DNA of 64,000 nt from a virus. The position numbers and the translations under genes are program-made. How positions within the stretch are numbered: the stretch's first letter is position 1; each line of letters starts with the position of its first letter. The notes below the pieces were generated by a model that searched no databases, had not been told where the DNA came from, and saw nothing but the letters and a program-made list of their open reading frames with translations. The DNA lies in the IMG/VR virus record IMGVR_UViG_3300009146_000001, positions 1 to 64,000 of that record. One strand, 5' to 3'. This document shows positions 1 through 64,000 of this stretch, piece after piece.

Positions 1-94
1 CGCGGTCGTTGGTGACGCCATCGCCCGCCGCTCCTAGCTGACGGACGTTGATAACCAGCTTACTGGCCGCAGAGTAATCGCGGGTGATAACCAT
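1..94 (-). CDS. Tailspike/depolymerase N-terminus (pectate lyase 3-like), truncated at window edge
   Basis: Manual translation MVITRDYSAASKLVINVRQLGAAGDGVTNDR matches the NVxxxGAxGDGxTxD motif. ATG overlaps the upstream stop (TGATG). Confidence 0.65.
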   Translation of the reverse strand, partial: MVITRDYSAASKLVINVRQLGAAGDGVTNDR

Positions 95-477
95 CAGGCA
101 CTTTCCTCGGAGACCTCGCCGTCGACCAGATCATGCTTGATCAGGATGGCCGACACCTCGGGCTCCAATTCCTCCCACGGAAGCCCGGCGGCCGGGAGTT
201 TCCGCAGGGCTGGGACTTCGGTTTCCTCTTCCTGAACCGTCTTCCAGATCTCGTTCTGGAGCTTGACGTGATCCTCTTGGGGCATCTCCCCGTTGCCGTT
301 CTGGGCGGCCTTCTCCTTCTCGACCACCGCCATGAAGGCGTTGCGCTGCTCCTCGGTGCGGGCTTGCAGGATCGCGGAGTTCTTGTGGGCGCGGTAGGCG
401 GCGGTGCGGTTGAGCCCCTTGTGCTTGATCAGCATGATGTGGGCTCCGTTAAGTTCGAGGAGGTCTTTGGTCTTCAT
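94..477 (-). CDS. Hypothetical protein, tail region
   Basis: 127 aa ORF, co-oriented and tightly packed in the operon. Confidence 0.7.
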   Translation of the reverse strand: MKTKDLLELNGAHIMLIKHKGLNRTAAYRAHKNSAILQARTEEQRNAFMAVVEKEKAAQNGNGEMPQEDHVKLQNEIWKTVQEEETEVPALRKLPAAGLPWEELEPEVSAILIKHDLVDGEVSEESA

Positions 478-501
478 GGTTCCTCGGAAATCAAAGCCAG
501 A

Positions 502-645
502 TCACTGGGGCACACGCAAGTCGATGTCCGTAAGCTTATTGGTCCCAGTCTGCATCGTGGTCTTGTTCGGCGCGTAAGTTCCGTGGCTTCCCACGTAGAC
601 GCAGCCGACGAACAGCGCGGCGATGATGAGGACAGCCCATCTCAC
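502..645 (-). CDS. Small lipoprotein (47 aa), not in the ORF track
   Basis: GTG start overlaps the upstream TGA (GTGA). MRWAVLIIAALFVGCVYVGSHG... has a signal peptide and lipobox-like FVGC. Confidence 0.65.
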   Translation of the reverse strand: MRWAVLIIAALFVGCVYVGSHGTYAPNKTTMQTGTNKLTDIDLRVPQ

Positions 646-1082
646 GGGAATTCTTCCGGAGGAGGCGTGGGAGGGACGGGCAGTGTTCCGGCGCGGACCA
701 TATCCGCGAGGGCGGAAAGGGCGAGGATCGCCTGACCGACGGTGATCTCGATGGTTGGCCCCGGAGGTGTGGTCACCTTCGGCTCGCCACTGGACCAGTC
801 GATCTCCGGCACGGTCTCCAGCACGGTCTCGGTTCCGATCTTGCCGGGAACGTCCGACTCAATCGGCACGGCCACCTTGATGTTCCAAGAGTCGTAAAGG
901 TCCGCCATGAGGAAGCCGGAGGACGACAGGAACTGAGCCTCTGGAGCATCGGTGGTTGGCGTTGCTGGCTGGCTAAGCAGGAACGGCTGGTCGATGAATT
1001 CGATGTGCTCGCTCCCGATGAGGATGCGAGCGACGACAAGTCCATCGAGCCCGGACTTTGCGGAGAAGGTATTGAATTTCAT
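642..1082 (-). CDS. Hypothetical tail-associated protein
   Basis: 146 aa, ATGA overlap with neighbour. Confidence 0.65.
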   Translation of the reverse strand: MKFNTFSAKSGLDGLVVARILIGSEHIEFIDQPFLLSQPATPTTDAPEAQFLSSSGFLMADLYDSWNIKVAVPIESDVPGKIGTETVLETVPEIDWSSGEPKVTTPPGPTIEITVGQAILALSALADMVRAGTLPVPPTPPPEEFP

Positions 1083-1594
1083 GGTGGTGGGATCAGGTTG
1101 TAAATCTGCACGCGGATTCTCTCATCTTTGTTCGGGCGGATCGGATTCCTATTGATGTCCCGTATCGTGTAGGTGATTCCGGTTGAGTCTATCGTCCCTG
1201 CCGCACCCCCGACGAAATCTATGGACGCAACCTGAGTTCCCTGAAGGTTGAAAACGGCAACGTACTGAGTCGTCATGAATTCGATACTTGGTATGACTGG
1301 CCCCCAGATAACCCACTGGTCGACTGTTGGGCTGTACGCATAATCGTACCTTCCCTGCGGGGTTGCCGGGTTGAAGTTAGTCAGAGCCGCCGTCACGTAA
1401 CCTGAACCCGGCTCAATGTGGGTGAGCCCGAAGAATTCGATGTCGCACTCAAGCCAGAGAACCCCACGAGACACGCCGTGGACCGGCGCGGTGGCGCTGG
1501 CATTCGGCACCGTGACCTTCGACCGCTCGCTCGACACGACACCGGCTGCTGAAACCGTCACCCAACCTCCCTGCCTGTCGCGGATTCGTGGCAT
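1079..1594 (-). CDS. Hypothetical tail-associated protein
   Basis: 171 aa, beta-rich, directly after a fibre gene. Confidence 0.65.
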   Translation of the reverse strand: MPRIRDRQGGWVTVSAAGVVSSERSKVTVPNASATAPVHGVSRGVLWLECDIEFFGLTHIEPGSGYVTAALTNFNPATPQGRYDYAYSPTVDQWVIWGPVIPSIEFMTTQYVAVFNLQGTQVASIDFVGGAAGTIDSTGITYTIRDINRNPIRPNKDERIRVQIYNLIPPP

Positions 1595-1596
1595 GG

Positions 1597-3633
1597 TTAT
1601 TCCACGGCAAGGGTTCCCGTGCCGGTGAGTTCGCGCAGGACAACGGTATTATCGGAGAGCTTCACGAGGACGTAGGGCTTGTCCTGATTCATCAACGCTG
1701 GATCGACGAGTGGATTCCATGCGCCGTTGCGGCTGGAGTAGTATTTGTTGTCGCTGCTGTTCGCGTGGGAAATCCCTCCACCTCCCGGCGAGAACTTGGT
1801 CCAGATCCCGGTGTTCCCCTGCACGGCATAAAGGCTGTCATCCGTGCCAACCCCGGAGAACCGCAGAAGCGGGACCGCCAGCACCCCGATCAATGACCCA
1901 TCGGAAATCTTCCCGAGCATCTTCGCCGGAGTGCTATCCGTGAGCGCCGTCATCTGAATATATGGCGACGTGAAGGTCGTTGCCCCGCTGACTCCAAGGG
2001 AGCACTCGATGTCCACCTTCTGCGCGGGACTTGGGCCGGGGTAATACTTGATTGCGGTCTGGGCAAGATTGCCGGGGTTACTGGAACTGGTGAAGTAGGG
2101 CACCGTGCTCGCCGCCCCGGAACCGCTCACGCCGCCACCAGACGATTGAGCAACCCATTGCCGGGAACCCCCGACCAGCCCGAGCACCGCACCGCTGAAA
2201 GCCCCGCTGCCGAGGGCGGCATCCGTGATGTCGCTGATGTCGATGGCACGGAAGGTCGGGGATGTGGAACCCCCGGAAACAGGACCGCTGAGGAATGCGT
2301 GGGCCGACTGTGCAACGAACCCAATCGTGATCGTCCCTGAACTCGTGATCGGATTGCCGGTTGAGAACAGTGGCGTGCTCCCAGTAACCGTGACCGATGT
2401 CACCCCGCCACCGCCCCCCGTTGGAGCTGGCTTCCACGTCCGGTCACCGTACAGAACCGTGGTGTCGTTCGCCGTGCCGGAGCCCAGCGCGGCATTCAGG
2501 ATCTCCGGGCGCGTCGTGTGGATGTGGCCGAGAGGGCTGAACCCGGCGGTGACCCACTGCTGCGTGGCCACAGCAAGGCCCTGCCATGGCGGATTGAGCG
2601 ACGAATTGTACTGATAGACCCGGAAAGTCCCGTCCGTGAAACTGTACTCCAAGGCCGCGTGATCGTAGGTGTACGACTGGTCCCCGACGTACAGGAGCCA
2701 CGAAGTCCCCCCGGTCCAGTACCCGATTGAACTCCCGGTCGAAGTCTTCTGGGCGAAGGTGGGATCCCCGGCACTGATCAAAAGCCGACCGGAGAGCTGC
2801 CCCCCGGTGAGGGGAAGGTATCCCGTCAGAAGGTTCTGCACCTCGGTCTGAGAAAACACCTGAAGCCAAGCCCTTGTCCTCTGGGCATCCGCCCGTTTGA
2901 TCGCCGTGTTCTCATCCCAGAAGAGGGCGCGGCTGGCCGCCGATGGCGGAGTCGCCCCGTAGTCCGGCATGACCGCAGCGAGGATCTGCCATGCCGTGGC
3001 CGCAACCGCGAAGACATCAGCGCCGGATGGCCGGATCGAAAACGTCGAGAGGACCGTCGTGGAGTTCGTGCTGCATGTGATGAGGGAATTCCCAAGGGTC
3101 GTTCCCGCAGTCCACTTGGCGACGTAGTCCGCCGTGCCGGAGCCACCTACCCCGGTTGGGGTTCCCCCACCATCCGGCACGCCTTCGGTCCAGCTCAGCC
3201 CAGCGGCCGAGAGCTTGGGGTAGTAATTCTTCCCGGCGGAGAAGTCCGATGGCGGGGTGAGGAAGACGACAGTGTTCGTCTCCGTCATCATCAGGTACAG
3301 CTTCGATGGATCGCCACCGGGAGCCGTGCGCTTCGGGAAAAGGAGAAACTCCGAGACCGTGAAGCTGCCCGCCGTCGTCAGCATGGACGGCGCTCCGGTG
3401 CCAGTCTGCGTCACCACGGAATCGCCGAGAGAACTGCTGGCACCAAAGAGGGCCAGCTTGCCAGCCGTGCCGGAGATCCCGAGGAATACCTGAAGGTTGG
3501 ACGCAGGCACCCCACCCACAGCCAGCGAGGAACTGTACCCGAGGAGGGCCTCAGGGAACACCGCCGCCGGGGCCGTGAGGAAGCTCAAGACCCCGCCGAG
3601 ACTCGTGTCCGAAAAGATGTTGTGACTCGCCAT
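1597..3633 (-). CDS. Tail fibre protein
   Basis: 678 aa, G/S/T-rich; fibre-type segments GSGTADYVAKW, YLPLTGGQLSG, GVTSVTV, PTFRAI. Confidence 0.75.
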   Translation of the reverse strand: MASHNIFSDTSLGGVLSFLTAPAAVFPEALLGYSSSLAVGGVPASNLQVFLGISGTAGKLALFGASSSLGDSVVTQTGTGAPSMLTTAGSFTVSEFLLFPKRTAPGGDPSKLYLMMTETNTVVFLTPPSDFSAGKNYYPKLSAAGLSWTEGVPDGGGTPTGVGGSGTADYVAKWTAGTTLGNSLITCSTNSTTVLSTFSIRPSGADVFAVAATAWQILAAVMPDYGATPPSAASRALFWDENTAIKRADAQRTRAWLQVFSQTEVQNLLTGYLPLTGGQLSGRLLISAGDPTFAQKTSTGSSIGYWTGGTSWLLYVGDQSYTYDHAALEYSFTDGTFRVYQYNSSLNPPWQGLAVATQQWVTAGFSPLGHIHTTRPEILNAALGSGTANDTTVLYGDRTWKPAPTGGGGGVTSVTVTGSTPLFSTGNPITSSGTITIGFVAQSAHAFLSGPVSGGSTSPTFRAIDISDITDAALGSGAFSGAVLGLVGGSRQWVAQSSGGGVSGSGAASTVPYFTSSSNPGNLAQTAIKYYPGPSPAQKVDIECSLGVSGATTFTSPYIQMTALTDSTPAKMLGKISDGSLIGVLAVPLLRFSGVGTDDSLYAVQGNTGIWTKFSPGGGGISHANSSDNKYYSSRNGAWNPLVDPALMNQDKPYVLVKLSDNTVVLRELTGTGTLAVE

Positions 3634-3639
3634 GTCAAA

Positions 3640-6600
3640 TCATCCCACGACAATCACGGTGGCCTTGGCCCCGACGGGAATGATGGTCGGCCAGATCTTG
3701 ATCGTGTTGTCGGATTCCACGGTGACGCCCAGCTCGATCTTGGCTGGGATCGCGATGTCATCCTGCCAGCACTGAACCTCCACGTACTTGGTCCCGAGGT
3801 TGTGGGTGATGATCGTGGCGGCAGTAAGGGCGACGCCCTTCTGGACGAACCGACGCAGACCGTAGGAAACTTCCCCGCCACCGGATGGCAAACCTATAGG
3901 GCAAGTCGGGATCAGGTGATACCACGTCGTTCCGTTAATCGCCCCGTGGTACCGACCCGATAGGTCGGGGATGGCAGAACCGCAGCCGATGGCTAAGTCT
4001 AAGTCAACCAGAGCGCCAAGGCGGGTAAGAATGATGTTTTTCAGGTACAACGATGAACCGGCGGCAATGTTTCCGGGCGTTATGGAGGACGACGTATTTC
4101 CGTATGCACTCAACAAAGTAGTGGTCGGAACGAATTCGTTTTCAATGATTGTCTCTGCACCGGCAACTAAAGCCGTTGAAGATTTCGCGCCAGCCGGAAG
4201 CAATCCAGAGAAAAATGCGTGGGTCATGACGCTTCCAACCGGAACAAAGCAAGACGCCTTCGCCCTGTATGTAGGACCGCCAATCAGGCCGGGGACAGAG
4301 GCCCTATAGGGTGAGTGCGTTCGAATGATGGAGTTGTTGGACCTAAGCCAATCATCTGAAGGGGGAACACCCGCCCCGTCCACCCCGGTGTCGATATTCC
4401 CGACGACCGTCATATTACTGTTTGGAACCCAAGAGTCCGCCCCAGCCGTGAAATTGCTAGTATAGGCCGCAATCTGACTTCCCCACATGTCCGAAGAGTG
4501 GGTTCCGTAAAGCGTCAAAGCGCGGGCATCGGCAGCCGAAAGATACCGATTGAACAGCGCAGCCCGGTAGATTCTGGGCACTGATCCCTGACCCGATGAT
4601 CCCTGCCCTACAATGAAGTAAACCGAGTTGAGGCTAAGGTTCCACGGGTTGCCAGCCCCGCCCGTGCTTGGCGTGATATTCTGAAGAACGCCGTCAACAT
4701 ATAGGCTTCCGGGGCTCGTCGTGCCATCTCGGGTAAAAATAAGGTCAACGACTTTTCCGCCATAGTTGGATATGAGGTTGGCGAGGATTAACCTGACGTG
4801 ATCCGTGCTGTTGATGGATACAAAGCAATAGAGATTTCCATTGGAGTGGAGAGCCATCGACATCGAGTTGCCGAGAAAATTTGTCGTGGTTGGACCGACA
4901 AAAGCGATACAGTCGTAACCCGGTCCACGCTGTACCTCCGGTACCATGATCCGGGCGTAGAGCGTGCATGGCCCGGTGCCGATTACCTGAGTATTTGTAG
5001 TCCCGTCCCACAGCCGGGAAGTGACATTGTCATTCGGCCCGAAGACAACAGCCCCAGCCCGCTCAGACGACGGATCGTTGCTGAAGTTGAGTTCATCAAC
5101 AAAGGCCAAACCCCGGCGCGTGGGCGTCGAAGTAGTGTACCATGGCCTGACCCCATTGTTCTCGATTGACCCAGAGGTCAATGCGCTAGTGAAGGTGCCA
5201 ACCCCGAGGCGCAACGGAGCGCGGGTCGTTGACCCCGCAGCGAGTTCAAGCCAAGCCACCGGAGTGGTCGGTACGGTTACACCGATAGCGGCGGCAGCCT
5301 GAATGTATGCCTGACCGAATACCGAGAATGTCGTGCCGTCGTATGACAGCTTAGTCGCATCGGCAATCATCCGGCCATTCGAGCCGAAATACGGAACTGC
5401 CGCAGCCTGACCGGCAATACTGGGAGAATCGTGGAAATGACCCGGAAGCTTATCGTAGGTGCCGTAAACCGTGGCGTTGTACCGGAGGGACGTATCCGGC
5501 GAGAAGATACTCGATCCGCTCTGGTAGGCCGCCCCAAGGTCAATGTCGATGATGCACCCGGCCACCGATGGCGAAGTAGTTCCCCAACGATCCGACATCC
5601 TGACACCAGAACGGGCGAGTTCGATGACCTCATCCAGCGAAAGAGAACGGTTGTAGAACCGGGCACGATAGATCGACTCTGGAAACGGAAGCACGCCCGT
5701 GTGCATGCTGCCGATGCGAATCTTGAGCGGGTTTCCCGTCAGGGAATTTGCCACCTGAGAGCTTCGGGTATAAGTCTGCTGCTCGCCGTTGATGTAGCAA
5801 TTCTCCACCCCAGCGGTCCGGGTCACCACGATGTCGATGACGCGACCAAACCACTTCGTCATCGGGATCGCCGTGGAGAGAATGAAGCCAGCACCAGAAT
5901 CCCGTGCGAAAAGAATGAGACTGGTAGGGTTCGTTAACGCAATGTAACCACCCATGTCGTTCGCTGCGGCCCCGTCCGCTGCATGGTTGCTCAAACACCA
6001 GACACCAGAATTGGCTGCAACTGGAACCGTTGGCCAGCGTAGGCGGATGGCGAACGAATAATCCCCCGTGCCAATGACACCCGGAATCTGAGACTCCGCC
6101 CAGTACTTGCCAGTCGATGGAGAATTAAACCGGAGACGTGTAGCCTCCGATGCACTGGCATCGTTGGTGAAGTCGATGTCGTCGAGGAAGGCAATACCGC
6201 GCCGGGTAGGAGTGGTGTTCGTAAAGTAGGGACGCAAGCCATCGTGCTCAACGTACCCGGCTACAGCCGCCGCCATCGTCGATGTGGCCAAGAACATCCG
6301 GTTGTTCGCCGCGTCCCACCCAAGCTCATTGGCCGCGCCGGTGAGAAGGTTCGATCCGTCGCCATATCCGATGGCCCCGGCAGCCAGCGTGGGCTGACCC
6401 ATCTGACCGCGAAGCGCCTGCACCGTCACCTGCCTCACATCTCTCGGAGTGGCACTCGCATCGAGATCGGTGATCATCACCTGAGACGTCGTGCTCAGGG
6501 TCGTGGTCGCCGCCTTGATCGTGATCCCGGCGTTGAACGTATGGAACCCGGTCCACGTCGCATTGATCGCCCGGTCGATGGTCAGCGGGAAGTTCGCCGC

Positions 6601-9600
6601 CGCACTGCCATCGAATGTCGCTACCCCGGACAACTCCGTCGTGGCAGTCAGCGTCATCGCCGCCGCCCACTTCGGCGCGGAGTTCACCGTGAAGGTCCAC
6701 GCCTGACTCGCCGAGAGCGGCATCGCCGTCCCGCTGTTCGTCACCGTGATATTCGGTGCCGTCCCCGTCATCGTCAGGGTGCGGGTCTCCGGTACGAACC
6801 CGCTCGTGGTATCGCCGACGAACACGAACTTCTTCCACGGGCTCCACGTTCCGACGTCGACGAACTTGCTGAACCAAAGCTCGGCCTTAGCCGGATCAGC
6901 AATCAACTGTGACCAAAGCTGGAAGGAACCGTAAGACGACGTCGTTGCCCCTCGCTCAAAGCGGACACCGCCACCGAAGGACGTAGGAAAATTGACCGAT
7001 GCCGTCGTATTCTGGAATACGAAGAACTGGAGCGCGGTCGGTAGAGTGAACCCATCAGTCACCGTGGACCCAGTCAACTTCGGCGCGGCGATGACCGTGT
7101 GCGTCCACGTCCGGTTCACCGTCAGGTCAGCCCCGGCAGGCGCAGCGGTGATCGTCAAATGAGCCGTACCTCCGGACGAGTGTGTGATCGTCCGGGTTAT
7201 CGGCGCGGCACCGGATAGGTCCGTCGCTGGCACCGTGATCGTCCAAGTCCGGTTGACGCTGAGGTCGGACCCGGCTGGTGCCGCCACGGCTGTTGCAATC
7301 CCGGCACCGACAATGGTCAGCGTCCGGGTCAGGGGCACATACTTCGTATCGAGCGTCGGGTAACTGTTCGCCCAAGCCACGGTCAGGGGAGTCGTGTAAT
7401 CCCCACTCCCATCAACGCTCGCCATCGAACCCGTGGCGTCTCCGGTCCAAGTAAAGCTGCGCGCCGTTGTCCACTTCGGGGCCGAAACCACCGCAAGCGT
7501 CTGGCTGGTGAGAGACAGGGTCGCCGCGCTGGCCGCGATCAGCTCCGCTGCCCCAGTGGCGGTGGTTGTCCGCCCAAGAAGCGCAGGCGGAATAATGCCG
7601 CCGACATCCGAGTAGGAATGCGGGTGGCTGGCCGGAACGGTGATCGTCCAAGCCCGGTTGACGCTGAGATCCGTCCCCACCGGAGCCGCCAATGTCGTCA
7701 CAAGCCCAGCCCCGGTCAGGGTCAGCGTCGTCGCCTTCAGGGCGTAGGTACTCAGGTTCAGGTAGGTCGTGAGATCCGAAGCCAAGACCTGAACCACATT
7801 CTGGGCATTGGTCGCCGCGTCTGCGGCCACCCCGAGGAACCGGGTCGCCGCCCCGATGGCAGTACCCAAGGGCTGGACCCTGACCGCAATGGAAGGAATC
7901 GCGGTGGCAGGCTGGAAGGTATGCTTCTGGGTCCAAGTGGGCGCGATGTCCGCCGCGAGGGAAATCGTCCACGACGGATTCGAAGAGAGATCCTGAGTCG
8001 GTGATACCGCAGTGAGGCTAAGATACCCACCGGCGCTGATCGTGATCTGGCGGCCAGTCGGAACCCCGCCGATGCCAGTCAGGAAGCTCGCGTTGGTAAT
8101 CGACTGGAGCTGAACCCGCGTGGTGGCCGGACTACTCGTCCACACCGCGACATGGGTGAATGGGACAGTCGGGAAGTTGAACGTCGGGGCAGCCAGCTTG
8201 AGCCCGTAGATCGAAAGCATCGCCGTCGACGCTGACGCATCCTGAATCAGTTCCCCGGCAACGCCACGGGACAGCTTCGCGTCCATCGCGCCACCACCAT
8301 CACCCCACCACAGTTCGCCCCCGGCCGTGATCGCGAACCTCGCCGTCCCTGACTCGTTGGTCTTGGTGGCAATGGCGTGGGCGGAAGGCGAGGAATTGAA
8401 CCAAGTGTGCAGCCCCTTCCAGAGCGGACTGATCGTCTGGTCAATCTCCAAGGTGGCATCGTGGGCGATATAAGCGGTGCCCTGCGCTGTCGATCCAACC
8501 GCCTTGGCGGCGATGCCCACGAGGTTGGCTGGGATCGCCGGGTTGGGAACCTTCAGAGAAGTCCTGACGGACGCCAGCGCGGTCCACCGCAAAGGCTGCG
8601 CAGAGCCAGACGGATCATCCTCGTAGGTCGCGAAGAAGCCGGGGGATGCCTTCTCTGTCGCCAGCGTGGACAGACCAGCTCCGAAAACATGAACGGAGGT
8701 CCAGCTCGGGGCGATGCCGACATCCAGTTGCAGGGTCGCATTGCTCCGCAACGACGTGTTGCCGGACCCGGCCGTCGGAGCACTGATGTTGACCGTGTTG
8801 GCCGGTGGCGTGCCGAACGACACCAAGGCATTCGCGTCAATCGTGTACGTCCACAGGAGTGGAGATGCCCCCTGCGTTTGAGGACCAGCGGGAAGAATCG
8901 TCAGCGCGGAGGAGGAACTCTTGTGCTCCAGAGTCGGCAGGACCACCGTCGGGAAGTCACCCCAGTAGGGCTTCGTGGCGTCGCTGCGGAGAACCTTGTT
9001 CGCGACGAACGTGAGCTGCTCGACAATCGTATTGGGAACGGTCGCCGTGTCCTTGGAGACGAAGAGGCTGGACCGGCCATACCCGGTGGAGTCGACGAAG
9101 GAAATCTTCGTCCCGTCGATCACGATGCCGGGACCGGCAATGAGGTCCGTGACCGAATCCAGAACCCAGACTTCCGGGTCCGTGTCGATGTTCGCAATCG
9201 GCTGGCTCTGGCGGTACTTCCGCCCCTTATTGATCGTGCCAAGGCCCACCGTGACCGTGGCCCCGGTGGTCACCTCTGCTGGCTCGTCCGCATCGAGCGT
9301 GCGCTTCAGGACGAATGGCGTGCCAGCCGACCCGACGTCCGAGACGTAGTAGACGCCATTGGCGAACTGGCTCGTCTGGTCCTTGCACAGAACCCGGTCG
9401 TTGAGGACCAAGGTCAGGCTGTCGAACACCGAGGCAAAGTTGGCGATGGCCCCATTCCCGGACGAAGTGATCGAGTCGGTGGCCGAGGAGTAGGAGCCAA
9501 CCACCGCAGAAGTCGTGGCGCACTTGACCGCCCCAATCGGCCGGTTGCCGGAACTCAGGTTGTCCGCATATGCCTTTGTGACCGCGTCATTGGCGGCGAC

Positions 9601-10008
9601 CGGGGTGCCCACGAGGAGCCTGCCCGCCGTGTACCGCACCGCCACCGAGTCCGCCCCGAAGGTGTCCCGCTCGGAGTTGAAGCCATCGAGAAGATCCGCG
9701 TTGAGGCCCGTGACCTTGGTCGTGTTGTTGTTAACCGAGAACGGAGAGCCGGACGACGTGTTGAAGGTCCAGAACCCCGTGATCGTTTCTGCCCCACCGA
9801 TGCGGGCGAACCACATCCACCCGGCCGGAGCGGTCGTGACATAAACCCCGGCATGGTCCGGCGACTGGCCAGAGACCTCGGAGAATCCGAACTGCCCCTT
9901 GAACGGCGCTGGCGGCAGGCCACTGGTGAAAAGCTCGAACCCGGCGTTGATGATCCGGTTCCTCTCCAGATCAAAATTGGTCAGGCTTCGGAAGTCTTGG
10001 GCGGGCAT
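3640..10008 (-). CDS. Giant tail fibre/adhesin with two LamG (ConA-like) domains
   Basis: 2122 aa. Contains LNADLLDG, DAVTKAYAD and DRVLCKDQT motifs, repeated DLSVNRxWT and APKW units, two LamG-like ends (IYRARFYNRSLS, IYRAALFNRYLS) and C-terminal ITHNLG. Confidence 0.85.
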   Translation of the reverse strand: MPAQDFRSLTNFDLERNRIINAGFELFTSGLPPAPFKGQFGFSEVSGQSPDHAGVYVTTAPAGWMWFARIGGAETITGFWTFNTSSGSPFSVNNNTTKVTGLNADLLDGFNSERDTFGADSVAVRYTAGRLLVGTPVAANDAVTKAYADNLSSGNRPIGAVKCATTSAVVGSYSSATDSITSSGNGAIANFASVFDSLTLVLNDRVLCKDQTSQFANGVYYVSDVGSAGTPFVLKRTLDADEPAEVTTGATVTVGLGTINKGRKYRQSQPIANIDTDPEVWVLDSVTDLIAGPGIVIDGTKISFVDSTGYGRSSLFVSKDTATVPNTIVEQLTFVANKVLRSDATKPYWGDFPTVVLPTLEHKSSSSALTILPAGPQTQGASPLLWTYTIDANALVSFGTPPANTVNISAPTAGSGNTSLRSNATLQLDVGIAPSWTSVHVFGAGLSTLATEKASPGFFATYEDDPSGSAQPLRWTALASVRTSLKVPNPAIPANLVGIAAKAVGSTAQGTAYIAHDATLEIDQTISPLWKGLHTWFNSSPSAHAIATKTNESGTARFAITAGGELWWGDGGGAMDAKLSRGVAGELIQDASASTAMLSIYGLKLAAPTFNFPTVPFTHVAVWTSSPATTRVQLQSITNASFLTGIGGVPTGRQITISAGGYLSLTAVSPTQDLSSNPSWTISLAADIAPTWTQKHTFQPATAIPSIAVRVQPLGTAIGAATRFLGVAADAATNAQNVVQVLASDLTTYLNLSTYALKATTLTLTGAGLVTTLAAPVGTDLSVNRAWTITVPASHPHSYSDVGGIIPPALLGRTTTATGAAELIAASAATLSLTSQTLAVVSAPKWTTARSFTWTGDATGSMASVDGSGDYTTPLTVAWANSYPTLDTKYVPLTRTLTIVGAGIATAVAAPAGSDLSVNRTWTITVPATDLSGAAPITRTITHSSGGTAHLTITAAPAGADLTVNRTWTHTVIAAPKLTGSTVTDGFTLPTALQFFVFQNTTASVNFPTSFGGGVRFERGATTSSYGSFQLWSQLIADPAKAELWFSKFVDVGTWSPWKKFVFVGDTTSGFVPETRTLTMTGTAPNITVTNSGTAMPLSASQAWTFTVNSAPKWAAAMTLTATTELSGVATFDGSAAANFPLTIDRAINATWTGFHTFNAGITIKAATTTLSTTSQVMITDLDASATPRDVRQVTVQALRGQMGQPTLAAGAIGYGDGSNLLTGAANELGWDAANNRMFLATSTMAAAVAGYVEHDGLRPYFTNTTPTRRGIAFLDDIDFTNDASASEATRLRFNSPSTGKYWAESQIPGVIGTGDYSFAIRLRWPTVPVAANSGVWCLSNHAADGAAANDMGGYIALTNPTSLILFARDSGAGFILSTAIPMTKWFGRVIDIVVTRTAGVENCYINGEQQTYTRSSQVANSLTGNPLKIRIGSMHTGVLPFPESIYRARFYNRSLSLDEVIELARSGVRMSDRWGTTSPSVAGCIIDIDLGAAYQSGSSIFSPDTSLRYNATVYGTYDKLPGHFHDSPSIAGQAAAVPYFGSNGRMIADATKLSYDGTTFSVFGQAYIQAAAAIGVTVPTTPVAWLELAAGSTTRAPLRLGVGTFTSALTSGSIENNGVRPWYTTSTPTRRGLAFVDELNFSNDPSSERAGAVVFGPNDNVTSRLWDGTTNTQVIGTGPCTLYARIMVPEVQRGPGYDCIAFVGPTTTNFLGNSMSMALHSNGNLYCFVSINSTDHVRLILANLISNYGGKVVDLIFTRDGTTSPGSLYVDGVLQNITPSTGGAGNPWNLSLNSVYFIVGQGSSGQGSVPRIYRAALFNRYLSAADARALTLYGTHSSDMWGSQIAAYTSNFTAGADSWVPNSNMTVVGNIDTGVDGAGVPPSDDWLRSNNSIIRTHSPYRASVPGLIGGPTYRAKASCFVPVGSVMTHAFFSGLLPAGAKSSTALVAGAETIIENEFVPTTTLLSAYGNTSSSITPGNIAAGSSLYLKNIILTRLGALVDLDLAIGCGSAIPDLSGRYHGAINGTTWYHLIPTCPIGLPSGGGEVSYGLRRFVQKGVALTAATIITHNLGTKYVEVQCWQDDIAIPAKIELGVTVESDNTIKIWPTIIPVGAKATVIVVG

Positions 10009-10011
10009 GGA

Positions 10012-10500
10012 TTATCCTCTCGAAAGAATCAGCACGGCTCTGGCTATGGTGGGGCTCAGGTGCGCCCCGATATAAGCGTAGAAGTACCCGTCCGGATCTT
10101 TGACGAGTCCCACCGCCACCTTGTTGTTGTCGCACCAGATGTCGACCGTGGAGGCGGCGTGGCCCGTGAACGGCCGGGGCACCTGAGCCCGCTTGTAGTT
10201 CGCGTCGAACGGGACGAAGGAGATGGTCTCCTCGTAGATATCCCCGGCCTGCGGTGAGGGAGCGACGATGTCCTCGACCCACGTCGTCAGGTCATCCTCT
10301 AAGCGGTAGCGGGTTTCATTCTCGACCACCCAGACCACCATCCCCGCCTCCCTGCGAAGCGAGGGGATGGCGTCCCGGCCAGCCAGCGTACCTACCGTCC
10401 GATACCCGCCCTTGCCCCAGATGGCGAGGTGGGTCGGGTACGAATCCAGATCGGACGTCGGCCCAATCGGTGCCGTGATGATCGTGAGGTCATCCCTCAT
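10012..10500 (-). CDS. Virion structural protein
   Basis: 162 aa with RDAIPSLRREAGMVVWV, a motif seen in phage structural proteins. Confidence 0.6.
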   Translation of the reverse strand: MRDDLTIITAPIGPTSDLDSYPTHLAIWGKGGYRTVGTLAGRDAIPSLRREAGMVVWVVENETRYRLEDDLTTWVEDIVAPSPQAGDIYEETISFVPFDANYKRAQVPRPFTGHAASTVDIWCDNNKVAVGLVKDPDGYFYAYIGAHLSPTIARAVLILSRG

Positions 10501-12794
10501 GCAGTGATCCGGAGCGTGCCGGGGTTGTTCAGGTCGTACAACGACCGGAAAACCATCCAGTTCCCGACCCTCATGAAGTTCCAGCCATCGGCCCCGGTGA
10601 GTTCCGTAAACCCTTCCGAGGAACCCGCTTCAATGAACGATTGATCAGAATCAACGATAGCAATGCCGTTGCCAGAACGAGGAACCTGAGAGGATGTGAT
10701 CGCGACATAGACGTAGTTACCTGAGTCTCCCTGCGCAGCAAATGGGAGGTCCGCGTTGATCGTCTCCTGCGTCTTGCTGAACGGCAGGGCGTTGATCGCG
10801 GCCTCGGTAAGCGAGGTGCTCTTGCTGTGACCCCACCGGAGATTGGAGATAACGACCGGCGGTCCGGGCGAGAAGCTGATGAGGATGTGGAAATCCCCGG
10901 AGGCGTTCCCGAATGCCCCGATGCTCGGAACGTCCTGCCAGTGCGCCCACCAGTTCTCGGTCGGGATCAACCCGCCCGCCTTCATCGCGGACTGACCGGC
11001 GAAGGAGAGGGTGATCTTGATCTGGCCGGATGCCCCCGGCCCAAGGGTGGAGAACTGCGGGGTAACCGACAGGATCATCCCGGTGGCAAGGAAACCAACA
11101 AAGGCCGACGTAAAGCCCAGAGCACTAGCCGAGTAAGTGGAACGGTTCGTGACCGTAATGAACACCGATGGATCAGCGTAATCGGCGACCTCCTTGGGGA
11201 TGGTGACGTAGGCTGGGTTTTCTGTGAACCCGAAGTCAGTGATGCGAGAACCATAATAGGTTGCCTCTGTCCGCTTGGTCACCTCGCATGCCGCCGAGAT
11301 AACCTCCAGCCCCACGGTGTGGTAATTCGCATCCGTGATCGTGATCGTCAGGTCCATCCCGGTGCGGGAGTAGGTGATCCCGAAGCCGGTGCCCGCACCC
11401 TCCGGGATGATGTCCTCGTCGACGCGCCAGTAGACCGTCTCGGAACCAGTGTCGATGCCAGCATTGCCTTGGATCACCGTGTCCGGACCGACCACGATCC
11501 GCTCCCCGATTCCGTCCTGAGTCCTGTACCATTCGGTCCCCGTCAGGATCAGCACCGGGTTCCAGTCCTCGCAATCAAAGCTTACGATGGCCGTGTTCGA
11601 ATAGATCGTCCCCGCCGAGTTCCAGACCTTGACCCGGTAGTCTCCACGGATTTCCGGGGTGACGTTCTCCACCGTGTAATTGGTCCCGGTCTCGCCCGCG
11701 ATGTCGGTCCAGACGTTGCTGATCCGCTTCTGCCACTGGTAGTTCGTGGCGTATTTGGCGACGACGTAGAGCTGGATGAAGTCGCCCGGCACCTTGGTCA
11801 CCGACTCCGGATGCTTCGTGATGATCGGCATCTGGAGCCTCGGCGGAGGCGGGACCACATGCAGAACCGGGGAGGTGATGGCCACGTCGCAGATCGTCAG
11901 CTCCACCTTGTAGTCGGCCTCGGTGCAGACCGTGATCGAGTCCCGGCCGAGGATCTCCTTGCACTGGTAGATCGGAGGGATGTCCTCATTGGCGCGCAGG
12001 ATGAGGGTCGCCACCTTGGTTGGCGTGTCGCATCCCTCCTGCCTCGCCTCGATTGAAATCTCGTGCTGCGCGATGTCGAAGAACTGGACGTCCACCCGCT
12101 TGTTGGCCGTATCAATCGCGACGATGCCGGTGCGGGTTGGGCTGCTCCTGACTCCGAGCCTGCCATCGAAGTAGAAGAAGGCTTCCAGCGGCACCGTGAC
12201 CTCTGGAGGGAACGTGCCTATGACCTCGTACTCCAAGGGGATGACCTCCCCGTATTTGGCGGAGACGACCGACTTCCATTGGATGCGCCAGTCGCATGTC
12301 GACGGACCGGGCGGCGGAGGGGGATCCGGCGGAGGATCGGTCGGCGGATCCGGGGGATCAACCGGGGGCTCCTCTTCGCTGGGCAGATCCGGCGGAGTAT
12401 CCGAGAGACAATATTCCACCCCGAGCATCCATGCATTCCCAAGCTGGGTCCAAGTCCTTGGGTAACCGGAGTCGCGCCACGCGGCCTCAAGCTGATCGGA
12501 ATCGCAGTTGTAGTCCTGAAGCCTGCCCGCGCTGAGCCCGCCAGCGGTCGATGCGTTGTAATCGAAATTCGTTGGGGTCCAGAACGGACCCTTCTTCGAG
12601 ACGACGTACTTCTTGGGAACGGCATCATCAAACCCCTGCTCGGCCTTCGCAGCGCGCTTGGCGAGAGCGGCATGGGCGCAGTCGAGTTCCGCCTGCGACA
12701 ACACCTCCTGCGGGTTGACCGAGTTGCTCAGAAAGAACCAACATCCGATGTCGGCTGATTCCGAATATCCGGGTGGGCAGGGCTCTTCAGGCAT
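10497..12794 (-). CDS. Ig-like domain virion protein
   Basis: 765 aa. Ig I-set pattern PIITKHPES...YQWQK...GDYRVKVWNSAG; Pro-rich linker. Confidence 0.75.
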   Translation of the reverse strand: MPEEPCPPGYSESADIGCWFFLSNSVNPQEVLSQAELDCAHAALAKRAAKAEQGFDDAVPKKYVVSKKGPFWTPTNFDYNASTAGGLSAGRLQDYNCDSDQLEAAWRDSGYPRTWTQLGNAWMLGVEYCLSDTPPDLPSEEEPPVDPPDPPTDPPPDPPPPPGPSTCDWRIQWKSVVSAKYGEVIPLEYEVIGTFPPEVTVPLEAFFYFDGRLGVRSSPTRTGIVAIDTANKRVDVQFFDIAQHEISIEARQEGCDTPTKVATLILRANEDIPPIYQCKEILGRDSITVCTEADYKVELTICDVAITSPVLHVVPPPPRLQMPIITKHPESVTKVPGDFIQLYVVAKYATNYQWQKRISNVWTDIAGETGTNYTVENVTPEIRGDYRVKVWNSAGTIYSNTAIVSFDCEDWNPVLILTGTEWYRTQDGIGERIVVGPDTVIQGNAGIDTGSETVYWRVDEDIIPEGAGTGFGITYSRTGMDLTITITDANYHTVGLEVISAACEVTKRTEATYYGSRITDFGFTENPAYVTIPKEVADYADPSVFITVTNRSTYSASALGFTSAFVGFLATGMILSVTPQFSTLGPGASGQIKITLSFAGQSAMKAGGLIPTENWWAHWQDVPSIGAFGNASGDFHILISFSPGPPVVISNLRWGHSKSTSLTEAAINALPFSKTQETINADLPFAAQGDSGNYVYVAITSSQVPRSGNGIAIVDSDQSFIEAGSSEGFTELTGADGWNFMRVGNWMVFRSLYDLNNPGTLRITA

Positions 12795-13188
12795 TGGAGT
12801 CGAAGATGACTACGCCGTCCCGGAACCAGCGGACACGGGTGGGCTCGTTGTTCTCTCCGCCCTTCTTCCGCCACGCCAAGGTCACCGCCCCGGACGGGGC
12901 AGCGCCGACCGTCTCGATCCAGACCGACTCCGGAGGCGTGCATACCGCAGGCACGGTGCCGATGGCCTCGTCGAGCTTGTCGTGAAGATCCTGATTAACG
13001 AAGGCGTCGTTCGCCACCGCCTGCCACCCGAACCGGCGGAACCCGCCGAGTCGACGCATGCGGCCGGAGATATCCGCGATGGCGTTGGCCACCAATGCCC
13101 ACTTCTGGCGGCCCAAGGATCCCGCCGGAGAGCGGGTATCCATCAGGTTGGCTAAGGTAGGTTGGTCGGTGCGCTTGTCGCATGCCAT
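12787..13188 (-). CDS. Hypothetical structural protein
   Basis: 133 aa, overlaps next gene. Confidence 0.55.
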   Translation of the reverse strand: MACDKRTDQPTLANLMDTRSPAGSLGRQKWALVANAIADISGRMRRLGGFRRFGWQAVANDAFVNQDLHDKLDEAIGTVPAVCTPPESVWIETVGAAPSGAVTLAWRKKGGENNEPTRVRWFRDGVVIFDSNA

Positions 13189-13205
13189 TCTCTTGGATCT
13201 CCCCT

Positions 13206-13943
13206 TTAGGACATCCGGCCGGTCCGGTAGGCTACGATCACAACGAAGTAAGGCGGCATGTTGGAGTGAGGCTTTCCACCTCCAACGGGATCCGTTTCTC
13301 CACCAATGACGTTATTCTTGTGAGTATCGTCATCTATGTTGGGAACAAGCGGAAACGGGGAGTTCTCCAAGGCTGCATTGCCACCACCAGCAACCCGGCT
13401 ATGAGCCCATCGCGTCATGACTTCATCGCCAAGCTCATGGGCATGCTCCGGCAACTCCTCAACGGAGAGGGTGATCTCCTTGTCCCCACCGGGCGGGGCA
13501 ATACCCGTGAGGCCGGATGGGCTGTCTTCCTCCAGACCAAAGTCCGCCGCCAAGAGGAACCGGCCGGAAACATCTGGGCCGCCCTGCGCGTTCTCGGCGT
13601 TGGCGATCACCCAGAATGGCCGCACCGATGCGTGTACCGCAGGGTCACGGCTGTCGTAGCTGTCGATCTCCTCCTCGGTGAGCCAGATCGTTTCGATGGT
13701 CCGCGTGGCCTCCGCGAGGGACGTCCCCTCGGGGACGTGGAAGCTGGCGAGGAATCCCTGAGGGAAAGTGATGGCCCCAATCTCGCGGGCATGAACGATG
13801 GTGGGTAGACCCTCCTCGCCATAGAGGCTCTCGACCAGCATCGTGAGCTTCTCCACCGACTCAAGCAATGCCGACATGACGTCGCACGGCTCCATGGCCC
13901 CGCTGATCTTCGGGATGTCGTCGCCGGTTACTCCACTGGGCAT
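13206..13943 (-). CDS. Tail collar/baseplate-like protein
   Basis: GRFLL...GGDKEITLSVEELPEHAH...GGGKPHSNMPPY motif typical of collar/short-fibre C-termini. Confidence 0.7.
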   Translation of the reverse strand: MPSGVTGDDIPKISGAMEPCDVMSALLESVEKLTMLVESLYGEEGLPTIVHAREIGAITFPQGFLASFHVPEGTSLAEATRTIETIWLTEEEIDSYDSRDPAVHASVRPFWVIANAENAQGGPDVSGRFLLAADFGLEEDSPSGLTGIAPPGGDKEITLSVEELPEHAHELGDEVMTRWAHSRVAGGGNAALENSPFPLVPNIDDDTHKNNVIGGETDPVGGGKPHSNMPPYFVVIVAYRTGRMS

Positions 13944-13944
13944 A

Positions 13945-14148
13945 TCACTCCTTGGTCTTCCGGACTACGTAGTCGTTCCACCACCTCCGGAACTCCTCAT
14001 TGTACTTGCGGATGTTCTCAGCCTGCTGCCGGAAAGCCGACTCGAACCTCGGGTCGATCTCGATGGTCGGCGGGATCACGGAATCCTCCGCACGAGGAAG
14101 GTCCGGCCTACCCCTGATCCTGCTCGCCTGTAATTCGGCCGGTGTCAT
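13945..14148 (-). CDS. Small hypothetical protein
   Basis: 67 aa, ATGA overlap. Confidence 0.6.
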   Translation of the reverse strand: MTPAELQASRIRGRPDLPRAEDSVIPPTIEIDPRFESAFRQQAENIRKYNEEFRRWWNDYVVRKTKE

Positions 14149-15359
14149 GGAGGAGTCACGGCCGCCAAATACATTGCTATCCTCTGGGTCAGAAGAATAA
14201 CCCCGCTGTCGCTATGATAATCAACCGGGATGGCGTAGTAAGTATCCGAAACCAAAGTAGGCTGGCCCGACGTAATATATCTGACCCACCTCGTGGAATC
14301 GTTCCAGTCCTGTAGATAAACCAATGACCCGGTTGGAATCTTATTAAGGACTTTGGTGTTGTCTGATCCGCCATTGCCCAGCTTGTGAACCAGCAGGGCC
14401 TTGGCCAGCGTGCCGTCGGCGTTGTCCCTGCGAATCTGGCCAGAGGCAGGCGGCGGTGGGTTGGGGTTGAAGTTGTAATCCAGAAATATCCCCTCCGCGC
14501 TGCCGACGTCCTCAGGCCACGCCGCGATCCTCACCCCGCCAAGGGTGATTCCTCCTGTCACAGTCAGTTCGTTTACTTCCATATCTTCCACGGGTTCGGT
14601 TGGGGGCGGCTCTACTGGTGGCGGTTCTGTCGGTGGCGGCACAGGCGTGGTCGGCACCGGCATGCACCAGCCCTGACTGAGGATCTCGGCAATGTAGGTG
14701 GGCAGGGGTGAGGGGTTCCGGATCTGGAAGTCCTCGGTCTTGAGCTTGGCCGCCTCGTCGACGAAGTCCTGCTTCGCAATGCCGATCCGGTTCTGGTCGC
14801 AGTTATCGTCCACCGCCGACTTCCAGAGGACGTAAAGCCGCAGGGCCTCAATCGCGGACTCGCCCCACCAGACGTCATTCGTCTCGCCCCAGTCCCGGAC
14901 GATCCCGTTCCACCGGATCCCGATCTGCCACGGCGGCGGCACCCACGGGTAGATCATGATGTCGCCCCGGTCCCGCGCCCAGACGACGTGCGCCTGCGGG
15001 TAGCACGGCAGCACCTTGGTGGCGTCACCGCAGAGGTTGACACGCGCCCAGTCGGCCTGCCTCTGCTGCACCTTCGGGTACGGCTCGAAGACGCAGAAGG
15101 TCGTCATGCAGTTCAGATTGCCCACCGCGACCTGCTCGATAAATCCCTGAGGGGCCGAGACGAGGGTTGCCCCCGAGACCATATATTCTGCCGTGGCGTT
15201 GAAGATCGTGGTGTTGGCGACGCGGAATCCCTCCACCCGCCGCTGCACCTCCGTGAGCCCATGCCGGACATGGTGCTCCTTCAGGGCCAGCATCGAGTGC
15301 CCGAACTTCTTCGGGAACGCCAGCGAGAGTACCCTGTCGACGATCTCGGAAACGGTCAT
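14145..15359 (-). CDS. Probable head-tail adaptor with extra C-terminal domain
   Basis: MTVSEIVDRV start and position after the capsid gene fit podovirus adaptors; Pro-rich linker then a further domain. Confidence 0.55.
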   Translation of the reverse strand: MTVSEIVDRVLSLAFPKKFGHSMLALKEHHVRHGLTEVQRRVEGFRVANTTIFNATAEYMVSGATLVSAPQGFIEQVAVGNLNCMTTFCVFEPYPKVQQRQADWARVNLCGDATKVLPCYPQAHVVWARDRGDIMIYPWVPPPWQIGIRWNGIVRDWGETNDVWWGESAIEALRLYVLWKSAVDDNCDQNRIGIAKQDFVDEAAKLKTEDFQIRNPSPLPTYIAEILSQGWCMPVPTTPVPPPTEPPPVEPPPTEPVEDMEVNELTVTGGITLGGVRIAAWPEDVGSAEGIFLDYNFNPNPPPPASGQIRRDNADGTLAKALLVHKLGNGGSDNTKVLNKIPTGSLVYLQDWNDSTRWVRYITSGQPTLVSDTYYAIPVDYHSDSGVILLTQRIAMYLAAVTPP

Positions 15360-15835
15360 GGAGGAACGTGCCCAATGGAACGCTTCGACTTCACCACCCC
15401 GGAAGGAAGGACTCCCTTCGTGCGTGCAGAGACCACGGTCTTACGCTTGGCGGGAGAACGCTTAGGTTCTTCTGCCGCAACAGGAACGGGTGGCCTTGAC
15501 GATCCGGGAGAGGATGGACTGTGTGGTCGGGTCTTTGGCCCCGGCGGGTCGTGCAGTGGATCGGTCCGCGTGTTGGCGCTGGGGAAGGTTGTCTTGGTTT
15601 TTTGAGGCGAATGGAACGCCGTGTTTTTTTTTGAATGAACCTCGTACTCCTTCTTATCGAGCACGGACACGGGCGCTCCCGGCTTTTTGGTCCACCCATC
15701 CAAGACCTCGATCTCCTCCTCCTTGTTCGTCGCATACATCCCCACCGATGTCCGGGCGATCCTCTCCCACTCGATGGGCTTCCCCCCAACCTCAATGGTC
15801 GGGAAGAAGATGTTCCGCTTGAGGTAGTACTTCAT
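15356..15835 (-). CDS. Hypothetical protein downstream of capsid
   Basis: Likely start MKYYLKR after the capsid terminator. Confidence 0.55.
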   Translation of the reverse strand: MKYYLKRNIFFPTIEVGGKPIEWERIARTSVGMYATNKEEEIEVLDGWTKKPGAPVSVLDKKEYEVHSKKNTAFHSPQKTKTTFPSANTRTDPLHDPPGPKTRPHSPSSPGSSRPPVPVAAEEPKRSPAKRKTVVSARTKGVLPSGVVKSKRSIGHVPP

Positions 15836-15847
15836 CACGGGTCTCCT

Positions 15848-15884
15848 AACAAAACGGGGCGTAACCGACAAGGTCACGCCCCGT
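15848..15884 (-). terminator. Intrinsic terminator after capsid gene
   Basis: 13-bp stem ACGGGGCGTGACC/GGTTACGCCCCGT followed by TTTGTT on the - strand. Confidence 0.7.
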
Positions 15885-15932
15885 CCCATGGAACCATCCC
15901 GCACCTGTCCAGAGAACGGAGCGGGCCTTGTT

Positions 15933-17690
15933 TTACGGAACCGCCGGATCGCAGTCGATGTTGTCGTCGTAAGGAATGCGTCCCATACCAAAGAAGGTCT
16001 GAGGACCGACCACCGGCTCAAGATAGGGAATATTCCAGATCATGAGCGAGCCGCCGGGGCACTCGACCACGTTCGTAAACGTCGTCGAAGTATGGCGATA
16101 GGTGGTCTGCTTGGTCTTCATGATGCAGAGCAGCTCCGCCGAGACCCGCGCCATCTCCTGCACGTCGCCGGTCTTATTCGTGACCGAGTTCGAGGAGATA
16201 ATCGCCTGATAGATCGTGGACCAGTCGATCATCCAGATGATATTGCCCTGCTGGGTGATCGCCGCATCGGCCTGCCGGTGCGCGTCCGCCCAGTCGTCGA
16301 AGAAGGGGTGGGTCATCACCCGGAGGATGACACCCGCCGGGAAATCGAGGACGAAATCGCGGAAGTAGAACCCGAAGGGGCCTTGCTTCTGGGCACCCAA
16401 GTCCCAGTTCATCGCCAGCGTGTCGGCGGTCTGGGCCTTGTAATACTTGATCATCGCCAACTGGAACAGCCGGGCGAAGGTCGTGTTCATGCAGACTTCG
16501 AAGACGTTGGACTCAACGCCGTTCTCCGACCGCACGCGCTGCATCGCGTAGATCTCCTCGAAGAGGTCGGTGAGGTCGAAGGCGGCGTCGTTGTTCGTGC
16601 CGCCCCAGTCGCGCACCCGATTGCACTCGTTGAGCTGGGAAACGACACCCACCGGGTTGGCCTTGCGGCCGATGCAGGTGTCCTGACCAATCGTGTGCGG
16701 CCCGAGGAAGGTGCCGTAGTCCAAGGTGATCATGGGCAACTCGTCCCACTCGTCCTTGTTCTGCTTGTCCGAGAACGCCTTGCCGTAGAAGAACTGCTCC
16801 ACCATCCGGCGCTGGAAGTCCTCGGTCACCTGCCGGGTGTACTCAACGTCCGGGACGTGAATGTGCTGCCGGTAGAGCTTGTTGTCCTTGAGTACCCGCT
16901 GGATGAAATCGTTCTGGACCTCGGAGTCGCAGACCGAATACCGGGTCGTGCCCACCCAGAAGTACGCCTCCTGATTGGTGTTCAGAGCCGGGAGGATCGG
17001 GCAGTAGCTCTCGTAGTCCGAGACGTTGGGAACGCCACGGGTGAGGACGGTCTTCACATTGACCGCGCCCACGCCAGAGCTTGGAGCGGTATCCTCGGGG
17101 GACATCTCCACCCAGATCTTCAGGTCGGTCCCGACAATCTGGGCATCGCGCACCACGCCCGCCGCGATCACGGTCTTCTTGTTGTCGGCCCGGCCGGAGA
17201 AGAACACCTGAATCCCCGGAGGGAACCACTGGACATTTGCCGGGATGGAATCCGAGAGGGACTCGACAACATAAATATGCTGATCCTTCGCGGGAGGAGT
17301 GCCGGTGAGGACGCCGCCATATGTTGCAGTCCACCACTGGTTGTTGATCGGCCCCTTGCGGGACATCTTCACGAACGGCTCATATTCAAGGGAGCCATCC
17401 ATGCGTTTGCGGTTGCCTTGAAACCCACGGCTCCACTGGCGGCGGGTAGCGGAAATGAAATCGTACAGCCCGTTGGATTTGGGCAGGCATGACTTGCCAA
17501 CGAAGTCGGCCTCGGCGAGAGCCGAGTCCACACGGGGCATGCCGTTGTCGAGGTAGATCGTATCCCACTCGTCGGGCATGATCGGTTTGACACTGCAAAC
17601 CGAGATGCCGCCGCAGCGGTCGAAATCTTCAACGACGTGTGGGCAGCATTTCTTCCATGCGGTTTCTGGGATTGAGACTGTTAAGGCCAT
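15933..17690 (-). CDS. Probable major capsid protein
   Basis: 585 aa; synteny portal-small gene-scaffold-this gene-terminator. Call is positional. Confidence 0.65.
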   Translation of the reverse strand: MALTVSIPETAWKKCCPHVVEDFDRCGGISVCSVKPIMPDEWDTIYLDNGMPRVDSALAEADFVGKSCLPKSNGLYDFISATRRQWSRGFQGNRKRMDGSLEYEPFVKMSRKGPINNQWWTATYGGVLTGTPPAKDQHIYVVESLSDSIPANVQWFPPGIQVFFSGRADNKKTVIAAGVVRDAQIVGTDLKIWVEMSPEDTAPSSGVGAVNVKTVLTRGVPNVSDYESYCPILPALNTNQEAYFWVGTTRYSVCDSEVQNDFIQRVLKDNKLYRQHIHVPDVEYTRQVTEDFQRRMVEQFFYGKAFSDKQNKDEWDELPMITLDYGTFLGPHTIGQDTCIGRKANPVGVVSQLNECNRVRDWGGTNNDAAFDLTDLFEEIYAMQRVRSENGVESNVFEVCMNTTFARLFQLAMIKYYKAQTADTLAMNWDLGAQKQGPFGFYFRDFVLDFPAGVILRVMTHPFFDDWADAHRQADAAITQQGNIIWMIDWSTIYQAIISSNSVTNKTGDVQEMARVSAELLCIMKTKQTTYRHTSTTFTNVVECPGGSLMIWNIPYLEPVVGPQTFFGMGRIPYDDNIDCDPAVP

Positions 17691-17705
17691 GGTCAGGTTC
17701 GAGAT

Positions 17706-19271
17706 TTACTTCGGAACCTTAACCATCCCGATACTACGCATCAACGCACCTATCCCATGCTGTGCCGGATTGGACCGCACCTGTTCCCCATATCCGACGT
17801 GACCTCGGCCTGAATCCCCACCGCCCGGTCCTACAACACTGGACGAGAACGGGTTAGAAGAACCATTCTCCTCTGGCTGAGGTGTGGGTTTCCGCACAGA
17901 TACCGAGACCGTTCCCCCATTGCGGGACGAATACTTATCAAGCTGCGATTTTCTTTTTTCCCACTTCTTCACCGCAGTCTGCCGCGCCTCCTCGGCAATC
18001 CATGCCACCACCTCGTCGTGATTGATTGCCCAGAATCCCTGCTGCTCCTCGGGCTTCATCGCCACGAACTTCTCCAGCGGTACGAACCGCTTGCCGTCCC
18101 GGATCCGCTCATCCGCCGGGCGCGACTGGATGAATCGTTCGAGACGTTCAAGGCTTTCCACCAAGGTGGCGTGGATCGGTTCCTTGGGGTTATAGGGAAC
18201 GATCCGGTTGGCGATAAGCTGGTAGGTTCCGATCAGATCCGCAGCCGGTGTCGCCACCTCGTTGGCGATCTCCGCCTCCATCTCGAAATCCTCGGCGGTT
18301 TTCCGTAGGCTCTCCTTGTCCATCTTGAGGTCAGTGCCCTCGGGGAGAACGGCTTCGAACACGGTCTTGAGAAGGGATATCTCATCCTTCTCAATGGCGG
18401 GCAGGACGGTCGCCACCCGCGCCTCAACCTCCTTGCGCTCAAGCTGATCCCGGAGCGGCTTGACGTGCTCCTCGGCGACCCGCTTGGCCTCGGCTGAGAA
18501 CTTGGCCTTCTGGACTTCCTCCTCGGCCTCGTCCACGTCGTCGAGGTCGATGTCCGGGAAGTTCTTGTTGTAGAATTCCGCGTGGTCCTCGTCATCGGCA
18601 TCGAACTTCTCGCCCGGATTCTCCTCCTCCCACTTCGAAACGTACTCCCGATGCTTCTGGTCGAAGGCGACGAGCCGCTCCTTGATGTCCCCGTACTGGT
18701 CCGGCTTGGCGACCGAGAGGTAATCGAAAACCTGTGCGTTCTGCCGGTACTCCTCGGGGTACTCCTTGGTGGATGACTTCTTGGCCGCATCCTTCTTCTC
18801 GGGCGCGGGCTGGCTTGACCGGATCGCCTTCACCGCCGCAGCCGACGCCACCTCCGCCACCTGCTCCACCGACATTCCCTGCTTGGGCTCCAGCTTCTCC
18901 TCGGGCGCGGGCTCCTCCTTCTTGCCCTCCTCCCGCTTCTTGGGTTTGACCTTGAGGACCGCCTCGGCCGTGCGGTCGTCCGCCACCTTGCCGTCTTCAA
19001 CCTTCTTGGCCGCAGCCGCATCCCCACCCTCCGCACTCTCCTCCTTCTTGGGCTTGGCCGCAGGCGCTTCCTTCTTGCCGAGAAGCCGACCGATGAAGGG
19101 AACCGCCTCCGACATGCCCTGCCGCACCGCACCAAGATCACCATCCGCCTTCGGCTCTGGCCTCGGCTTGGGCTCGTCCGGGATCTCGATATTGATGACC
19201 TTCGGAGCCTCTGCCCCCTTCAGTTCAACCTTCGTTTCCTCCACCGTCGTCGTCTTTTTGTCGGAAGCCAT
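17706..19271 (-). CDS. Probable scaffold protein
   Basis: 521 aa, E/K-rich coiled-coil/disordered, immediately before the capsid gene. Confidence 0.6.
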   Translation of the reverse strand: MASDKKTTTVEETKVELKGAEAPKVINIEIPDEPKPRPEPKADGDLGAVRQGMSEAVPFIGRLLGKKEAPAAKPKKEESAEGGDAAAAKKVEDGKVADDRTAEAVLKVKPKKREEGKKEEPAPEEKLEPKQGMSVEQVAEVASAAAVKAIRSSQPAPEKKDAAKKSSTKEYPEEYRQNAQVFDYLSVAKPDQYGDIKERLVAFDQKHREYVSKWEEENPGEKFDADDEDHAEFYNKNFPDIDLDDVDEAEEEVQKAKFSAEAKRVAEEHVKPLRDQLERKEVEARVATVLPAIEKDEISLLKTVFEAVLPEGTDLKMDKESLRKTAEDFEMEAEIANEVATPAADLIGTYQLIANRIVPYNPKEPIHATLVESLERLERFIQSRPADERIRDGKRFVPLEKFVAMKPEEQQGFWAINHDEVVAWIAEEARQTAVKKWEKRKSQLDKYSSRNGGTVSVSVRKPTPQPEENGSSNPFSSSVVGPGGGDSGRGHVGYGEQVRSNPAQHGIGALMRSIGMVKVPK

Positions 19272-19302
19272 ATTATGGATTTGGGACCACGGTCAGAATT
19301 AA

Positions 19303-19599
19303 TCAAGCTGAAGTGCGGATAACCACACTCACAATGCTCGTATGTTGGAGCATTCTTTTCCCGGAGGCGTACTCCCGCATAACCTCGGCGGCGGTCCGGA
19401 CTTTCTCGGAATCCCTGAGGAGACGCTTGATCTCGGACTCGTCGAGAGTCTCGGCCCGCATGCACCCGGCCTTGGCGGCCAGCCCATCCGCCTCCGAGTG
19501 CATCGCCTCGATCATGGCGTAGAACGGTGCCGAGCCGAAGAAGTCGTCTAACTCCCTCCGGACCGGGAGGGCCAAGTCTTTGCGGATGAGGTCGATCAT
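19303..19599 (-). CDS. Small helical protein between portal and scaffold
   Basis: 98 aa, ATGA overlap with portal. Confidence 0.6.
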   Translation of the reverse strand: MIDLIRKDLALPVRRELDDFFGSAPFYAMIEAMHSEADGLAAKAGCMRAETLDESEIKRLLRDSEKVRTAAEVMREYASGKRMLQHTSIVSVVIRTSA

Positions 19600-22103
19600 G
19601 CGCCCCCCATCGGGATCGGAGGCATCGGCATCTGGGGCAGCGCGGCGATGCGGCCCATGATCATCTCGATGGCCTGCATGAGCTGCTGGATCTGCTGGGT
19701 GTTGCCCTCGCCAGCCTGCTGAACCTGCTGGATCATCTCCTGTAGGGGCTCAATGACTTGCGTCTTGATGGTCTCGCCGAAGGCACCCATCTGCTGCTCC
19801 TGCATCTGGGCAACCATCTCCTGCACCCGCGCCATGATGTCGTCGGGTGAGGGGCCAGCCTGCTGCTGGGGAGGAGCGCCCTGAGGACCGGCCGGGGCAC
19901 CACCGCCCCCGCCACCACCCGCTGCTGCGGCTGCGGCTGCCATCTCCGGGGGAACGCCACCGGCCGCCGCTGCCTCCTGAAGCTGCTGACGCTCCTTCGA
20001 AGGGGGCCTGATCTTCACGTTCTTCGGCAGGCCGGAGAACTGGGCAATCGTGTTGAAGGCGTCGACGATGCCCTCCGTGCCCATCGCATCCACCACCTGC
20101 GGCACCGAGAAGACCGTCTGCGCGAACTGCATGAGGCCCATCGCGAGCTGGGCATCGTCACCCCGGCGAACCCCTTCCCGGTCGGAAGCGAACGCCGAAA
20201 CCGTGAGGGCCGACTTCGGGCCGATCACCCCGTAGGTCTTGCCGTCGCCCTCCTCGATCTCGAAGCCCATGTTGTCGAGAGCCTCCTTCGAAGCCCCATC
20301 GAGGTCAGCCACCTGCGCCATCACGAGGTCGTCGCCATAGGCCATGAACCCGGCGTAGATCTGTTCCTTCCAAGCCTGTATCGAGCTGTCGATGAAGGAG
20401 TCGGTCAGGGCCACCCGCTTGCTGGTGTAGGTCTGGTTGACCTTGATCTCCTCCGCCGTCTGGACGTGGCGGGCGGTGCTGCCGGTCTCCTGTGCGGTGA
20501 ACCCGAGGATCCGCTCGACCATATCGAGGGTCGTGCTGATCCCCTGCATGATGTCGCTGATGTTCCCGTAGGCGAAGGCGACCGGGCGGAAAAGGTTCTG
20601 CGGCTCCCCGGCCGTCGGCTCGTAGCTCATGTCCCGGAAGGAAATCGGGACGAAGTTCAAATCCGTATAAAGCTCCTTGCCCATCCGGTTCAGGCGCTCG
20701 ATCACATCCGGCCCGACCGCGTCCTTGTTGTACCAGATGATGTTGACGAGGTTCCGGCGGATCGTGAGGAGGAACTGGCTGAAGAGATTACTGAGCTGGT
20801 CTTGGTACGGAATGATGTCCGTGACCATCGAGCTGATGCGCCATAAGTTCTGGTCCGCATCGTAGGGGCAGGCCCGCACCGGCGTGTAGCAGAACGGCTC
20901 AACGAGGAGCGGCGTCCGGTCGTTGATCATGTGGAAGCAGAACCAGATCTGGGCGTCGTAATCGAAGAGGTCGAACTGCTTGGGGTTGATCTTCTGGTAG
21001 AGCTTCGCGACCACCGTGCCCTGATCGTGCTTGGTGTAGGTGTAACGGTACGCCTCCTGCGACCGATCCACCTCCGACCGCTGCGAGTTCGAATCCCAGA
21101 GGGCATCCGGCATCGCTATCGTGCACGGGTACATGGTCGAATAAAGATCCCATGCCGAGTGCTCGATCCACGACAGCGAGCCCACCGCCTTCCCCGACTC
21201 CTTCTCCTCTTTCGTGAACCAGTACCGCTTGTTCGTCAGGATGTCCCCGTAGCGGTAGATATCCCAGTAACCGGCGTACTGGACCCCGGTGTCGGTGTTA
21301 ACGCTGAGAACCCGGTGAGCGAGGTCGATGAAGGCCCGAGATGGATGCGGGATGTCGTTTCGGATTCCCTCGCGAACCACCACGGGATCGAGGGTCTTCT
21401 CCCCCTTGTCGTTCTGAATCTGCCTGAGCTGGACGTCTCGATAGTATGGCTCCTTGGCGAAAACAAGGGCCGTTCCATACTTGAGCATCGTAAGGATTTC
21501 CTGCCGGAAGTCAGCCCGGTATCCCATGTCCTGAGTCATCCGCTCCCCCCGCCAAGTGATGATCTGGGTGCGGAGGTGGTTCTCCCGCGAAGGCACCTGC
21601 GCCTCGTATTTGAGGAAGGGTGACTGGTCCCGCTGCTCCACCAAGGTTGCCCAGCGGATCTTCACGTACTGCGGACAGATCGGGACGTCGACGTTGAAGA
21701 AGGTCGGTAACTCCAGCTTCATCATCGGGCGGCCCGCCGAGTCCGTCATCGGCTGGCGGGTGATCGGATCCATCGCCGGGGTGAGCATCGAGGTGAGGCC
21801 CCAGTCCTTCACCACCGACATGAGGTTCGGCTGCTCGCGGCCACCGTTGGAGATGAGCCCCTTGGCCAAGGTCGTCGACACCTGCTGCTGCGAGACGTCG
21901 CAGGCTTGATCAATGCACCAGTACCACCGGGCGTTCCGTAGATTCCGATTAACCCCTTCCCGGACTCTGGACGAGGTGAGGTCGATCAACTCCTTGATCT
22001 TGGGATCCCACGCCGCCTCGCCGCCGTCTGGCTGGAACTTCTTTCTTAGCTTCTCGGGGTCATAGCCAGATGCCGCCAGAACCTTCGGGTCAATCATGGA
22101 CAC
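19596..22103 (-). CDS. Portal protein (podovirus type)
   Basis: 835 aa; LKYGTA and QTAEEI motifs, Q/P/G-rich C-terminal tail, located next to terminase. Confidence 0.75.
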   Translation of the reverse strand: MSMIDPKVLAASGYDPEKLRKKFQPDGGEAAWDPKIKELIDLTSSRVREGVNRNLRNARWYWCIDQACDVSQQQVSTTLAKGLISNGGREQPNLMSVVKDWGLTSMLTPAMDPITRQPMTDSAGRPMMKLELPTFFNVDVPICPQYVKIRWATLVEQRDQSPFLKYEAQVPSRENHLRTQIITWRGERMTQDMGYRADFRQEILTMLKYGTALVFAKEPYYRDVQLRQIQNDKGEKTLDPVVVREGIRNDIPHPSRAFIDLAHRVLSVNTDTGVQYAGYWDIYRYGDILTNKRYWFTKEEKESGKAVGSLSWIEHSAWDLYSTMYPCTIAMPDALWDSNSQRSEVDRSQEAYRYTYTKHDQGTVVAKLYQKINPKQFDLFDYDAQIWFCFHMINDRTPLLVEPFCYTPVRACPYDADQNLWRISSMVTDIIPYQDQLSNLFSQFLLTIRRNLVNIIWYNKDAVGPDVIERLNRMGKELYTDLNFVPISFRDMSYEPTAGEPQNLFRPVAFAYGNISDIMQGISTTLDMVERILGFTAQETGSTARHVQTAEEIKVNQTYTSKRVALTDSFIDSSIQAWKEQIYAGFMAYGDDLVMAQVADLDGASKEALDNMGFEIEEGDGKTYGVIGPKSALTVSAFASDREGVRRGDDAQLAMGLMQFAQTVFSVPQVVDAMGTEGIVDAFNTIAQFSGLPKNVKIRPPSKERQQLQEAAAAGGVPPEMAAAAAAAGGGGGGGAPAGPQGAPPQQQAGPSPDDIMARVQEMVAQMQEQQMGAFGETIKTQVIEPLQEMIQQVQQAGEGNTQQIQQLMQAIEMIMGRIAALPQMPMPPIPMGGA

Positions 22104-22129
22104 ATAGAATCAGCGACTGCGCAGGATCT

Positions 22130-22693
22130 TCAAGGGGGTTCAGGCATGGCCTCGGGCGGCAATCGGTTCACCCGGTCAATCGCCACCGTGGCGCGGAAGT
22201 CACATCCGGGAACGAACATCTTCACCTTGGGCTGCGGCATCGCCCCGTGCGTGACGTCGTAGTCATCCCCGGTGGTCCGCAGCCTGCGCTTGTGCTCGTC
22301 GACGAGGTTCTGCGCCCGGATCCGGCCGCGAAGCTGGACCTTCATCTTCTCGAACCGCAGGCGTCCCTCGCGGTGGAGCGTCAGCTCGAACCGGTTGTTG
22401 GCCTCATTGAGGAGCTGCAACGCCCTCGTCTTCTGGTTCATCAACCGCTCGAAGTCCTCCGCCGACAGGTCCGGCCGGGCGAGGCGCTTATCAAACTGAT
22501 CGAGGGTCTTGCGCAGATGTTCCCGAGTCCACTGCTGCATCCCCTCGATGCGGCCGTGCATCTGGTCGATGCGGGTGAAAACCTCATCTCTTCCAACCGA
22601 TAGAGAGCCCCCGGTTTCTTGCATAACAGGTCTTCTTTGGGTAACCGGCAACCAAGGGGAGGTAGCACCAACACCCCTCCTGATGCACCGCAC
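22130..22693 (-). CDS. Helical hypothetical protein, possible terminase small subunit; start uncertain
   Basis: Coiled-coil-like, between terminase and portal. Confidence 0.4.
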   Translation of the reverse strand: MRCIRRGVGATSPWLPVTQRRPVMQETGGSLSVGRDEVFTRIDQMHGRIEGMQQWTREHLRKTLDQFDKRLARPDLSAEDFERLMNQKTRALQLLNEANNRFELTLHREGRLRFEKMKVQLRGRIRAQNLVDEHKRRLRTTGDDYDVTHGAMPQPKVKMFVPGCDFRATVAIDRVNRLPPEAMPEPP

Positions 22694-22958
22694 TGTCGGG
22701 CTCCATCTTGCCGGGCGTCCCGCAGGTCTCGTACTCAGCGTCGTAGAACGGGCATTCGGTCCGGCAGGTGTTCAGCCGCTCGGCACCAAGCTCCTTGTCC
22801 GGGGAACTCCAGAGCGCCTTCGTCAGGCCCCAAGCCCCGCCAGCGATGTGGCCAATCGCCTCGGGAAGCGGCAGCGATTTGAACGCTCCGTGGATGGCCG
22901 CCCATGTGGAGACCACGGGTTGCCACCACTTTCTTGTGTGCCTAACCTCACTGGACAT
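22584..22958 (-). CDS. Cys-rich small protein
   Basis: RLNTCRTECPFY...CG...GCWCYL...TCY pattern, common in small phage metal-binding proteins. Confidence 0.6.
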   Translation of the reverse strand: MSSEVRHTRKWWQPVVSTWAAIHGAFKSLPLPEAIGHIAGGAWGLTKALWSSPDKELGAERLNTCRTECPFYDAEYETCGTPGKMEPDSAVHQEGCWCYLPLVAGYPKKTCYARNRGLSIGWKR

Positions 22959-24447
22959 GTTGATTCAGCACGACGCTTGGCAGCCACCACTCCACCCAAA
23001 GGGAGCGGAGATTGTCAACGACCGCCATAGGTTCCTCCTCGTGACCGGGGCCAAGCTGTCCACCAAGACTATCTCGATCTGCCACAAACTCACCAAGCAT
23101 CTCTACGAACAGCGCGGGGCGCATATCGGGATCATCGTCAAGCGTCAGGAGGTAGGTCGGCTGGGCGTCTGGCCGGACATCACTGAATTCGTCATCCCCA
23201 AAATCTGGCAGGCAGACGCCGGGGTTGTCCCGTGGATCATCCGGCCCAAGGTGCTCTCGGATACCAAGCGGCGAATCTTCTCGGTCATGAACCACTGCGC
23301 CGACATCGGGCGGTGCTCGCTCATCTCCGCGTACCGTTCCAGCGAGATCGAGCAGCTCCTCAAGAACACGCGCTTCTCGATGATCTACGTCAATGAGGCT
23401 GACCAGTTCCCCGCCTCGATCTTCAATGCCTGCGCGGACCAGCTACGAATGGAACATATGGGGGTTCCCTACGAAGCCCATCAGTTGATCCTCGATTGCA
23501 ACCCGCCCAACGAGGGGGAAAAGCACTGGCTCCACAAGATCTTCTTCGACCCGGCGGAAAAGGATCAGGTCTGGTATCGGGACTACAAGGTCATCACCGC
23601 CACCATCGAAGACAACCCGTGGCTCAACCAGAAGGATCTGGAGTCACTGATCCAGCGTTACCGCAATCACCCGCGACAGTACGCCCGGTACATTCTCTCC
23701 CAATGGGTTCCATCATCGGAGGGTTCAATCTTCGAGAACGTCTTCGAGGAGACAACCCACGTCGTCGGCGAGATCAATCCCGGCCAGCCACGCCACCTCT
23801 GGTCGGTCCTTATGCCGCCCATGGGAACCAACGAGATCATCCGGGGCTGGGACTTGGGCGACGTCAACCACTCCTGCGTCTTCATCACCAAGCGACTCTA
23901 CGAGAACGCTTACTGCTACGACGTGATCGACGACCTCACCCTCATCGACCGGCCAACCTCGATCCGCGAGTTCACCCGGCAAGTCATGGACAAGAGCGAT
24001 TTCTGGCAGGACGTCCTGACCAAGCGGGGAGCGGACGGGGTTCGCTGGGTTGACTGGGCGGATCCGACCGCCTTCATCTTCCGGTCGAGCGGACAGGGAT
24101 CGACTCACTCTGCGGAAGTCTATGCCGCATCCCGGAAACAAATCCGGCTGCGGCCAGTGAAGAAGGGACCGGGATCGGTCGCCGCCAGAGTCTCCCTCAT
24201 GATGCGGCTTCTCCTTGATGGTCGACTCTCGTTATCGGTCCTGTCCCGCGCCTGCATCAACGCGATGATCGGCCTCAAGCCATCGTCATCCGGCGGGGTG
24301 AAACGCTCCCCGGAAATCCATGCCTTCGATGCGATGTCCTACGGTATCGGCGGGGAAATCGGAGGCGACCTCCGGGATGAGGCCAACCAACCCGATGAGA
24401 TAACGACTACCGTGGAGAACAGCTCAGTCGTTTCGGTCCGGCTTTAA
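22957..24447 (+). CDS. terL: Terminase large subunit
   Basis: Walker A-like VTGAKLSTKT, Walker B IYVNEADQ, coupling motif DCNP, DNPWL, nuclease GWDLG and HAFDAMSY. Start at MLIQH is inferred; the ORF is open to 22768. Confidence 0.88.
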   Translation: MLIQHDAWQPPLHPKGAEIVNDRHRFLLVTGAKLSTKTISICHKLTKHLYEQRGAHIGIIVKRQEVGRLGVWPDITEFVIPKIWQADAGVVPWIIRPKVLSDTKRRIFSVMNHCADIGRCSLISAYRSSEIEQLLKNTRFSMIYVNEADQFPASIFNACADQLRMEHMGVPYEAHQLILDCNPPNEGEKHWLHKIFFDPAEKDQVWYRDYKVITATIEDNPWLNQKDLESLIQRYRNHPRQYARYILSQWVPSSEGSIFENVFEETTHVVGEINPGQPRHLWSVLMPPMGTNEIIRGWDLGDVNHSCVFITKRLYENAYCYDVIDDLTLIDRPTSIREFTRQVMDKSDFWQDVLTKRGADGVRWVDWADPTAFIFRSSGQGSTHSAEVYAASRKQIRLRPVKKGPGSVAARVSLMMRLLLDGRLSLSVLSRACINAMIGLKPSSSGGVKRSPEIHAFDAMSYGIGGEIGGDLRDEANQPDEITTTVENSSVVSVRL

Positions 24448-24713
24448 TTCCACTCAACCCCGGCCATGCCCTTGAAGATCTTCTGCCAAATCCTGCGGTC
24501 GCGCCTGACCTTGTCGCGCATCGGCTTGGGCATCTGGGCCTCCTGCCTTTTTGACACCTTCACCAGTCCTCCATTTCCAACCGCGTAAAGGTTCCCGCAG
24601 CCCGCGCAGATCCCGCATACGCCCGGCCGAACCTGATGGAACTCCAGATGCCTCTCCTGTCCACAGTGGGGACACGGGGCCACTACCACCATTTGAATTG
24701 CGCAGCAGTTCAT
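24444..24713 (-). CDS. Zinc-ribbon protein
   Basis: CPHC...CAGC. Confidence 0.55.
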   Translation of the reverse strand: MNCCAIQMVVVAPCPHCGQERHLEFHQVRPGVCGICAGCGNLYAVGNGGLVKVSKRQEAQMPKPMRDKVRRDRRIWQKIFKGMAGVEWN

Positions 24714-24876
24714 ACCTCACCCTCCGAAACCGGCTCGTGAATCCAGCCATGCACCAGACCAGCCATGCCACAGCGGGCACCGTCAGGAACCCAAGGAAGA
24801 ACCCAAAGCCAACAAGCCCAGCCAAGTATCCAAGGCGCATGAACGACATGGCCGCCTCGAAGCTGAGGGATCTCAT
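24454..24876 (-). CDS. Membrane protein; C-terminal part overlaps next gene
   Basis: Hydrophobic N-terminal segment. Confidence 0.35.
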   Translation of the reverse strand: MRSLSFEAAMSFMRLGYLAGLVGFGFFLGFLTVPAVAWLVWCMAGFTSRFRRVRYELLRNSNGGSGPVSPLWTGEASGVPSGSAGRMRDLRGLREPLRGWKWRTGEGVKKAGGPDAQADARQGQARPQDLAEDLQGHGRG

Positions 24877-24891
24877 TCCGTGGCACGGATC

Positions 24892-25131
24892 TTACTTGGG
24901 CTCCAGCTCCACGATCTCACGCAGGATAGTCAGGGCGTCGCTCGCCTTCGCCAACCGCTTGAGCTGGGGTGACTCCTCGGGCGCGTTCTCGCATGTCATC
25001 CGCTCCCCATCCACGAGGGTCTCGAATAAGTCGACCGCCTCCATGAGGTCGTTGCCGTCACGGAAAGCTTCGGAATCCTCGCCAAATGGAGGCAACGGTT
25101 CGGCTTCAGCAGTCTTGGTTTTCTTTGCCAT
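24892..25131 (-). CDS. Hypothetical protein
   Basis: 79 aa acidic ORF. Confidence 0.6.
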   Translation of the reverse strand: MAKKTKTAEAEPLPPFGEDSEAFRDGNDLMEAVDLFETLVDGERMTCENAPEESPQLKRLAKASDALTILREIVELEPK

Positions 25132-25165
25132 TTGAAGTTCCTCGCACGTTACGTCGCCGCGTCAA

Positions 25166-25396
25166 TCACAGAAGACCCTTCCGGTCGGCCAGCGACTCCG
25201 GCATGGTGATGACAAGCTCGGGCCAAGCGCCCTCTGGCGTCGGCCCGTAGGTGGAGATGTGCTCCAGCGGAGACCTCGGGATCCATACCATGTCCGTTGA
25301 CGTAGGGTTGCGGTCGCGGGGCACGCGAGAGACCCGAATGGCTAGGAGGCTCTCCTCAACCTTCCAGCATCGCACCTTGGTAATCCCGTAGCTCAT
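25166..25396 (-). CDS. Hypothetical protein
   Basis: Start MSYGITK with ATGA overlap; VWIPRS motif. Confidence 0.6.
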   Translation of the reverse strand: MSYGITKVRCWKVEESLLAIRVSRVPRDRNPTSTDMVWIPRSPLEHISTYGPTPEGAWPELVITMPESLADRKGLL

Positions 25397-26571
25397 GCTT
25401 CGAAAAGAACCTCGCCCGCAGGAGTCGGCGGATAAACCCCGGCGGTGGTCTGGCATCCATCCGGCAAGATGCACCCCCGGAACTTGATGTCCTCCACCTG
25501 CGTCCCCTTGATGCTGGCCGCGTAAAGATCCAGCGTGGCCGGTGGCGTGGGCGTTACCGCCGACCAGATGCAGTCCCGCACGATCACGTCCCCGAGATAG
25601 ACCGGAGCCCCTCCCGTTTCCTCGGACTTGTCCTGAAGCAGGACAAGAATCGCGTGGTTGGTCGTCGGGTTGACCGTCCTGAAGATGCAGTCCGAAATCT
25701 GAATCCGCGCCCGGTCGAAGCCCGCGCTCGGGGCCGGGACATCTACCCCGCAGTACCGGAAGTCCGCCTGACAACCAATGATCTGAACGTCCCGCACCGG
25801 CCCGGTGTCGCAGAAGAAGAAGCGGTCGGTGCCGCTGGACCGACAACCTTGGATGATCGTCTTCTCGTTGGCCGAGTACGCCGCGTGCGTCTGCTTCGGA
25901 GCCCCGGCGGCCTCCGGGCTCGTGACGACGCAGTCGACAATGGCCGACCCCATGATGGCCCCGGTGTCGCTCGTGATTCCCAGATAGATGCAGGTGGCGT
26001 AATTCCCGCCCTCGGACGAAACCTCGCAGCCGTCAATCCGGCAGTTCCCGTGGACCGGCGACGTGGGCGACTTGTTGCAGAGGATCCCGAACGCCTCGAT
26101 CATCGTGTTCCAGTCCCCGCCGATTCCGCGCACGGCCACGTCCTTGATCTGGGCGGACGTCGAATAGGTATGGAGCCCTGAGGATGGCAGCCCGCAGTCG
26201 CAGATGAAGCTGACCCCTTCGACCCGGACGTAGCTGCTCGCCCCGGAGCGCGACCCGGCGATGAAGGTCTCGATGTAGGTAGCTGGCTGGCCGCCCACCG
26301 TGTCCTCGTAGTCCGCCGCGAGCCTGATCTCGGTCACCTTCGACCCGGCCCCGATCAACTCACATCCCGGCCCGAGATTGCAGTAGTCCATCCCGTCGAA
26401 AGCCCACGCGCCACGGGTGTAATACGTACCGGGGTGAAGGATGAATCGGGTGTCATCCCGGTACTTCATGAAGATCTCGTCGAACTCTTCGGCGTTGGCG
26501 ATCCGCAGCGGGCTCGTCGAAGTGCCGTAGCCGAGCCCGTCGCCGGATTCCATTATGTGGATGATTCGCAT
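25393..26571 (-). CDS. Right-handed beta-helix protein (pectin lyase-like)
   Basis: LHPGTYY...LIGAG cap followed by repeated IxxCxV/F rungs. Confidence 0.7.
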   Translation of the reverse strand: MRIIHIMESGDGLGYGTSTSPLRIANAEEFDEIFMKYRDDTRFILHPGTYYTRGAWAFDGMDYCNLGPGCELIGAGSKVTEIRLAADYEDTVGGQPATYIETFIAGSRSGASSYVRVEGVSFICDCGLPSSGLHTYSTSAQIKDVAVRGIGGDWNTMIEAFGILCNKSPTSPVHGNCRIDGCEVSSEGGNYATCIYLGITSDTGAIMGSAIVDCVVTSPEAAGAPKQTHAAYSANEKTIIQGCRSSGTDRFFFCDTGPVRDVQIIGCQADFRYCGVDVPAPSAGFDRARIQISDCIFRTVNPTTNHAILVLLQDKSEETGGAPVYLGDVIVRDCIWSAVTPTPPATLDLYAASIKGTQVEDIKFRGCILPDGCQTTAGVYPPTPAGEVLFEA

Positions 26572-26724
26572 GGAAGAAGATTAATCCCGCCGCCCGGCGA
26601 AGGCGCTGGTCTTGAGCCGCACCCGGCACACGCCGGACGGCGTCATCCCAGTGCATAACAGAGAACGCACGGGGACAGGTTGTGATGATTCGTTCTTCAC
26701 CGGGCGGCGGAAAGATTGTGAGGG

Positions 26725-27105
26725 CTACTTCCTGTTTAGCCACTCCTTGCCGTGGGCAACGAATGTCGCGGAGATTCTGGACCGCTCGTCCACCGGCAAG
26801 TCGTCAAGGAACCGGAACGCCTGATCCTTCCCGGCCGTGCGCAGGATGTACTGCTTCCATCGCCATGGCTGACTGGCGAGCCCACATCCCTTCAGGAACC
26901 GGAACATGTCATCCACCAGTACGTCGTCCCATTGGCCCTTTGCGGCGATCTCCAGCACCTTGGGAAGCGGGAGCCCACTTCGTCTGGCGATCTCGGACTC
27001 GCGCAAAGGTCGGACATGGCGGCGGGGCTTTTGGATCGTGGTACGCGCCATCATTCGACAGATAAATGGCGGGAACTGGTTGAGGATTTGCCGGTTGATC
27101 CTCAT
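26725..27105 (-). CDS. HTH DNA-binding protein
   Basis: LRESEIARRSGLPLPKVLEI. Confidence 0.6.
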   Translation of the reverse strand: MRINRQILNQFPPFICRMMARTTIQKPRRHVRPLRESEIARRSGLPLPKVLEIAAKGQWDDVLVDDMFRFLKGCGLASQPWRWKQYILRTAGKDQAFRFLDDLPVDERSRISATFVAHGKEWLNRK

Positions 27106-27413
27106 GGGTCCGTGCTGAATTTGAGATATCCATGCTCTCGGGCTTCCTTAGGGTGGCTCATCACCCAGTTGTGGCAGCTTCTGCATAAGGCGATAAGATT
27201 CCTCGGGTCCAGAATCTTTCCGGGAGCGACGCTGCGGGGGACGATATGATGGGGATCCACGGATGGTCTCTTGCCGCACCGTTCGCATACGGGGTGGTCT
27301 GAAAGGTACTTCGTCGCGATCAGGCTGAACTCCGCCATCTGTGCCCGCCTTCGCGCCGAAACGCTCCGAACCCGCTTCCTCTTGCTGCTTGGTGTACGCC
27401 TCAATAACTCCAT
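27102..27413 (-). CDS. HNH endonuclease
   Basis: HPVCERC...DPHHIVP...NLIALCRSCHNWV. Confidence 0.85.
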   Translation of the reverse strand: MELLRRTPSSKRKRVRSVSARRRAQMAEFSLIATKYLSDHPVCERCGKRPSVDPHHIVPRSVAPGKILDPRNLIALCRSCHNWVMSHPKEAREHGYLKFSTDP

Positions 27414-27627
27414 CGACGACAAGTTCACGGACGAAGGCGATGTGCTTGCAACGGACGGGCTGCTTGGTCTGCCCCTGAACCTGCTGCTTCCGAAACTCGA
27501 AGTCCTCGCAGGAGCACCAGCCATGCGGCGGATTCTCCGCGAGGTCCACCTCGTATGTGATGTTCCGGCCTCCAACGACATAGAACCTGAGCCCTTCCTT
27601 ATGCTTGACGGACTTCTTGAACAACAT
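27148..27627 (-). CDS. SWIM zinc-finger protein
   Basis: YEVDL...CSCEDF...CKHI. Confidence 0.75.
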   Translation of the reverse strand: MLFKKSVKHKEGLRFYVVGGRNITYEVDLAENPPHGWCSCEDFEFRKQQVQGQTKQPVRCKHIAFVRELVVDGVIEAYTKQQEEAGSERFGAKAGTDGGVQPDRDEVPFRPPRMRTVRQETIRGSPSYRPPQRRSRKDSGPEESYRLMQKLPQLGDEPP

Positions 27628-27630
27628 CGG

Positions 27631-27960
27631 TTACGGGATCTCATCCCGATCCTGAATTTGTTCCAGCGCCGGGATCCGACTCGCCTCAACGTCGTCGTCC
27701 GCCAGCCCGTCCGGCGATTCCAGCTCGTCCTGCTCGATCACCCGCGTCTCCCGGATCCTGCCAAGTGGAATCGTTATCGCCACGGTGTGCGGCGTATTCG
27801 CGTGGACCGTGGAGATGGTGATCCCCATCGTGATCTTGGCCATCCCCTGCTCGTGGTCCTGACCCGCCTGAGTGATTTGCTCCCAGTAGTCGTTCAGGAA
27901 AGAGCGGACCTTCATCCCGATGGCCTTGGCCACCACGTCAGCTTCGGTTGCAGTGCTCAT
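27631..27960 (-). CDS. Hypothetical protein
   Basis: 109 aa, ATGA overlap. Confidence 0.6.
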   Translation of the reverse strand: MSTATEADVVAKAIGMKVRSFLNDYWEQITQAGQDHEQGMAKITMGITISTVHANTPHTVAITIPLGRIRETRVIEQDELESPDGLADDDVEASRIPALEQIQDRDEIP

Positions 27961-28847
27961 GGGGGGTCGTCGGAACCGAGTCTTTCAATCCGTCCGAACT
28001 CACAGAATTCCCACACGTCGCAGTAGTATTTGCAACGGATCGACTCTGCCTTCCGCTCCTGAATGTCGTAGACGTCGCTCGGCTTCCCGGCCGCGCTGAG
28101 CGCCTGCTTGCGCAGGTTCATCTGCTCGGTGGCTTCCTTGGCGGTCTTGTAGATGCCAGTGGCCCGCTTGCCACCCGCCTTCATGAGGGCGTACTCGTTC
28201 GGCTTGGCCCACCGCTCATCGTGCGTGCACAGGGGATAGCTCTCCTCGTGCTGCGTAAGCCGGTACGAGATGTAGGCGTCGAGACTGTCGTCGGACCAGA
28301 TCCTGATCGGGATCATCTTCACTGGACCCACCGGGTAGGTCGGATCCCGGTATCGCTCGACCGGGGTGTAATCCCGGATCGCGGCGATGATGAACATCTC
28401 GGCAATCTCGATCCCATTGTCCCGCGCCAGCCGCCGGTAGCAGTTAAGCTGCGCCTCCCACTCCGGCTTGATCGGCCCCTGCACGGCACCTGCCCGCAAC
28501 GTCTTGTAATCGTAAAGCTTGTGGTTCTCGATCAGGTCAAGAATCCCCGCCACTGACCACGTCCGATTGGTGCCAGTCCACTGGCTGAATAACTGGACCT
28601 CGGTGTGCGCCGTCGTCGACTTCGAGATGAACTCATGGAAGCCAGAGCCCCAGAGCGCGAAGAACCTGTCGATGACGTCGATGCTGATCTTGTCGCCGTA
28701 GGCATCGCGGAGCTGCTTGATCCGTGGCGGGCCGATCATCTCGGTGACCGAGATGTCCGCCCGTGATCGGCGCTCCTCCTGAGTCTGCCGGGGAACGACC
28801 GAATCGTAGATCGCCCCCGGCAGACCGAGTTGATTGGTGACCCTCAT
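27957..28847 (-). CDS. PD-(D/E)XK Cas4-like exonuclease
   Basis: GILDL...DYKT...QLNCY and C-terminal CxxxCxxxxxC; start MRVTN. Confidence 0.85.
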   Translation of the reverse strand: MRVTNQLGLPGAIYDSVVPRQTQEERRSRADISVTEMIGPPRIKQLRDAYGDKISIDVIDRFFALWGSGFHEFISKSTTAHTEVQLFSQWTGTNRTWSVAGILDLIENHKLYDYKTLRAGAVQGPIKPEWEAQLNCYRRLARDNGIEIAEMFIIAAIRDYTPVERYRDPTYPVGPVKMIPIRIWSDDSLDAYISYRLTQHEESYPLCTHDERWAKPNEYALMKAGGKRATGIYKTAKEATEQMNLRKQALSAAGKPSDVYDIQERKAESIRCKYYCDVWEFCEFGRIERLGSDDPP

Positions 28848-29536
28848 GCTGCCGGTTCCGCCGTGGCTTCCGCAGGCATCTTCGCAAGCCAAGCCGTGGA
28901 CGCCGCCCGGAGGTCTCGGAACTGAGGCGTGTCGGTTTTCGGATGGCGGGAGAACCACTGGATCGTCTCGCGCTTGAGTTTGCGCAGGGGCTGCCCCTTG
29001 TAGTTGCAGACGTAGTCCACGATGAAGTCGCCGGGATCCGGACCATCTGTCGCGGCAGGCGGCTCAGGCTCCGGTTCTGGTTCAGGCTCAGGTTCAGGCG
29101 CTGGCGCGGGAGCGGGTTGAGCTGCTGCTGGCGCGGGCGCTGGTACTGGCGCGGGCGCTGGCGCGGAGACGGGCGGAACAGGCTTCATCGCACGCTTCGC
29201 AGGCGCAGAAGCAGGAGGAGCGGTCGCGGCAGCCGGGGTCTCCGGGACCGACGGGGGCGGAGCCTTGATCGACGGGGCAACCACCGATGCCGGGAAGTAG
29301 GTGGCGAACATAAGCTCGACCTCCTTGCGGGCAGTGTTGAATGCCGTCGAAGCATTGCCCGCAGAATCCACCGGCATCATGATCCGGCCGGTGATCGGCG
29401 TATCGCCCATCATGATTCCCCAATGAACCCCGCTCACAGCCTGCCCGGCCGCCGATGTGGGGCTGGCCTCGGACACCTCGGATATCGGGACAATGATCCG
29501 TCCCAATTTGCGTACCATCTCGTCGAATTCGTGCAT
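28844..29536 (-). CDS. Possible recombination-associated protein with Pro/Ala linker
   Basis: AP/EP repeats; C-terminal YKGQPLRKL...W resembles small domains appended to phage recombinases; adjacent to exonuclease. Confidence 0.45.
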   Translation of the reverse strand: MHEFDEMVRKLGRIIVPISEVSEASPTSAAGQAVSGVHWGIMMGDTPITGRIMMPVDSAGNASTAFNTARKEVELMFATYFPASVVAPSIKAPPPSVPETPAAATAPPASAPAKRAMKPVPPVSAPAPAPVPAPAPAAAQPAPAPAPEPEPEPEPEPEPPAATDGPDPGDFIVDYVCNYKGQPLRKLKRETIQWFSRHPKTDTPQFRDLRAASTAWLAKMPAEATAEPAA

Positions 29537-29576
29537 AGATTTACTTGGTGTGGTTTCCCACACATGGTTGTTTGGG

Positions 29577-29810
29577 TCAAGGAACTTCGTCAGTGAGATC
29601 TGGTATTTCCTGCGGGCTTTCCCGGATGGCCCATTCGCAGGTAACTTCGCCCCGTGCGATGAGGCGGATAAGTGCCATGGTCTTGCGTCGGCCGGTCTTC
29701 GGGCCAGTCGGAGCGACCGGAACACCTAGCTCCCCGGCAATGATTTCAAGATTCTCCAGCTCCCTAAGGGACATCCCAATTTGTAAAACGGTAGTGTTGC
29801 TGTTGCTCAT
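29577..29810 (-). CDS. Small RHH-like regulator
   Basis: LQIGMSLRELENLEIIAGELG...LIRLIARGE. Confidence 0.5.
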   Translation of the reverse strand: MSNSNTTVLQIGMSLRELENLEIIAGELGVPVAPTGPKTGRRKTMALIRLIARGEVTCEWAIRESPQEIPDLTDEVP

Positions 29811-29861
29811 GTCTATCGCCTCCATGGTTCTCCGCTGCGTCCGACTGGGTACAAATCCCCC

Positions 29862-30215
29862 ATGAAAAATGGCCACCGGCCCAAACCGGAGGAGAATGGG
29901 CTCCCACCTTGGGCGTTGCCTGATCCCATTCCGATAGGTGGCAGGCCGGTAGTAGTGCCCCTTGGGGAGCAACGGCTTTCCTTGGGCATCCAACTCTCGG
30001 CCGCCCAGAATAGGCAGCTCCACCAGATCGCCTATGATTTTGGCTATCTTTACGCCAACAGGCCCAGCCTTACCCAACTTATGAGGGCCATTGCCGACGG
30101 GGAGATGGTTGTCGTGCCGCGACATATGATCGTGAACCTTGACGAACTCTGGGTCATCAAGGCGGGGCGGCCTCCAGAAGATATCCCTCACCCGACTGAC
30201 GAATTCCCGCCTTGA
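29862..30215 (+). CDS. RHH-like regulator, divergent paralogue of 29577-29810
   Basis: LGIQLSAAQNRQLHQIAYDFG...LMRAIADGE. Confidence 0.5.
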   Translation: MKNGHRPKPEENGLPPWALPDPIPIGGRPVVVPLGEQRLSLGIQLSAAQNRQLHQIAYDFGYLYANRPSLTQLMRAIADGEMVVVPRHMIVNLDELWVIKAGRPPEDIPHPTDEFPP

Positions 30216-31239
30216 CCCCGCCGGGAATCAAGGCCGCCGCCAGACCTTCCCCGATCCAGACGCAAGCGAGGTATCCGCCGGAGGGGCCGATCCGTGCGTG
30301 GCCGCGAACTCTGGCGAGAACCCGACTGGCGGGCTCGGTGCGGCAGACAACCCGCCACGGCTGAACCCCTTCCCTGCGGCGACCGACCGGAACGTGCGTA
30401 TCGAACGGGATCAGGCTCTGGTCACCAAGGTGAAGCCGGTCACCGTCGAAGCTGACCTCCACGCAGTCGCCAGCCGCCTTCGCCATCATCTCGCTGACGG
30501 CCTCGCCCTCCACCATCACCCAGTCCATGGCGTTGACGCTCTGCGAAACCTTGTCCCATGAGGACTTGTGCCCGTTTTCGCAATGACTGATGCGGTAGGC
30601 GCAGAAGCTGTCGCGCACCACGAGGTCATGGTCCTCGAACTGGATCCTCGGCTCCACGCACCGACCAAGTTCGGACAGGATCGCCGACTTGGTGATGCAA
30701 CTCAGCTTTTCCGGGCTCCGGTGACGATAGGCAATCTCAACCCCAGTGCCGCCAACCGTGCTGAAGCCCAGACTGGACCCGCCACAGAACACCTCCGTGA
30801 ATGGATCCTCCGCCTTGAGCACGACGGCGAGTCCCACGTAGTCGCGTGGGCTTATTTCGAAGATGCGGCGGTCCCCGGAGAACTTGATGAGGCCATGCCC
30901 GTGCTTCATCGGTCTAGCCTTGATTTCCGCCCTGATCCCGTTGCGCAAGACCGAGAGGACACCGGGCTTATCCTGCTCGATGAACAACTCCTCGCAGCTC
31001 CGGTCGCAGACCGTCAGAAATTCAAGCAGAGGCACTGTGCATTTACCGGATTCCGCTACCGCTACGAAATCCTTGGCTGCCTGAACGTCAACGCCATCGG
31101 CGGTGGCGGTGAAAACGACGCCACCCCCTTTTCTGGCTTCGATATCCACGACCGGAGCTGGAGAACCTGCCGCCCGCACGAAACGGAGCATCCCCTTGAG
31201 GGAGCTGACCAATTCCCGGCGGATGACCATAAACTTCAC
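30157..31239 (-). CDS. DNA polymerase III beta-clamp-like protein
   Basis: GTG start (GTGA overlap), 360 aa. N-terminus MKFMVIRRELVSSL...FTAT...GKCTVP parallels the first domain of DnaN. Confidence 0.55.
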   Translation of the reverse strand: MKFMVIRRELVSSLKGMLRFVRAAGSPAPVVDIEARKGGGVVFTATADGVDVQAAKDFVAVAESGKCTVPLLEFLTVCDRSCEELFIEQDKPGVLSVLRNGIRAEIKARPMKHGHGLIKFSGDRRIFEISPRDYVGLAVVLKAEDPFTEVFCGGSSLGFSTVGGTGVEIAYRHRSPEKLSCITKSAILSELGRCVEPRIQFEDHDLVVRDSFCAYRISHCENGHKSSWDKVSQSVNAMDWVMVEGEAVSEMMAKAAGDCVEVSFDGDRLHLGDQSLIPFDTHVPVGRRREGVQPWRVVCRTEPASRVLARVRGHARIGPSGGYLACVWIGEGLAAALIPGGVKAGIRQSGEGYLLEAAPP

Positions 31240-31670
31240 AGCGTTGTCTCCAAGCCGACCCGGACCAGCACCCCCTCCTCGCCGGAAGTCACCATCTGGC
31301 CATATTCCCACACGACCCTCGGGTCATTGTCCTTGATTCCGACAATCTCGGCGATGCCATCGACGAATGCCTTCAGGGAGGCTCGGAGGTTGTCATGATC
31401 GTCGAGGAGTCGGCGTCGGAGCTGGACGATGGTGACGACAAGACGTGCCGTGCCGCCTCTAGAATTGCCAGAAGACTTGTGTCGGGTTCGTGGACGATCC
31501 TTTGGACCGCCCTTTTGGCGTCGGACCACGCCCCGACCTTCGATTTGACCCCTTTGATCCGATTGGGGCTGCGCGGCTTCCACGGGACGAAGCCGACTCT
31601 TGTGAGTATAACCTTGCGGCCCGAGGACGTAGCCATTGTCGGTCAATTTCTTGATGAATTCCGGAATCAT
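31236..31670 (-). CDS. RusA-like Holliday junction resolvase
   Basis: RRRLLDDHDNL...KAFVDG...IKDND. Confidence 0.7.
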   Translation of the reverse strand: MIPEFIKKLTDNGYVLGPQGYTHKSRLRPVEAAQPQSDQRGQIEGRGVVRRQKGGPKDRPRTRHKSSGNSRGGTARLVVTIVQLRRRLLDDHDNLRASLKAFVDGIAEIVGIKDNDPRVVWEYGQMVTSGEEGVLVRVGLETTL

Positions 31671-31936
31671 GGAGGATCCTCACCCAGTTCGTCCTCCGGC
31701 CGCCACTCGCCCCGGAAAACCGGGACGGCAACGGTCGTATCCTCGAAGAGAAGCCCGATCATAGGGCCGCCAAGATCCCATCCGAGCGTGGCATGGTTAT
31801 GTTTGGCGTGATCGAGTAAGGTTTGCCTCACCATCCGGGTGCCGCTCTTGAGCCAAGTCCCGCCGGGGAAGTTTATCAGTGTTTCTTCCTTACTTGCTGA
31901 GGCATCGGGGTTTACTGCACGACTACGGGGGCGCAT
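31667..31936 (-). CDS. Hypothetical protein; start uncertain
   Basis: Fills the operon gap. Confidence 0.4.
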   Translation of the reverse strand: MRPRSRAVNPDASASKEETLINFPGGTWLKSGTRMVRQTLLDHAKHNHATLGWDLGGPMIGLLFEDTTVAVPVFRGEWRPEDELGEDPP

Positions 31937-32516
31937 CTTCGGTGTTTCTCCAATGATTGTGAACGTGGACCCCGGAGCGGTCCAGATATCTCCGGAGGAT
32001 CGTTCTGGTTTCGTTGTACGGACGTAATTTTCGCACGGTCTGGCCATCCATCCGGCGCGTGGTCAGGAAAACCGACAGGAGTTCCTCTTTGAGTTCGAGG
32101 ATTTTGGCCCCGGAGCCCTTCTTGTGGGCGACCAGAGCCGCAAACCGGGCTGTGATGGGTCCAACCTTCTCGATTGCCACGGCTTGGAGCTTCGTAATCT
32201 CGGCAACCTCCTCCTTCTCCTCCATCGCCTTGCCGAAAAGTCGTTCCAGACGGCCACGGAAGCCAGAGATGAGCCGGTCGGCGTCACTTTCGAGATCCCG
32301 GAGGGTGTGCCGCCACTCCGCGCAGTCCTCGCAGACGATAATCCGGGACAGTTGCTCAATCGCCGGGTTCAACTTGAAGGCCCGGAGGTCAACTTCAGGC
32401 CGGATCGCCTTCCCGCAGTCCTTGCAGGTGTCCGGGTAGGAGTACATCTCCGGCTTGGTGGCCACGGGAACGGGGATCTGCGCGCCCCTGAGGGCTTCAG
32501 CAGCAGTTTTCACCAT
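31923..32516 (-). CDS. Zinc-finger protein, replication module
   Basis: CKDC...CEDC. Confidence 0.55.
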   Translation of the reverse strand: MVKTAAEALRGAQIPVPVATKPEMYSYPDTCKDCGKAIRPEVDLRAFKLNPAIEQLSRIIVCEDCAEWRHTLRDLESDADRLISGFRGRLERLFGKAMEEKEEVAEITKLQAVAIEKVGPITARFAALVAHKKGSGAKILELKEELLSVFLTTRRMDGQTVRKLRPYNETRTILRRYLDRSGVHVHNHWRNTEDAPP

Positions 32517-32995
32517 GCCCCCTGATCTTTTGCCCGCAGGTACGCCGCACGCGCCTGAGCGGTTGCGTCGGCGGGCAGTCGTCGGCTGAGGTCGGGCAGA
32601 ACCGCCCGCCTCCAGTGTTTGGCAAGAGCGTTTACGGTCATAGCATTCTTCGGCCAGTGGGTTAACAGGTTCCGCCAACGGTGGATGATGTCCTCCGGCA
32701 TGACGCCGGGCTCGATCTGGCGGATGTCCTTTAGGATTTTCGCGTACCGGGAAACTTCGGGGCCTCCAACCGAGCATACCTGCTCGCCAGCCTCACACGT
32801 CGCCAGCGCGCAGATGAGAGCGTCGTTGGCACGCTGGGCCTCGGTGCGCTTCTCGGGCTCAGGCGGATTGTCCGGCAACGGGAGGGACTTAAACGGACGG
32901 CCCTTCTTGTTGCGCAGAGACCTTTCGATGTCGTCCAGCCGTTGCTCGATCCTGACGAGGACAAAGAGGATTTGCTGGTAGGGCTCGGCTTCCAT
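32510..32995 (-). CDS. Possible replication initiator-like protein
   Basis: C-terminal TVNALAKHW helix resembles phage initiator C-domains; follows the SSB-like gene. Confidence 0.4.
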   Translation of the reverse strand: MEAEPYQQILFVLVRIEQRLDDIERSLRNKKGRPFKSLPLPDNPPEPEKRTEAQRANDALICALATCEAGEQVCSVGGPEVSRYAKILKDIRQIEPGVMPEDIIHRWRNLLTHWPKNAMTVNALAKHWRRAVLPDLSRRLPADATAQARAAYLRAKDQGAW

Positions 32996-32996
32996 A

Positions 32997-33593
32997 TCAG
33001 AAAGGCGGCTCGTCATCGTCCTCGTTGATCGCGCCACGCTGCTGCTCGGGCGGAGTCGCTCCCTCCTGATTGATGGCCCACGCCTTGATCGCCCCGTCCC
33101 AAAGGAAGTTGAGGAGGTCGGTGTCGTCCCAGACCTTGACCCCCTTCACCGTCAACTCCTTGAGCCGGGGAAGTTCCTCCTTCGTGTACGCGGCAGGAAT
33201 GCGGGCCTTCTGCTGCATCATCGTCCACCCGCGCCTGATCTTGTCCGGCTGATCCTCCGGCGTGAATGCGTAGGGCCGGAAAGCCACCGGCACCTCGGGA
33301 TCAAAGTTGGGATAGCAGGACAGGAACCCGGTCGTGTACCGGGACGACCACGGCACCTTAATGATGTCGCTGCCGTCCAGCTCAATCATGAGCTGCTTAC
33401 CGAACTTTGAATCCTGCGCCTCAAAGTGGGAGATCACCCCTTCGAGCTGGTCGTAGTATTTCTCCCAGACTTCCTTGCCGAGTTTGTTGGTCCGCCTGAA
33501 TGCGCCCAGCGCATTGGCTTGAGTCCGGGTGGCGAACCGTCCGGAATATATGGTCCAGTACGTCCGCCGTTCGTAATCACTTGCTGTTGCCAT
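32997..33593 (-). CDS. Single-stranded DNA-binding-like protein
   Basis: Aromatic beta-rich core; acidic tail EDDDEPPF. Confidence 0.6.
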   Translation of the reverse strand: MATASDYERRTYWTIYSGRFATRTQANALGAFRRTNKLGKEVWEKYYDQLEGVISHFEAQDSKFGKQLMIELDGSDIIKVPWSSRYTTGFLSCYPNFDPEVPVAFRPYAFTPEDQPDKIRRGWTMMQQKARIPAAYTKEELPRLKELTVKGVKVWDDTDLLNFLWDGAIKAWAINQEGATPPEQQRGAINEDDDEPPF

Positions 33594-33972
33594 GTGGTGC
33601 TTTGGATGATGCTTTTGCCCAGTTGTAGAAAGTGGAGCGGGAGATCCCGGCCTCCCGGCAGTATGCGACCACGGTCTTCTTGCGTTCCGCGCCGGTCTTC
33701 CCATACCGGACTCCGTGGGCGCAGCCGCAGGACCGGGTGTTGCCAGTGCGCAGATTGTTCAGGCGAACCTCAACCGACCGGCCGCAAGCGCACAGGCACT
33801 TCGCCATCGACACGCGCCGATTCCCGGAAGACTGTCTTGGGAGGATACCCGTGACCGTGAGGCGACCGAAGACCGAGCCAGCCCACCTGTTCTCCTGCTT
33901 GCGCCAGTACCGCTTCCAATACTCCGCCATCGCCTTGCGACGCTTCCAGTGGATGGTTTTCTTTTCCGTCAT
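33577..33972 (-). CDS. Zn-binding + HTH protein derived from a homing-endonuclease scaffold
   Basis: FGRLTV...CLCACG...LRTGNTRSCGC then CREAGISRSTFYNW. Confidence 0.7.
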   Translation of the reverse strand: MTEKKTIHWKRRKAMAEYWKRYWRKQENRWAGSVFGRLTVTGILPRQSSGNRRVSMAKCLCACGRSVEVRLNNLRTGNTRSCGCAHGVRYGKTGAERKKTVVAYCREAGISRSTFYNWAKASSKAPHGNSK

Positions 33973-34031
33973 AAGGTGCCGCGAGGATCGGACTCAACGG
34001 CCACCTTGTCAAGCGTAAGTTCACTAATACC

Positions 34032-35327
34032 TCAGGCGGGCACCTTCGTATTTCCGCATGCCTTTAGCGCGGTTTCCCACCGACTGATATTCCCCAGCTT
34101 CCCGGCACCGATAGTCTTGCCAAGGCCCTCAAGCATCTGACGCCGCGCTTGCCAGACCTCAGGATCATTCCATTGTTTCCCACGACTGCCGCAGAAATCG
34201 GAGAACGCAAGGATGTCGCGGATGAACCCGTAGATTTCCCTCCCCTCCGGATCGTTGCCAGTGAATACCTCCCATCCTGCCGCCGGGGTAATAATCCATC
34301 CACTCTGCTGAACTGCGTGCTTGGCCACGCCATCCCTATCCAGAGGGCGTCCATTGAGTAAGTCCTGCGCCTTGGACCGATGAAGAACCTGCTGGGGCTC
34401 CTCGGCGATTTTCCTCCACTTGGCGATTTCGAAGCACCCCTTCTCAACGAAGAACTCCACCGCATTGTCTGCCAGTTCCGGCACGAACTGACCAAGGTGA
34501 ATCGCATTCCTGTGGACATTATAGGCAACTCGCTTGCCATCCATGATCATACTATCTGCCTCGGCACGAAACTCCGGCGGAAGTACGGCATGCATTCGAG
34601 CGTAACGTGGCCAATCCTTCCCGATCACCTTTTTCATATTGTCAGTGAGATCAGATGGCAACTTATCCACAAGCCTACTGGCCTTGTTCTGTTCCCTCTT
34701 CTCTATTCTTCCCTTAGATATGGGTGGAGGTTGCTTGGCCACGTAGAGTTTTTTCTTGCCATCGGGCTCCGTCACAGACCGTACTCGTAATTCACCACTG
34801 ATTAGTTTGTCAGGGATACTTGGATCTTTCTCGGCAGCCTTGGCGGCAGCTTGTACGAGGTCTCTACTGGCCCCCACAACAGCGGCAGCTTGTTCGATGG
34901 CTTTGCCGGAATCGGGTAGTACTCCGGGAGTGCTACCCGATTCTTTGTATGACTCACTCTTCTTGTCCCCGCCGCCAGCCTTCATCCTCTCCGCCGCCTG
35001 TTTCTTATAGTAGGGAAGTATCTTAACTGCGACGCCTGCCTTCTGGCTGGCATTGAGATGCCTCCGACTGAGGTTGGCCCTTAGCGCGAAAGCAAAAATG
35101 GCTTCCTCGCTCTCGAAGTCGATGTTGTTCCATGCGGGCTCTATGCCGAGTCTCTGCGCCATCTCAAGGCGATTACGCCCATCCACAAGCACGGTCTCTC
35201 CGCCGATCTTGGTCGTGGTGATCGGGAACGCCGGGTCGAATCCATTCTTCTTCATGTCCTTCTCCATCTCAAGGAAGTCATCGCCTTCGATTGCCGGGAA
35301 CAATGTAACTACAGCGTGGTATTTCAT
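34032..35327 (-). CDS. ParB/Srx N-terminal domain protein
   Basis: PI...LVDGRNRL...NLSRRHLNASQKA plus HTH-like EQAAAVVGASRDLV. Confidence 0.8.
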   Translation of the reverse strand: MKYHAVVTLFPAIEGDDFLEMEKDMKKNGFDPAFPITTTKIGGETVLVDGRNRLEMAQRLGIEPAWNNIDFESEEAIFAFALRANLSRRHLNASQKAGVAVKILPYYKKQAAERMKAGGGDKKSESYKESGSTPGVLPDSGKAIEQAAAVVGASRDLVQAAAKAAEKDPSIPDKLISGELRVRSVTEPDGKKKLYVAKQPPPISKGRIEKREQNKASRLVDKLPSDLTDNMKKVIGKDWPRYARMHAVLPPEFRAEADSMIMDGKRVAYNVHRNAIHLGQFVPELADNAVEFFVEKGCFEIAKWRKIAEEPQQVLHRSKAQDLLNGRPLDRDGVAKHAVQQSGWIITPAAGWEVFTGNDPEGREIYGFIRDILAFSDFCGSRGKQWNDPEVWQARRQMLEGLGKTIGAGKLGNISRWETALKACGNTKVPA

Positions 35328-35333
35328 TTGGTG

Positions 35334-35366
35334 AAAAAAGGGGCGGCCCCCGTGAGGAAGCCGCCC
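35334..35366 (-). terminator. Intrinsic terminator between the two ParB-like genes
   Basis: GGGCGGC...GCCGCCC stem followed by CTTTTTT on the - strand. Confidence 0.7.
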
Positions 35367-35387
35367 GGTGCTAATCTCAGGATCTAA

Positions 35388-36347
35388 TTAGGCGGCTGCG
35401 GCCAAAGGCGGAGGAACTGCAACCGCGCTGGGTTCGGTGCTCGGCCACGAAGGGACACTCACCTTGCCCTTCTTGTTCTTGCCCCTGACCAGAGCCTTGA
35501 TGGTCTTCGATCCGGGACCACCCTTCGCGAAGTGCGTGAAGCACTCGACGAGTGCGGCCCACCGATGGCGAGACGTATATCCCGATGACGCTTCCTCGCG
35601 TGCCTTGATGAGTTCGTTGCCAAGGCGGCTCGGAACTGAACCGTCGTCCTCATTGGCCACGAGCGCGTCAAGGAACGACTCGATGGTCGCCACGGGGCAT
35701 CCTGCACGGATCGCGCTGTAATGCCACGCCGCCACCTCGCGATTGGTGACGACATCGGAGTTGGGGTACTTGTTGAAGAGCGCCGTAGTAAACGCAACGC
35801 TCGCCTTGAGTTCTGCCTCATGCAGCGCCGAGTAGGTGACAACGTCGAATACCGAGACGTTCCCCTTCGATTCACCGATCCGAAGGATCAGCGTGACAGC
35901 ACCAGAGACGATGTCGCTGTTGCTGACCTTGCGAAGCGAGAGAGCCTCGCTCGGAGTTCGGCGGCGACCCGGACCGTCGATGAAGATGATCGCATCCTCC
36001 GGAAAATTCGGAATGATGACGACATCGAGGGTATAGCCCGCCTTCACGGCGGCGTCGAGCCGGTGCTGGCCATCAGCCAGACCTTTTCCCGGATAGAACC
36101 GGATCGCATCTCCGGTATAGGTCCACTCGCCGCGCTTCATGACATCGGCGTAGTGCGTTGAGGTGACAGCAAACAACGGCCGGTTGTGGCGGTTGTAATC
36201 CCGGAGGATGACCGCTGCCATCTCCGGCGTGATTTGAACCCGCTTCGGATCGTTGCCCGCAAGGATCGCGACGAGGAGTTCAGGGGTGAGGGTGGGAACA
36301 ACTGGAGCAGTCGGAACTGCAACCGACGGAACTGTGGATACACTCAT
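35388..36347 (-). CDS. ParB-like protein (second family)
   Basis: ITPEMA...NRP...YADVMKRGEW...LADGQHRLDA. Confidence 0.8.
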   Translation of the reverse strand: MSVSTVPSVAVPTAPVVPTLTPELLVAILAGNDPKRVQITPEMAAVILRDYNRHNRPLFAVTSTHYADVMKRGEWTYTGDAIRFYPGKGLADGQHRLDAAVKAGYTLDVVIIPNFPEDAIIFIDGPGRRRTPSEALSLRKVSNSDIVSGAVTLILRIGESKGNVSVFDVVTYSALHEAELKASVAFTTALFNKYPNSDVVTNREVAAWHYSAIRAGCPVATIESFLDALVANEDDGSVPSRLGNELIKAREEASSGYTSRHRWAALVECFTHFAKGGPGSKTIKALVRGKNKKGKVSVPSWPSTEPSAVAVPPPLAAAA

Positions 36348-36622
36348 GATGTTCTGCATGCCGGGTATGGGGTTCGCGCTTTGCGCTCGGACAACGGGCA
36401 GCCTTAATTGGCGTTTCGTCATCCACCACACCTGACAGTGCGTAAGGAAACACTGGTGATTCACCGCGTCAACCACTTTCGTGTGGTAATCCACACCAGC
36501 CTTTGGGATTCTTTTCTTGCGATGGAATGTGACCCCATGTACGCAGGTATCGCGCCTCCCGTGGCGCTCTTCATGGACCGGGGGCTGGTTCTCAGGGGTG
36601 CTTGCCAGCTCCCGGTTTATCT

Positions 36623-36808
36623 ATGAAACGGACCACCTGCAAGACACCCCAAGTCCGGCTCGATGAAGACATCGCGGCATGGATCCAGCAGCAGGCGGAC
36701 GCCGAACACCGCAGCTTGGGCCAGATGACGAACCTGCTCATCAGGAGGATGAGGAAGGTGCTCCACGAGAAGAAGGTCGAAGACCAGATGGACCAATTCC
36801 TGCCATGA
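36623..36808 (+). CDS. Arc/ribbon-helix-helix regulator
   Basis: QVRLDEDIAAWIQQQADAEHRSLGQMTNLLI. Confidence 0.75.
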   Translation: MKRTTCKTPQVRLDEDIAAWIQQQADAEHRSLGQMTNLLIRRMRKVLHEKKVEDQMDQFLP

Positions 36809-37050
36809 CCACCAGCGATCAGAAAAACCTCCTTGAGGCGAAGATGAAGGAGGCGATCCAGCTCATCTCCGATCACTGCGACGCCTGCGTGATCATCGCG
36901 TCGTGGGACGACGAGAACGACACCCTGCGGTTCACCAAGAGCCGGGGGAACCTCCATGCCTGCCGCTGGCTGGTCCACGAGGCGGCGATGGAACAAGAGG
37001 AACTCCAGCGGTCGATCACCCGGAAGGCATTCGAGAACCCCGAGGAATGA
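36805..37050 (+). CDS. Hypothetical protein
   Basis: ATGA-coupled. Confidence 0.6.
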   Translation: MTTSDQKNLLEAKMKEAIQLISDHCDACVIIASWDDENDTLRFTKSRGNLHACRWLVHEAAMEQEELQRSITRKAFENPEE

Positions 37051-37283
37051 ACGTGTACGACCTGAATGTTGGCGACGAGGTTGAGAAGATCAGCGGCGAC
37101 TACCGTTTCCGTGGCCACATCGTCTCGGTCTTCCTCAAGCGCAGCGGCCAGACCCGGTACGTCGTCGAGAACCCAGACGGCATCCTCCATATATTCTCAA
37201 GGGGGAATCTCACCCTCGTGAGCCGCAAGCAGCCCGCGACCTACGCCGAGGCGATGGCCAGCTTCCTACCACCCGTCCCATGA
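37047..37283 (+). CDS. Small SH3-like hypothetical protein
   Basis: VGDEVEKISGDYRFRGHIVSVF...RYVVE. Confidence 0.6.
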   Translation: MNVYDLNVGDEVEKISGDYRFRGHIVSVFLKRSGQTRYVVENPDGILHIFSRGNLTLVSRKQPATYAEAMASFLPPVP

Positions 37284-37675
37284 ATCATATCTCCGACTAC
37301 GAAGCCTATTGCCTGAGGTGGTTCCGGGAGAATCCCGGACCCTGCGAGACCACGATCACGCCCATCCACATGGACCCCACCGAAAAAACCGAATACTACT
37401 ACGTCGCCCTGAAAATGACCTTCCCCGAGCTGGTAGAGGCCGAGCTGAAGAACGCCCGCGCCAAGCACCAACCCATCCAGTCGGCCCACGAAGGTTATGC
37501 AGTGATCGCCGAGGAAGTCGAAGAGTTCTGGGACGAGGTGAAGAAGAAGCGGCAGGACCGGGATAAGACCCTCATGCTCCACGAACTCGTCCAGCTCGCC
37601 GCGATGGCGCGTCGCACCGCCGAGGACTGCGGACTCGTCTCCATCGGCAATGCCTCAATGCCCCCGGTGCCATGA
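37280..37675 (+). CDS. MazG-like NTP pyrophosphohydrolase
   Basis: HEGYAVIAEEVEEFWDEV...ELVQLAAM. Confidence 0.65.
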   Translation: MNHISDYEAYCLRWFRENPGPCETTITPIHMDPTEKTEYYYVALKMTFPELVEAELKNARAKHQPIQSAHEGYAVIAEEVEEFWDEVKKKRQDRDKTLMLHELVQLAAMARRTAEDCGLVSIGNASMPPVP

Positions 37676-37953
37676 ACCGACGGGGCTTCATCCGCAACCT
37701 TGCCGGGATCGGTGTCTTCTCGATCCTGCCCGGCGCTGGCCGCATCTGGAAGGCCCGCAGGCCGCACAGCCTGTATGAGCTGATGTTCCTTCCTCAGTTT
37801 CCCCCGTCTCCGCTGCCGCTGGATCTGAAGAAAATCTTCGAAGAGCTGTATGCGCTCAAACGCAGGAGAGAGTTGGAGCGCACTGAGGACGAGATCCGCT
37901 GGTACGCGCCGCCCCTACCTCACCCTTGGGACACGGATATCGCCAGCGGGTAG
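37672..37953 (+). CDS. Small protein with twin-arginine-like N-terminus
   Basis: MNRRGFIRNLAGIG. Confidence 0.5.
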   Translation: MNRRGFIRNLAGIGVFSILPGAGRIWKARRPHSLYELMFLPQFPPSPLPLDLKKIFEELYALKRRRELERTEDEIRWYAPPLPHPWDTDIASG

Positions 37954-38115
37954 GACGCCGATCAGCCAGAGGATCCAGATCACAAGGAGCACGACGACGA
38001 CGATGTTCAGGAGCTTCTTGATGTTCGCCTGCATCGGGATGTAGGTGTTCACCGCCCACATCAGAACCCCGATGAGGACGATGATGACGATCAGGGAGAT
38101 GATGCTCACGCCCAT
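37915..38115 (-). CDS. Two-TM small membrane protein (Thivi_2564-like)
   Basis: IVLIGVLMWAVNTYIPMQANIKKLLNIVVVVLLVIWIL. Confidence 0.7.
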   Translation of the reverse strand: MGVSIISLIVIIVLIGVLMWAVNTYIPMQANIKKLLNIVVVVLLVIWILWLIGVLPAGDIRVPRVR

Positions 38116-38135
38116 CGTTTACCACGGTGGTCCCT

Positions 38136-38191
38136 GAAAAGAAATGACCCCGATCCCACTAGCGGAAAATCCGCTAGCAGAACCGGGGTCA
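38136..38191 (-). terminator. Long G-U-containing hairpin/terminator with a box B copy at its core
   Basis: TGACCCCGGTTCTGCTAGCGG-ATTTT-CCGCTAGTGGGATCGGGGTCA then TTTCTTTTC on the - strand. Confidence 0.65.
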
Positions 38192-38211
38192 CCCAAGGGC
38201 GGAGTTGTGAT

Positions 38212-38787
38212 CTACCGCTTAGGCTGTGCTCCGGGGGCGATGGGCTGGTCGGGCCGCACGGGGGGAGTAGGAAGAGGCTGGCCGCCAACTACCTGCTCGA
38301 CCCAAGCCCACTTGAAGTTGCCGGGGCCGATGGCGACCAGAGCCTTCGTGTAGGTCTTCACCGGGTCAGGCTTGTCTCCTTCGGGAGGAGGAGAAACCGA
38401 TTGCTGCCCAGTGGCAGGCGAGATAAGCCACGGCAGGAGCCAGAGAAGAGGATGGCGAGGACCGGGATGACCGACACCCCAGCCGGGATCAACCGGGCCT
38501 TCACCGAACGGAGGGGGAAGCTCATTATTCGGTCGGTCCGGGCGTCCCCCGCCCCACCAAGGATGACCGCCGCCACCGGGGAGTTCGTTGCTCGGTCGGT
38601 CGGGACGCTGGCCACCCCACCAAGGATGACCGCCGCCACCCTCTGGGCGACCATAGCCGGGATCAACCGGACCGCCGCCCCATCCGGGGAGGGCGTTACT
38701 GGGATAGTTGGGAGGACCGGGAGGAAGCCCTTGATCGGGACGACTGCCATCGGGAACTGGGACAAGATAATACGCTTGAGGAGGCAT
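38212..38787 (-). CDS. Pro/Gly-rich repeat protein
   Basis: PVDPG and GGGHPWWG..RPDRPxNELP repeats; 26-bp DNA repeat at 38552-38577 and 38615-38640. Confidence 0.7.
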   Translation of the reverse strand: MPPQAYYLVPVPDGSRPDQGLPPGPPNYPSNALPGWGGGPVDPGYGRPEGGGGHPWWGGQRPDRPSNELPGGGGHPWWGGGRPDRPNNELPPPFGEGPVDPGWGVGHPGPRHPLLWLLPWLISPATGQQSVSPPPEGDKPDPVKTYTKALVAIGPGNFKWAWVEQVVGGQPLPTPPVRPDQPIAPGAQPKR

Positions 38788-38841
38788 GGATTTCCTTTTG
38801 TTTTCTGAAATTGGCTGGAGTGAAGACTACATGATGTGGCT

Positions 38842-38878
38842 AAAAGCAAAAGCCCCGATCCCTTTCGAGACCGGGGCT
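38842..38878 (-). terminator. Intrinsic terminator after the VPDSG-CTERM pair
   Basis: AGCCCCGGTCTC-GAAA-GGGATCGGGGCT + TTTGCTTTT. Confidence 0.7.
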
Positions 38879-38924
38879 CTTCCTGCGCCAGCACCCCCAA
38901 GCAGGTTAGGGGAGAAGAGGCAGC

Positions 38925-39638
38925 TCAGAAGCGCCGTCGCAGAATCGGAAGGCTGATCAGGCCAAGGCCCATGAGCCCGAGGGTCCAACCCCCATCGGGG
39001 CAGGAGATTTCCAGCTTGGAAACCCGGACATCGAGGTTCGCGAGGGCCGAGGCGTCCACGAAGATGGCGACTGCGCCGACGTTCGCGTAATCCACCGACC
39101 CGACAACCACCGAGGGGCTCGACAGATCCACCGAGTAGTCGGCCAGCCCGACAGCGAGGTTGATGTTGTAGAGGTTGTAGTTCCCGGCATCCGTCGCGAT
39201 TGCGATTTGCAGCACGGCGGTCGGGAGATCCGCAAAGGCGGACACCTCGATGGTGCCGTTCTGGCATTCGCTGATGTCGAGATCCAGACCGTAGTCCAGC
39301 TCGTTGGCGGTGATCCGGTTGTTGGCGTTCGCGTCCGTGATCCCGGCGACACCGTCCCAGACGATCCCACCCTCACCGCGACCGGCGAAGGAGGCGTAAC
39401 CGCCAGCGTTGAACGCGACACCCGTCGCGAAGATACCTGCCGAGGTGGACCAGACCGCCGCGTCACGGATACCGCCGACTGCACCGGGGTGGGCGAAGGT
39501 TCCCGTCGCGATCTGCGGCGGGGTGAGGGAGTTCAGCATGACGATATGGGGACCGCCCAAGAAGTCGTCGATGACGATGGTTGAGGCCGACGCGGACAAC
39601 GCCGCGCTGAGGCCGAGGACTGACAGGAGTCTCTTCAT
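38925..39638 (-). CDS. VPDSG-CTERM (PEP-CTERM-type) surface protein
   Basis: Signal peptide; C-terminus CPDGGWTLGLMGLGLISLPILRRRF. Confidence 0.8.
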   Translation of the reverse strand: MKRLLSVLGLSAALSASASTIVIDDFLGGPHIVMLNSLTPPQIATGTFAHPGAVGGIRDAAVWSTSAGIFATGVAFNAGGYASFAGRGEGGIVWDGVAGITDANANNRITANELDYGLDLDISECQNGTIEVSAFADLPTAVLQIAIATDAGNYNLYNINLAVGLADYSVDLSSPSVVVGSVDYANVGAVAIFVDASALANLDVRVSKLEISCPDGGWTLGLMGLGLISLPILRRRF

Positions 39639-39677
39639 ACTACGAGTGGGGACTATTCTGAGTTTGGGTTTACCGAA

Positions 39678-40373
39678 TTACCGGCGAAGGCGGCGGCCAG
39701 CGAAGCCGAGGCCGACGAGACCGCCACCGAGGAGCACCAAGGTCGAGCCAGCGTCAGGCGTCGGGATGATGACGGTCGGGTTGATGAACGGTCCGCCAAC
39801 CGGGCCAGCGATCCAGCCAGATCCGCCATTGGGCGTGTTCTGGATATGGGCCGCGCCAGCGAAGGGACCGTGGCCGCCCGCGTCGAGCGACAGGAACTGG
39901 AAGTCGGTCGGGCTCAGGCTGCCGTCAGAATCCGTGAAAAACAGCACGAGGGATTCATTTGCGCCGAAGGTCTTGGCGAGATTTCCGCCCTGCGCGAAGT
40001 CGATCAGGATGTCGAAGAATCCGTCGCCGTCCGCCTTGAAGGCATTCTCGGACAGGGACACCGTGGGATTATCGAACGTGCCGACCTTGGTCCCGAGCGA
40101 CACCGAGATCGTGGTCAGGTCGAGAAGGTCGTTGTAGTTGATCGAGGTCTCGTCGTTGTTCTCGCTGCCGAGGAGGCCGACGTTGTTGATCGTCAGCTTG
40201 ACCGTGCCCGCAGGCTGGGCGACATCGGTCAGGCTGAGCGTGACCCACGGAGCCGGGCCAGCGGGAGCGGTCCCGCCGGAGAACTCCGCGTTCATGTTGT
40301 AGTTCAGGGTGATGCCACTGGCCGACAGCGCGGAGGCGGCGGCGATGGCGGTAAGGATGGTTAGGGTTTTCAT
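39678..40373 (-). CDS. VPDSG-CTERM (PEP-CTERM-type) surface protein
   Basis: Signal peptide; C-terminus TPDAGSTLVLLGGGLVGLGFAGRRLRR. Confidence 0.85.
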   Translation of the reverse strand: MKTLTILTAIAAASALSASGITLNYNMNAEFSGGTAPAGPAPWVTLSLTDVAQPAGTVKLTINNVGLLGSENNDETSINYNDLLDLTTISVSLGTKVGTFDNPTVSLSENAFKADGDGFFDILIDFAQGGNLAKTFGANESLVLFFTDSDGSLSPTDFQFLSLDAGGHGPFAGAAHIQNTPNGGSGWIAGPVGGPFINPTVIIPTPDAGSTLVLLGGGLVGLGFAGRRLRR

Positions 40374-40468
40374 TCTGAGTCACAGAATAAGCAACCCCAA
40401 TACCACCGCAGTACAAACGACTTAGCTACCCGGAATGTAAGAATTCCCTGAACTGCGGTCGGAATTCC

Positions 40469-41044
40469 TTACTGCTTGATGACTTCGAACTTCTCGGTAC
40501 GGACGGTGCCGGTGACCTGCTCGGTGACACAGTCCAAGGTCTTCCGGATACGCAAAGTCTCGTAGACTCGCGGAGTAATCACTGCCGTTGCGGTCTGGCG
40601 CGTCAGCGGAATGTCGATCACGACATCGCTCTCGCCCCACTGGGTCGTCGGTGCCCCGGAGCCGGGAATACGTTCCACAACGTAGTCTTCCCGGCAGACC
40701 TCGATGGGAACGGACTTCTGCTCGGAGACGACGTACTTCCGGATCCGGACCGATCCATTCGAGACCGTCTTCTTGTCGACAGTCAGATCCTCGGCCTTGA
40801 GTTCCAGAGTCTCCCCGGCGACCAGATTGGTCACGGTTTCCACGGGGTGGCTTTGGGGAACGGGCGGAGAATACAACGGCAGGGGCGTGTTGAGGACGGA
40901 ATCGCGGTCCCGCCCCTTTGTGCCTCCCCGGTGCTCAGAACACTCCAGCGGAGTCGTGGTGCGTTTGTGGCAGTGTTCCCGGTCATAGGTTCGACACCCG
41001 GCGGACAGGGAAGCGATGGCGAGGAGCAATAGGAGTTGCTTCAT
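40469..41044 (-). CDS. Lipoprotein with DUF2382 (YsnF/AvaK) domain
   Basis: MKQLLLLLAIASLSAGC lipobox; EDLTVDK...GSVRIRKYVV...REDYVVER...TVRTE. Confidence 0.8.
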   Translation of the reverse strand: MKQLLLLLAIASLSAGCRTYDREHCHKRTTTPLECSEHRGGTKGRDRDSVLNTPLPLYSPPVPQSHPVETVTNLVAGETLELKAEDLTVDKKTVSNGSVRIRKYVVSEQKSVPIEVCREDYVVERIPGSGAPTTQWGESDVVIDIPLTRQTATAVITPRVYETLRIRKTLDCVTEQVTGTVRTEKFEVIKQ

Positions 41045-41346
41045 AGGAAGGAAGGGTAGCTTTTCCCCCTGCGTGCGGCCAGTTCGCTTATGCACTGACG
41101 GATGCTGAGGAGGGTGCACTGGTTGGACGGGTGAAGCATCCTGAATTCCCCGGAGCGCAGGAGGCGAATGCCTCCACCCTCCGTGAAGGCAAGGAAGGTG
41201 CCGCACTCCCTGCAAACCGTGAGATCACCCGTCTTCGGCGCGCAGACCTCGCCCGGAGTGGCGTTGGTTGCCGCGCTGAGTTTCGCGTGGCAGACCGGGC
41301 AGGCGAAGGGATCAAGCAGGTGGGTGTTCACGGTGTTTCCTCGCAA
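41041..41346 (-). CDS. Zinc-ribbon protein
   Basis: CPVC...CREC. Confidence 0.6.
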   Translation of the reverse strand: MRGNTVNTHLLDPFACPVCHAKLSAATNATPGEVCAPKTGDLTVCRECGTFLAFTEGGGIRLLRSGEFRMLHPSNQCTLLSIRQCISELAARRGKSYPSFL

Positions 41347-41494
41347 TCTCCAGTTCCATGTACCGCTTCAGTTCCTCCCACTGCGGGATGCTTAAGGTGA
41401 TGGTGTCGACGCCATACTCGTTCGCGGCCGTGACTTGAAGGAAGAACCCGTCGAATTCGGCGGTGATGTTCCCGCCAAGGAATGTCTCGGTCAT
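41312..41494 (-). CDS. Small hypothetical protein
   Basis: 60 aa, ATGA-coupled. Confidence 0.55.
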   Translation of the reverse strand: MTETFLGGNITAEFDGFFLQVTAANEYGVDTITLSIPQWEELKRYMELEIARKHREHPPA

Positions 41495-41757
41495 GGCTCG
41501 GCCTTCGTCTGGTAGATATCCGGGATTGTCGCATGTGCCATAAGCTCTAGGCAGATGGCGTGGTGAACCTCCGGGCCGCCGGGCACCATCGTCAGCTTCT
41601 CCATGTTCGACGGGATGTAATCCTCGCCGAAGAGTTCCCAGACGATGGTCTTCATCGGCCCGGTCTCGGCACTGCGCTCGGGCCGCTCCTCGATGGTCGA
41701 GACCTTGAAGACCCGGTGCCCGCAGAACACCTTCGAGATCCAGATTGATTCAGTCAT
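41491..41757 (-). CDS. Hypothetical protein
   Basis: Start MTESIW, ATGA-coupled. Confidence 0.5.
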   Translation of the reverse strand: MTESIWISKVFCGHRVFKVSTIEERPERSAETGPMKTIVWELFGEDYIPSNMEKLTMVPGGPEVHHAICLELMAHATIPDIYQTKAEP

Positions 41758-42074
41758 GGCGGGAAGGCCGGGATCGGCGGTGGCTTTGGCTTTGTCATCG
41801 GCGGGATTGTTGTCGGGACGAAGGCGTTGACGTCCCACGCGATGGCGTCCTCGCCGGTTACCGTGCAGGTGCGGACGCCGGTGTTGTAGACGCAGCCGAT
41901 GCGTTCGAGTTCACTGCAACGCTTCCACATTCCGGCCGTGCGCGTGTTGCGTTCGAGTTCCTTCCCGGTGAGCGGGCCATTCAGGAAGAGTTCCCGGTAC
42001 GCCTCCCACCTCCGTTGCGACAGGATGCCGGAGGATTCGATCCGGTGGTATGCGTCGATGGATGTCTGACGCAT
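41754..42074 (-). CDS. Winged-helix DNA-binding protein
   Basis: TSIDAY...GPLTGKEL...KRCSELERIGCV. Confidence 0.7.
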   Translation of the reverse strand: MRQTSIDAYHRIESSGILSQRRWEAYRELFLNGPLTGKELERNTRTAGMWKRCSELERIGCVYNTGVRTCTVTGEDAIAWDVNAFVPTTIPPMTKPKPPPIPAFPP

Positions 42075-42098
42075 GGCCTTAAAACTTCACCATTGGCT

Positions 42099-42512
42099 CT
42101 AGGACGAGGTTTTCGCCTGTTCCTGCTGCTGTTTAGCCAAGGCACCCTCCAAGGCTGACTTGAGGGAATCCAGAAGATGGCTGGGGCCAGTCTTGCATTC
42201 CTCGATCCGGAGAACCCAGCGGCTGTAGCCGCACTCGAAGGTGATCGACTCCGCCTTGATCGAGGTGGTGCTGATCAGGGGATCGCGTTCAATGTTCGAG
42301 GCGATGATGCCGAGGACGAAGGAGCGGTTGGCGAGGGCGCGGGCCTCGTCATGGGTCATCATCTTCTCGGGCGGCTTCTCCGTCTTGCGATTGGGATCAT
42401 CGGGGACTTTGTCCTTCATCTGGCCGTAGTCTTTGTCGGCTGCTTCGTCGGTGGGGGTGTTCATGGGTTTGATCATCTCTGCGATGCGCTCTTTGTACTC
42501 TTCGAGGGTCAT
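42099..42512 (-). CDS. Hypothetical protein
   Basis: 137 aa, ATGA-coupled. Confidence 0.6.
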   Translation of the reverse strand: MTLEEYKERIAEMIKPMNTPTDEAADKDYGQMKDKVPDDPNRKTEKPPEKMMTHDEARALANRSFVLGIIASNIERDPLISTTSIKAESITFECGYSRWVLRIEECKTGPSHLLDSLKSALEGALAKQQQEQAKTSS

Positions 42513-43066
42513 GGCTTGGGTTCGTTCCGCGCTATGGCGGCATTGGCCATCATCATGGCGTGGTCGAGGTGGGTGAGGCAGGTGTTGCGTTCACGGCTGT
42601 CCGGGGCATTCGAGCAGATGAGGACGGCGACCTTGAAGATTTCATCCCGGATCCTGCCATAGCGTTCGGGCTGGTCGCCGTGGGGAGCGTGGTACATGAA
42701 GCGGCTGACGAGGTCGGCTTTGAGTTTCTCCCCGATGGCGTACTTCGGCATGGTCAGGACCGGGGGAGTAACGACGGGCTCGGGCGGGATTTTGATCGGG
42801 GGGATTCCGGCGGCCAGCATCTGGCCTGCACCCATCCAAGTCCCGCCGGTCATGGTGCAGGCTCCGGGGGTGGAGCCGATGGTGGGGACGTACTGGTAAT
42901 CCCGCCCAATGTAGCCTGATTCGTCCAGCTTGCCGTAGAGGCAGGAATGCCCGGTGAAGTCGCCGGTGGGTGTTCCGTCGCGGAGGAGGACGTAGTGGCT
43001 GCCGGTGGTGTCGTAGGTGAATTCCGGCCAGCCGGACTTGGTCGTCGAAGGAGGGAAATTTGACAT
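42509..43066 (-). CDS. Protein with C-terminal Acb2/Tad1-like hairpin domain
   Basis: RFMYHAP...RYGRIR...PDSRERNTCLTHLDHAMMMANAAIARN. Confidence 0.65.
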   Translation of the reverse strand: MSNFPPSTTKSGWPEFTYDTTGSHYVLLRDGTPTGDFTGHSCLYGKLDESGYIGRDYQYVPTIGSTPGACTMTGGTWMGAGQMLAAGIPPIKIPPEPVVTPPVLTMPKYAIGEKLKADLVSRFMYHAPHGDQPERYGRIRDEIFKVAVLICSNAPDSRERNTCLTHLDHAMMMANAAIARNEPKP

Positions 43067-43097
43067 CGAGACGTATAGTGTGGATTGTCACACTACT

Positions 43098-43547
43098 ATG
43101 GCAAGCAGGAAAGTACATCCGTCCTTGGCGGGGTTGCAGATTCTGGGCCGGGCTCGGGATGTGACCTTGGATCCGGGGCCGACGCCTCAGGAGCGGCTCA
43201 GGGCCTTGAATGCCAAGATCGAGGCCAAGCAGGCGGAGAAGCTGAAAGCCTCGGAGGAACTTGGGCGGAAGTGGGCGGCAAATGCGGCCAAGTCCAAGGC
43301 GCGGATGGCGGAGCTGGAGCGGGAGTCGGCGGCGAAGCAGGCGGCCTTTGATCTGGACCGGAAGCGGCGGCCTTGGCGGTACTGGTTTCCCCCCGGCGGT
43401 GGTGGCGGTAGTGGTCCTTCCACCCAGTGGCCCCTCCAGCTTGCCATCCTGCTCAGTCTTTCCCTCTACGGGCTGGGTGCCCTCTTCCTCGTCATCAAGC
43501 TGGCCGGGAAGGTCTTCGGCTTGGATCTGCCCCTGTACCTTCAGTAG
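43098..43547 (+). CDS. Coiled-coil protein with C-terminal TM anchor
   Basis: K/A/E helix, Gly linker, hydrophobic tail. Confidence 0.55.
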   Translation: MASRKVHPSLAGLQILGRARDVTLDPGPTPQERLRALNAKIEAKQAEKLKASEELGRKWAANAAKSKARMAELERESAAKQAAFDLDRKRRPWRYWFPPGGGGGSGPSTQWPLQLAILLSLSLYGLGALFLVIKLAGKVFGLDLPLYLQ

Positions 43548-43953
43548 GGGGACGATTAATCGGCCGTTCAGGACACGACGGCAAGGGACAGTCCACCCCG
43601 GTCAGGGTGAACTGCCCCCGGAACGAAGAATCGTCCGCTTCAGGTATCAGGCTTTAGGTGCAGTGCGGGGTTAACCGCGCAGGAACCACTTCAGTTCGAA
43701 GAGGCCGGGGTCATGCTGTCGGCCGTTCCTGTCCACTGGGATCATGACGGTGCCGGGCCGCTACCCGGTATCCTCCTGCCGCGCTTCGCGGTCCTCGCGG
43801 ACGCGCAGGTTTTTGTTGGGTTCCCCGGCACGGAGCATTACCGATTGGGGAGAACATAAAGTTGGGGTTGACTGTCCCGCCAAAGTCCGGCAAATTGAGG
43901 CCGTTATTACGTTGTTGGCCCACTGGTAAGCCGAAAGGCCCCAGTGGGTCAAC
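43548..43953. other. Highly structured non-coding region (candidate ncRNA or origin/terminus)
   Basis: Nested inverted repeats, e.g. GGACGATT 43550/AATCGTCC 43629 and a 13-bp stem at 43914-43953 with a GAAA loop. Confidence 0.4.
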
Positions 43954-44186
43954 TCGTTTCTACGGATAGCTTCCTTCCCCCCTTCCCACTCCCCCAGTCA
44001 TACGTTCCTACCCGGCTTCGAGGCAAAGTACCCCCCGGTGACCCTCGTCACCCCCGCTTTATATTAGGCCAGAGAAGGGCGACATACCCCCAAACCCCCT
44101 TAAGCCAGAGGGGCTTGCGACCCGACCCGCCCCGTCAAAAGCCATGGTCTGAATTATTGCGCACAACAAGCATTATATTCACTTCC

Positions 44187-44250
44187 TTAGCGGTTTTTCC
44201 GCTAGCGGGGAGTGGAAAGCATGAGCCGGAATTGTAGGGGTGACTTGCCA
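44187..44250 (+). promoter_or_regulatory. First cassette: box B (44187-44205) then box A (44230-44250)
   Basis: TTAGCGGTTTTTCCGCTAG; AATTGTAGGGGTGACTTGCCA. Confidence 0.7.
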
Positions 44251-44312
44251 TAGTGGGGGAACCTCACAACGAGGCAACCCTGACACAATCAAACCTAGAT
44301 AGACTGGAAATT

Positions 44313-45065
44313 ATGAAGGAAGCAAAGTCGAAGAACGCCACTAAGGCGAACGTCGAAATCATTCAACCGGCAACTGAGCCCACCGTCATTCCGGCAACTG
44401 AGCCCACCGTAGAGATTGGCCCGTTGCCCCTTGTTGGCGGCGAATATTCACCCGAAACGTCGAAAGACTTTTCGCTGGATATCACCTACACGGAAGGAAC
44501 CGTATCGGATTTTGCCGCGCAATCGGAAAACCAATTGGCTGCACTGGAAAACCTTAAGACGGCCGTTAAGGGCATGGCGAATGGTCGCATTGCTATCATC
44601 GCGGCAGTTAAGGCTGCACTGGCAACAGGCTGTCCTGTCGCAATCGTGCGGCATACGTTCGTAGAGTGCTGGATTGCGAATGGGGGAACAAAAACCTACG
44701 CGAACGAAATCATGTTAGGTTGCGGGATTCGTTTGCGCGCCGTGCGCAAGGACGCTGGCAAGTCCAAGGGGACAACGCCTGCAACGCCTAATCCCGCAAC
44801 GCCGGGACAGCCTGCAACGCCTCAGACGCCTGCAACGCCGGGACAGCCTGCTAGCGGAAATGCCGCTAGCGTGGAAACGCCGGTTGCCGGGACGGCAACG
44901 GTGGAAACGCCAGTCCCGACAGTCAACCTTGAAACGGTCAAGGATTTGACTCCTGAGGAAATTGGCAAGGCAATCGGTGCCTCTATCCTTGCGCAGTATG
45001 GCAAGGACAAGGCTAAGGAAGTTGCCCGTCACGTCATGGCAACGATTCATCAGGCATCAGCCTGA
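44313..45065 (+). CDS. First putative early protein, with PAT repeats
   Basis: 250 aa; 20-bp tandem repeat at 44367/44391; internal box B at 44851. Confidence 0.75.
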   Translation: MKEAKSKNATKANVEIIQPATEPTVIPATEPTVEIGPLPLVGGEYSPETSKDFSLDITYTEGTVSDFAAQSENQLAALENLKTAVKGMANGRIAIIAAVKAALATGCPVAIVRHTFVECWIANGGTKTYANEIMLGCGIRLRAVRKDAGKSKGTTPATPNPATPGQPATPQTPATPGQPASGNAASVETPVAGTATVETPVPTVNLETVKDLTPEEIGKAIGASILAQYGKDKAKEVARHVMATIHQASA

Positions 45066-45070
45066 CAACG

Positions 45071-45103
45071 AAGAGATCACTCGCGAGAGTGGTCTCTTTT
45101 TTT
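45071..45103 (+). terminator. Intrinsic terminator
   Basis: AAGAGATCACTC-GCGA-GAGTGGTCTCTT + T-run. Confidence 0.85.
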
Positions 45104-45218
45104 GTGCCCTTATCCGGCATGGTCCCGCGACCCCGGTGCCGCCAGCATCCTGCCCCATCGGGGCATGGGGGCGGTGCGCGATAGCCGGGCCGCACACGCG
45201 GGATTGGGGGCGGTGCGG

Positions 45219-45340
45219 AATTCTAGGGGTGACTTGCATATATGTGGAGACGCTCACCGATATGTTTCGGCGGGGCGAACCACTAAACCTTAGCGGAAAT
45301 TCCGCTAGCAAACACAACTGACAGGAAGAAAGCAGAACAT
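45219..45340 (+). promoter_or_regulatory. Cassette: box A-hairpin-box B-leader
   Basis: Box A TAG at 45224, box B 45290-45308, CAACTGACAGGA, ATG 45341. Confidence 0.8.
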
Positions 45341-45556
45341 ATGGCAGCAATCGTAGCAGCACTGATCGGTAAGTTCGTTACCGTCAAGACCGCAGGCAAC
45401 ACGTCGATCTTCGGCAGCCTCAAGGAACTCCCCGATAACGGAGGCTTCGAGATCTGGTCGAACCCGGCAATGAGCACAAGCTTCGGCTTGCGCTTCGGGG
45501 TCAAGGCCATCGCCACGGTCACGGCCGGGGAAACCATCGTCATCAACCTCAAGTAA
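45341..45556 (+). CDS. Small beta-rich early protein
   Basis: 71 aa directly after a cassette. Confidence 0.7.
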   Translation: MAAIVAALIGKFVTVKTAGNTSIFGSLKELPDNGGFEIWSNPAMSTSFGLRFGVKAIATVTAGETIVINLK

Positions 45557-45562
45557 CTGACC

Positions 45563-45700
45563 ATGGACGGGCAAGACGCGGAACACGCCGCCTTCATCGA
45601 AGGCATCATCGTCATCGAACTCCTCATCGCACTCGGCGAGATGCCTCCCACACGGGAGCGCGTCTCGGAGGAGGATCTCTCGATCTCAATAGCAGAATAA
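45563..45700 (+). CDS. Small acidic protein (45 aa), not in the ORF track
   Basis: MDGQDAEHAAFIEG..., preceded by AACTGACC. Confidence 0.5.
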   Translation: MDGQDAEHAAFIEGIIVIELLIALGEMPPTRERVSEEDLSISIAE

Positions 45701-45710
45701 CCGCTAACAT

Positions 45711-45926
45711 ATGAAGCAAATCCTGATCGTCATCCTCTCCGTGCTGTGCCTCCTCGGGTGCCGCACGCGACAGCCGCAGCCGACACCGGCCGCGCTCTAC
45801 GCCGAACTCGTCCGCGTCTACGGTGCGGCCGACGCTGCCTCCATCTGGGAGGAACGCGGCTTCGCTCCGGTTCATCCCCGTGACTGGGGCGACGTGACCG
45901 GGAAGACCGGCACAATCTCGGACTGA
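45711..45926 (+). CDS. Small lipoprotein
   Basis: MKQILIVILSVLCLLGC lipobox. Confidence 0.7.
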   Translation: MKQILIVILSVLCLLGCRTRQPQPTPAALYAELVRVYGAADAASIWEERGFAPVHPRDWGDVTGKTGTISD

Positions 45927-45931
45927 ACCTT

Positions 45932-46099
45932 ATGTATAAAACCACTGTCATCATAAGCACGGAGTTCAACGCGGCGGAGTTCACGCTGGATGAACTGGTG
46001 CATCATGTGAACATCAATGGCGCGCAGCTCCTCTCGATGACCACCGAGAGCGACCGACCACCGGAATCCTATCCGCCTATGTCGGAGCCGAACGACTGA
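45932..46099 (+). CDS. Small protein (55 aa), not in the ORF track
   Basis: MYKTTVIISTEF..., ends just before a terminator. Confidence 0.55.
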   Translation: MYKTTVIISTEFNAAEFTLDELVHHVNINGAQLLSMTTESDRPPESYPPMSEPND

Positions 46100-46102
46100 A
46101 CC

Positions 46103-46137
46103 AGCCCAGCCTCCTTCACCGGGGGCTGGGTTTTTTC
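46103..46137 (+). terminator. Intrinsic terminator
   Basis: AGCCCAGCCTCC/GGGGGCTGGGTT + T-run. Confidence 0.8.
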
Positions 46138-46144
46138 GTGCCCA

Positions 46145-46261
46145 AATCTAGGGGTGACTTGCAATGGTAGATGGGACTCGCTCGGGATTGATTCCGCAGG
46201 CGACCAGCCCGAAATGACAGCAACCAATAGCGGAAATTCTGCTAGCAGATGACAGGAACAT
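46145..46261 (+). promoter_or_regulatory. Cassette: box A-hairpin-box B-leader
   Basis: Box A TAG at 46149, box B 46227-46245, TGACAGGA, ATG 46262. Confidence 0.8.
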
Positions 46262-47146
46262 ATGGACATCAACGGTAACATCATCGCCGGTCTACTCACC
46301 GGCCGGGTCGAATGCACCTTGGGGTGCGGCCAATCCAAGAAGCTGAAGGAAGCATCGCGGGATGCATCGGTCAGCCTCGGCGCGGTCGATCCCTTCGGCA
46401 AGCCGAACGGAAGCGTCGACGTCAGCGCCAAGCTCTGGAACACAGCGCCGAGGGTGAAGCGCCTGATCCTCGACATGGCGAACATCAGGCCAGCGGCTCA
46501 GGACATGGCTCTCCCGTGGGTGGAGAAGGCCATCATCTTCCGGGTCGCAAGGGCGCAGGAGATCAAGCGCAGGGTCGACGCGCTGATGGACGGGCTCACG
46601 CCTCGGATCGACGACATCGAACTCAACTTCGACGAGGAAGTGCGTGCCGCAATGGCCGGGTATCCGGGCGGGGCGGAGCGGGATTTCTACCCGTTAGACG
46701 GGCAGGATTTCCGCAGCGGCATCGTCCGCAAGTTCGTGGTGTCGGCGGTGCCGTCGTCGTCGGCGATCATCCAGCTCCTCGGGGAGGACGTGGGCACCAG
46801 CCTTGCAGCGGAGCGCGAGGATGACATGCGCCAGAACCTCGCCAAGTCGCAGGCCGTGGTCGTGGCCCGGCTGCACGCGGCGATGGAGCGCATCGTCGCA
46901 GCCTGCGATCCCGGCAAAGACCGGGTCAGGATCACGCAAGGTCTGCTCGGTGACATGAATGAGTTGATGGATACGGTTCCCAACTTGTTGCTCATCCCCG
47001 ATCCCAAGATCGAGGACTTGGCCAGCGATATCCGGCTGGCGTTCTCGGGGATATCCCGAGAGGACTTGGCGGAAGACAAGGGGGCACGGGCCTCCGCCCA
47101 CACACTGGCGAAATCCTTCGCCTCAACCCTCGCCGCCATAATCTAG
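46262..47146 (+). CDS. Helical protein, DUF3150-like partner of MoxR/vWA
   Basis: 294 aa all-alpha; context next to AAA and vWA genes. Family assignment from memory. Confidence 0.55.
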   Translation: MDINGNIIAGLLTGRVECTLGCGQSKKLKEASRDASVSLGAVDPFGKPNGSVDVSAKLWNTAPRVKRLILDMANIRPAAQDMALPWVEKAIIFRVARAQEIKRRVDALMDGLTPRIDDIELNFDEEVRAAMAGYPGGAERDFYPLDGQDFRSGIVRKFVVSAVPSSSAIIQLLGEDVGTSLAAEREDDMRQNLAKSQAVVVARLHAAMERIVAACDPGKDRVRITQGLLGDMNELMDTVPNLLLIPDPKIEDLASDIRLAFSGISREDLAEDKGARASAHTLAKSFASTLAAII

Positions 47147-47290
47147 GGGTGGGTTGCATAGGTAGTAACCGATAGAGCGTGGCCCAAGGGACGGTTCCCT
47201 TGGTTCCCACTCTGACGGTAACCAATCCTTCAGACGCTAACGGAAATTCCGCTAGTGCAACTGACACACACTGACGGGAAAGCATTTGGT
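47140..47290 (+). promoter_or_regulatory. Cassette: box A-hairpin-box B-leader
   Basis: Box A TAG at 47144 is the upstream stop; stem CCAAGGGA/TCCCTTGG; box B 47237-47255; two ACTGAC. Confidence 0.8.
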
Positions 47291-48391
47291 ATGATATTCG
47301 AAGTTAACTACGCGGAGTTGGGTGACCACATCGACAACAGCATCGACAGCGGCATGGCCGCAGCGGTCATCAGCCACCCCGGTGTCGGCAAGACCACGTT
47401 CATCAAGGCCGTGGCCAACAAGCGCAACATCGCCATGGGTGGCAAGCGCATCGGCGACACCTTCGGGCGGCGGGAGATGCTCGGCTTCCTCTATGAGCCG
47501 GTCGACTTCCGGGGACTCATGGTTCCGCAGCAGGATGGCAGCACCAAGGTGTTCCCCTTGGACAAGTGGCCGTTCGAATCCTTGGTGCAGAAGGGACTCA
47601 TCCCTGAGCACGGCGTGTTCGTTCTCGACGACATGCTCAACGCACCTCGCTCGGTGCTGGATGCATTCGCCGAGCCCTTGTGCGAGCACACGGTCAACGG
47701 GGAAAGGTTGGCTCCCGGCTGGACGATCATCGCAACCGGGAACCATATCGGTGGAGGCAGCTCGGCCAAGCCGATGCCCAACCACGTCACGAACCGGCTC
47801 GCAATCCTTGCGCTCAAGCCGGACTGGGAATCATGGGCTAGCTGGGCCGTCGGCAATATCGCGCCGGAGTTGCTGGGGTATTTCGAACTCCAGAAGGGGG
47901 CGGACCTCTTCGCATACGACCCCAAGCTGCGCGCTGAGCGGCCGAACGAGCCGTACCTCACGCCGAGATCATGCGAGCACCTGTCTCGACGCATCGAGGC
48001 GTGGCGTGCGAACCGGGGCGACAAGCCGCCGATGCATTTGTATGCATCCGTGGTCGGTGACTACGGAGCCAAGCTCTGGGCCACGCTGGATTACATTCAC
48101 GAGCTTGCACCTTGGGAAGAGGTGCTCGCGGATCACAAGGCAGCGCGTCTGCCGGTGTCCGCCGGGGCGAAGTTCGCCCAGATCAGCATCCTCTTGGGAG
48201 GCTTGCAGCAGAACTGCCCGGAAGGGATGAGCATCCCGCGTCCCATCGCCGCAGCGGTGGGCGGGTACATGAACCGCCTGCCCAACGAGGTGCAGGCCGT
48301 CGCCCATAACCGGGCGATGAGGCTGCGCAAGGAGTGGAGCCGGACGGACGAGTGCACGAAGTGGTTCGTGAAGAACCAATCGGAAATCTAG
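47291..48391 (+). CDS. MoxR-type AAA+ ATPase
   Basis: Walker A HPGVGKT, Walker B FVLDD, IIATGN, NRL, TPRS. Confidence 0.85.
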   Translation: MIFEVNYAELGDHIDNSIDSGMAAAVISHPGVGKTTFIKAVANKRNIAMGGKRIGDTFGRREMLGFLYEPVDFRGLMVPQQDGSTKVFPLDKWPFESLVQKGLIPEHGVFVLDDMLNAPRSVLDAFAEPLCEHTVNGERLAPGWTIIATGNHIGGGSSAKPMPNHVTNRLAILALKPDWESWASWAVGNIAPELLGYFELQKGADLFAYDPKLRAERPNEPYLTPRSCEHLSRRIEAWRANRGDKPPMHLYASVVGDYGAKLWATLDYIHELAPWEEVLADHKAARLPVSAGAKFAQISILLGGLQQNCPEGMSIPRPIAAAVGGYMNRLPNEVQAVAHNRAMRLRKEWSRTDECTKWFVKNQSEI

Positions 48392-48508
48392 GGGTGAGTT
48401 ACACCTATGGAGCGGGCGATCAGCGTCTGCTCCATACGTGTGTCTCAACACTGAGATACTGCTAACGGAAATTCCGCTAGCGAACCAACCAAGAAAGGGA
48501 ACTGACGG
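48385..48508 (+). promoter_or_regulatory. Cassette: box A-hairpin-box B-leader
   Basis: Box A TAG at 48389 is the upstream stop; 13-bp stem TATGGAGCGGGCG/CGTCTGCTCCATA; box B 48462-48480. Confidence 0.8.
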
Positions 48509-49903
48509 ATGGATAACACAACACCGGCTGTCTTGCGAAAGGCAGTCAACCAGATCTTCCTCAAGGCAATCTGGGTCACGGAGATCGGCTTCGAACGCTG
48601 CGTCTTCATCGAGATGCCGGAACTCATGGCCTCGAACGGGCAAGGCACGATGGCGACGGACGGAAGGGTAGTCTACTACCACCCGTCCTGCCTCAGGTGG
48701 CAGCCTGCGTTCATCGAAGGCGTGATCGTGCATGAGTGGCTTCACGGTGCACTGATGCATCCGGAGAGGTTCGCGGTGCTCCCGGAGAAGAACCACAAGG
48801 TGGCCAACATCGCGATGGACGCCATCGTCAACGCGATGTGCATCGAGTGGGGATTCAAGCTGCCGGAAGGTGCCATCGACATGCCCGAGGGGCGGACGCA
48901 TACGTTCGAGCAACTCTACGCCAAGCTCATGGGCAAGCAGAAGCAGCAGCCGGAGCCGCAGCGTGGCAAGGGCAAGGGCGGCGACCAGCAGGGTGAATCC
49001 GAGGGCGATCAGGGTGGAGACTCTGACGGGGATGGTGAGGGCGAGGGCTCCGGGTCAGGAGATCAGGAGGATTCCGATCAGGATCGGGAGGGCGATGGCG
49101 GAGGTGGCGACGAGGAGAAGGACGGGGACGGGGATAAGGAAGGCAAGGGCAAATCCGGTAACGGAAAATCCGCTAAGGATGCAAAGCCCGAGCCCGCCAA
49201 GGGTCCGCCCAAGCCGACGCTCGGCGAGAGGGACATCCACAAGGCTCCGTCTCGTGGATCCCAAGCCGAGGACAAGACAGCGGAGGAGCGGGCCAATGCC
49301 GCCATCGTCCGTGCCGTGGCCACAGCCAAGGCGCATGGCAAGGATCCGCTCGGGCTCGGCCTCGCCGTCGCAGGCTGGGGAGAGTCGAAGGTATCATGGC
49401 GCGAGCAGCTTGCTGCCTACGCCACGCAGCGGACCAACGAGGACTGGTCTTACATGAAGGCCAACGGTTCCTACGCTGCCATGAACGTGATCGTTCCGGG
49501 CAGGTACAGCAAAACAATCGGGGACGTGATCGTCGTCCGCGATACATCGGGCTCGCTCTATTCGAGGCAGAAGGAAGTCATGACCGAGGTGGCCGGGATC
49601 ATCACCCAGTGCACGCCAACCCGGATCATCCTCATCGACTGCGATGCAGAGGTGCACCGCGTCCTCGAACTCGAACCGTGGCAGCCCTTGCCCACGGATG
49701 CACTCGGCGGAGGCGGGACGGATTTCCGTCCGGTCTTCGAGGAGGTGGCCAAGCGTTATCCAGACGTGGGCCTGATGGTATTCATCACGGACCTCATGGG
49801 TTCGTTCCCGGATCAGGCTCCGCCCTACCCGGTGATCTGGTGCGGCATCGAGAACGGCAATCTCAAGCCGCCGTTCGGTGACTTCGTGGAAGTCGCAGAC
49901 TAA
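48509..49903 (+). CDS. Metallopeptidase + vWA domain protein (DUF2201-like)
   Basis: MATDG, HEWLH zincin motif, acidic G/D/E linker, MIDAS DTSGS, GGGGTDF, FITD. Confidence 0.88.
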   Translation: MDNTTPAVLRKAVNQIFLKAIWVTEIGFERCVFIEMPELMASNGQGTMATDGRVVYYHPSCLRWQPAFIEGVIVHEWLHGALMHPERFAVLPEKNHKVANIAMDAIVNAMCIEWGFKLPEGAIDMPEGRTHTFEQLYAKLMGKQKQQPEPQRGKGKGGDQQGESEGDQGGDSDGDGEGEGSGSGDQEDSDQDREGDGGGGDEEKDGDGDKEGKGKSGNGKSAKDAKPEPAKGPPKPTLGERDIHKAPSRGSQAEDKTAEERANAAIVRAVATAKAHGKDPLGLGLAVAGWGESKVSWREQLAAYATQRTNEDWSYMKANGSYAAMNVIVPGRYSKTIGDVIVVRDTSGSLYSRQKEVMTEVAGIITQCTPTRIILIDCDAEVHRVLELEPWQPLPTDALGGGGTDFRPVFEEVAKRYPDVGLMVFITDLMGSFPDQAPPYPVIWCGIENGNLKPPFGDFVEVAD

Positions 49904-50093
49904 GCGGAAATTCCGCTAGTGGATAAGCCCGAGGGGCGGGCAGCGGTGTCTGCCCTTCAGGCTTAGCTACTTCCCATCATACCCGGTTGTCTCCGGGGAG
50001 GTGGGCTTCTGTCAGGTGGTTGTGTCCGAGGGGAGGGCAGGTGTCCTCCCCTCTGACGTGTCCAAATGAATGGACCGAAACAAATGAGAAGCG

Positions 50094-50498
50094 ATGAACA
50101 AATATGACAAGGCGATAGAGACCTATCGTAAATTGCAGGAGCTTCACGCCAAGCGCGATGAACTCTTCCGGGAGTTGGGCTTCTGCCTTGAATGGGCACG
50201 GGCTCTCGATCTGCTGGCGCTCAAGCCAGAGCACGCATCGGGTATTCACCGGGCGCAGGACATGGCGAGCGTGGACGCGAACTCGCTGCCGCATGGCAGC
50301 GCACGATTCGTTTGGCAGAGGTACAAACTCAGGTATCCCAACGCTGTGGTTGGGGCGCACCTCAAGAGTGGTGGGATCGTCATCTTCCTCAACCCGATAC
50401 CGGCGCGCTCCGGACTCGGGGCCGGGCAAGGGGTGCCTACCTACGCAGAGTTCAGTGAGAAATTAAAACAACAACAAGAAAGGAATAGTCATGGCTAA
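50094..50498 (+). CDS. Hypothetical early protein
   Basis: 134 aa. Confidence 0.6.
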   Translation: MNKYDKAIETYRKLQELHAKRDELFRELGFCLEWARALDLLALKPEHASGIHRAQDMASVDANSLPHGSARFVWQRYKLRYPNAVVGAHLKSGGIVIFLNPIPARSGLGAGQGVPTYAEFSEKLKQQQERNSHG

Positions 50499-50748
50499 CT
50501 GTATTGCAAAGTGCTGCGGCATCGACAGCTCGCGGCGAAAGGAAGAACACCGGCTCGGCAGCGAGGCTGCACTGGTCGAGGCGAACACATGGCACACGTC
50601 CGCCGTCGCCTACGTGAAGAAGGACGGGAGCGGCCACGTCAATGTGACGCAGAACGGGAAGGAGATCCTTGGCTTCACGTTCGGGCCGGAGACCGTGCCG
50701 CATAAACCGGACGAGGACGACGACATCGAGCAGGAGGAAACCAAGTGA
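50491..50748 (+). CDS. Hypothetical early protein
   Basis: 85 aa, AAGGA upstream, acidic tail. Confidence 0.65.
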   Translation: MANCIAKCCGIDSSRRKEEHRLGSEAALVEANTWHTSAVAYVKKDGSGHVNVTQNGKEILGFTFGPETVPHKPDEDDDIEQEETK

Positions 50749-50951
50749 ACGAGATCACACTACATCTCCAGCCCGGAGAGATCCAGACCCTCATCGGATT
50801 GGTGCGGGTCGAAGCCGCCAAGTGGCGGGGCAGGATCTGGCGACACCCGGACAGGAACACGAGCGGCCCGCCTGCCGGGTGGCAGGAGCACGTCGATCAA
50901 CTCGACGCACTGAACGACCGGCTCGTGACACAGCTAACACTTAGCACTTGA
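50745..50951 (+). CDS. Hypothetical protein
   Basis: GTGA-coupled. Confidence 0.55.
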   Translation: MNEITLHLQPGEIQTLIGLVRVEAAKWRGRIWRHPDRNTSGPPAGWQEHVDQLDALNDRLVTQLTLST

Positions 50952-50952
50952 C

Positions 50953-51073
50953 AATCTAGGGGTGGGTTGGACTATCGTGACCACGGTTCACGCCGTGGGT
51001 TCACGTCTACGCTAACGGAATTTCCGCTAGTGCAGACCTGAACCTTAACACACAACTGACAGGAGTAGTTATT
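50953..51073 (+). promoter_or_regulatory. Cassette: box A-hairpin-box B-leader
   Basis: Box A TAG at 50957, stem CCACGGT/GCCGTGG, box B 51012-51030, CACAACTGACAGGA. Confidence 0.8.
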
Positions 51074-51712
51074 ATGGGACGACGAAGAAGAAGGAAGCTG
51101 CTGTTCATCGACACGAATGCCTACCCAACGGCGACGCCGACGAACACGCTGGCCGGGATACAACGACGGGTATGGTGGAGCTACGCTGCCTACTTCAGGA
51201 AGTGGCCACGCGATCTGATCTGCTCGAACCCCGCCACACTGATGGGGAAGAACCCATTCGGCACGAACCCCGGATGGGCGGAGAGAAGCGATGACGTCCA
51301 GCGAGACCTCACCTGTCTCTACATGGACTACCTCGAAGCGCGGGACAACCCACGCTGGACCGAAGGGGTGGATGAATCCGTCCGGTCCGATCTGCCGTGC
51401 CGGGTCATGAACTGGCGGCGTACCGACCTCGAACTGCCGCCATGCATGGGCATCCTCTGGGGCTGGGGAACCCGGATGGCCACGGTCATGGCCGCACTGC
51501 GCAAGACAGGCATCCAGTATTACAAGGCACCAGCCTCCGTGAACTGGCTGCACTTCGTGGTGGATGGGCTGAACAAGCACACCATGAACTTCAGGAAGTC
51601 GACGACGGTCATCGTCTTCCCGTTATACAAGACGCGGGAAGTGGAGATTGCACTGACCACCTACTTCCCGTGGAAGGACATCGGGGAAGGGCAGCCGGAC
51701 TACTTCGAATAA
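51074..51712 (+). CDS. Hypothetical protein
   Basis: 212 aa after a cassette. Confidence 0.65.
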   Translation: MGRRRRRKLLFIDTNAYPTATPTNTLAGIQRRVWWSYAAYFRKWPRDLICSNPATLMGKNPFGTNPGWAERSDDVQRDLTCLYMDYLEARDNPRWTEGVDESVRSDLPCRVMNWRRTDLELPPCMGILWGWGTRMATVMAALRKTGIQYYKAPASVNWLHFVVDGLNKHTMNFRKSTTVIVFPLYKTREVEIALTTYFPWKDIGEGQPDYFE

Positions 51713-51713
51713 C

Positions 51714-52274
51714 ATGAGCACGAAGTATTCAGCGGCGGGCATCCGTAAGTTGGTATGGAAGAAGTTCTACATACTCTACGGATGCCTGCCCGGCTATACG
51801 CGGCACGACAAATGGACCGAGCCGTATCCCGATAATGCATTCCTGACCGATGAGGCTATGCAGAAGAAGCTCGTCGAGATCTACATGCATCACACGCTCA
51901 TCACCTCAGAGGGCAGGCCGCACATCTGGGACGAGCGCAACGACGAGTGGTCCTTGAGGGAAACCCTCACCATCGGGGGCCTTTACGAACACTCGGAGCG
52001 GGTATGGAAAGCGATGCAGAGCGAGGGCCTCGCGGCCGATTGGCCTGAGCACTTGGTCGCCCGCCGGATCCGGTACATCACGCATCACAAGCCGCACGGA
52101 CTCAACCTGCGCAGCGTCCGCACTACGCCACGTGGTGGGAAGGTGCCGACCCGCCGGATATTCCTGCCGTACCTGCCGTACAAACCCTACCAAGTGGAGA
52201 ATCTGTTAGCGCGGATGCTCCCGCTCCTGTCCACCAACCTCGATCCCAACAAGATCAATGAGCCAGCCGAATAA
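51714..52274 (+). CDS. Hypothetical protein
   Basis: 186 aa. Confidence 0.65.
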   Translation: MSTKYSAAGIRKLVWKKFYILYGCLPGYTRHDKWTEPYPDNAFLTDEAMQKKLVEIYMHHTLITSEGRPHIWDERNDEWSLRETLTIGGLYEHSERVWKAMQSEGLAADWPEHLVARRIRYITHHKPHGLNLRSVRTTPRGGKVPTRRIFLPYLPYKPYQVENLLARMLPLLSTNLDPNKINEPAE

Positions 52275-53262
52275 GATTCATGAACTCATGGGCAACAGCG
52301 TTGCCTTGGAGATTCTCAAGCAACTCGCGCCGGAAACTAAGGAGACTTTCCGGATCAAGCGGTATCTCCCGGTGCCGGGATACCTCTCGCCCAACGTGGT
52401 CACGACCAACCTCGTGACCAATACACTTATCTCCCTGAGCCAAGGGCCGGAGACGATGGACGGGTCAGCCGCAGCACTGGCAGCGATGACGTGCTGGCAG
52501 ACCGCGCACTTCTGGCCGATGTACGCGGTGACGCAGGAGCTGACCGAAGCCATGCTCCAGACCGAGCCACCGGACGACGTGGTATGGAAGGATCTGTCGT
52601 GGCCCATCCCGGCCGCGACCTTCCTCCTGCCGGATACCAAGGAGGTGCGTGAGCATTTCCTAACCTCGGCACCGCTGGCGATTTCAGCGGGCCGGGTCAG
52701 CACCGCGCCGGTGAACCTCACCAAGGACGCGAGGCACCTGATGGATCTGATAAGGATGCCGCAGAACGAAACCGAGCGGGACATGATCGTCCTCACCTAC
52801 TTCGACGACAAGGTGGGGGTGCCGTGTTGCCACGACCTGACCGTGAAACCGACGTGGACCTTGGCGGAATCCACAATGATGGCGCACGACCGCAAGACGC
52901 AGCATCCCTATCAGTACCCGGTCGAGCCGATTGATCTGCAACGGATGCGCCGCTGTGCCCAGATGTTGATCAACCTCCTGTCCTTCTGCTCATCGGACTA
53001 CATGCCGAAGGTGGAAGAGCACGGCCCGATCATCCTCCGAAGAGAGAAGACAGCCAAGGACGGGAAGGTGAAGCAGGAAGGACTGGCCGGGGTGCGCTGG
53101 CTTGGCGTGGGCTACGTCCGCAAGCGCACTACCTTGGGCGGTCATCACGCCAGTCCGGAGGATCCGTTCTGGCGCAAGGGCCATCACCGATGGCAGCCCT
53201 ATGGTCCGGGGCGCACACTCAAGCGGCTCATCTGGATTGAGCCAGTCCTCTGCTGCGTATGA
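52258..53262 (+). CDS. Conserved phage hypothetical protein
   Basis: C-terminal HASP...WRKGH.R.Q.YG.GR...IWIEP motif. Confidence 0.7.
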   Translation: MSQPNKIHELMGNSVALEILKQLAPETKETFRIKRYLPVPGYLSPNVVTTNLVTNTLISLSQGPETMDGSAAALAAMTCWQTAHFWPMYAVTQELTEAMLQTEPPDDVVWKDLSWPIPAATFLLPDTKEVREHFLTSAPLAISAGRVSTAPVNLTKDARHLMDLIRMPQNETERDMIVLTYFDDKVGVPCCHDLTVKPTWTLAESTMMAHDRKTQHPYQYPVEPIDLQRMRRCAQMLINLLSFCSSDYMPKVEEHGPIILRREKTAKDGKVKQEGLAGVRWLGVGYVRKRTTLGGHHASPEDPFWRKGHHRWQPYGPGRTLKRLIWIEPVLCCV

Positions 53263-53696
53263 CGCACCGACACAAAGCTAACTGGCTTCCTGCCAATACC
53301 CTGAGTCGCCTGAGTTTCTATCGGTGGATGACGCCCACCGAGATGAGGAAATTCCACATCACCATCGGGGGCAACATCGTCGGCCGGTCAACGGACGTGC
53401 TCTGCCGGGGAATGAAGTGGCGGGTCATCCGCAGCGACAGCACACCCGACAAGGACTTCGTCGCCCACGTGGCGATGATCTCGTGGTTATTGCAACGGCC
53501 GCACCGGCAGCAGTTCGGACAAAGCATCAGGATCGTGCAGGTGCCGAAGGCGGGACGCATGGTCTACCATCCGCTCTTCATGGGCGGGACGCAGAAGGGC
53601 AGGGAGTTCGACTCGATGGCCGAAGCCATCGGGTGGACGAGTTACCTATTGGAACTGGCAAAGAATGAAGCACCTGATATTCAGCACGCTACTTAA
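53259..53696 (+). CDS. Hypothetical protein
   Basis: 145 aa, ATGA-coupled. Confidence 0.55.
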   Translation: MTHRHKANWLPANTLSRLSFYRWMTPTEMRKFHITIGGNIVGRSTDVLCRGMKWRVIRSDSTPDKDFVAHVAMISWLLQRPHRQQFGQSIRIVQVPKAGRMVYHPLFMGGTQKGREFDSMAEAIGWTSYLLELAKNEAPDIQHAT

Positions 53697-53766
53697 CCTC
53701 ATCACCATCGCCGTGTTTCTCTACGCGATATGGTGGTTCGTCGTCCTCCTCTTCTCCTTGTGGTGA
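53665..53766 (+). CDS. Single-TM peptide (33 aa), not in the ORF track
   Basis: MKHLIFSTLLNLITIAVFLYAIWWFVVLLFSLW. Confidence 0.45.
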   Translation: MKHLIFSTLLNLITIAVFLYAIWWFVVLLFSLW

Positions 53767-53806
53767 AGGCGGAGGCATCAACACAAAACCAAACTGACAG
53801 TGACAA

Positions 53807-54349
53807 ATGAAACTCGAAGGAATGCTAGGATACATTGAAGCAAGAAGACGGATGGACATCGAGTGCGAGCGGCCGGGGTACGGCACGCTCTTGGCGGAAC
53901 ACGGGGTGCTCTTCCCCAAGATCGGCAGGCGGCCGAAGGGGATGCGGAAGATGAAGCTGGGCATGTGCTATCGGAACGCCAGCACCATAACCAACTTCCC
54001 TTGGGGTGGCGTCGACCTCCTGTACTGCGAAGGATATTCAGCACGGGCCAGTCTGGGTATCCCGCTCCTCCATGCGTGGACCTTGAACCCGGTGACCATG
54101 GAGGTGATCGACCCGACGTGGGATGACGGTGCCGAATACTACGGCTGGGTCTACACGCGGGAGATCATCGCCGAGGCAATGGTCGGGACGATGGAGTACG
54201 GGATCATCGACTCCGATCATCCGAATGGGTGGGAACGGATCCGCCGGATGATCACCGGGGAAATCCCGGCCGCGCACTGGCGGCACGAGATCACCGACAT
54301 GGTGAAGGCACTAACGGAAAAACCGCTAGAGATATGCGAGTCAACCTGA
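53807..54349 (+). CDS. Transglutaminase/papain-like fold protein
   Basis: CYRNA...EGY...HAW...IDPTW gives a Cys-His-Asp triad. Confidence 0.65.
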   Translation: MKLEGMLGYIEARRRMDIECERPGYGTLLAEHGVLFPKIGRRPKGMRKMKLGMCYRNASTITNFPWGGVDLLYCEGYSARASLGIPLLHAWTLNPVTMEVIDPTWDDGAEYYGWVYTREIIAEAMVGTMEYGIIDSDHPNGWERIRRMITGEIPAAHWRHEITDMVKALTEKPLEICEST

Positions 54350-54546
54350 CCAAGAACCAGATCGCCAACGCCAAGGTAGCGTTGGTCTACCGTTCGAACA
54401 GCATCCGCGAACGCCTCAATGACCTCAATGATTTCGGGGCATCAGCCTCGGTCATCCGCAGGGAATACACGCTGCTCAATGATTGCGAGGGCGCTATCGC
54501 AGCCTTGGATAAAGCACTGAGCACAGACTCGGACGTCATGCCATGA
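54334..54546 (+). CDS. Hypothetical protein
   Basis: ATG 4 nt after box B 54311-54329. Confidence 0.55.
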   Translation: MRVNLTKNQIANAKVALVYRSNSIRERLNDLNDFGASASVIRREYTLLNDCEGAIAALDKALSTDSDVMP

Positions 54547-54770
54547 ACCCGGAGCGACCGAGGACGTGCCCGAGATACAGGGGGCACTGGTGGGTCATCG
54601 TCTATCCGGACGGCGACTGCTACCGGGAGTTGATCGACAACGAGGAGGCCGCAGAGTTCATGCTGCAATGCCTCAGCAAAAGATGCCCCGGTGCGAAGCT
54701 GCTTCGGGTCCGCCTGATGTCGGCCGTAAGGCCACCGGGAAAGATCAACAAGCCGAAGATGAAACTATGA
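54543..54770 (+). CDS. Hypothetical protein
   Basis: ATGA-coupled. Confidence 0.45.
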   Translation: MNPERPRTCPRYRGHWWVIVYPDGDCYRELIDNEEAAEFMLQCLSKRCPGAKLLRVRLMSAVRPPGKINKPKMKL

Positions 54771-54876
54771 AGCGATGCAGGCACAGATGGAGTGAGTGGA
54801 TGGTCAGCCAAGGCATTCGCTGGCGGTTCTGTTTCCGGTGCAGGCGATGCCAAAGAAAAGAATCTGAAGCTTGTAC

Positions 54877-54905
54877 TTGACAGTCACAGACGACCGTGTT
54901 ACGCT
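54877..54905 (+). promoter_or_regulatory. Sigma70-type promoter
   Basis: TTGACA-17 bp-TACGCT with extended TG. Confidence 0.6.
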
Positions 54906-54936
54906 GCTCACATGATCAGCGTGGCACGGTTTTTTT
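54894..54936 (+). terminator. Intrinsic terminator overlapping the promoter
   Basis: CCGTGTTACGCTG/CAGCGTGGCACGG + T7. Confidence 0.75.
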
Positions 54937-54962
54937 GTGCCCGGATATAACCACTGGAACCT

Positions 54963-55271
54963 ATGGGAATGGATCTTGAACCGGCGCGCCCGACGAAGGA
55001 CTTGCCGAAGGACACGATGGACGGCAAGCCCTACTGGCAGCACTACAACTGGGCAGGCTGGTCGTTCCTCTTGGATCACCTTGAGAAATGGGGCGTGAGC
55101 ATGGATGGATTCTCCGGGGTCAACGACGGCATCCTCATCCGGGCTGAGAAGTGCAGGGAGGTAGCCGACGCAATCGAGAAGCACCTGCCCGAGCTGAGCG
55201 AACGCCATCAGGAATGGCTGCAACCCCACATCATCTTCTGGAGAAACTGCGGCGGATGCCGCCAATGGTAA
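54963..55271 (+). CDS. Hypothetical protein
   Basis: 102 aa. Confidence 0.65.
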   Translation: MGMDLEPARPTKDLPKDTMDGKPYWQHYNWAGWSFLLDHLEKWGVSMDGFSGVNDGILIRAEKCREVADAIEKHLPELSERHQEWLQPHIIFWRNCGGCRQW

Positions 55272-55549
55272 CAATGAAACCCAAGCGCAAGAAGCACGTA
55301 ACTCTGGACGAGATCTTCAGTGCCATCCCCCAGCCCACACGGCGGAAGATCGTCGCCCTCCTGAAGGAGCACTACCCGAACAGCTCCGGGGAAATCAACC
55401 GCCTGCTCAAGCCGGAGTTAAATTCCGTCGCGGATGAACTGAGGGAGATCGGACTCGTGCCGGACTATGCGGCCTACCTGATTCCTTACTCGGTCTACAT
55501 CGCCGCAGGAAGCGCGGACCACATCGACCTTCTGGATAGCACGACATAA
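55265..55549 (+). CDS. Hypothetical helical protein
   Basis: Start MVTMKPK. Confidence 0.55.
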   Translation: MVTMKPKRKKHVTLDEIFSAIPQPTRRKIVALLKEHYPNSSGEINRLLKPELNSVADELREIGLVPDYAAYLIPYSVYIAAGSADHIDLLDSTT

Positions 55550-55567
55550 AATCCCAACCAAACTGAT

Positions 55568-55783
55568 ATGGATCTACCTCACTTCGGACCCACTGGAAAA
55601 TTCCCCGACGGCAAGCTTGACCCGAGCGACGAAGGTGAACTCGCCATCGGCATCGCGACCGACAAGAAGAACGGCGTCATCCGCATTCACTTCGGCAAGC
55701 CGATAGCGTGGTTCGCGCTCAAGAAGGATGAGGCCATGCGCCTCTCCAAGTGGATCGCCGAACGCGCCGAGGATCTGCCATGA
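55568..55783 (+). CDS. Hypothetical protein
   Basis: GKFPDGKL...DEGEL...FGKPIAW. Confidence 0.65.
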   Translation: MDLPHFGPTGKFPDGKLDPSDEGELAIGIATDKKNGVIRIHFGKPIAWFALKKDEAMRLSKWIAERAEDLP

Positions 55784-55944
55784 AAGACTACGTCATCGGC
55801 ATCCTCATAGGCACCGCGATATTCCTGCTCATCATACTCATCCCGTCCCCGGCGGAGGCGCGCAAGGACGAGATGAACCTGCAACTACGCCGCATCGCGG
55901 ATGCCCTTGAAGTCATCGTCGCCGAGACGAAGAGGAACCAATGA
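55780..55944 (+). CDS. Small membrane protein
   Basis: N-terminal TM, ATGA-coupled. Confidence 0.55.
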   Translation: MKDYVIGILIGTAIFLLIILIPSPAEARKDEMNLQLRRIADALEVIVAETKRNQ

Positions 55945-56051
55945 AAAATCCGCGCTGGTTCACCATCGGCGAGAAGATCATCCACTCGCTGATGTGGATC
56001 ACCATCGCCGCCCTTATCTTCGTCGCTATCAAAGTTGTTTTTAATCTGTAA
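55941..56051 (+). CDS. Single-TM peptide (36 aa), not in the ORF track
   Basis: ATGA-coupled; MKNPRWF...WITIAALIFVAIKVVFNL. Confidence 0.45.
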   Translation: MKNPRWFTIGEKIIHSLMWITIAALIFVAIKVVFNL

Positions 56052-56053
56052 CC

Positions 56054-56377
56054 ATGCAACGACCAACAATCCAAGCTGAGGGTGTGGTGTATATGGCACC
56101 GCAACTCAGGGACTTTCCCGGTCAGGAACCCTACGTCGAATTCGTTCTGGAGCTGGAGCCACGGACCAACAGCTTGGGCAGGGAATACCGTGAGCGAGTC
56201 TACGTCCGCCTCTTCGGGATACGCGGGATGAATGCGCTCGTCGAGATCAAGCTGGGCAACTACGTCAGCGTCGCCGGGGAAGCGGACAAGAAGATGTTCA
56301 CCGCACCGGACGGCCGCAACTTCGCCAACCTCGTCGTCATCACCAACGGCTACAAGGTTCTCTTCCGCCCGACATGA
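56054..56377 (+). CDS. OB-fold SSB-like protein without acidic tail
   Basis: PQLR...VRLFG...LGNYVSVAGE...DGR pattern of the bacterial SSB core. Confidence 0.65.
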   Translation: MQRPTIQAEGVVYMAPQLRDFPGQEPYVEFVLELEPRTNSLGREYRERVYVRLFGIRGMNALVEIKLGNYVSVAGEADKKMFTAPDGRNFANLVVITNGYKVLFRPT

Positions 56378-57753
56378 CAACCCCACATCCCGCCTACGCC
56401 CGGCTCGAAACCCTGCGGCCCAAGCTTCTGCCTTGGCAGCCGGAGGCGTGCGAGAAACTGATCGGGTCCATCCTCCGCCATGGCTCTGCCCTCGATAGCT
56501 CCGACACCGGGGTGGGCAAGACCGCGCACGCGATTGCCTGCGGCTACGCCCTCGGCATGCCGTTGGCCATCGTCTGCTCGAAGTGGGCCAAGCCGCAGTG
56601 GAAGTACATGGCATGGATGCTCGGCAATACGAACATCGCCGGGGTCCATCACTGGGAGGAGGTGCGGCTGGGCAAGACGCCCTTCGGCAACTGGGTCAAC
56701 CCGGATGCCAAGGAGAACTTCCAGTGGAAGCTGCCGCCCCATTCCCTCGTGGTCTTCGACGAGGTTCACAAGGCCGGGGGATTCAAGACGCAGAACTCGT
56801 GGATCATGATATCGGCCAAGCGCAACGGCCACTCCGTCCTCGGGCTGTCCGCCACGGTAGCGGATACGCCGCTAAGGATGTTCGCCCTGAGCTACGTGCT
56901 CGGGCTTGTACCAACGACTCGTGCCTACTGGCCGTGGCTCATGTGCAACGGGTGCCAGCGCAACCAGTGGAACGGGATGGAGTTCAGGGATCCATCGGGG
57001 CGGCACACGGCACGGATCCACGACATGATCTTCAAGGCGGGCAGAGGGGTGCGGGTGAAGAAGGATGAGATCCCCGGTTTCCCGGACATCCTCATCGACG
57101 TCGAGACGATGGACTGCTCCGACGCCACGGAGGAAATCGCCAAGGCGTACAAGGAAATCGAGGAAGCCTTGGGTGAGTACACGGCCAAGATCATCTCCGC
57201 CACGAGTGCGGCCGAGATCGTGATCCGGATGCGCCAGAAGATCGAGCTGCTCAAGATCCCGGCCACGGTCAGCATGGTCGAGGACATCGAGGATGACGGA
57301 GGTGCGGCCGTCATCTTCGTCAACTACCGGGAGACGGCGATCAAGCTATGGTCGGCACTCAACTTCAGCTCGAAGGGCGAGGTTGGTCTCATGATCGGAG
57401 GGATGAAGGAGTCGGATATCCAGAAGCACATCCAAGCCTTTCAGGATCAGGCGACCCACCGGCTCGTCGCCACCTACGGGTGCGGCTCGGAGTCCATCAA
57501 CCTTCAAGACCTGACCGGGCAACGGCCGCGCACGGAGTTACTCTTCCCGACGCACTCGTCGCGCCAGATCAGGCAGGCGCAAGGGAGGATCCACCGGGCT
57601 GGCGGCAAGAGCTTGGCCAACGTGCGCTTCGTCTTCGCGGCCGACACCATCGAGGAACACCTGATGCGGACGATCCGGGACAAACTCCTGCGCCTCGACA
57701 CGCTTCAGGACGGCGTCGCTTTGCCGATGCCCCTTCCTCCGGAGATAGAGTAG
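56374..57753 (+). CDS. Superfamily 2 (SNF2-like) helicase
   Basis: DTGVGKT, VFDEVH, LSAT, ESINLQ, QAQGRIHR. Confidence 0.9.
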   Translation: MTTPHPAYARLETLRPKLLPWQPEACEKLIGSILRHGSALDSSDTGVGKTAHAIACGYALGMPLAIVCSKWAKPQWKYMAWMLGNTNIAGVHHWEEVRLGKTPFGNWVNPDAKENFQWKLPPHSLVVFDEVHKAGGFKTQNSWIMISAKRNGHSVLGLSATVADTPLRMFALSYVLGLVPTTRAYWPWLMCNGCQRNQWNGMEFRDPSGRHTARIHDMIFKAGRGVRVKKDEIPGFPDILIDVETMDCSDATEEIAKAYKEIEEALGEYTAKIISATSAAEIVIRMRQKIELLKIPATVSMVEDIEDDGGAAVIFVNYRETAIKLWSALNFSSKGEVGLMIGGMKESDIQKHIQAFQDQATHRLVATYGCGSESINLQDLTGQRPRTELLFPTHSSRQIRQAQGRIHRAGGKSLANVRFVFAADTIEEHLMRTIRDKLLRLDTLQDGVALPMPLPPEIE

Positions 57754-57761
57754 AATGATTT

Positions 57762-58002
57762 ACCGGCATGCTCGCTGCCCCACTGCCGCCGGTCTCCCGT
57801 GTGTTGCTTCACGGGCGGGGATCAGGTGCGACTTCGGCATGGACCTGAGCATTGCAACAGGGGAGGGGCCTGCCCTTGGTTTAATAGGGCCAAGGGATCC
57901 ATCCCTCAGCCTCGGTTGAAGGGGCGGCAACCGGGGTAACGCTCCCCGCCAATGCCGAAGACCGCCCCACTTTTCCTCACCATAAATTCAGTGAAGTGCT
58001 CA
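57762..58002 (+). ncRNA. Candidate structured ncRNA with two pseudoknots
   Basis: Several mutually compatible helices; G-U pairs favour the + strand (see findings). Confidence 0.45.
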
Positions 58003-58082
58003 TTGACTCTTGACATATATTCCCCTAGTTAAGGGGCATATGATCAAGTGGCTAGATGAACAACGTAGGATCCTCGCGGAAC

Positions 58083-61000
58083 CTATGCGAAAGCCGCCGG
58101 GCGCATCTTCCGTCCCCGTGATCGGCCCACCGCATAACGTAAGAGTCCACGGTCGGAAGCGGAACGGCGTCGTCCGGCCCCTCGTCTTCCGAGCAAGGAG
58201 CGACGTGACGCTTGGCGGCCACCTTGAAGCTTTGGAACTGCGACAGCGGGTGCACGACGCAGTGCTCGAACGGCTGGCAGCTTAGCGGATTTTCCGCTAG
58301 CGGATGACGACTTGGCGAGGCGGATCCCACCTCCGCCTCCGCCACCCCCGCCTCCACCCCAGCTTGCGGCACGGCCACTGCCTCCGCCCTTGGAGAGGGC
58401 TTTAATCGCCGCCTCCCGGTGCTGTACCGCCGTAAATTGCTTCGGCGTCAGCCGCTTCAGCGTGTCCTCCTTCTCATCCTCCTCGGGCACGTTGTCATAC
58501 ATTCGCCAGACGGATCGGGAGGCCACCGCTTGGTTGACCCGCTTCGCCGCCGCCGACTGGTCGATCCCCTTCTTGTGCATGAGCTGGCGGATCCCCTCGG
58601 CCTTCTCCTCCTCCGACTTGCGCTTGGCCTCGGGGTCGCCGGTCCGCTCGTACTCAATCCCCCACTTGATCGCCCGCTCCACGTTGTCGGAAGCCGGGTT
58701 CTGGGACACCTGACCGAAGGGGCGATGCGCAATCTTGGTACCGTAGTCGATGCCGGGGATGGCTTCGACGAGCGTGCCGACTATGCCCGGAGGCGCGGAC
58801 ATGGCGCGGATCGAGGCGGCTGCCTCCCGGTACTCACGGTGCGCCGGGTCGTTCAGGTTCCAGAGGACACCAACGATGGGCAGACGACGGGCAAGGAACT
58901 TCCCCGTCTGCGTCATGATGACATCCTTGGTCGCCTTGATATCGGTGAAGTCCGCTCCACCAATGATCGCCTTGAAGGCATAGACGGCATCGGCCAAGAA
59001 GCCCAGCACGGGCGAGAAGGCACCAATCTCCAGCGTGCCTTCGCCGAACCCGGCGAAGAGGTCATCGTAGAATTGCCCGAGCGGGATCGAGGCGAGTAGC
59101 GCACCCGTGAAGACGATCAGCCCGGTGCGAAGGTCCGGGTTCCGAATGAAGTTCTCGACGGTCCACCCCGGAGTGCGCAACCCCAAGGCCCCCAAGCCCC
59201 ACGAAACCCCGAGCGTACCGATGGCTCCGCTGCCGAGCAGCAGGAAGAGGAGGCCAAGGATGTTCGCAATCTCCCTCGGGTAGCGGTAGTACCACGGCAT
59301 CTTGTGCCGGGGCATCTTGAAGATTTCCCCGGTGACGATGCTGTAGAAGTTCGCACTGTTCCACACCTTGAGGGCGGCGAACGACCGGGCCACCTTGCCC
59401 TTCCATCCCTTGATGAACGCCACGGGTGGACGTTCCCGCAGGGTCTGGACCTGACTCTCGGTCAGGTAGTTGTTCATCCATGCGGTAATCGCAGGTTTCG
59501 GCAGCTCGGTCTGGACCGCCTCCTCCATCGACTTGCCCGTGGCGATGGTCTGGTTGTAGAGGTTGATCATCACCGACTCCAAGGATCCACCGCCGGTCAG
59601 CCAGCGCCGGGCCATCCGGACATTCGCCCGGTTCATCCCGAGTTCCTTCTCGGTGAATGGGTAGAGCGGGTCCAAGGGATCGTCGGTCCACACCCCCTTC
59701 TTCTTCCGCTGGTCGAGTGCGCGCAACGCCTTCTGCTTGAGCCTGCGCAGATCGGCGACGGCCGTGTCCGCGAAGGTCATGTTGTTGATGTCCTCGGCGA
59801 TGGTCCGGCTTTCCCTCGTGGCCCAGATTACAGCCTTGCCGAACGGCACGCGGGTGATCGCCGTGCTGATCCAGCGTTCGACGCCCTTGAAGAATCCGGA
59901 CTGGCCGCGCTCGTACTCCAAGGCCCCGGTCACAGCCCATATGTTTCCCGAGGTCTTCTGGAGAAGGCGCTCATCGTAGAGCGTCATCCCACGGATGATG
60001 CCCCGGTCGCTCATCTCGACGATTGCACTGACCGACTTGTGGTAGGCCGGGGCAAGGATCGGGATGTGCCGGAGCATGGCGCGCAGCCACTTCGTCCTCC
60101 CAGCGCGGGTGTTGCTCAGATGGTAGACCGTGATCTTGGCGGCGTTCTTCATCCACCGCGCCACCGCCTTGGCCGTGCACAGCGGGAAGATGACGTGGCT
60201 CCAGAGAAGCTTCTGCTGGCGGTAGATGCCCGTGGTCAGGGTGAGTACCGTGTCCTTAATTACGGACAGGCTATTCCACAGGCCGGAAACCAAGGGTGCC
60301 ACGCCAAGCATGGAACCCCAGCGAAACGTATCGTGGATGTGCTGCTCTGGATCGAGTGAAGCCTTGGCAAATTCCTCCATCAACGCGACCGACTGGTGCA
60401 TGATCTTGTGAATCCGCTCCAGCTCTTCGAGATTGAGTGCCGTCTCCTCCTGAAACTTCTTCTGCACGAGTGTGTCGGCCTTCCCACCCGGAGTACCGAC
60501 CGCCTTGTTCGCCTCGGAAATCTGGGCGACGACCACCGCGTCGATCACCGACATCGCCTTGGCGAGGTTCGTCGAGTGATGATTCAGGACAACACCGTGC
60601 AGGGTGTTCATCGCCTGATGCGATGTGAGTCCGTACTCGTAGAAGCCCGACGGGGCTTCCATATCTCCACGCGGGGTAATGAAGCTGCTCTTGGTATCCG
60701 TCGATGTGCTGGACTTGGACTGCCGCTGCATGTCGAAGTCGTCCATCTTCTCCTGCGCCAAGAGGAGCTTGTCCGCGTACTCGTTCTCGATCTCCTGCCG
60801 GATCTCGGCCGGTGTCCCCGTGGCCTTGCCCGATGCGACGACGCGGGCGGTCAGGTCGTCGATGATCTCGTTGAACGAGGTCACCGTCTTCTTGCCCTTC
60901 TTCAGATCCCTCCTGAGTTCATTGTAGTAATCCTCCATCCCGAACCCGGCGTTGGCCCCCATGAGTTGTGAGTTCACCCGAGCGCGGTATCTCGGGTTCG

Positions 61001-64000
61001 AGGTCATGATGAATGAGTGGACCAGATGCTGGAAGGTCAGTGGCTTCGTCGCCTCATCGGTATGGCGGAGGACATTGTTGATATAGTCCGCACGGAACCC
61101 GGTCGGATCCGCAACCATCGTGCGCTTGTTCTTGTCGTCGCGCCTCTGCTGCTGCCCCTGCCTCGCCTTGCGGAAGTCTTCGAGGAGCATGCCCAGACGC
61201 TCCGGAACCACGAGGGACCGGGACATGATCATCGGCCCGCCACCAAAGGCCAGACGCTTGCGCTCCTTGTATGCCTCGGCCTTGCCCGGTGCCATCTCGT
61301 GCACCTCCAAGAGGTCGGCCGTCTCCGTCGTCAATTCCCCGGTCTGGCCGGAGACCTGCTTGCCAATCCCGCGCTCGTAAGCGGCCTGCGCATGGGCGGC
61401 GGCGATATCGGCGGGACTCACCGTGATCCAGCCCGTCGGGGAGATGTGCCGACCCGCGTCGTACAGCCTGTCCCCCGCCACAACCGGGTCATCGTATGCC
61501 TCCTGATACGAATCGAGGATTACCTCGGTGACGAGCCAGCGGTACGCATCCCGGTCTGCCTGCATCCTCGCCTGCGGATTGCGCATGTTCCGGATCAGGT
61601 CACCCCAGATCTCGGGCTCGACGTGCAGCTTATGGCCCTCCATCGCCTTGAATATCTTCTCGAAGACAATCCCCTGCTTGCGCTTGAGGCCCTGCTCGTG
61701 GATCCCCCAGTTGACGTAGGCCACCATCGCCTTGCTGTAGACGTGCCTGCCAAACCCCTTGATGGAATCCTCAACATCCTTGAGGACCGGGTTGAGAATT
61801 TCCCGGATGAAGTCGAGATTGATAAGCCCCTTGGCCCCCTGCCAGAAGAGACCCGCCTCGTCGATGGTGTGATTCGAGATCGCGTTCTGCGGATCGAGGA
61901 ACACGGAGAGTTCCCGGATCACCTGCTCGTAACTCTGGAGAACGACCGGGTCGGCCGTGTTGTAGTTGGCCGTGATCCAGTTGGTAATGTCCGTGATCGC
62001 CTGAATGATATCCACCCGAGCCTTCTCGGTCGGGAACTTCATCACGGAGATCGAGAAGTTGCGCACCTCCCGGTCCTCAATCGTCTGGCCAGTCGCCGGA
62101 TCCTTCCGCTCCATGAGGGGCATGACCAACGTGACGCTGCCGAAGGGTTCACCCTTGTGGGGTTCCTTCATCCGGATGATGTCGTTGGCCCGGCGGTGGA
62201 TGAGGGCGACCGCCTGATTGACCGCTGCCCGGTAGTCCTTCGAGGCGGCGACGGACTCCATCATCTTGATCGCATCGTCGGTGGCTTCCCTCCTCAGGGC
62301 CGCTACCTCGGACGCCTTACTCAACCGGCGCAACCGCTCCAGCTTCTTGCCGGAATTGGTGGCCACCATCCGGAAGTTATTGAGCGCCCGGCGCACCGAG
62401 AACTTGTCCGGGTTCTTCTTCGACAGTGGATCAAGGACCGTGGCCAACGCCTGCATCTCCGCCTTGTCCACGGCGAAGTTGGAGGCCAGTTCCTGAAGAT
62501 CGAGGATGATCGAGTACCCCGGACTCCATGCCTGAAGCGGAGGCAGCCCACCCGCCAGTGATGTCGTCGCCATCGCCACGGCCGCCGACTTCGTGAGGCC
62601 CGTCTTGGTGATGACGTCCGCCAAGATCCCGGTCTTGGAGATGTGATCAAAGAAGTCGTGCGTCGTTGGGATAAGCCCGTTGAAGGCTGCCTGAATACTG
62701 GCTGGGTCCAGCCTTGGATCCGCTGCCAGAGCGTTGAACAACGCCTTGAGGTCGGAGAGGGATTGGGCCTGTCCCAAGAGACTCGCTGCCCCTTCCAGTG
62801 CCCGCTTGTCCTCGGCCATCCCGGTTGAATCCCAGTCGATGGGATCGAATGCGGTGCTCGCCACCTTCGTACCCGTCCGGGCCTTGAGCCGAACGAGGTC
62901 GACGAGGGAATCGCGGATGCCGTCGATGCGGTTGGACACGCGCTGCCGGTACTGATCCTCGGTCGCTCCCTTGAGGAAGGTCTGCAACTCGCTGAGGGCG
63001 TCGGCCTCCGCTTGGGTGAGATTCTCTAACGAGGTCTTGGCCCCATTGAGGTCGGCCATGAGCCGCTCGTGCGCGGCCGTGACACCGGCGGAGGCGTGAA
63101 TGATCTCGGCAATCTCATCATCGGATAGCTCCGTCGCCTTGACCGTCCCGGCGAGGACGCGCTCCCAAGCCGAGAGCTTGGTCCCGGTCGGGGGTGGCGT
63201 TGCCGTCGCGATGTTCCTCGCCTCGGCAAGGCTGCGCAGGGTGTGGCCCGTACCCAATCCCGCCAAGGTCATGCGGGCTCTCCTCCGGTCCTTGGCCATC
63301 GCCCGGCGGGTAGCCAGTGGTGTGCCCTTGGGTGGCGGCGCGGCCGTGGCCCGTGCCTCAAGGTCGTTGATCATGGTCGTCACCGCCGGGTCGACCATCA
63401 ATCCCTGCGCCCGCGTATGCTCCTCCAAGATCCGCTGGCCGAGCGGACCGACGTTCGAGGACGCCTTGAACTTGTCGTACTGATCCTTGTTGAAGACCGT
63501 GGACTGGAGCCGCTGTGCCGCCTCCTGTGCCGCCGCCGACACCTCGGTCTTCCCGGCCGTGAGGACGCTGGGCTTGCCCTCCTTCACCTCGTCGACGAAT
63601 CCGGGTGCCGCCACCTTGGTGGCATCGCTTGCCCGGCGCTGGGTCTCCGTCCACTCCAAGAGGTTGTCGACCTGATCCCGCAGCCTGACGATGGCCTCGG
63701 GCATGAAGTGCTCGGTGACCCCCGTCTTCGGATCGGTGTACTTGTCCGCGAATGCCCGGTGCAGCCATGACTGGAACCGGCGGAAGAAGGTGATGAGGTT
63801 CTCCTTGATCGTCCCGATGAAGGTGACTTCCTCGGTGAGCCCGACGCCGCCGCCGACCGGCCGCTTCGACGCCATCCGCAGGAGTTCCATCATCCATGCG
63901 GCCGGGGTGACCAGTCCGGGGTACGCCTCTTCCATCCCCTTCTCCAAGGCGGAGAGCTTGTCCGCCGGGATAAGTGTGCGGAGTTCCCGGAGGTGACGGC
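58083..64000 (-). CDS. Giant (>1950 aa) protein, probably an internal virion/ejection protein; N-terminus beyond the window
   Basis: Frame is open to the window edge; mostly helical; hydrophobic segments near the C-terminus; G/R-rich tail. Confidence 0.65.
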   Translation of the reverse strand, partial: RHLRELRTLIPADKLSALEKGMEEAYPGLVTPAAWMMELLRMASKRPVGGGVGLTEEVTFIGTIKENLITFFRRFQSWLHRAFADKYTDPKTGVTEHFMPEAIVRLRDQVDNLLEWTETQRRASDATKVAAPGFVDEVKEGKPSVLTAGKTEVSAAAQEAAQRLQSTVFNKDQYDKFKASSNVGPLGQRILEEHTRAQGLMVDPAVTTMINDLEARATAAPPPKGTPLATRRAMAKDRRRARMTLAGLGTGHTLRSLAEARNIATATPPPTGTKLSAWERVLAGTVKATELSDDEIAEIIHASAGVTAAHERLMADLNGAKTSLENLTQAEADALSELQTFLKGATEDQYRQRVSNRIDGIRDSLVDLVRLKARTGTKVASTAFDPIDWDSTGMAEDKRALEGAASLLGQAQSLSDLKALFNALAADPRLDPASIQAAFNGLIPTTHDFFDHISKTGILADVITKTGLTKSAAVAMATTSLAGGLPPLQAWSPGYSIILDLQELASNFAVDKAEMQALATVLDPLSKKNPDKFSVRRALNNFRMVATNSGKKLERLRRLSKASEVAALRREATDDAIKMMESVAASKDYRAAVNQAVALIHRRANDIIRMKEPHKGEPFGSVTLVMPLMERKDPATGQTIEDREVRNFSISVMKFPTEKARVDIIQAITDITNWITANYNTADPVVLQSYEQVIRELSVFLDPQNAISNHTIDEAGLFWQGAKGLINLDFIREILNPVLKDVEDSIKGFGRHVYSKAMVAYVNWGIHEQGLKRKQGIVFEKIFKAMEGHKLHVEPEIWGDLIRNMRNPQARMQADRDAYRWLVTEVILDSYQEAYDDPVVAGDRLYDAGRHISPTGWITVSPADIAAAHAQAAYERGIGKQVSGQTGELTTETADLLEVHEMAPGKAEAYKERKRLAFGGGPMIMSRSLVVPERLGMLLEDFRKARQGQQQRRDDKNKRTMVADPTGFRADYINNVLRHTDEATKPLTFQHLVHSFIMTSNPRYRARVNSQLMGANAGFGMEDYYNELRRDLKKGKKTVTSFNEIIDDLTARVVASGKATGTPAEIRQEIENEYADKLLLAQEKMDDFDMQRQSKSSTSTDTKSSFITPRGDMEAPSGFYEYGLTSHQAMNTLHGVVLNHHSTNLAKAMSVIDAVVVAQISEANKAVGTPGGKADTLVQKKFQEETALNLEELERIHKIMHQSVALMEEFAKASLDPEQHIHDTFRWGSMLGVAPLVSGLWNSLSVIKDTVLTLTTGIYRQQKLLWSHVIFPLCTAKAVARWMKNAAKITVYHLSNTRAGRTKWLRAMLRHIPILAPAYHKSVSAIVEMSDRGIIRGMTLYDERLLQKTSGNIWAVTGALEYERGQSGFFKGVERWISTAITRVPFGKAVIWATRESRTIAEDINNMTFADTAVADLRRLKQKALRALDQRKKKGVWTDDPLDPLYPFTEKELGMNRANVRMARRWLTGGGSLESVMINLYNQTIATGKSMEEAVQTELPKPAITAWMNNYLTESQVQTLRERPPVAFIKGWKGKVARSFAALKVWNSANFYSIVTGEIFKMPRHKMPWYYRYPREIANILGLLFLLLGSGAIGTLGVSWGLGALGLRTPGWTVENFIRNPDLRTGLIVFTGALLASIPLGQFYDDLFAGFGEGTLEIGAFSPVLGFLADAVYAFKAIIGGADFTDIKATKDVIMTQTGKFLARRLPIVGVLWNLNDPAHREYREAAASIRAMSAPPGIVGTLVEAIPGIDYGTKIAHRPFGQVSQNPASDNVERAIKWGIEYERTGDPEAKRKSEEEKAEGIRQLMHKKGIDQSAAAKRVNQAVASRSVWRMYDNVPEEDEKEDTLKRLTPKQFTAVQHREAAIKALSKGGGSGRAASWGGGGGGGGGGGIRLAKSSSASGKSAKLPAVRALRRAPAVAVPKLQGGRQASRRSLLGRRGAGRRRSASDRGLLRYAVGRSRGRKMRPAAFA

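Follow-up and report, generated by a model that had tools for sequence, protein, structure and literature searches.

An uncultured 76-kb soil phage carries repeated cassettes between its non-structural genes. The cassettes, which lie within the 64,000-nucleotide window analysed here (positions 1–64,000 of IMG/VR record IMGVR_UViG_3300009146_000001), are built from two independent phage-specific signals, box A and box B; they represent a known kind of phage gene punctuation, and their sequence form is new. Five units share the order box A, spacer, box B, AACTGAC leader, and ATG, with 40–78 nt between the two boxes and 16–43 nt from box B to the ATG (Table 1). The motifs and positions given in the first-pass annotation, including a sixth unit (unit 0) in which box B precedes box A, have been confirmed. 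The arrangement is polar, confined to the non-structural arm, and comes after two strong terminators. The tetranucleotide CTAG is depleted in the genome, with 40 occurrences compared to the 268 expected, and 18 of the 40 are located within the boxes.

It is possible, although we give this slightly less than even weight, that box A restarts transcription as a phage-specific signal accompanied by a 5′ hairpin, and that box B is the binding site of a multi-site regulator. The units would then be intergenic expression-restart cassettes of the non-structural (+ strand) arm, composed of independent polar phage-specific signals, which restart the next gene or gene group after terminators and gene ends and mark boundaries where relatives differ in gene content. 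Box A would function as a single-block promoter. Its reader would be the host RNA polymerase under the direction of an unrecognised phage factor, or else an unrecognised enzyme of the phage itself. Transcripts would start within a few bases of the box A 3′ end, so that the variable hairpin would become a 5′-terminal stem-loop protecting the mRNA. The polar palindrome of box B, strong in its downstream half-site, would be bound by a phage-encoded regulator acting at at least 12 places, genes included, as a roadblock or global operator. AACTGAC(A)GG would be a start-associated leader ahead of the main ATG.

Table 1 Elements of the cassettes and related features, in order along the window.
Feature	Position	Strand	Remarks
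Inverted pair of box-A-like blocks	36591–36654	.	TCTCAGGGGTGCTTGCCA on +, ACTTGGGGTGTCTTGCAGG on −
Terminator-like hairpin	38146–38190	−	20 bp; minus-strand operon; box B (38159–38177) forms the tip
Box B, unit 0	44187–44205	+	Loop TTTTT; 25 nt upstream of box A; just past AT-rich island
Box A, unit 0	44230–44249	+	AATTGTAGGGGTGACTTGCC; one mismatch; box B upstream
Box B inside first early gene	44851–44869	+	Encodes ASGNAAS in Pro/Ala linker
Intrinsic terminator	45070–45108	+	13-bp stem, T7, tail GTGCCC; after first early gene
Box A, unit 1	45219–45238	+	110 nt past terminator 45070–45108
Spacer hairpin, unit 1	45239–45288	+	z −3.9
Short ORF	45242–45286	+	14 codons; ATG 9 nt past GGGGTGA; stop 3 nt ahead of box B
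Box B, unit 1	45290–45308	+	Perfect 17-mer
Leader, unit 1	45316–45326	+	AACTGACAGGA
Further leader copies (starts)	45555, 47259, 48500, 51054, 53792	+	Second ACTGAC of the 47259 copy at 47270
Intrinsic terminator	46103–46143	+	12-bp stem, T6, tail CGTGCCC; abuts unit 2 box A
Box A, unit 2	46144–46163	+	Directly after terminator tail GTGCCC
Spacer, unit 2	46164–46226	+	z +0.2; without significant fold in reference
Short ORF	46164–46217	+	17 codons; ATG 6 nt past GGGGTGA
Box B, unit 2	46227–46245	+	Single right-arm deviation, T 46240
Box A, unit 3	47139–47158	+	TAG is stop codon of gene 46262–47146
Spacer hairpin, unit 3	47159–47236	+	z −3.3
Box B, unit 3	47237–47255	+	
Box A, unit 4	48384–48403	+	TAG is stop codon of ATPase gene 47291–48391
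Two spacer hairpins, unit 4	48404–48461	+	z −5.5
Short ORF	48407–48454	+	15 codons; ATG 9 nt past GGGGTGA; start codon within hairpin stem
Box B, unit 4	48462–48480	+	
Box B within DUF2201 gene	49158–49176	+	In acidic/Gly-rich linker
Box B, alone	49901–49919	+	Left arm gives TAA stop of DUF2201 gene; no nearby box A
Box A, unit 5	50952–50971	+	Immediately after TGA of gene 50745–50951
Spacer hairpin, unit 5	50972–51011	+	z −3.4
Short ORF	50977–51015	+	12 codons; GTG 11 nt past GGGGTGG; stop TAA in box B left arm
Box B, unit 5	51012–51030	+	
Box B in 3′ end of gene 53807–54349	54311–54329	+	4 nt ahead of next ATG (54334)
Box B in 3′ end of giant gene	58282–58300	+	Gene on minus strand; polarity as other copies

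Box A and its surroundings

Box A has the sequence AAWTCTAGGGGTGRSTTRCA. Its six copies all occupy the + strand from 44.2 to 51.0 kb; the remainder of the 76-kb genome is free of them, and a reversed-pattern control gave 0 matches. Exact matches to TCTAGGGGTGRSTTR begin at 45222, 46147, 47142, 48387, and 50955, with TAGs at 45224, 46149, 47144, 48389, and 50957, where they had been placed previously, and a copy at 44233 has one mismatch. This unit 0 copy reads ...TTCT instead of TTGT in the X4/X5 variant contigs, where it would be canonical. The conserved block is 20 nt long and is surrounded by unrelated sequence. It does not have sigma-70 spacing, in agreement with the first-pass annotation: no sigma-70-type −35/−10 pair is located at or near the boxes, and promoter-like matches in the region are at the level of chance (5 vs 5.5). 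The one-base-deleted box A reported ahead of the RHH operon is real (36591–36610) but weaker, and its inverted partner at 36635–36654 had escaped notice. The inverted pair flanks ATG 36623, with which the RHH-like first + strand gene begins at a divergent junction.

Two box A copies come after strong terminators, so that expression of the conserved core genes beyond them requires either a fresh start or read-through. The AACTGAC motif is present seven times on the + strand and once on the − strand, and six copies between 45316 and 53792 are each positioned 1–18 nt ahead of a start codon. The spacers of the five units were folded on their own and compared with 200 shuffles. In four of the five, the hairpin is more stable than all of the shuffles and starts 1–5 nt after box A, as expected for a 5′ stabiliser. 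The unit 2 spacer, with its z-score of +0.2, folds no better than shuffled sequences, so the claim that the spacer always forms a hairpin goes too far. Its fold is more stable in the X4 variant (−19.4 kcal/mol) than in the reference (−15.5 kcal/mol).

The restart reading of box A is supported by the single orientation, the confinement to one region, the 20-nt block, the terminators, the hairpins, the order of elements in a relative, and a breakpoint in a natural variant. It is weakened by the unit 2 spacer, by an SD-like core accompanied by a start codon, and by the lack of a reader: no sigma factor, T7-type polymerase, or other candidate was found in the genome, although the polymerase search is uninformative because its PF00940 control had no match anywhere. 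Among RNA runs, none was found to contain the region.

The SD-like core, GGGGTGA, which box A holds together with a stop codon, had been missed previously. It is the basis of the main alternative, in our view rather unlikely, that box A is a translational stop-and-restart block (TAG, SD-like GGGGTGA, start codon) resembling the mycobacteriophage SAS. Ribosomes would be loaded, or re-loaded, onto a 12–17-codon leader ORF that crosses the hairpin and ends at box B, and transcripts would arrive from upstream through leaky or antiterminated terminators. The pairing of GGGGTGA with a generic 16S 3′ tail has an energy of −10 to −11 kcal/mol, compared to a median of −3.8 for real + strand gene starts; however, 3.6% of random 20-mers pair equally well, and the phage makes weak use of SD sequences overall. 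An ATG or GTG is located 6–11 nt downstream of the SD-like block in five of six units (genome background 0.17, P ~8e-4), which a pure promoter model does not predict. Nevertheless, the stop/SD/start pattern was found post hoc, the 9–14 nt from GGGG to the start are long for an SD, unit 3 has no start codon after box A, and the GTG form of unit 0 is unsupported because conservation among homologues starts at the downstream ATG. All four short ORFs stop 0–10 nt ahead of box B or within its left arm, but their start codons are located at the base of strong stems. The TAG of box A is the actual stop codon of two upstream genes. In a natural variant of unit 2, +1/−1 indels alter 10 residues of the short ORF and preserve both its length of 17 codons and its stop, although this variant is a single contig with a depth of 2.3. 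The syntenic site in the relative L027 contains TCTCAGGGGTGT, 6 nt, ATG, and a 16-codon ORF, and SAS (GGGATAGGAGCCC) likewise joins TAG with an SD core (PMC3203893). By contrast, conservation of the box A flanks (AAWTC, CTTGCA) extends past the needs of an SD, and the unit 2 box A adjoins a strong terminator.

Box B within and outside the cassettes

Box B, CTARCGG-AAAWT-CCGCTAG, is present at 12–13 sites, with 25 strand-matches compared to 0.08 expected from shuffles. The 13 copies share one polarity, and deviations from the core are distributed unequally, with 3 in the downstream half and 13 in the upstream half. Seven sites are located outside the units, one of them doubtful (56858), and 4–5 are inside ORFs. 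Box B had been proposed as the simple operator of each unit; instead, it is an independent, polar, multi-site element that also occurs alone, within genes, and at the tip of a terminator. The ASGNAAS island encoded by the copy in the first early gene is retained in homologues at 51–77% identity, and its substitutions are those that known box B variants would encode. The deviating T 46240 in unit 2 is a C in the natural variant, which restores the palindrome. Box B is not a host motif, since 185,579 species genomes contain 3 chance matches.

Rarity by chance, polarity, half-site asymmetry, the restored palindrome, the in-ORF island, the two-sided change of the palindrome in a relative, the concentration of CTAG in the boxes, and the evidence against a host motif all point to a regulator-binding site. 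The lack of an established binder among the candidates argues against it: the RHH matches of the first + strand gene are sub-threshold (E 0.02–0.13), and no fold could be recognised in the first early protein.

Box B might act as a nucleic-acid hairpin rather than as a duplex operator. As RNA, the + strand hairpin would load a processive antiterminator in the manner of the lambda nut boxB, which would account for the strong terminators within the array. As DNA, it would serve, as in N4, as a hairpin promoter for a polymerase delivered with the virion; a 4231-aa protein is the candidate for this enzyme. Box B can form a 7–8 bp stem with an A-rich loop of 3–5 nt, its copies share polarity on the + strand, most have a pyrimidine and then a purine after CTAG, and the relative alters both arms of the palindrome together. 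Furthermore, the first copy is located just past an AT-rich island and ahead of the first early gene and then a strong terminator, and the 76-kb genome has terminal repeats and a giant ORF. However, the 13 copies, several of them within ORFs, fit neither nut sites, of which the lambda genome has two, nor the early promoters of N4, which are few and located near one genome end. The deviations in box B are transitions that would give wobble pairs on one strand at one position and on the opposite strand at another, and therefore no strand is favoured for a hairpin. In the relative, the loop or centre varies, and by sequence the giant protein cannot be linked to any RNAP motif, family, or structural relative. 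We regard a hairpin function of box B as improbable.

Cassettes in a syntenic relative

The syntenic relative L027/L028, with 46% protein identity, has the same grammar in different sequences: a conserved block, an immediate hairpin, a palindrome flanked by CTAG, a leader, and an ATG. Its palindrome retains the CTAG ends, whereas the inner arm is altered on both sides and the centre is variable. The spacers, which had been described as unrelated, have some similarity to those of the relative: a part of the unit 1 spacer, read by eye, is ~68% similar to the equivalent L027 stretch. The two phages have only core genes in common, and each lineage has its own small genes between the cassettes; the analogous grammar of the relative surrounds such genes as well. 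Since the cassettes also precede conserved core genes (those of a 294-aa protein, an AAA ATPase, and a DUF2201/VWA protein), their assignment to host-takeover genes is unfounded. The concept of a portable module fits the variant contig that diverges from the reference at 46147, precisely at the 5′ edge of the unit 2 box A.

This breakpoint, together with the gain and loss of elements between relatives, could also indicate that the repeats are selfish or purely recombinational, small mobile sequences spread between genes without a regulatory role. We give this very little credence: the polarity is strict, the elements occupy only one transcription arm and keep a fixed position with respect to stops and starts, the spacers have diverged completely whereas the boxes are conserved, and neither terminal inverted repeats nor target duplications are present.

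The hairpins are located exactly at gene ends, the units of both phages begin at or a few nucleotides from the upstream stop codon, and in L027 the conserved block pairs with its 3′ partner in a single long imperfect helix of 16–22 pairs. These features would suit RNA processing or stability sites, comparable to the RNase III sites that separate early genes in T7; a long early transcript would be cut into stable monocistronic pieces with boxes A and B as recognition flanks. However, no predicted fold pairs box A consistently, in-ORF copies of box B would destroy their own messages, the terminators would be left to be explained, and no Rfam family matches the units. We consider an RNA-processing role quite doubtful.

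Comparison with known phage systems

Promoters of the T7/SP6 type are continuous blocks of ~20 nt in one orientation, repeated ahead of gene groups, and a stable 5′ hairpin comes after them. Box A shares the continuous ~20-nt block, the orientation, the repetition, and the subsequent hairpin; however, the phage genome has no detectable single-subunit RNA polymerase, and the loose resemblance to the SP6 promoter that had been suggested for box A requires a 2-nt gap and is superficial. The lambda nut sites and N4 hairpin promoters are short stem-loop signals located near early promoters and ahead of terminators. The phage resembles these systems in having a short stem-loop near putative early promoters and a gene for a giant virion protein, but the copy number and the in-ORF positions of box B do not fit, and neither an N-like protein nor a virion polymerase was identified.

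The stoperators of cluster A mycobacteriophages provide a working model for box B. Both are short sites in many copies genome-wide, polar relative to transcription, and located in or next to short intergenic gaps (PMC9283540, PMC6550527). Stoperators are 13-bp asymmetric sites bound by the monomeric immunity repressor of temperate phages (PMC9283540, PMC6550527), whereas box B is palindromic, and no integrase or repressor was found in the phage genome.

The SAS/ESAS of cluster K mycobacteriophages share with the cassettes an asymmetric block with TAG and an SD core near a start codon, a single orientation, restriction to the non-structural half, and an imperfect inverted repeat, present at about half of the sites, with one arm better conserved (PMC3203893). 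The sequences, however, are unrelated. Box A is positioned ahead of short ORFs and not of annotated genes, the block nearest the real ATG is AACTGAC, at a variable distance (1–18 nt), and the box B inverted repeat is much shorter (arms of 7–8 bp, centre of 3–5 nt) and also occurs alone.

The T4-type PeSL (promoter-early stem-loop) elements are, similar to the cassettes, composite terminator/stem-loop and restart signals between early genes, concentrated at places where the set of small ORFan genes varies between relatives, and proposed to be recombination points (PMC2839356, PMC4122927). PeSL promoters are of the host sigma-70 type, TTGACA-N17-TATAAT and its variants (PMC2839356, PMC4122927). 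By contrast, box A is without a −35/−10 structure, and the cassettes contain an additional independent palindrome, box B, which is also present within genes.

Cassette architecture and genomic setting

The complete virus record has 76,045 bp, with 123-bp direct terminal repeats at its ends; the window comprises its first 64 kb. The tail and head-like genes, together with the ORF of a giant 4231-residue protein, form one long minus-strand block that converges on a plus-strand block of non-structural genes. Box A, defined by the pattern TCTAGGGGTGRSTTR, occurs genome-wide as five exact matches and one match with a single mismatch, compared with none for the reversed control. All six copies are on the plus strand between 44233 and 50969, and the remainder of the genome contains none; with its flanks, box A is the 20-nt block AAWTCTAGGGGTGRSTTRCA. 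In five of the units carrying it, box A is followed by a spacer of 40–78 nt, the 19-bp palindrome box B, and, after another 16–43 nt, an ATG. The order is reversed in the sixth, unit 0, where box B is upstream of box A. Five exact copies of box A with a common grammar, and a sixth unit with box B first, had been described in a first-pass annotation made by a model from the sequence alone, and the pattern matches and measured unit order bear out both. The AACTGAC leader described there is found seven times as often on the plus strand as on the minus strand (7:1), and six copies stand shortly before a start codon, including one at 53792 that the annotation left out. CTAG is strongly depleted in the genome (40 observed versus 268 expected from base composition); boxes A and B hold 18 of the 40 while covering less than 0.5% of the genome.

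Features of the virus record and their coordinates
Feature	Position	Strand	Remark
Inverted pair of box-A-like blocks	36591-36654		flank ATG 36623 of the 61-aa RHH-like protein
Plus-strand block	36.6-57.8 kb	+	RHH-like protein, many small unknown ORFs, 294-aa protein, AAA ATPase (phrog_1297), DUF2201 metallopeptidase/VWA protein, helicase
Box B as tip of a 20-bp terminator-like hairpin	38146-38190		minus-strand operon
Accessory genes within the plus-strand arm	38925-41215	-	two proteins with VPDSG-CTERM-like tails, one DUF2382 protein
AT-rich island	44145-44187		immediately 5' of the first box B
Box B inside ORFs	44852, 49159, 54312, 58283; 56858 doubtful	+	palindrome matches
T-runs with common tail TTTTTT(T/C)GTGCCC	45096-45108, 46131-46143, 54930-54942	+	first two close strong terminator hairpins; third without scored hairpin
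AACTGAC before start codons, six copies	45316-53792	+
Box B alone	49902	+	at stop of DUF2201 gene
212-aa protein	51074-51712
Best sigma-70-like site of the block, TTGACA-N17-TACGCT	54877-54905		25 nt 5' of the third T-run
Giant protein ORF	58083-70778	-	4231 aa

The plus-strand block contains two strong intrinsic terminators, with their ends at 45108 and 46143. The second adjoins box A of unit 2, and conserved core genes are among those downstream of them. Because strong terminators lie upstream of box A, one of them abutting it, and conserved core genes lie downstream, its position favours a putative role as a restart signal. The AT-rich island (including TGAATTATTGCGCACAACAAGCATTATATTCAC) could be a host-type early promoter; natural variants from two public DNA runs (X4 and X5) carry six substitutions at 44177–44187, between the island and the first box B. 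At the junction of the transcription arms, the inverted pair of box-A-like blocks could be face-to-face promoters or an autoregulatory operator.

Metagenomes from sediment, soil, and rhizosphere contain near-identical phage DNA at low depth. The region 44100–51100 has a word depth of approximately 2–9 in five public DNA runs (X1–X5), which represent one freshwater sediment and several soil or rhizosphere metagenomes from different studies; the contigs of the DNA runs cover only parts of the cassette region, and none of the public runs found to contain it is an RNA run. No similar DNA was found in the phage collection. Two minus-strand proteins end in VPDSG-CTERM-like tails, which score below the Pfam cut-off and hint at a host among the Verrucomicrobia, for which a literature search on promoters and phages yielded nothing usable. 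The accessory genes that include these two proteins have a terminator of their own, the tip of which is a box B copy. The N-terminus of the 212-residue protein, MGRRRRRKLLFIDTN, is rich in arginine, and after it comes a DTN motif recalling PIN nucleases; Pfam and PHROG give no support.

Candidate roles of box A and the spacer hairpins

Box A is tentatively read as a promoter-type transcription restart signal, a proposal to which we give somewhat less than an even chance. As a promoter, it would provide a defined 20-nt probe for finding the polymerase, or the redirecting factor, that reads it. There is no sigma-70 −35/−10 pair at a fixed distance within or after box A, and a scan with the sigma-70 consensus gave 5 sites versus 5.5 expected, none on the plus strand in the units. 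Sigma-54 promoters consist of GG and GC elements 10 nt apart. The corresponding separation in box A is at most 8 nt, which is 2 nt short. Readings as a sigma-70, sigma-54, sigma-28, or extended −10 promoter were discarded because the spacing does not fit, in agreement with the first-pass annotation as to the first two; the loose resemblance to the SP6 promoter that it also proposed holds only with a gap of 2 nt and was discarded as superficial.

Six-frame searches for sigma-70 region 2 and region 4 found none, with controls positive in 11–14 of 14 genomes. The same search for a T7-type polymerase (PF00940) was negative but uninformative, as its control was likewise positive in no genome. None of the large proteins matched polymerase families, Rfam contains no family matching the units, and exact searches of IMG/VR with box A, box B, and the motifs of the relative described below returned isolated chance matches only. 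The giant protein was considered as a polymerase and rejected: sequence comparison with Pfam, PHROG, and PDB gave no relative, catalytic motifs are lacking, and none of 5.8 billion proteins is homologous over its full length. It contains no cysteine, and arginine makes up 29% of its final 31 residues.

A translational stop-and-restart block is the main, though less likely, alternative. The core TAG-GGGTGA consists of a stop codon and a sequence nearly complementary to the generic 3' tail of 16S, with a pairing energy of −10 to −11 kcal/mol, compared with medians of −3.8 for real plus-strand starts and −6.1 for late genes. However, 3.6% of random 20-mers pair with the 16S tail as well as box A does, the phage makes weak use of SD pairing, and the pattern was recognised post hoc. 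The TAG is the true stop codon of two upstream genes, and an ATG or GTG is located 6–11 nt past the GGGTGA core in five of the six units, versus 0.17 for the genome background. These start codons are 0–5 nt past the block, and four of them open ORFs of 14, 17, 15, and 12 codons, which are not the annotated genes; each of these ORFs contains the hairpin and ends 0–10 nt before box B or within its left arm. Against this, the distance between GGGG and the start, 9–14 nt, is long, the start codons lie in the bases of strong stems, and unit 3 has no start codon after box A. In unit 0, homologue conservation starts at the downstream ATG 44313, and the upstream GTG has no homologue support. Conservation also extends over the full 20 nt, exceeding the requirement of an SD.

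The natural variant contig from X4 bears on the same alternative. Its 1-nt insertion at 46184 by itself would extend the unit 2 ORF to 29 codons, through box B; combined with a 1-nt deletion at 46214, the ORF keeps its 17 codons and its TGA stop, whereas its last ten residues are changed. The variant evidence is, however, one contig at a depth of 2.3. At the syntenic site in the relative, TCTCAGGGGTGT precedes a 288-residue gene and is followed by 6 nt, an ATG, and a 16-codon ORF. The promoter and translational readings make opposite predictions for the location of primary 5' ends of transcripts and for that of initiating ribosomes. Hairpin-signal, processing, and selfish-repeat models share the probability that these two leave.

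Folded without the boxes, the spacers of units 1–5 have z-scores of −3.9, +0.2, −3.3, −5.5, and −3.4. None of 200 shuffles is as stable as the spacer in four of the five units, so that the earlier statement that it always folds into a hairpin fails for the reference sequence of unit 2, the spacer of which is more stable in the natural variant, at −19.4 compared with −15.5 kcal/mol. The first paired base is 2–6 nt past the end of box A in the four well-folding units, and box A itself has no consistent pairing in the predicted folds. Overall, the antisense strand folds about as well as the sense strand, with no consistent asymmetry, so that an RNA hairpin is indistinguishable from a DNA hairpin.

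Box B and the cassettes of a syntenic relative

The box B pattern TAGCGGAAATTCCGCTA gives 25 strand-matches at approximately 13 sites, compared with 0.08 from shuffles. The first-pass annotation regarded box B as a part of the cassette; it is present in all six units, but as an independent element it also occurs alone, inside ORFs, and at the tip of a terminator. The 13 copies, including that in the minus-strand giant gene, all have the same polarity: read on the plus strand, the downstream half-site is the stronger. Over seven core positions in these copies, the downstream half-site departs from CTAGCGG three times and the upstream half thirteen times. The deviations are transitions that would form plus-strand wobble pairs at one position and minus-strand wobble pairs at another, and therefore neither strand's hairpin is favoured. 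The change of T to C at 46240 in the variant contig restores the perfect palindrome of unit 2.

Inside the first early gene, box B encodes ASGNAAS in a Pro/Ala linker. The linker is rich in indels among three homologues of the protein (51–77% identity), yet A(S/N)GN(A/S)ASVETP is kept. The substitutions in the homologues are those to which the box B changes CTAGCGG to CTAACGG and, in the loop, AAATG to AAATT would lead, and this indirect evidence suggests that the conserved entity is the DNA. An exact search of 185,579 species genomes returned three single matches, as expected by chance, and box B is therefore not a host motif. Its copy number, polarity, unequal half-sites, and copies within ORFs, together with the variable centre in the relative and host genomes without the motif, favour a putative multi-site protein-binding site resembling stoperators. 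Matches to RHH proteins, as candidate binders, were below threshold. The first early protein was rejected as a regulator (AlphaFold mean pLDDT of 55, no PDB match at E ≤ 0.001). An analogy with integron attC sites was likewise rejected, since box A and box B lack mutual complementarity. A more far-reaching idea, which we regard as improbable, is that box B is a signal of about one copy per kilobase over the whole early arm, even in disordered coding linkers, where its sequence would be kept while the protein drifts; it would re-load an unrecognised transcription machine, and with the single-block box A would form a phage transcription system without a recognisable relative. The machine would be a processive antiterminator or a virion-delivered enzyme, for which the orphan 4231-residue protein would be a candidate.

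A syntenic relative is represented by two contigs from metagenomes, L027 with 16.4 kb and L028 with 3.1 kb, the ATPase of which is 46% identical to that of the phage. Five core genes are common to both: those for the 294-residue protein, ATPase, DUF2201 protein, helicase, and giant protein, the last approximately 1,560 residues of which are 33% identical to a truncated giant ORF of L027. The small genes between the cassettes are all lineage-specific, which is the outcome of the comparison of gene content proposed in the first-pass annotation. Searches with the ATPase found no close relatives in viral contigs; an alignment query found only loci with 30% identity in viral contigs and none in bacterial genomes.

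L027 contains 5–8 copies of the block CCGACTTCGAGCG, beginning 0–6 nt from a stop codon, directly followed by a GC hairpin and then CTYTCGGTGCCGGTAAACAACAAC. It also has six copies of the palindrome CTAGTGCAT-N2-4-GCACTAG, which has the CTAG ends of box B, whereas its two inner arms both differ. In three units the elements occur together, arranged as block, hairpin, palindrome, leader, and ATG; each element is also found by itself, and the palindrome provides the stop codons of two genes. Read from these sequences, L027 keeps the grammar of the cassettes while both sequences have been replaced. The conservation in relatives on which the first-pass annotation made its model depend extends, in L027, to the grammar and not to the box sequences. 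A part of the unit 1 spacer, TTTCGGCGGGGCGAACCACTAAACC, has a similarity of about 68%, as judged by eye, to TTTCGGGGCCGGTAACCAACAACCC in L027. Two paralogous genes of L027 (1970–2737 and 2749–3576) consist mostly of 15-nt (five-residue) tandem repeats of the GGTIY/GGDIH type, with more than 30 copies each.

Comparison with known phage elements

Many phages use repeated promoter, terminator, and operator cassettes to time and modularise their early genes, and such repeats are hot spots of gene exchange. The cassettes described here add an uncultured and very divergent phage from soil, which probably infects Verrucomicrobia. Because almost no protein of the phage can be named, its regulatory grammar is among the few points from which its biology can be approached. 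Three features go beyond the routine: a putative restart block without host-type promoter structure that doubles as a stop and SD-like block, a palindrome retained inside coding linkers, and a relative that retains the grammar with both sequences replaced.

T7-type promoters, which are used by a phage-encoded T7-like RNA polymerase, are continuous blocks of 20–23 bp with the transcript start at the 3' end; the box A block has 20 nt. The hairpin promoters of phage N4 are read by a giant virion RNA polymerase with T7-family motifs, and are few hairpins, with 5–7-bp stems and 3-nt loops, that precede early genes close to one end of the genome. By contrast, the giant protein here has no family, PDB sequence relative, or catalytic motifs, and box B, although an 8-bp stem and a 3-nt loop can be drawn for it, is present in 13 copies spread over 20 kb, of which several are in ORFs.

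In the PeSL elements of T4-type phages, the early promoter is of the sigma-70 type of the host (−35, 17 nt, −10), and recombination between the cassettes forms excised circles (PMC2839356, PMC4122927). The cassettes resemble PeSL elements in that terminators (45070 and 46103) precede box A and hairpins follow it in four of five units; in addition, they are located where relatives differ in small ORFs, and a variant breakpoint is at box A. They differ in that the restart signal, box A, lacks a sigma-70 −35/−10 pair. The DNA-run contigs contain no supported joint between cassettes.

The start-associated sequence (SAS) of Cluster K mycobacteriophages, GGGATAGGAGCCC, is asymmetric, with TAG joined to an SD core positioned 3–7 bp before the start codons of annotated genes; it occurs in one orientation in the non-structural half only, often with an inverted repeat, and its function is unknown (PMC3203893). 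The cassettes, like SAS/ESAS, have one orientation and are confined to the non-structural half. In the translational reading, box A resembles SAS in coupling TAG to an SD-like core; in sequence, it has just TAGG in common with SAS. Were box A translational, it would be a second, independent case of the unexplained SAS phenomenon.

The stoperators of Cluster A mycobacteriophages are sites to which the immunity repressor of these temperate phages binds (PMC9283540, PMC6550527). Box B is similar to them in its many dispersed copies and in a polarity tied to the direction of transcription. Unlike phages with stoperators, this phage has no detected integrase or immunity repressor: a six-frame search found no tyrosine integrase, with the control positive in 14 of 14 genomes, and no repressor was identified. 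The cassettes belong with PeSL, SAS/ESAS, and stoperators to a known kind of phage element, of which they represent a new sequence form and, in part, a new arrangement.

Follow-up and report, generated by a model that had tools for sequence, protein, structure and literature searches.

The virus record IMGVR_UViG_3300009146_000001 describes a phage genome of 76,045 bp with a G+C content of about 61 % and a 123-bp terminal repeat. Its bases 1-64000 were analysed here, and this stretch of 64,000 nucleotides is referred to as the window. A helicase gene on the + strand and a giant open reading frame on the - strand converge in it, and the 329-bp spacer between them, running from stop codon to stop codon, holds the RNA element, as had been proposed in the earlier note on this DNA. 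The features flanking the element are the following:

56374-57753, + strand: SF2 helicase gene (Pfam Helicase_C, DEAD and ResIII; PHROG 62 'DNA helicase')
58083-70778 in the full record, of which 58083-64000 lies in the window, - strand: giant open reading frame of 4231 aa, with its stop codon at 58083-58085
58016-58045, - strand: hairpin in the minus-strand minimum free energy (MFE) structure, 38 nt beyond the stop codon of the giant frame

Searches with the giant open reading frame gave no Pfam or PHROG match whatever, and for this reason the idea that it encodes an N4-like virion RNA polymerase was dropped; the 4231-aa protein is perhaps a virion or injected protein. The hairpin at 58016-58045 is probably the 3'-end or terminator hairpin of this minus-strand gene and would thus lie outside the RNA element; the region 57975-58045 folds better as minus-strand hairpins behind the stop of the giant frame. 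The same hairpin, together with TTGACTCTTGACA, is contained in an A+T-rich patch at 57970-58060 (about 40 % G+C, compared with 61 % for the genome), which could hold the terminator of the giant gene or a promoter, and a scan with consensus patterns for promoters and terminators called no site within this patch. A palindrome, TAGCGGA-TTT-TCCGCTA, is present at 58283-58299 within the 3' end of the giant frame. Elsewhere in the window, a second very long open reading frame (3640-10008, - strand, 2122 aa) has weak PHROG matches to head-decoration-type proteins, and at 47255-49903, in the early region, an ATPase (PHROG 1297) is followed by a DUF2201 metallopeptidase/VWA-like protein, forming a MoxR/VWA-type pair.

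Every pair of complementary strands that had been described for the element was found in the sequence at its coordinates. The parts of the element, and one pairing that we reject below, are as follows:

57762-57767 (ACCGGC) with 57788-57793 (GCCGGT), + strand: 5' hairpin A, seen in the sequence and beginning 9 nt past the helicase stop codon
57796-57801 (CCCGTG) with 57810-57815 (CACGGG), + strand: 5' hairpin B, seen in the sequence and in the MFE structure
57832-57840 (CTTCGGCAT; as RNA CUUCGGCAU) with 57952-57960 (ATGCCGAAG; as RNA AUGCCGAAG), + strand: helix P1, 9 bp
57841-57844 (GGAC) opposite 57948-57951 (GCCA), + strand: P1a, an imperfect extension of P1 (G·A, G-C, A·C, C-G)
57845-57859 (CUGAGCAUUGCAACA), + strand: 15-nt bulge, seen in the alignments
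57860-57865 (GGGGAG) with 57942-57947 (CUCCCC), + strand: helix P2
57866-57868 (GGG) with 57902-57904, + strand: P2a, a short, weak helix under P3, from RNAalifold
57873-57880 (CCCTTGGT; RNA 5' strand CCCUUGGU) with 57889-57896 (GCCAAGGG), + strand: hairpin P3 with an 8-nt loop, seen in the sequence
57910-57918 (CCTCGGTTG; RNA 5' strand CCUCGGUUG) with 57928-57936 (CAACCGGGG), + strand: hairpin P4, seen in the sequence
57921-57927 (GGGGCGG, contributed by the P4 loop AAGGGGCGG) with 57962-57968 (CCGCCCC), + strand: pseudoknot PK1, 7 bp, its 3' strand one base past P1
57969-57976 (ACUUUUCC), + strand: short U-run directly 3' of the PK1 strand, seen in the sequence
57846-57853 (TGAGCATT) with 57995-58002 (AGTGCTCA; RNA 3' partner AGUGCUCA), + strand: pseudoknot 2, 8 bp, rejected

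Folding energies of the single sequence are unremarkable for its composition (z = -1.6 for the + strand and, slightly better, -2.4 for the - strand), so that the case for a conserved RNA depends on comparison and not on thermodynamics. Among 5.8 billion proteins, the helicase has one relative at 88 % identity (P0002), two at 52 % (P0004 being one of them) and otherwise relatives at no more than 39 % (P0005-P0013 are about 34-39 % identical). In a scan of JGI metagenome contigs, one 52 % helicase relative, the locus L082, was found to carry the same element at the same place, and the sequence that follows directly after its helicase stop codon aligns with the spacer of the window. A covariance model (R1), for which only the window sequence and the four nested helices were used, PK1 being excluded, matches L082 at 5430-5568 with 35.8 bits (E ~1e-6), and had no other match over 84 loci. 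The RNA core is conserved to about 60 % on the sequence level, compared with about 69 % for the helicase gene.

The individual helices are retained in L082 to differing extents. P1, whose strands lie 120 nt apart, is present in the MFE structure of each of the two sequences when folded alone; its L082 version, UCCGGUAU/AUACCGGA, is 8 bp long, and two of its pairs have changed on both sides (one from U-A to C-G, the other from C-G to U-A). The pattern of P1a recurs as GGAC/GACA (GA, GC, AA, CG); P1a would be a conserved but imperfect pairing and shows no covariation. Being next to P1, this extension leaves the 15-nt bulge, which reads GCAGGCAUUAAAACA in L082 and is the single-stranded part with the highest sequence conservation (consensus NNRGCAUUNNAACA). 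P3 is represented by a hairpin with another sequence and loop (two double changes), and of P4 the inner 5 bp are kept (GUCUU/AAGAC, three double changes) while the outer pairs are lost. Hairpin A has a counterpart at the same relative place, GCCGGC 5346-5351 with GCCGGC 5373-5378, and at the position of hairpin B there is a hairpin of other sequence, CCAGCCC 5387-5393 with GGGCTGG 5408-5414. P2 corresponds to GAGGG/CCCUC with one double change; however, the G-run 57860-57868 can instead pair with UCCAUCCC at 57898-57905 around P3 with similar energy, and because this alternative is equally conserved in L082, P2 is not settled. RNAalifold, applied to the model-fitted alignment (A7), gave a compromise fold consisting of P2 and the 3-bp P2a, the latter with one G-C to C-G change in L082.

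When PK1 was added by hand to the model-fitted alignment, 94.6 % of the cells were standard pairs, and 10 of the 39 pairs were changed on both sides (two each in P1, P3 and PK1, three in P4 and one in P2), whereas sliding the 3' partners by 1-3 columns left 42-51 % of cells paired and 0-3 double changes; the alignment behind these counts had been fitted to the structure. In an unfitted MAFFT alignment RNAalifold again found P1 and P3, and the consensus energy (z = -4.1; SCI 0.55, compared with 0.30 when shuffled) was equalled by none of 200 column shuffles. These results, together with the compensatory changes in L082, indicate that the nested helices and PK1 are more than chance complementarities. 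The comparison consists of two distinct sequences, the window and L082, and is thus a single evolutionary comparison for which an R-scape-type statistic is impossible.

Two pseudoknots had been suggested in the earlier note, and only one of them stands. For PK1, all five aligned cells are paired in L082 (GGAGU 5520-5524 with ACUCC 5558-5562, 5 bp, the 3' strand two bases past P1), with two double changes, so that the pseudoknot differs in sequence between the two loci but holds its position. Since PK1 was absent from the covariance model, this pairing cannot have been fitted. Within one sequence taken alone, it has a chance expectation of 5-11 %. Pseudoknot 2, on the other hand, is at chance level: with G·U pairs allowed and the 19-nt junction compared with 114 nt of downstream sequence, an 8-bp run occurred in 357 of 2000 shuffles and in 387 of 2000 random genomic segments (18-19 %). 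It is also not conserved in L082, where the sole comparable partner lies past the first of two terminators and inside the hairpin of the second. For both of these reasons pseudoknot 2 was ruled out as a part of the element.

The non-canonical pairs had been described as G·U on the + strand, and this holds for both sequences taken together, where 6 G·U cells are found compared with 1 A·C cell, identifying the + strand as the folding strand. A coding explanation for the conservation was considered and ruled out. There is no conserved reading frame, each frame having stops in the window, in L082 or in both; a translated comparison of the two revealed no protein-level similarity beyond the shared nucleotides; the mismatches fall 18/25/20 over the three codon phases with no period of 3; and none of the open reading frames from the RNA stretch is recorded in the collection of 5.8 billion proteins. 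Read-through of the helicase stop codon was likewise rejected, as the in-frame extensions (about 60 codons for the window, 17 for L082) are unrelated. We therefore consider the proposal of a novel non-coding RNA to be borne out by the homologue in L082 (n = 2 sequences), in that, judged from this comparison, a conserved, structured, non-coding + strand element of about 210 nt with several helices and one supported pseudoknot appears to be real. The two-sequence evidence is enough for taking the structure seriously, but not for naming a function.

The search against Rfam proposed in the earlier note (Rfam 15, 4227 models) gave no match at gathering cut-offs over the whole window, and none in L082 and 15 related loci. 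In a permissive mode (57600-58200, E up to 10), only matches of 12.8-16.9 bits were obtained, compared with cut-offs of 38-50, and these noise matches were to asR3, SAM-IV and an archaeal C/D-box RNA. The SAM-IV match (RF00634; 14.0 bits, E 9.6, over 57888-58004, with a cut-off of 38 bits) was rejected, and the helices that it aligns cut across the covarying P1, P2 and P4. A cobalamin-type aptamer was also discarded, as no model match reached threshold, and the models for hammerhead, twister, twister-sister, pistol, hatchet, HDV-like and glmS ribozymes gave nothing in 57600-58200 at E up to 10. ARAGORN found no tRNA or tmRNA gene in the window or in L082, which, along with the absence of an Rfam family match, is in agreement with the initial impression that the element is not a tRNA, tmRNA or RNase P RNA. 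It is best read as the founder of a new orphan RNA family, belonging, as far as its sequence and fold can tell, to no described family.

Searches for further members covered several collections. Searches of 80 helicase loci with the element using blastn and nhmmer were empty, and no further member was found in 80 + 7 helicase loci. A second model, R2, found none in 47 whole IMG/VR records and gave only weak hits on 100 + 21 motif-selected and helicase loci, which were to coding sequence or to the selected motif alone; in three motif scans of IMG/VR, checking for the P1 pairing left only chance matches. Scanning IMG/VR with the single helicase protein gave nothing and with an alignment of close helicases a best match of 31 %, while the search of representative prokaryote genomes by way of the helicase yielded one spurious 38-residue hit. 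The INPHARED phages, searched at the DNA and protein level, yielded no further member, and their best helicase match is 24-25 %. Long gaps after the helicase in G+C-rich distant relatives (L004/L042 and L005/L007) were considered as sites of analogous RNAs and look like small coding genes instead. In four soil and rhizosphere DNA runs, short contig pieces cover the RNA stretch with 0 differing letters, so that they provide no material for a covariation test; three unrelated pieces in the helicase gene, covering 57601-57658, differ at 5-7 positions. The sequencing runs listed for this region included no RNA run. The identical short pieces from the 57500-58200 region come from soil and rhizosphere metagenomes of separate studies, in addition to the freshwater-sediment sample from which the record probably derives, and the phage is widespread, at low coverage.

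What follows the element in L082 is informative about its place in transcription. A first canonical intrinsic terminator (5566-5598) starts 3 nt past PK1 and consists of a G+C hairpin, CCCCCGACCC...GGGCCGGGGG, followed by UUUUUGUUU; a second (5616-5659) is a hairpin followed by UUUUUU. Past the terminators there is a promoter-like TTGACA, seen by eye, and then a separate + strand gene (5734-6465), which begins 136 nt past the first terminator, has a signal-peptide-like start, MKKNTIAIGLVLVASIIAAHA, and has no PHROG match. This gene for a secreted protein is an extra one, an insertion that separates the RNA from the large minus-strand open reading frame. The two terminators and the separate downstream gene argue that the RNA closes the helicase unit and is tied to the helicase rather than to the giant gene. 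The consensus scan of the window found no promoter-like or terminator-like site, and there is only the short U-run after PK1, ACUUUUCC, where the RNA may have its 3' end or its terminator tail.

The position after the helicase is also occupied by RNA genes in more distant phages. In five IMG/VR relatives, with helicases of 33-34 % identity, ARAGORN found a tRNA-Ala(TGC)/tRNA-Thr(GGT) pair 12-200 nt past the helicase:

L009, 4166-4325, same strand as the helicase: tRNA-Ala and tRNA-Thr pair
L022, 4910-5132, same strand as the helicase: tRNA-Ala and tRNA-Thr pair
L038, 2053-2206, same strand as the helicase: tRNA-Ala and tRNA-Thr pair
L039, 2849-3008, same strand as the helicase: tRNA-Ala and tRNA-Thr pair
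L046, 5344-5506, same strand as the helicase: tRNA-Ala and tRNA-Thr pair

Other helicase relatives have small coding genes or nothing in this slot. The tRNA pairs indicate that in the wider group the slot is used for stable RNA genes, and imply that the end of the operon gives rise to stable RNAs; the element shares slot and strand with them, but it has neither a cloverleaf nor a T-loop sequence. The position thus fits a stable RNA product, without telling what the RNA does.

Among described RNAs, there are partial likenesses. About 8,500 'DNAVirus_X' csRNAs have been predicted from phage intergenic regions in IMG/VR, with at least 3 distinct IMG/VR regions required and motifs of 29-151 nt (mean 67 nt) (PMC10690425). 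The element is like these in being a conserved, covarying intergenic structure of a metagenomic phage that is not in Rfam; however, no second IMG/VR copy was found, and the element is larger, at about 210 nt, and has a long-range helix and a pseudoknot. In class 1a xrRNAs of flaviviruses, the loop of a hairpin in a three-way junction pairs just 3' of the closing helix, through a pseudoknot of 2-7 bp (PMC8571300). The element likewise lies in a 3' untranslated end and has in both sequences a three-way junction closed by P1, in which P1/P2 enclose P3 and P4 (the exact register of P2 being uncertain), and PK1, with its 7 bp (5 bp in L082), falls within this range. For the xrRNA pseudoknot between 5' end and junction and for the J2/3 cytosine, no counterpart was seen by eye in an RNA whose 5' end is only inferred. 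Unlike the flavivirus RNAs, the element is twice the size, carries the 15-nt bulge and comes from a bacterial DNA phage, for which other nucleases are relevant. SAM-IV-type riboswitches resemble it in having a closing helix, internal hairpins, a loop-to-3'-tail pseudoknot and, as in L082, a terminator behind. With regard to an expression platform, the L082 terminator starts immediately past PK1, whereas the window has a short U-run and no scan hit; and unlike in riboswitches no regulated same-strand gene is conserved downstream, the L082 gene being unrelated and behind two terminators.

The pRNA of phi29-type phages is another phage RNA of comparable complexity, with 120-170 nt, a three-way junction, paired 5' and 3' ends and pseudoknot-type loop contacts. 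These contacts are intermolecular and the phages are small protein-primed podoviruses, whereas in the element the loop pairs with its own 3' tail and the phage has a genome of 76 kb; no Rfam match to pRNA was obtained for the element.

The explanation that we favour, though tentatively and on the basis of sequence comparison, is that the helicase operon gives rise to an RNA acting in trans, the element being either a stable product of this operon or a 3'-terminal domain of its RNA. According to this proposal, positions 57762-57976 of the + strand would be a structured non-coding RNA forming the 3'-terminal part of the helicase, or replication-module, transcription unit. The fold would begin with the two 5' hairpins, continue with the 9-bp P1 and the imperfect P1a, pass the 15-nt bulge and enter P2, which would open to a three-way junction bearing the hairpins P3 and P4. 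The P4 loop would pair with the seven bases after P1, and the resulting PK1 helix could stack on P1 and in this way lock the 3' end against the junction. Transcription would end just past the pseudoknot, in L082 at the two intrinsic terminators and in the window probably at the short U-run, and the RNA would then either be processed from the helicase transcript or be kept as a protected 3' domain. The most likely role in trans would be that of a protein-binding RNA or a scaffold or decoy RNA, with the conserved bulge as the likely recognition surface. In all of this, we infer the transcription of the element, its RNA ends, its stability and its function in trans.

Several other explanations have to be weighed against a stable RNA acting in trans. 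A regulated terminator, in which the junction and PK1 decide, depending on a ligand, a protein or folding, whether transcription stops or reads on, seems unlikely to us. The terminator stem would in the window be formed by the PK1 helix itself (GGGGCGG/CCGCCCC, with ACUUUUCC behind it), and transcripts reading on would run antisense to the convergent late gene of 4231 aa, across its 3' end; in L082 they would enter the next gene. The aptamer-like build, with a closing helix, a conserved asymmetric bulge, a junction and a pseudoknot to the 3' tail, speaks for this mechanism, as do the close spacing of PK1 and the intrinsic terminator in L082, the U-run after PK1 in the window and the two competing pairings of the G-rich strand of P2, which exclude each other and are both kept in L082. 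Riboswitches that control antisense or non-coding transcripts exist, the B12-controlled AspocR and EutX being examples, and they provide a precedent. However, no same-strand gene is conserved downstream, with a convergent gene in the window and a gene with its own promoter-like site in L082; no riboswitch family is matched (the best, SAM-IV, reaches 14 bits where 38 are required); a clear anti-terminator pairing was not found by eye; and the number of sequences is two. Decidedly unlikely is also that the region has no dedicated function, being a G+C-rich spacer with ordinary transcript-end hairpins kept by common descent, or that its hairpins have a role in the DNA itself, such as at an origin or a protein-binding site. 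While the ordinary folding energy, the several alternative pairings permitted by the G-run and C-run strands, the single comparison sequence and the chance expectation of PK1 taken alone would all be consistent with this idea, it does not account well for ten pairing-preserving double substitutions, where slid controls have 0-3, for a consensus fold that beats all column shuffles on an unfitted alignment, for two compensating changes in a helix as long-ranged as P1, for a pseudoknot that alters its sequence and keeps its position, or for a G·U bias which indicates that one strand is read as RNA.

We consider it improbable that the element is a knot-like fold at the 3' end which, on the principle of xrRNAs, stops processive RNases of the host and in this way stabilizes the helicase mRNA or leaves a stable decay fragment. 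Its location in the 3' untranslated end of the operon and its class 1a secondary-structure topology, with a pseudoknot in both sequences, would suit such a role, but it has no sequence or model likeness to the xrRNA families in Rfam, the ring of xrRNAs is closed by a short 5'-end pseudoknot for which no counterpart was identified, the element is about twice the size and has a conserved bulge which xrRNAs lack, and in L082 the 3' end is already guarded by two terminator hairpins. It is highly improbable that the element belongs to a new class of catalytic RNAs, self-cleaving or other, and processes the end of the helicase transcript. Small ribozymes are common in phage intergenic regions, and both this setting and the compact, pseudoknotted junction with its conserved unpaired segment would be compatible with catalysis; no ribozyme model matched even at E up to 10, there is no candidate cleavage site, and two sequences cannot define invariant catalytic bases. 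The boldest proposal would see in the pseudoknot-locked three-way junction a new functional class of RNA, serving, at the meeting point of early/middle and late transcription, as a catalyst or sensor, either as a pseudoknot-gated terminator that sets antisense transcription into the giant late gene or as a phage counterpart of nuclease-resistant RNAs, and to this we give little credence.

To our knowledge, structured RNAs of phages that are of comparable size and for which a pseudoknot is supported are few. pRNA, GOLLD and ROOL RNAs and the riboswitches and ribozymes of phages have proved mechanistically informative. At present the value of the element is that of an orphan motif with two members, and it represents a well-defined candidate for structure probing and for re-examination with more relatives. 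If real, it would constitute an RNA family that is new, rather large and of complex topology, from a group of soil and sediment phages of which almost nothing has been sampled. Given its fixed position, where the replication operon ends and the late genes face it, it would be a candidate for a role in transcript-end control or for a stable RNA of the infection.
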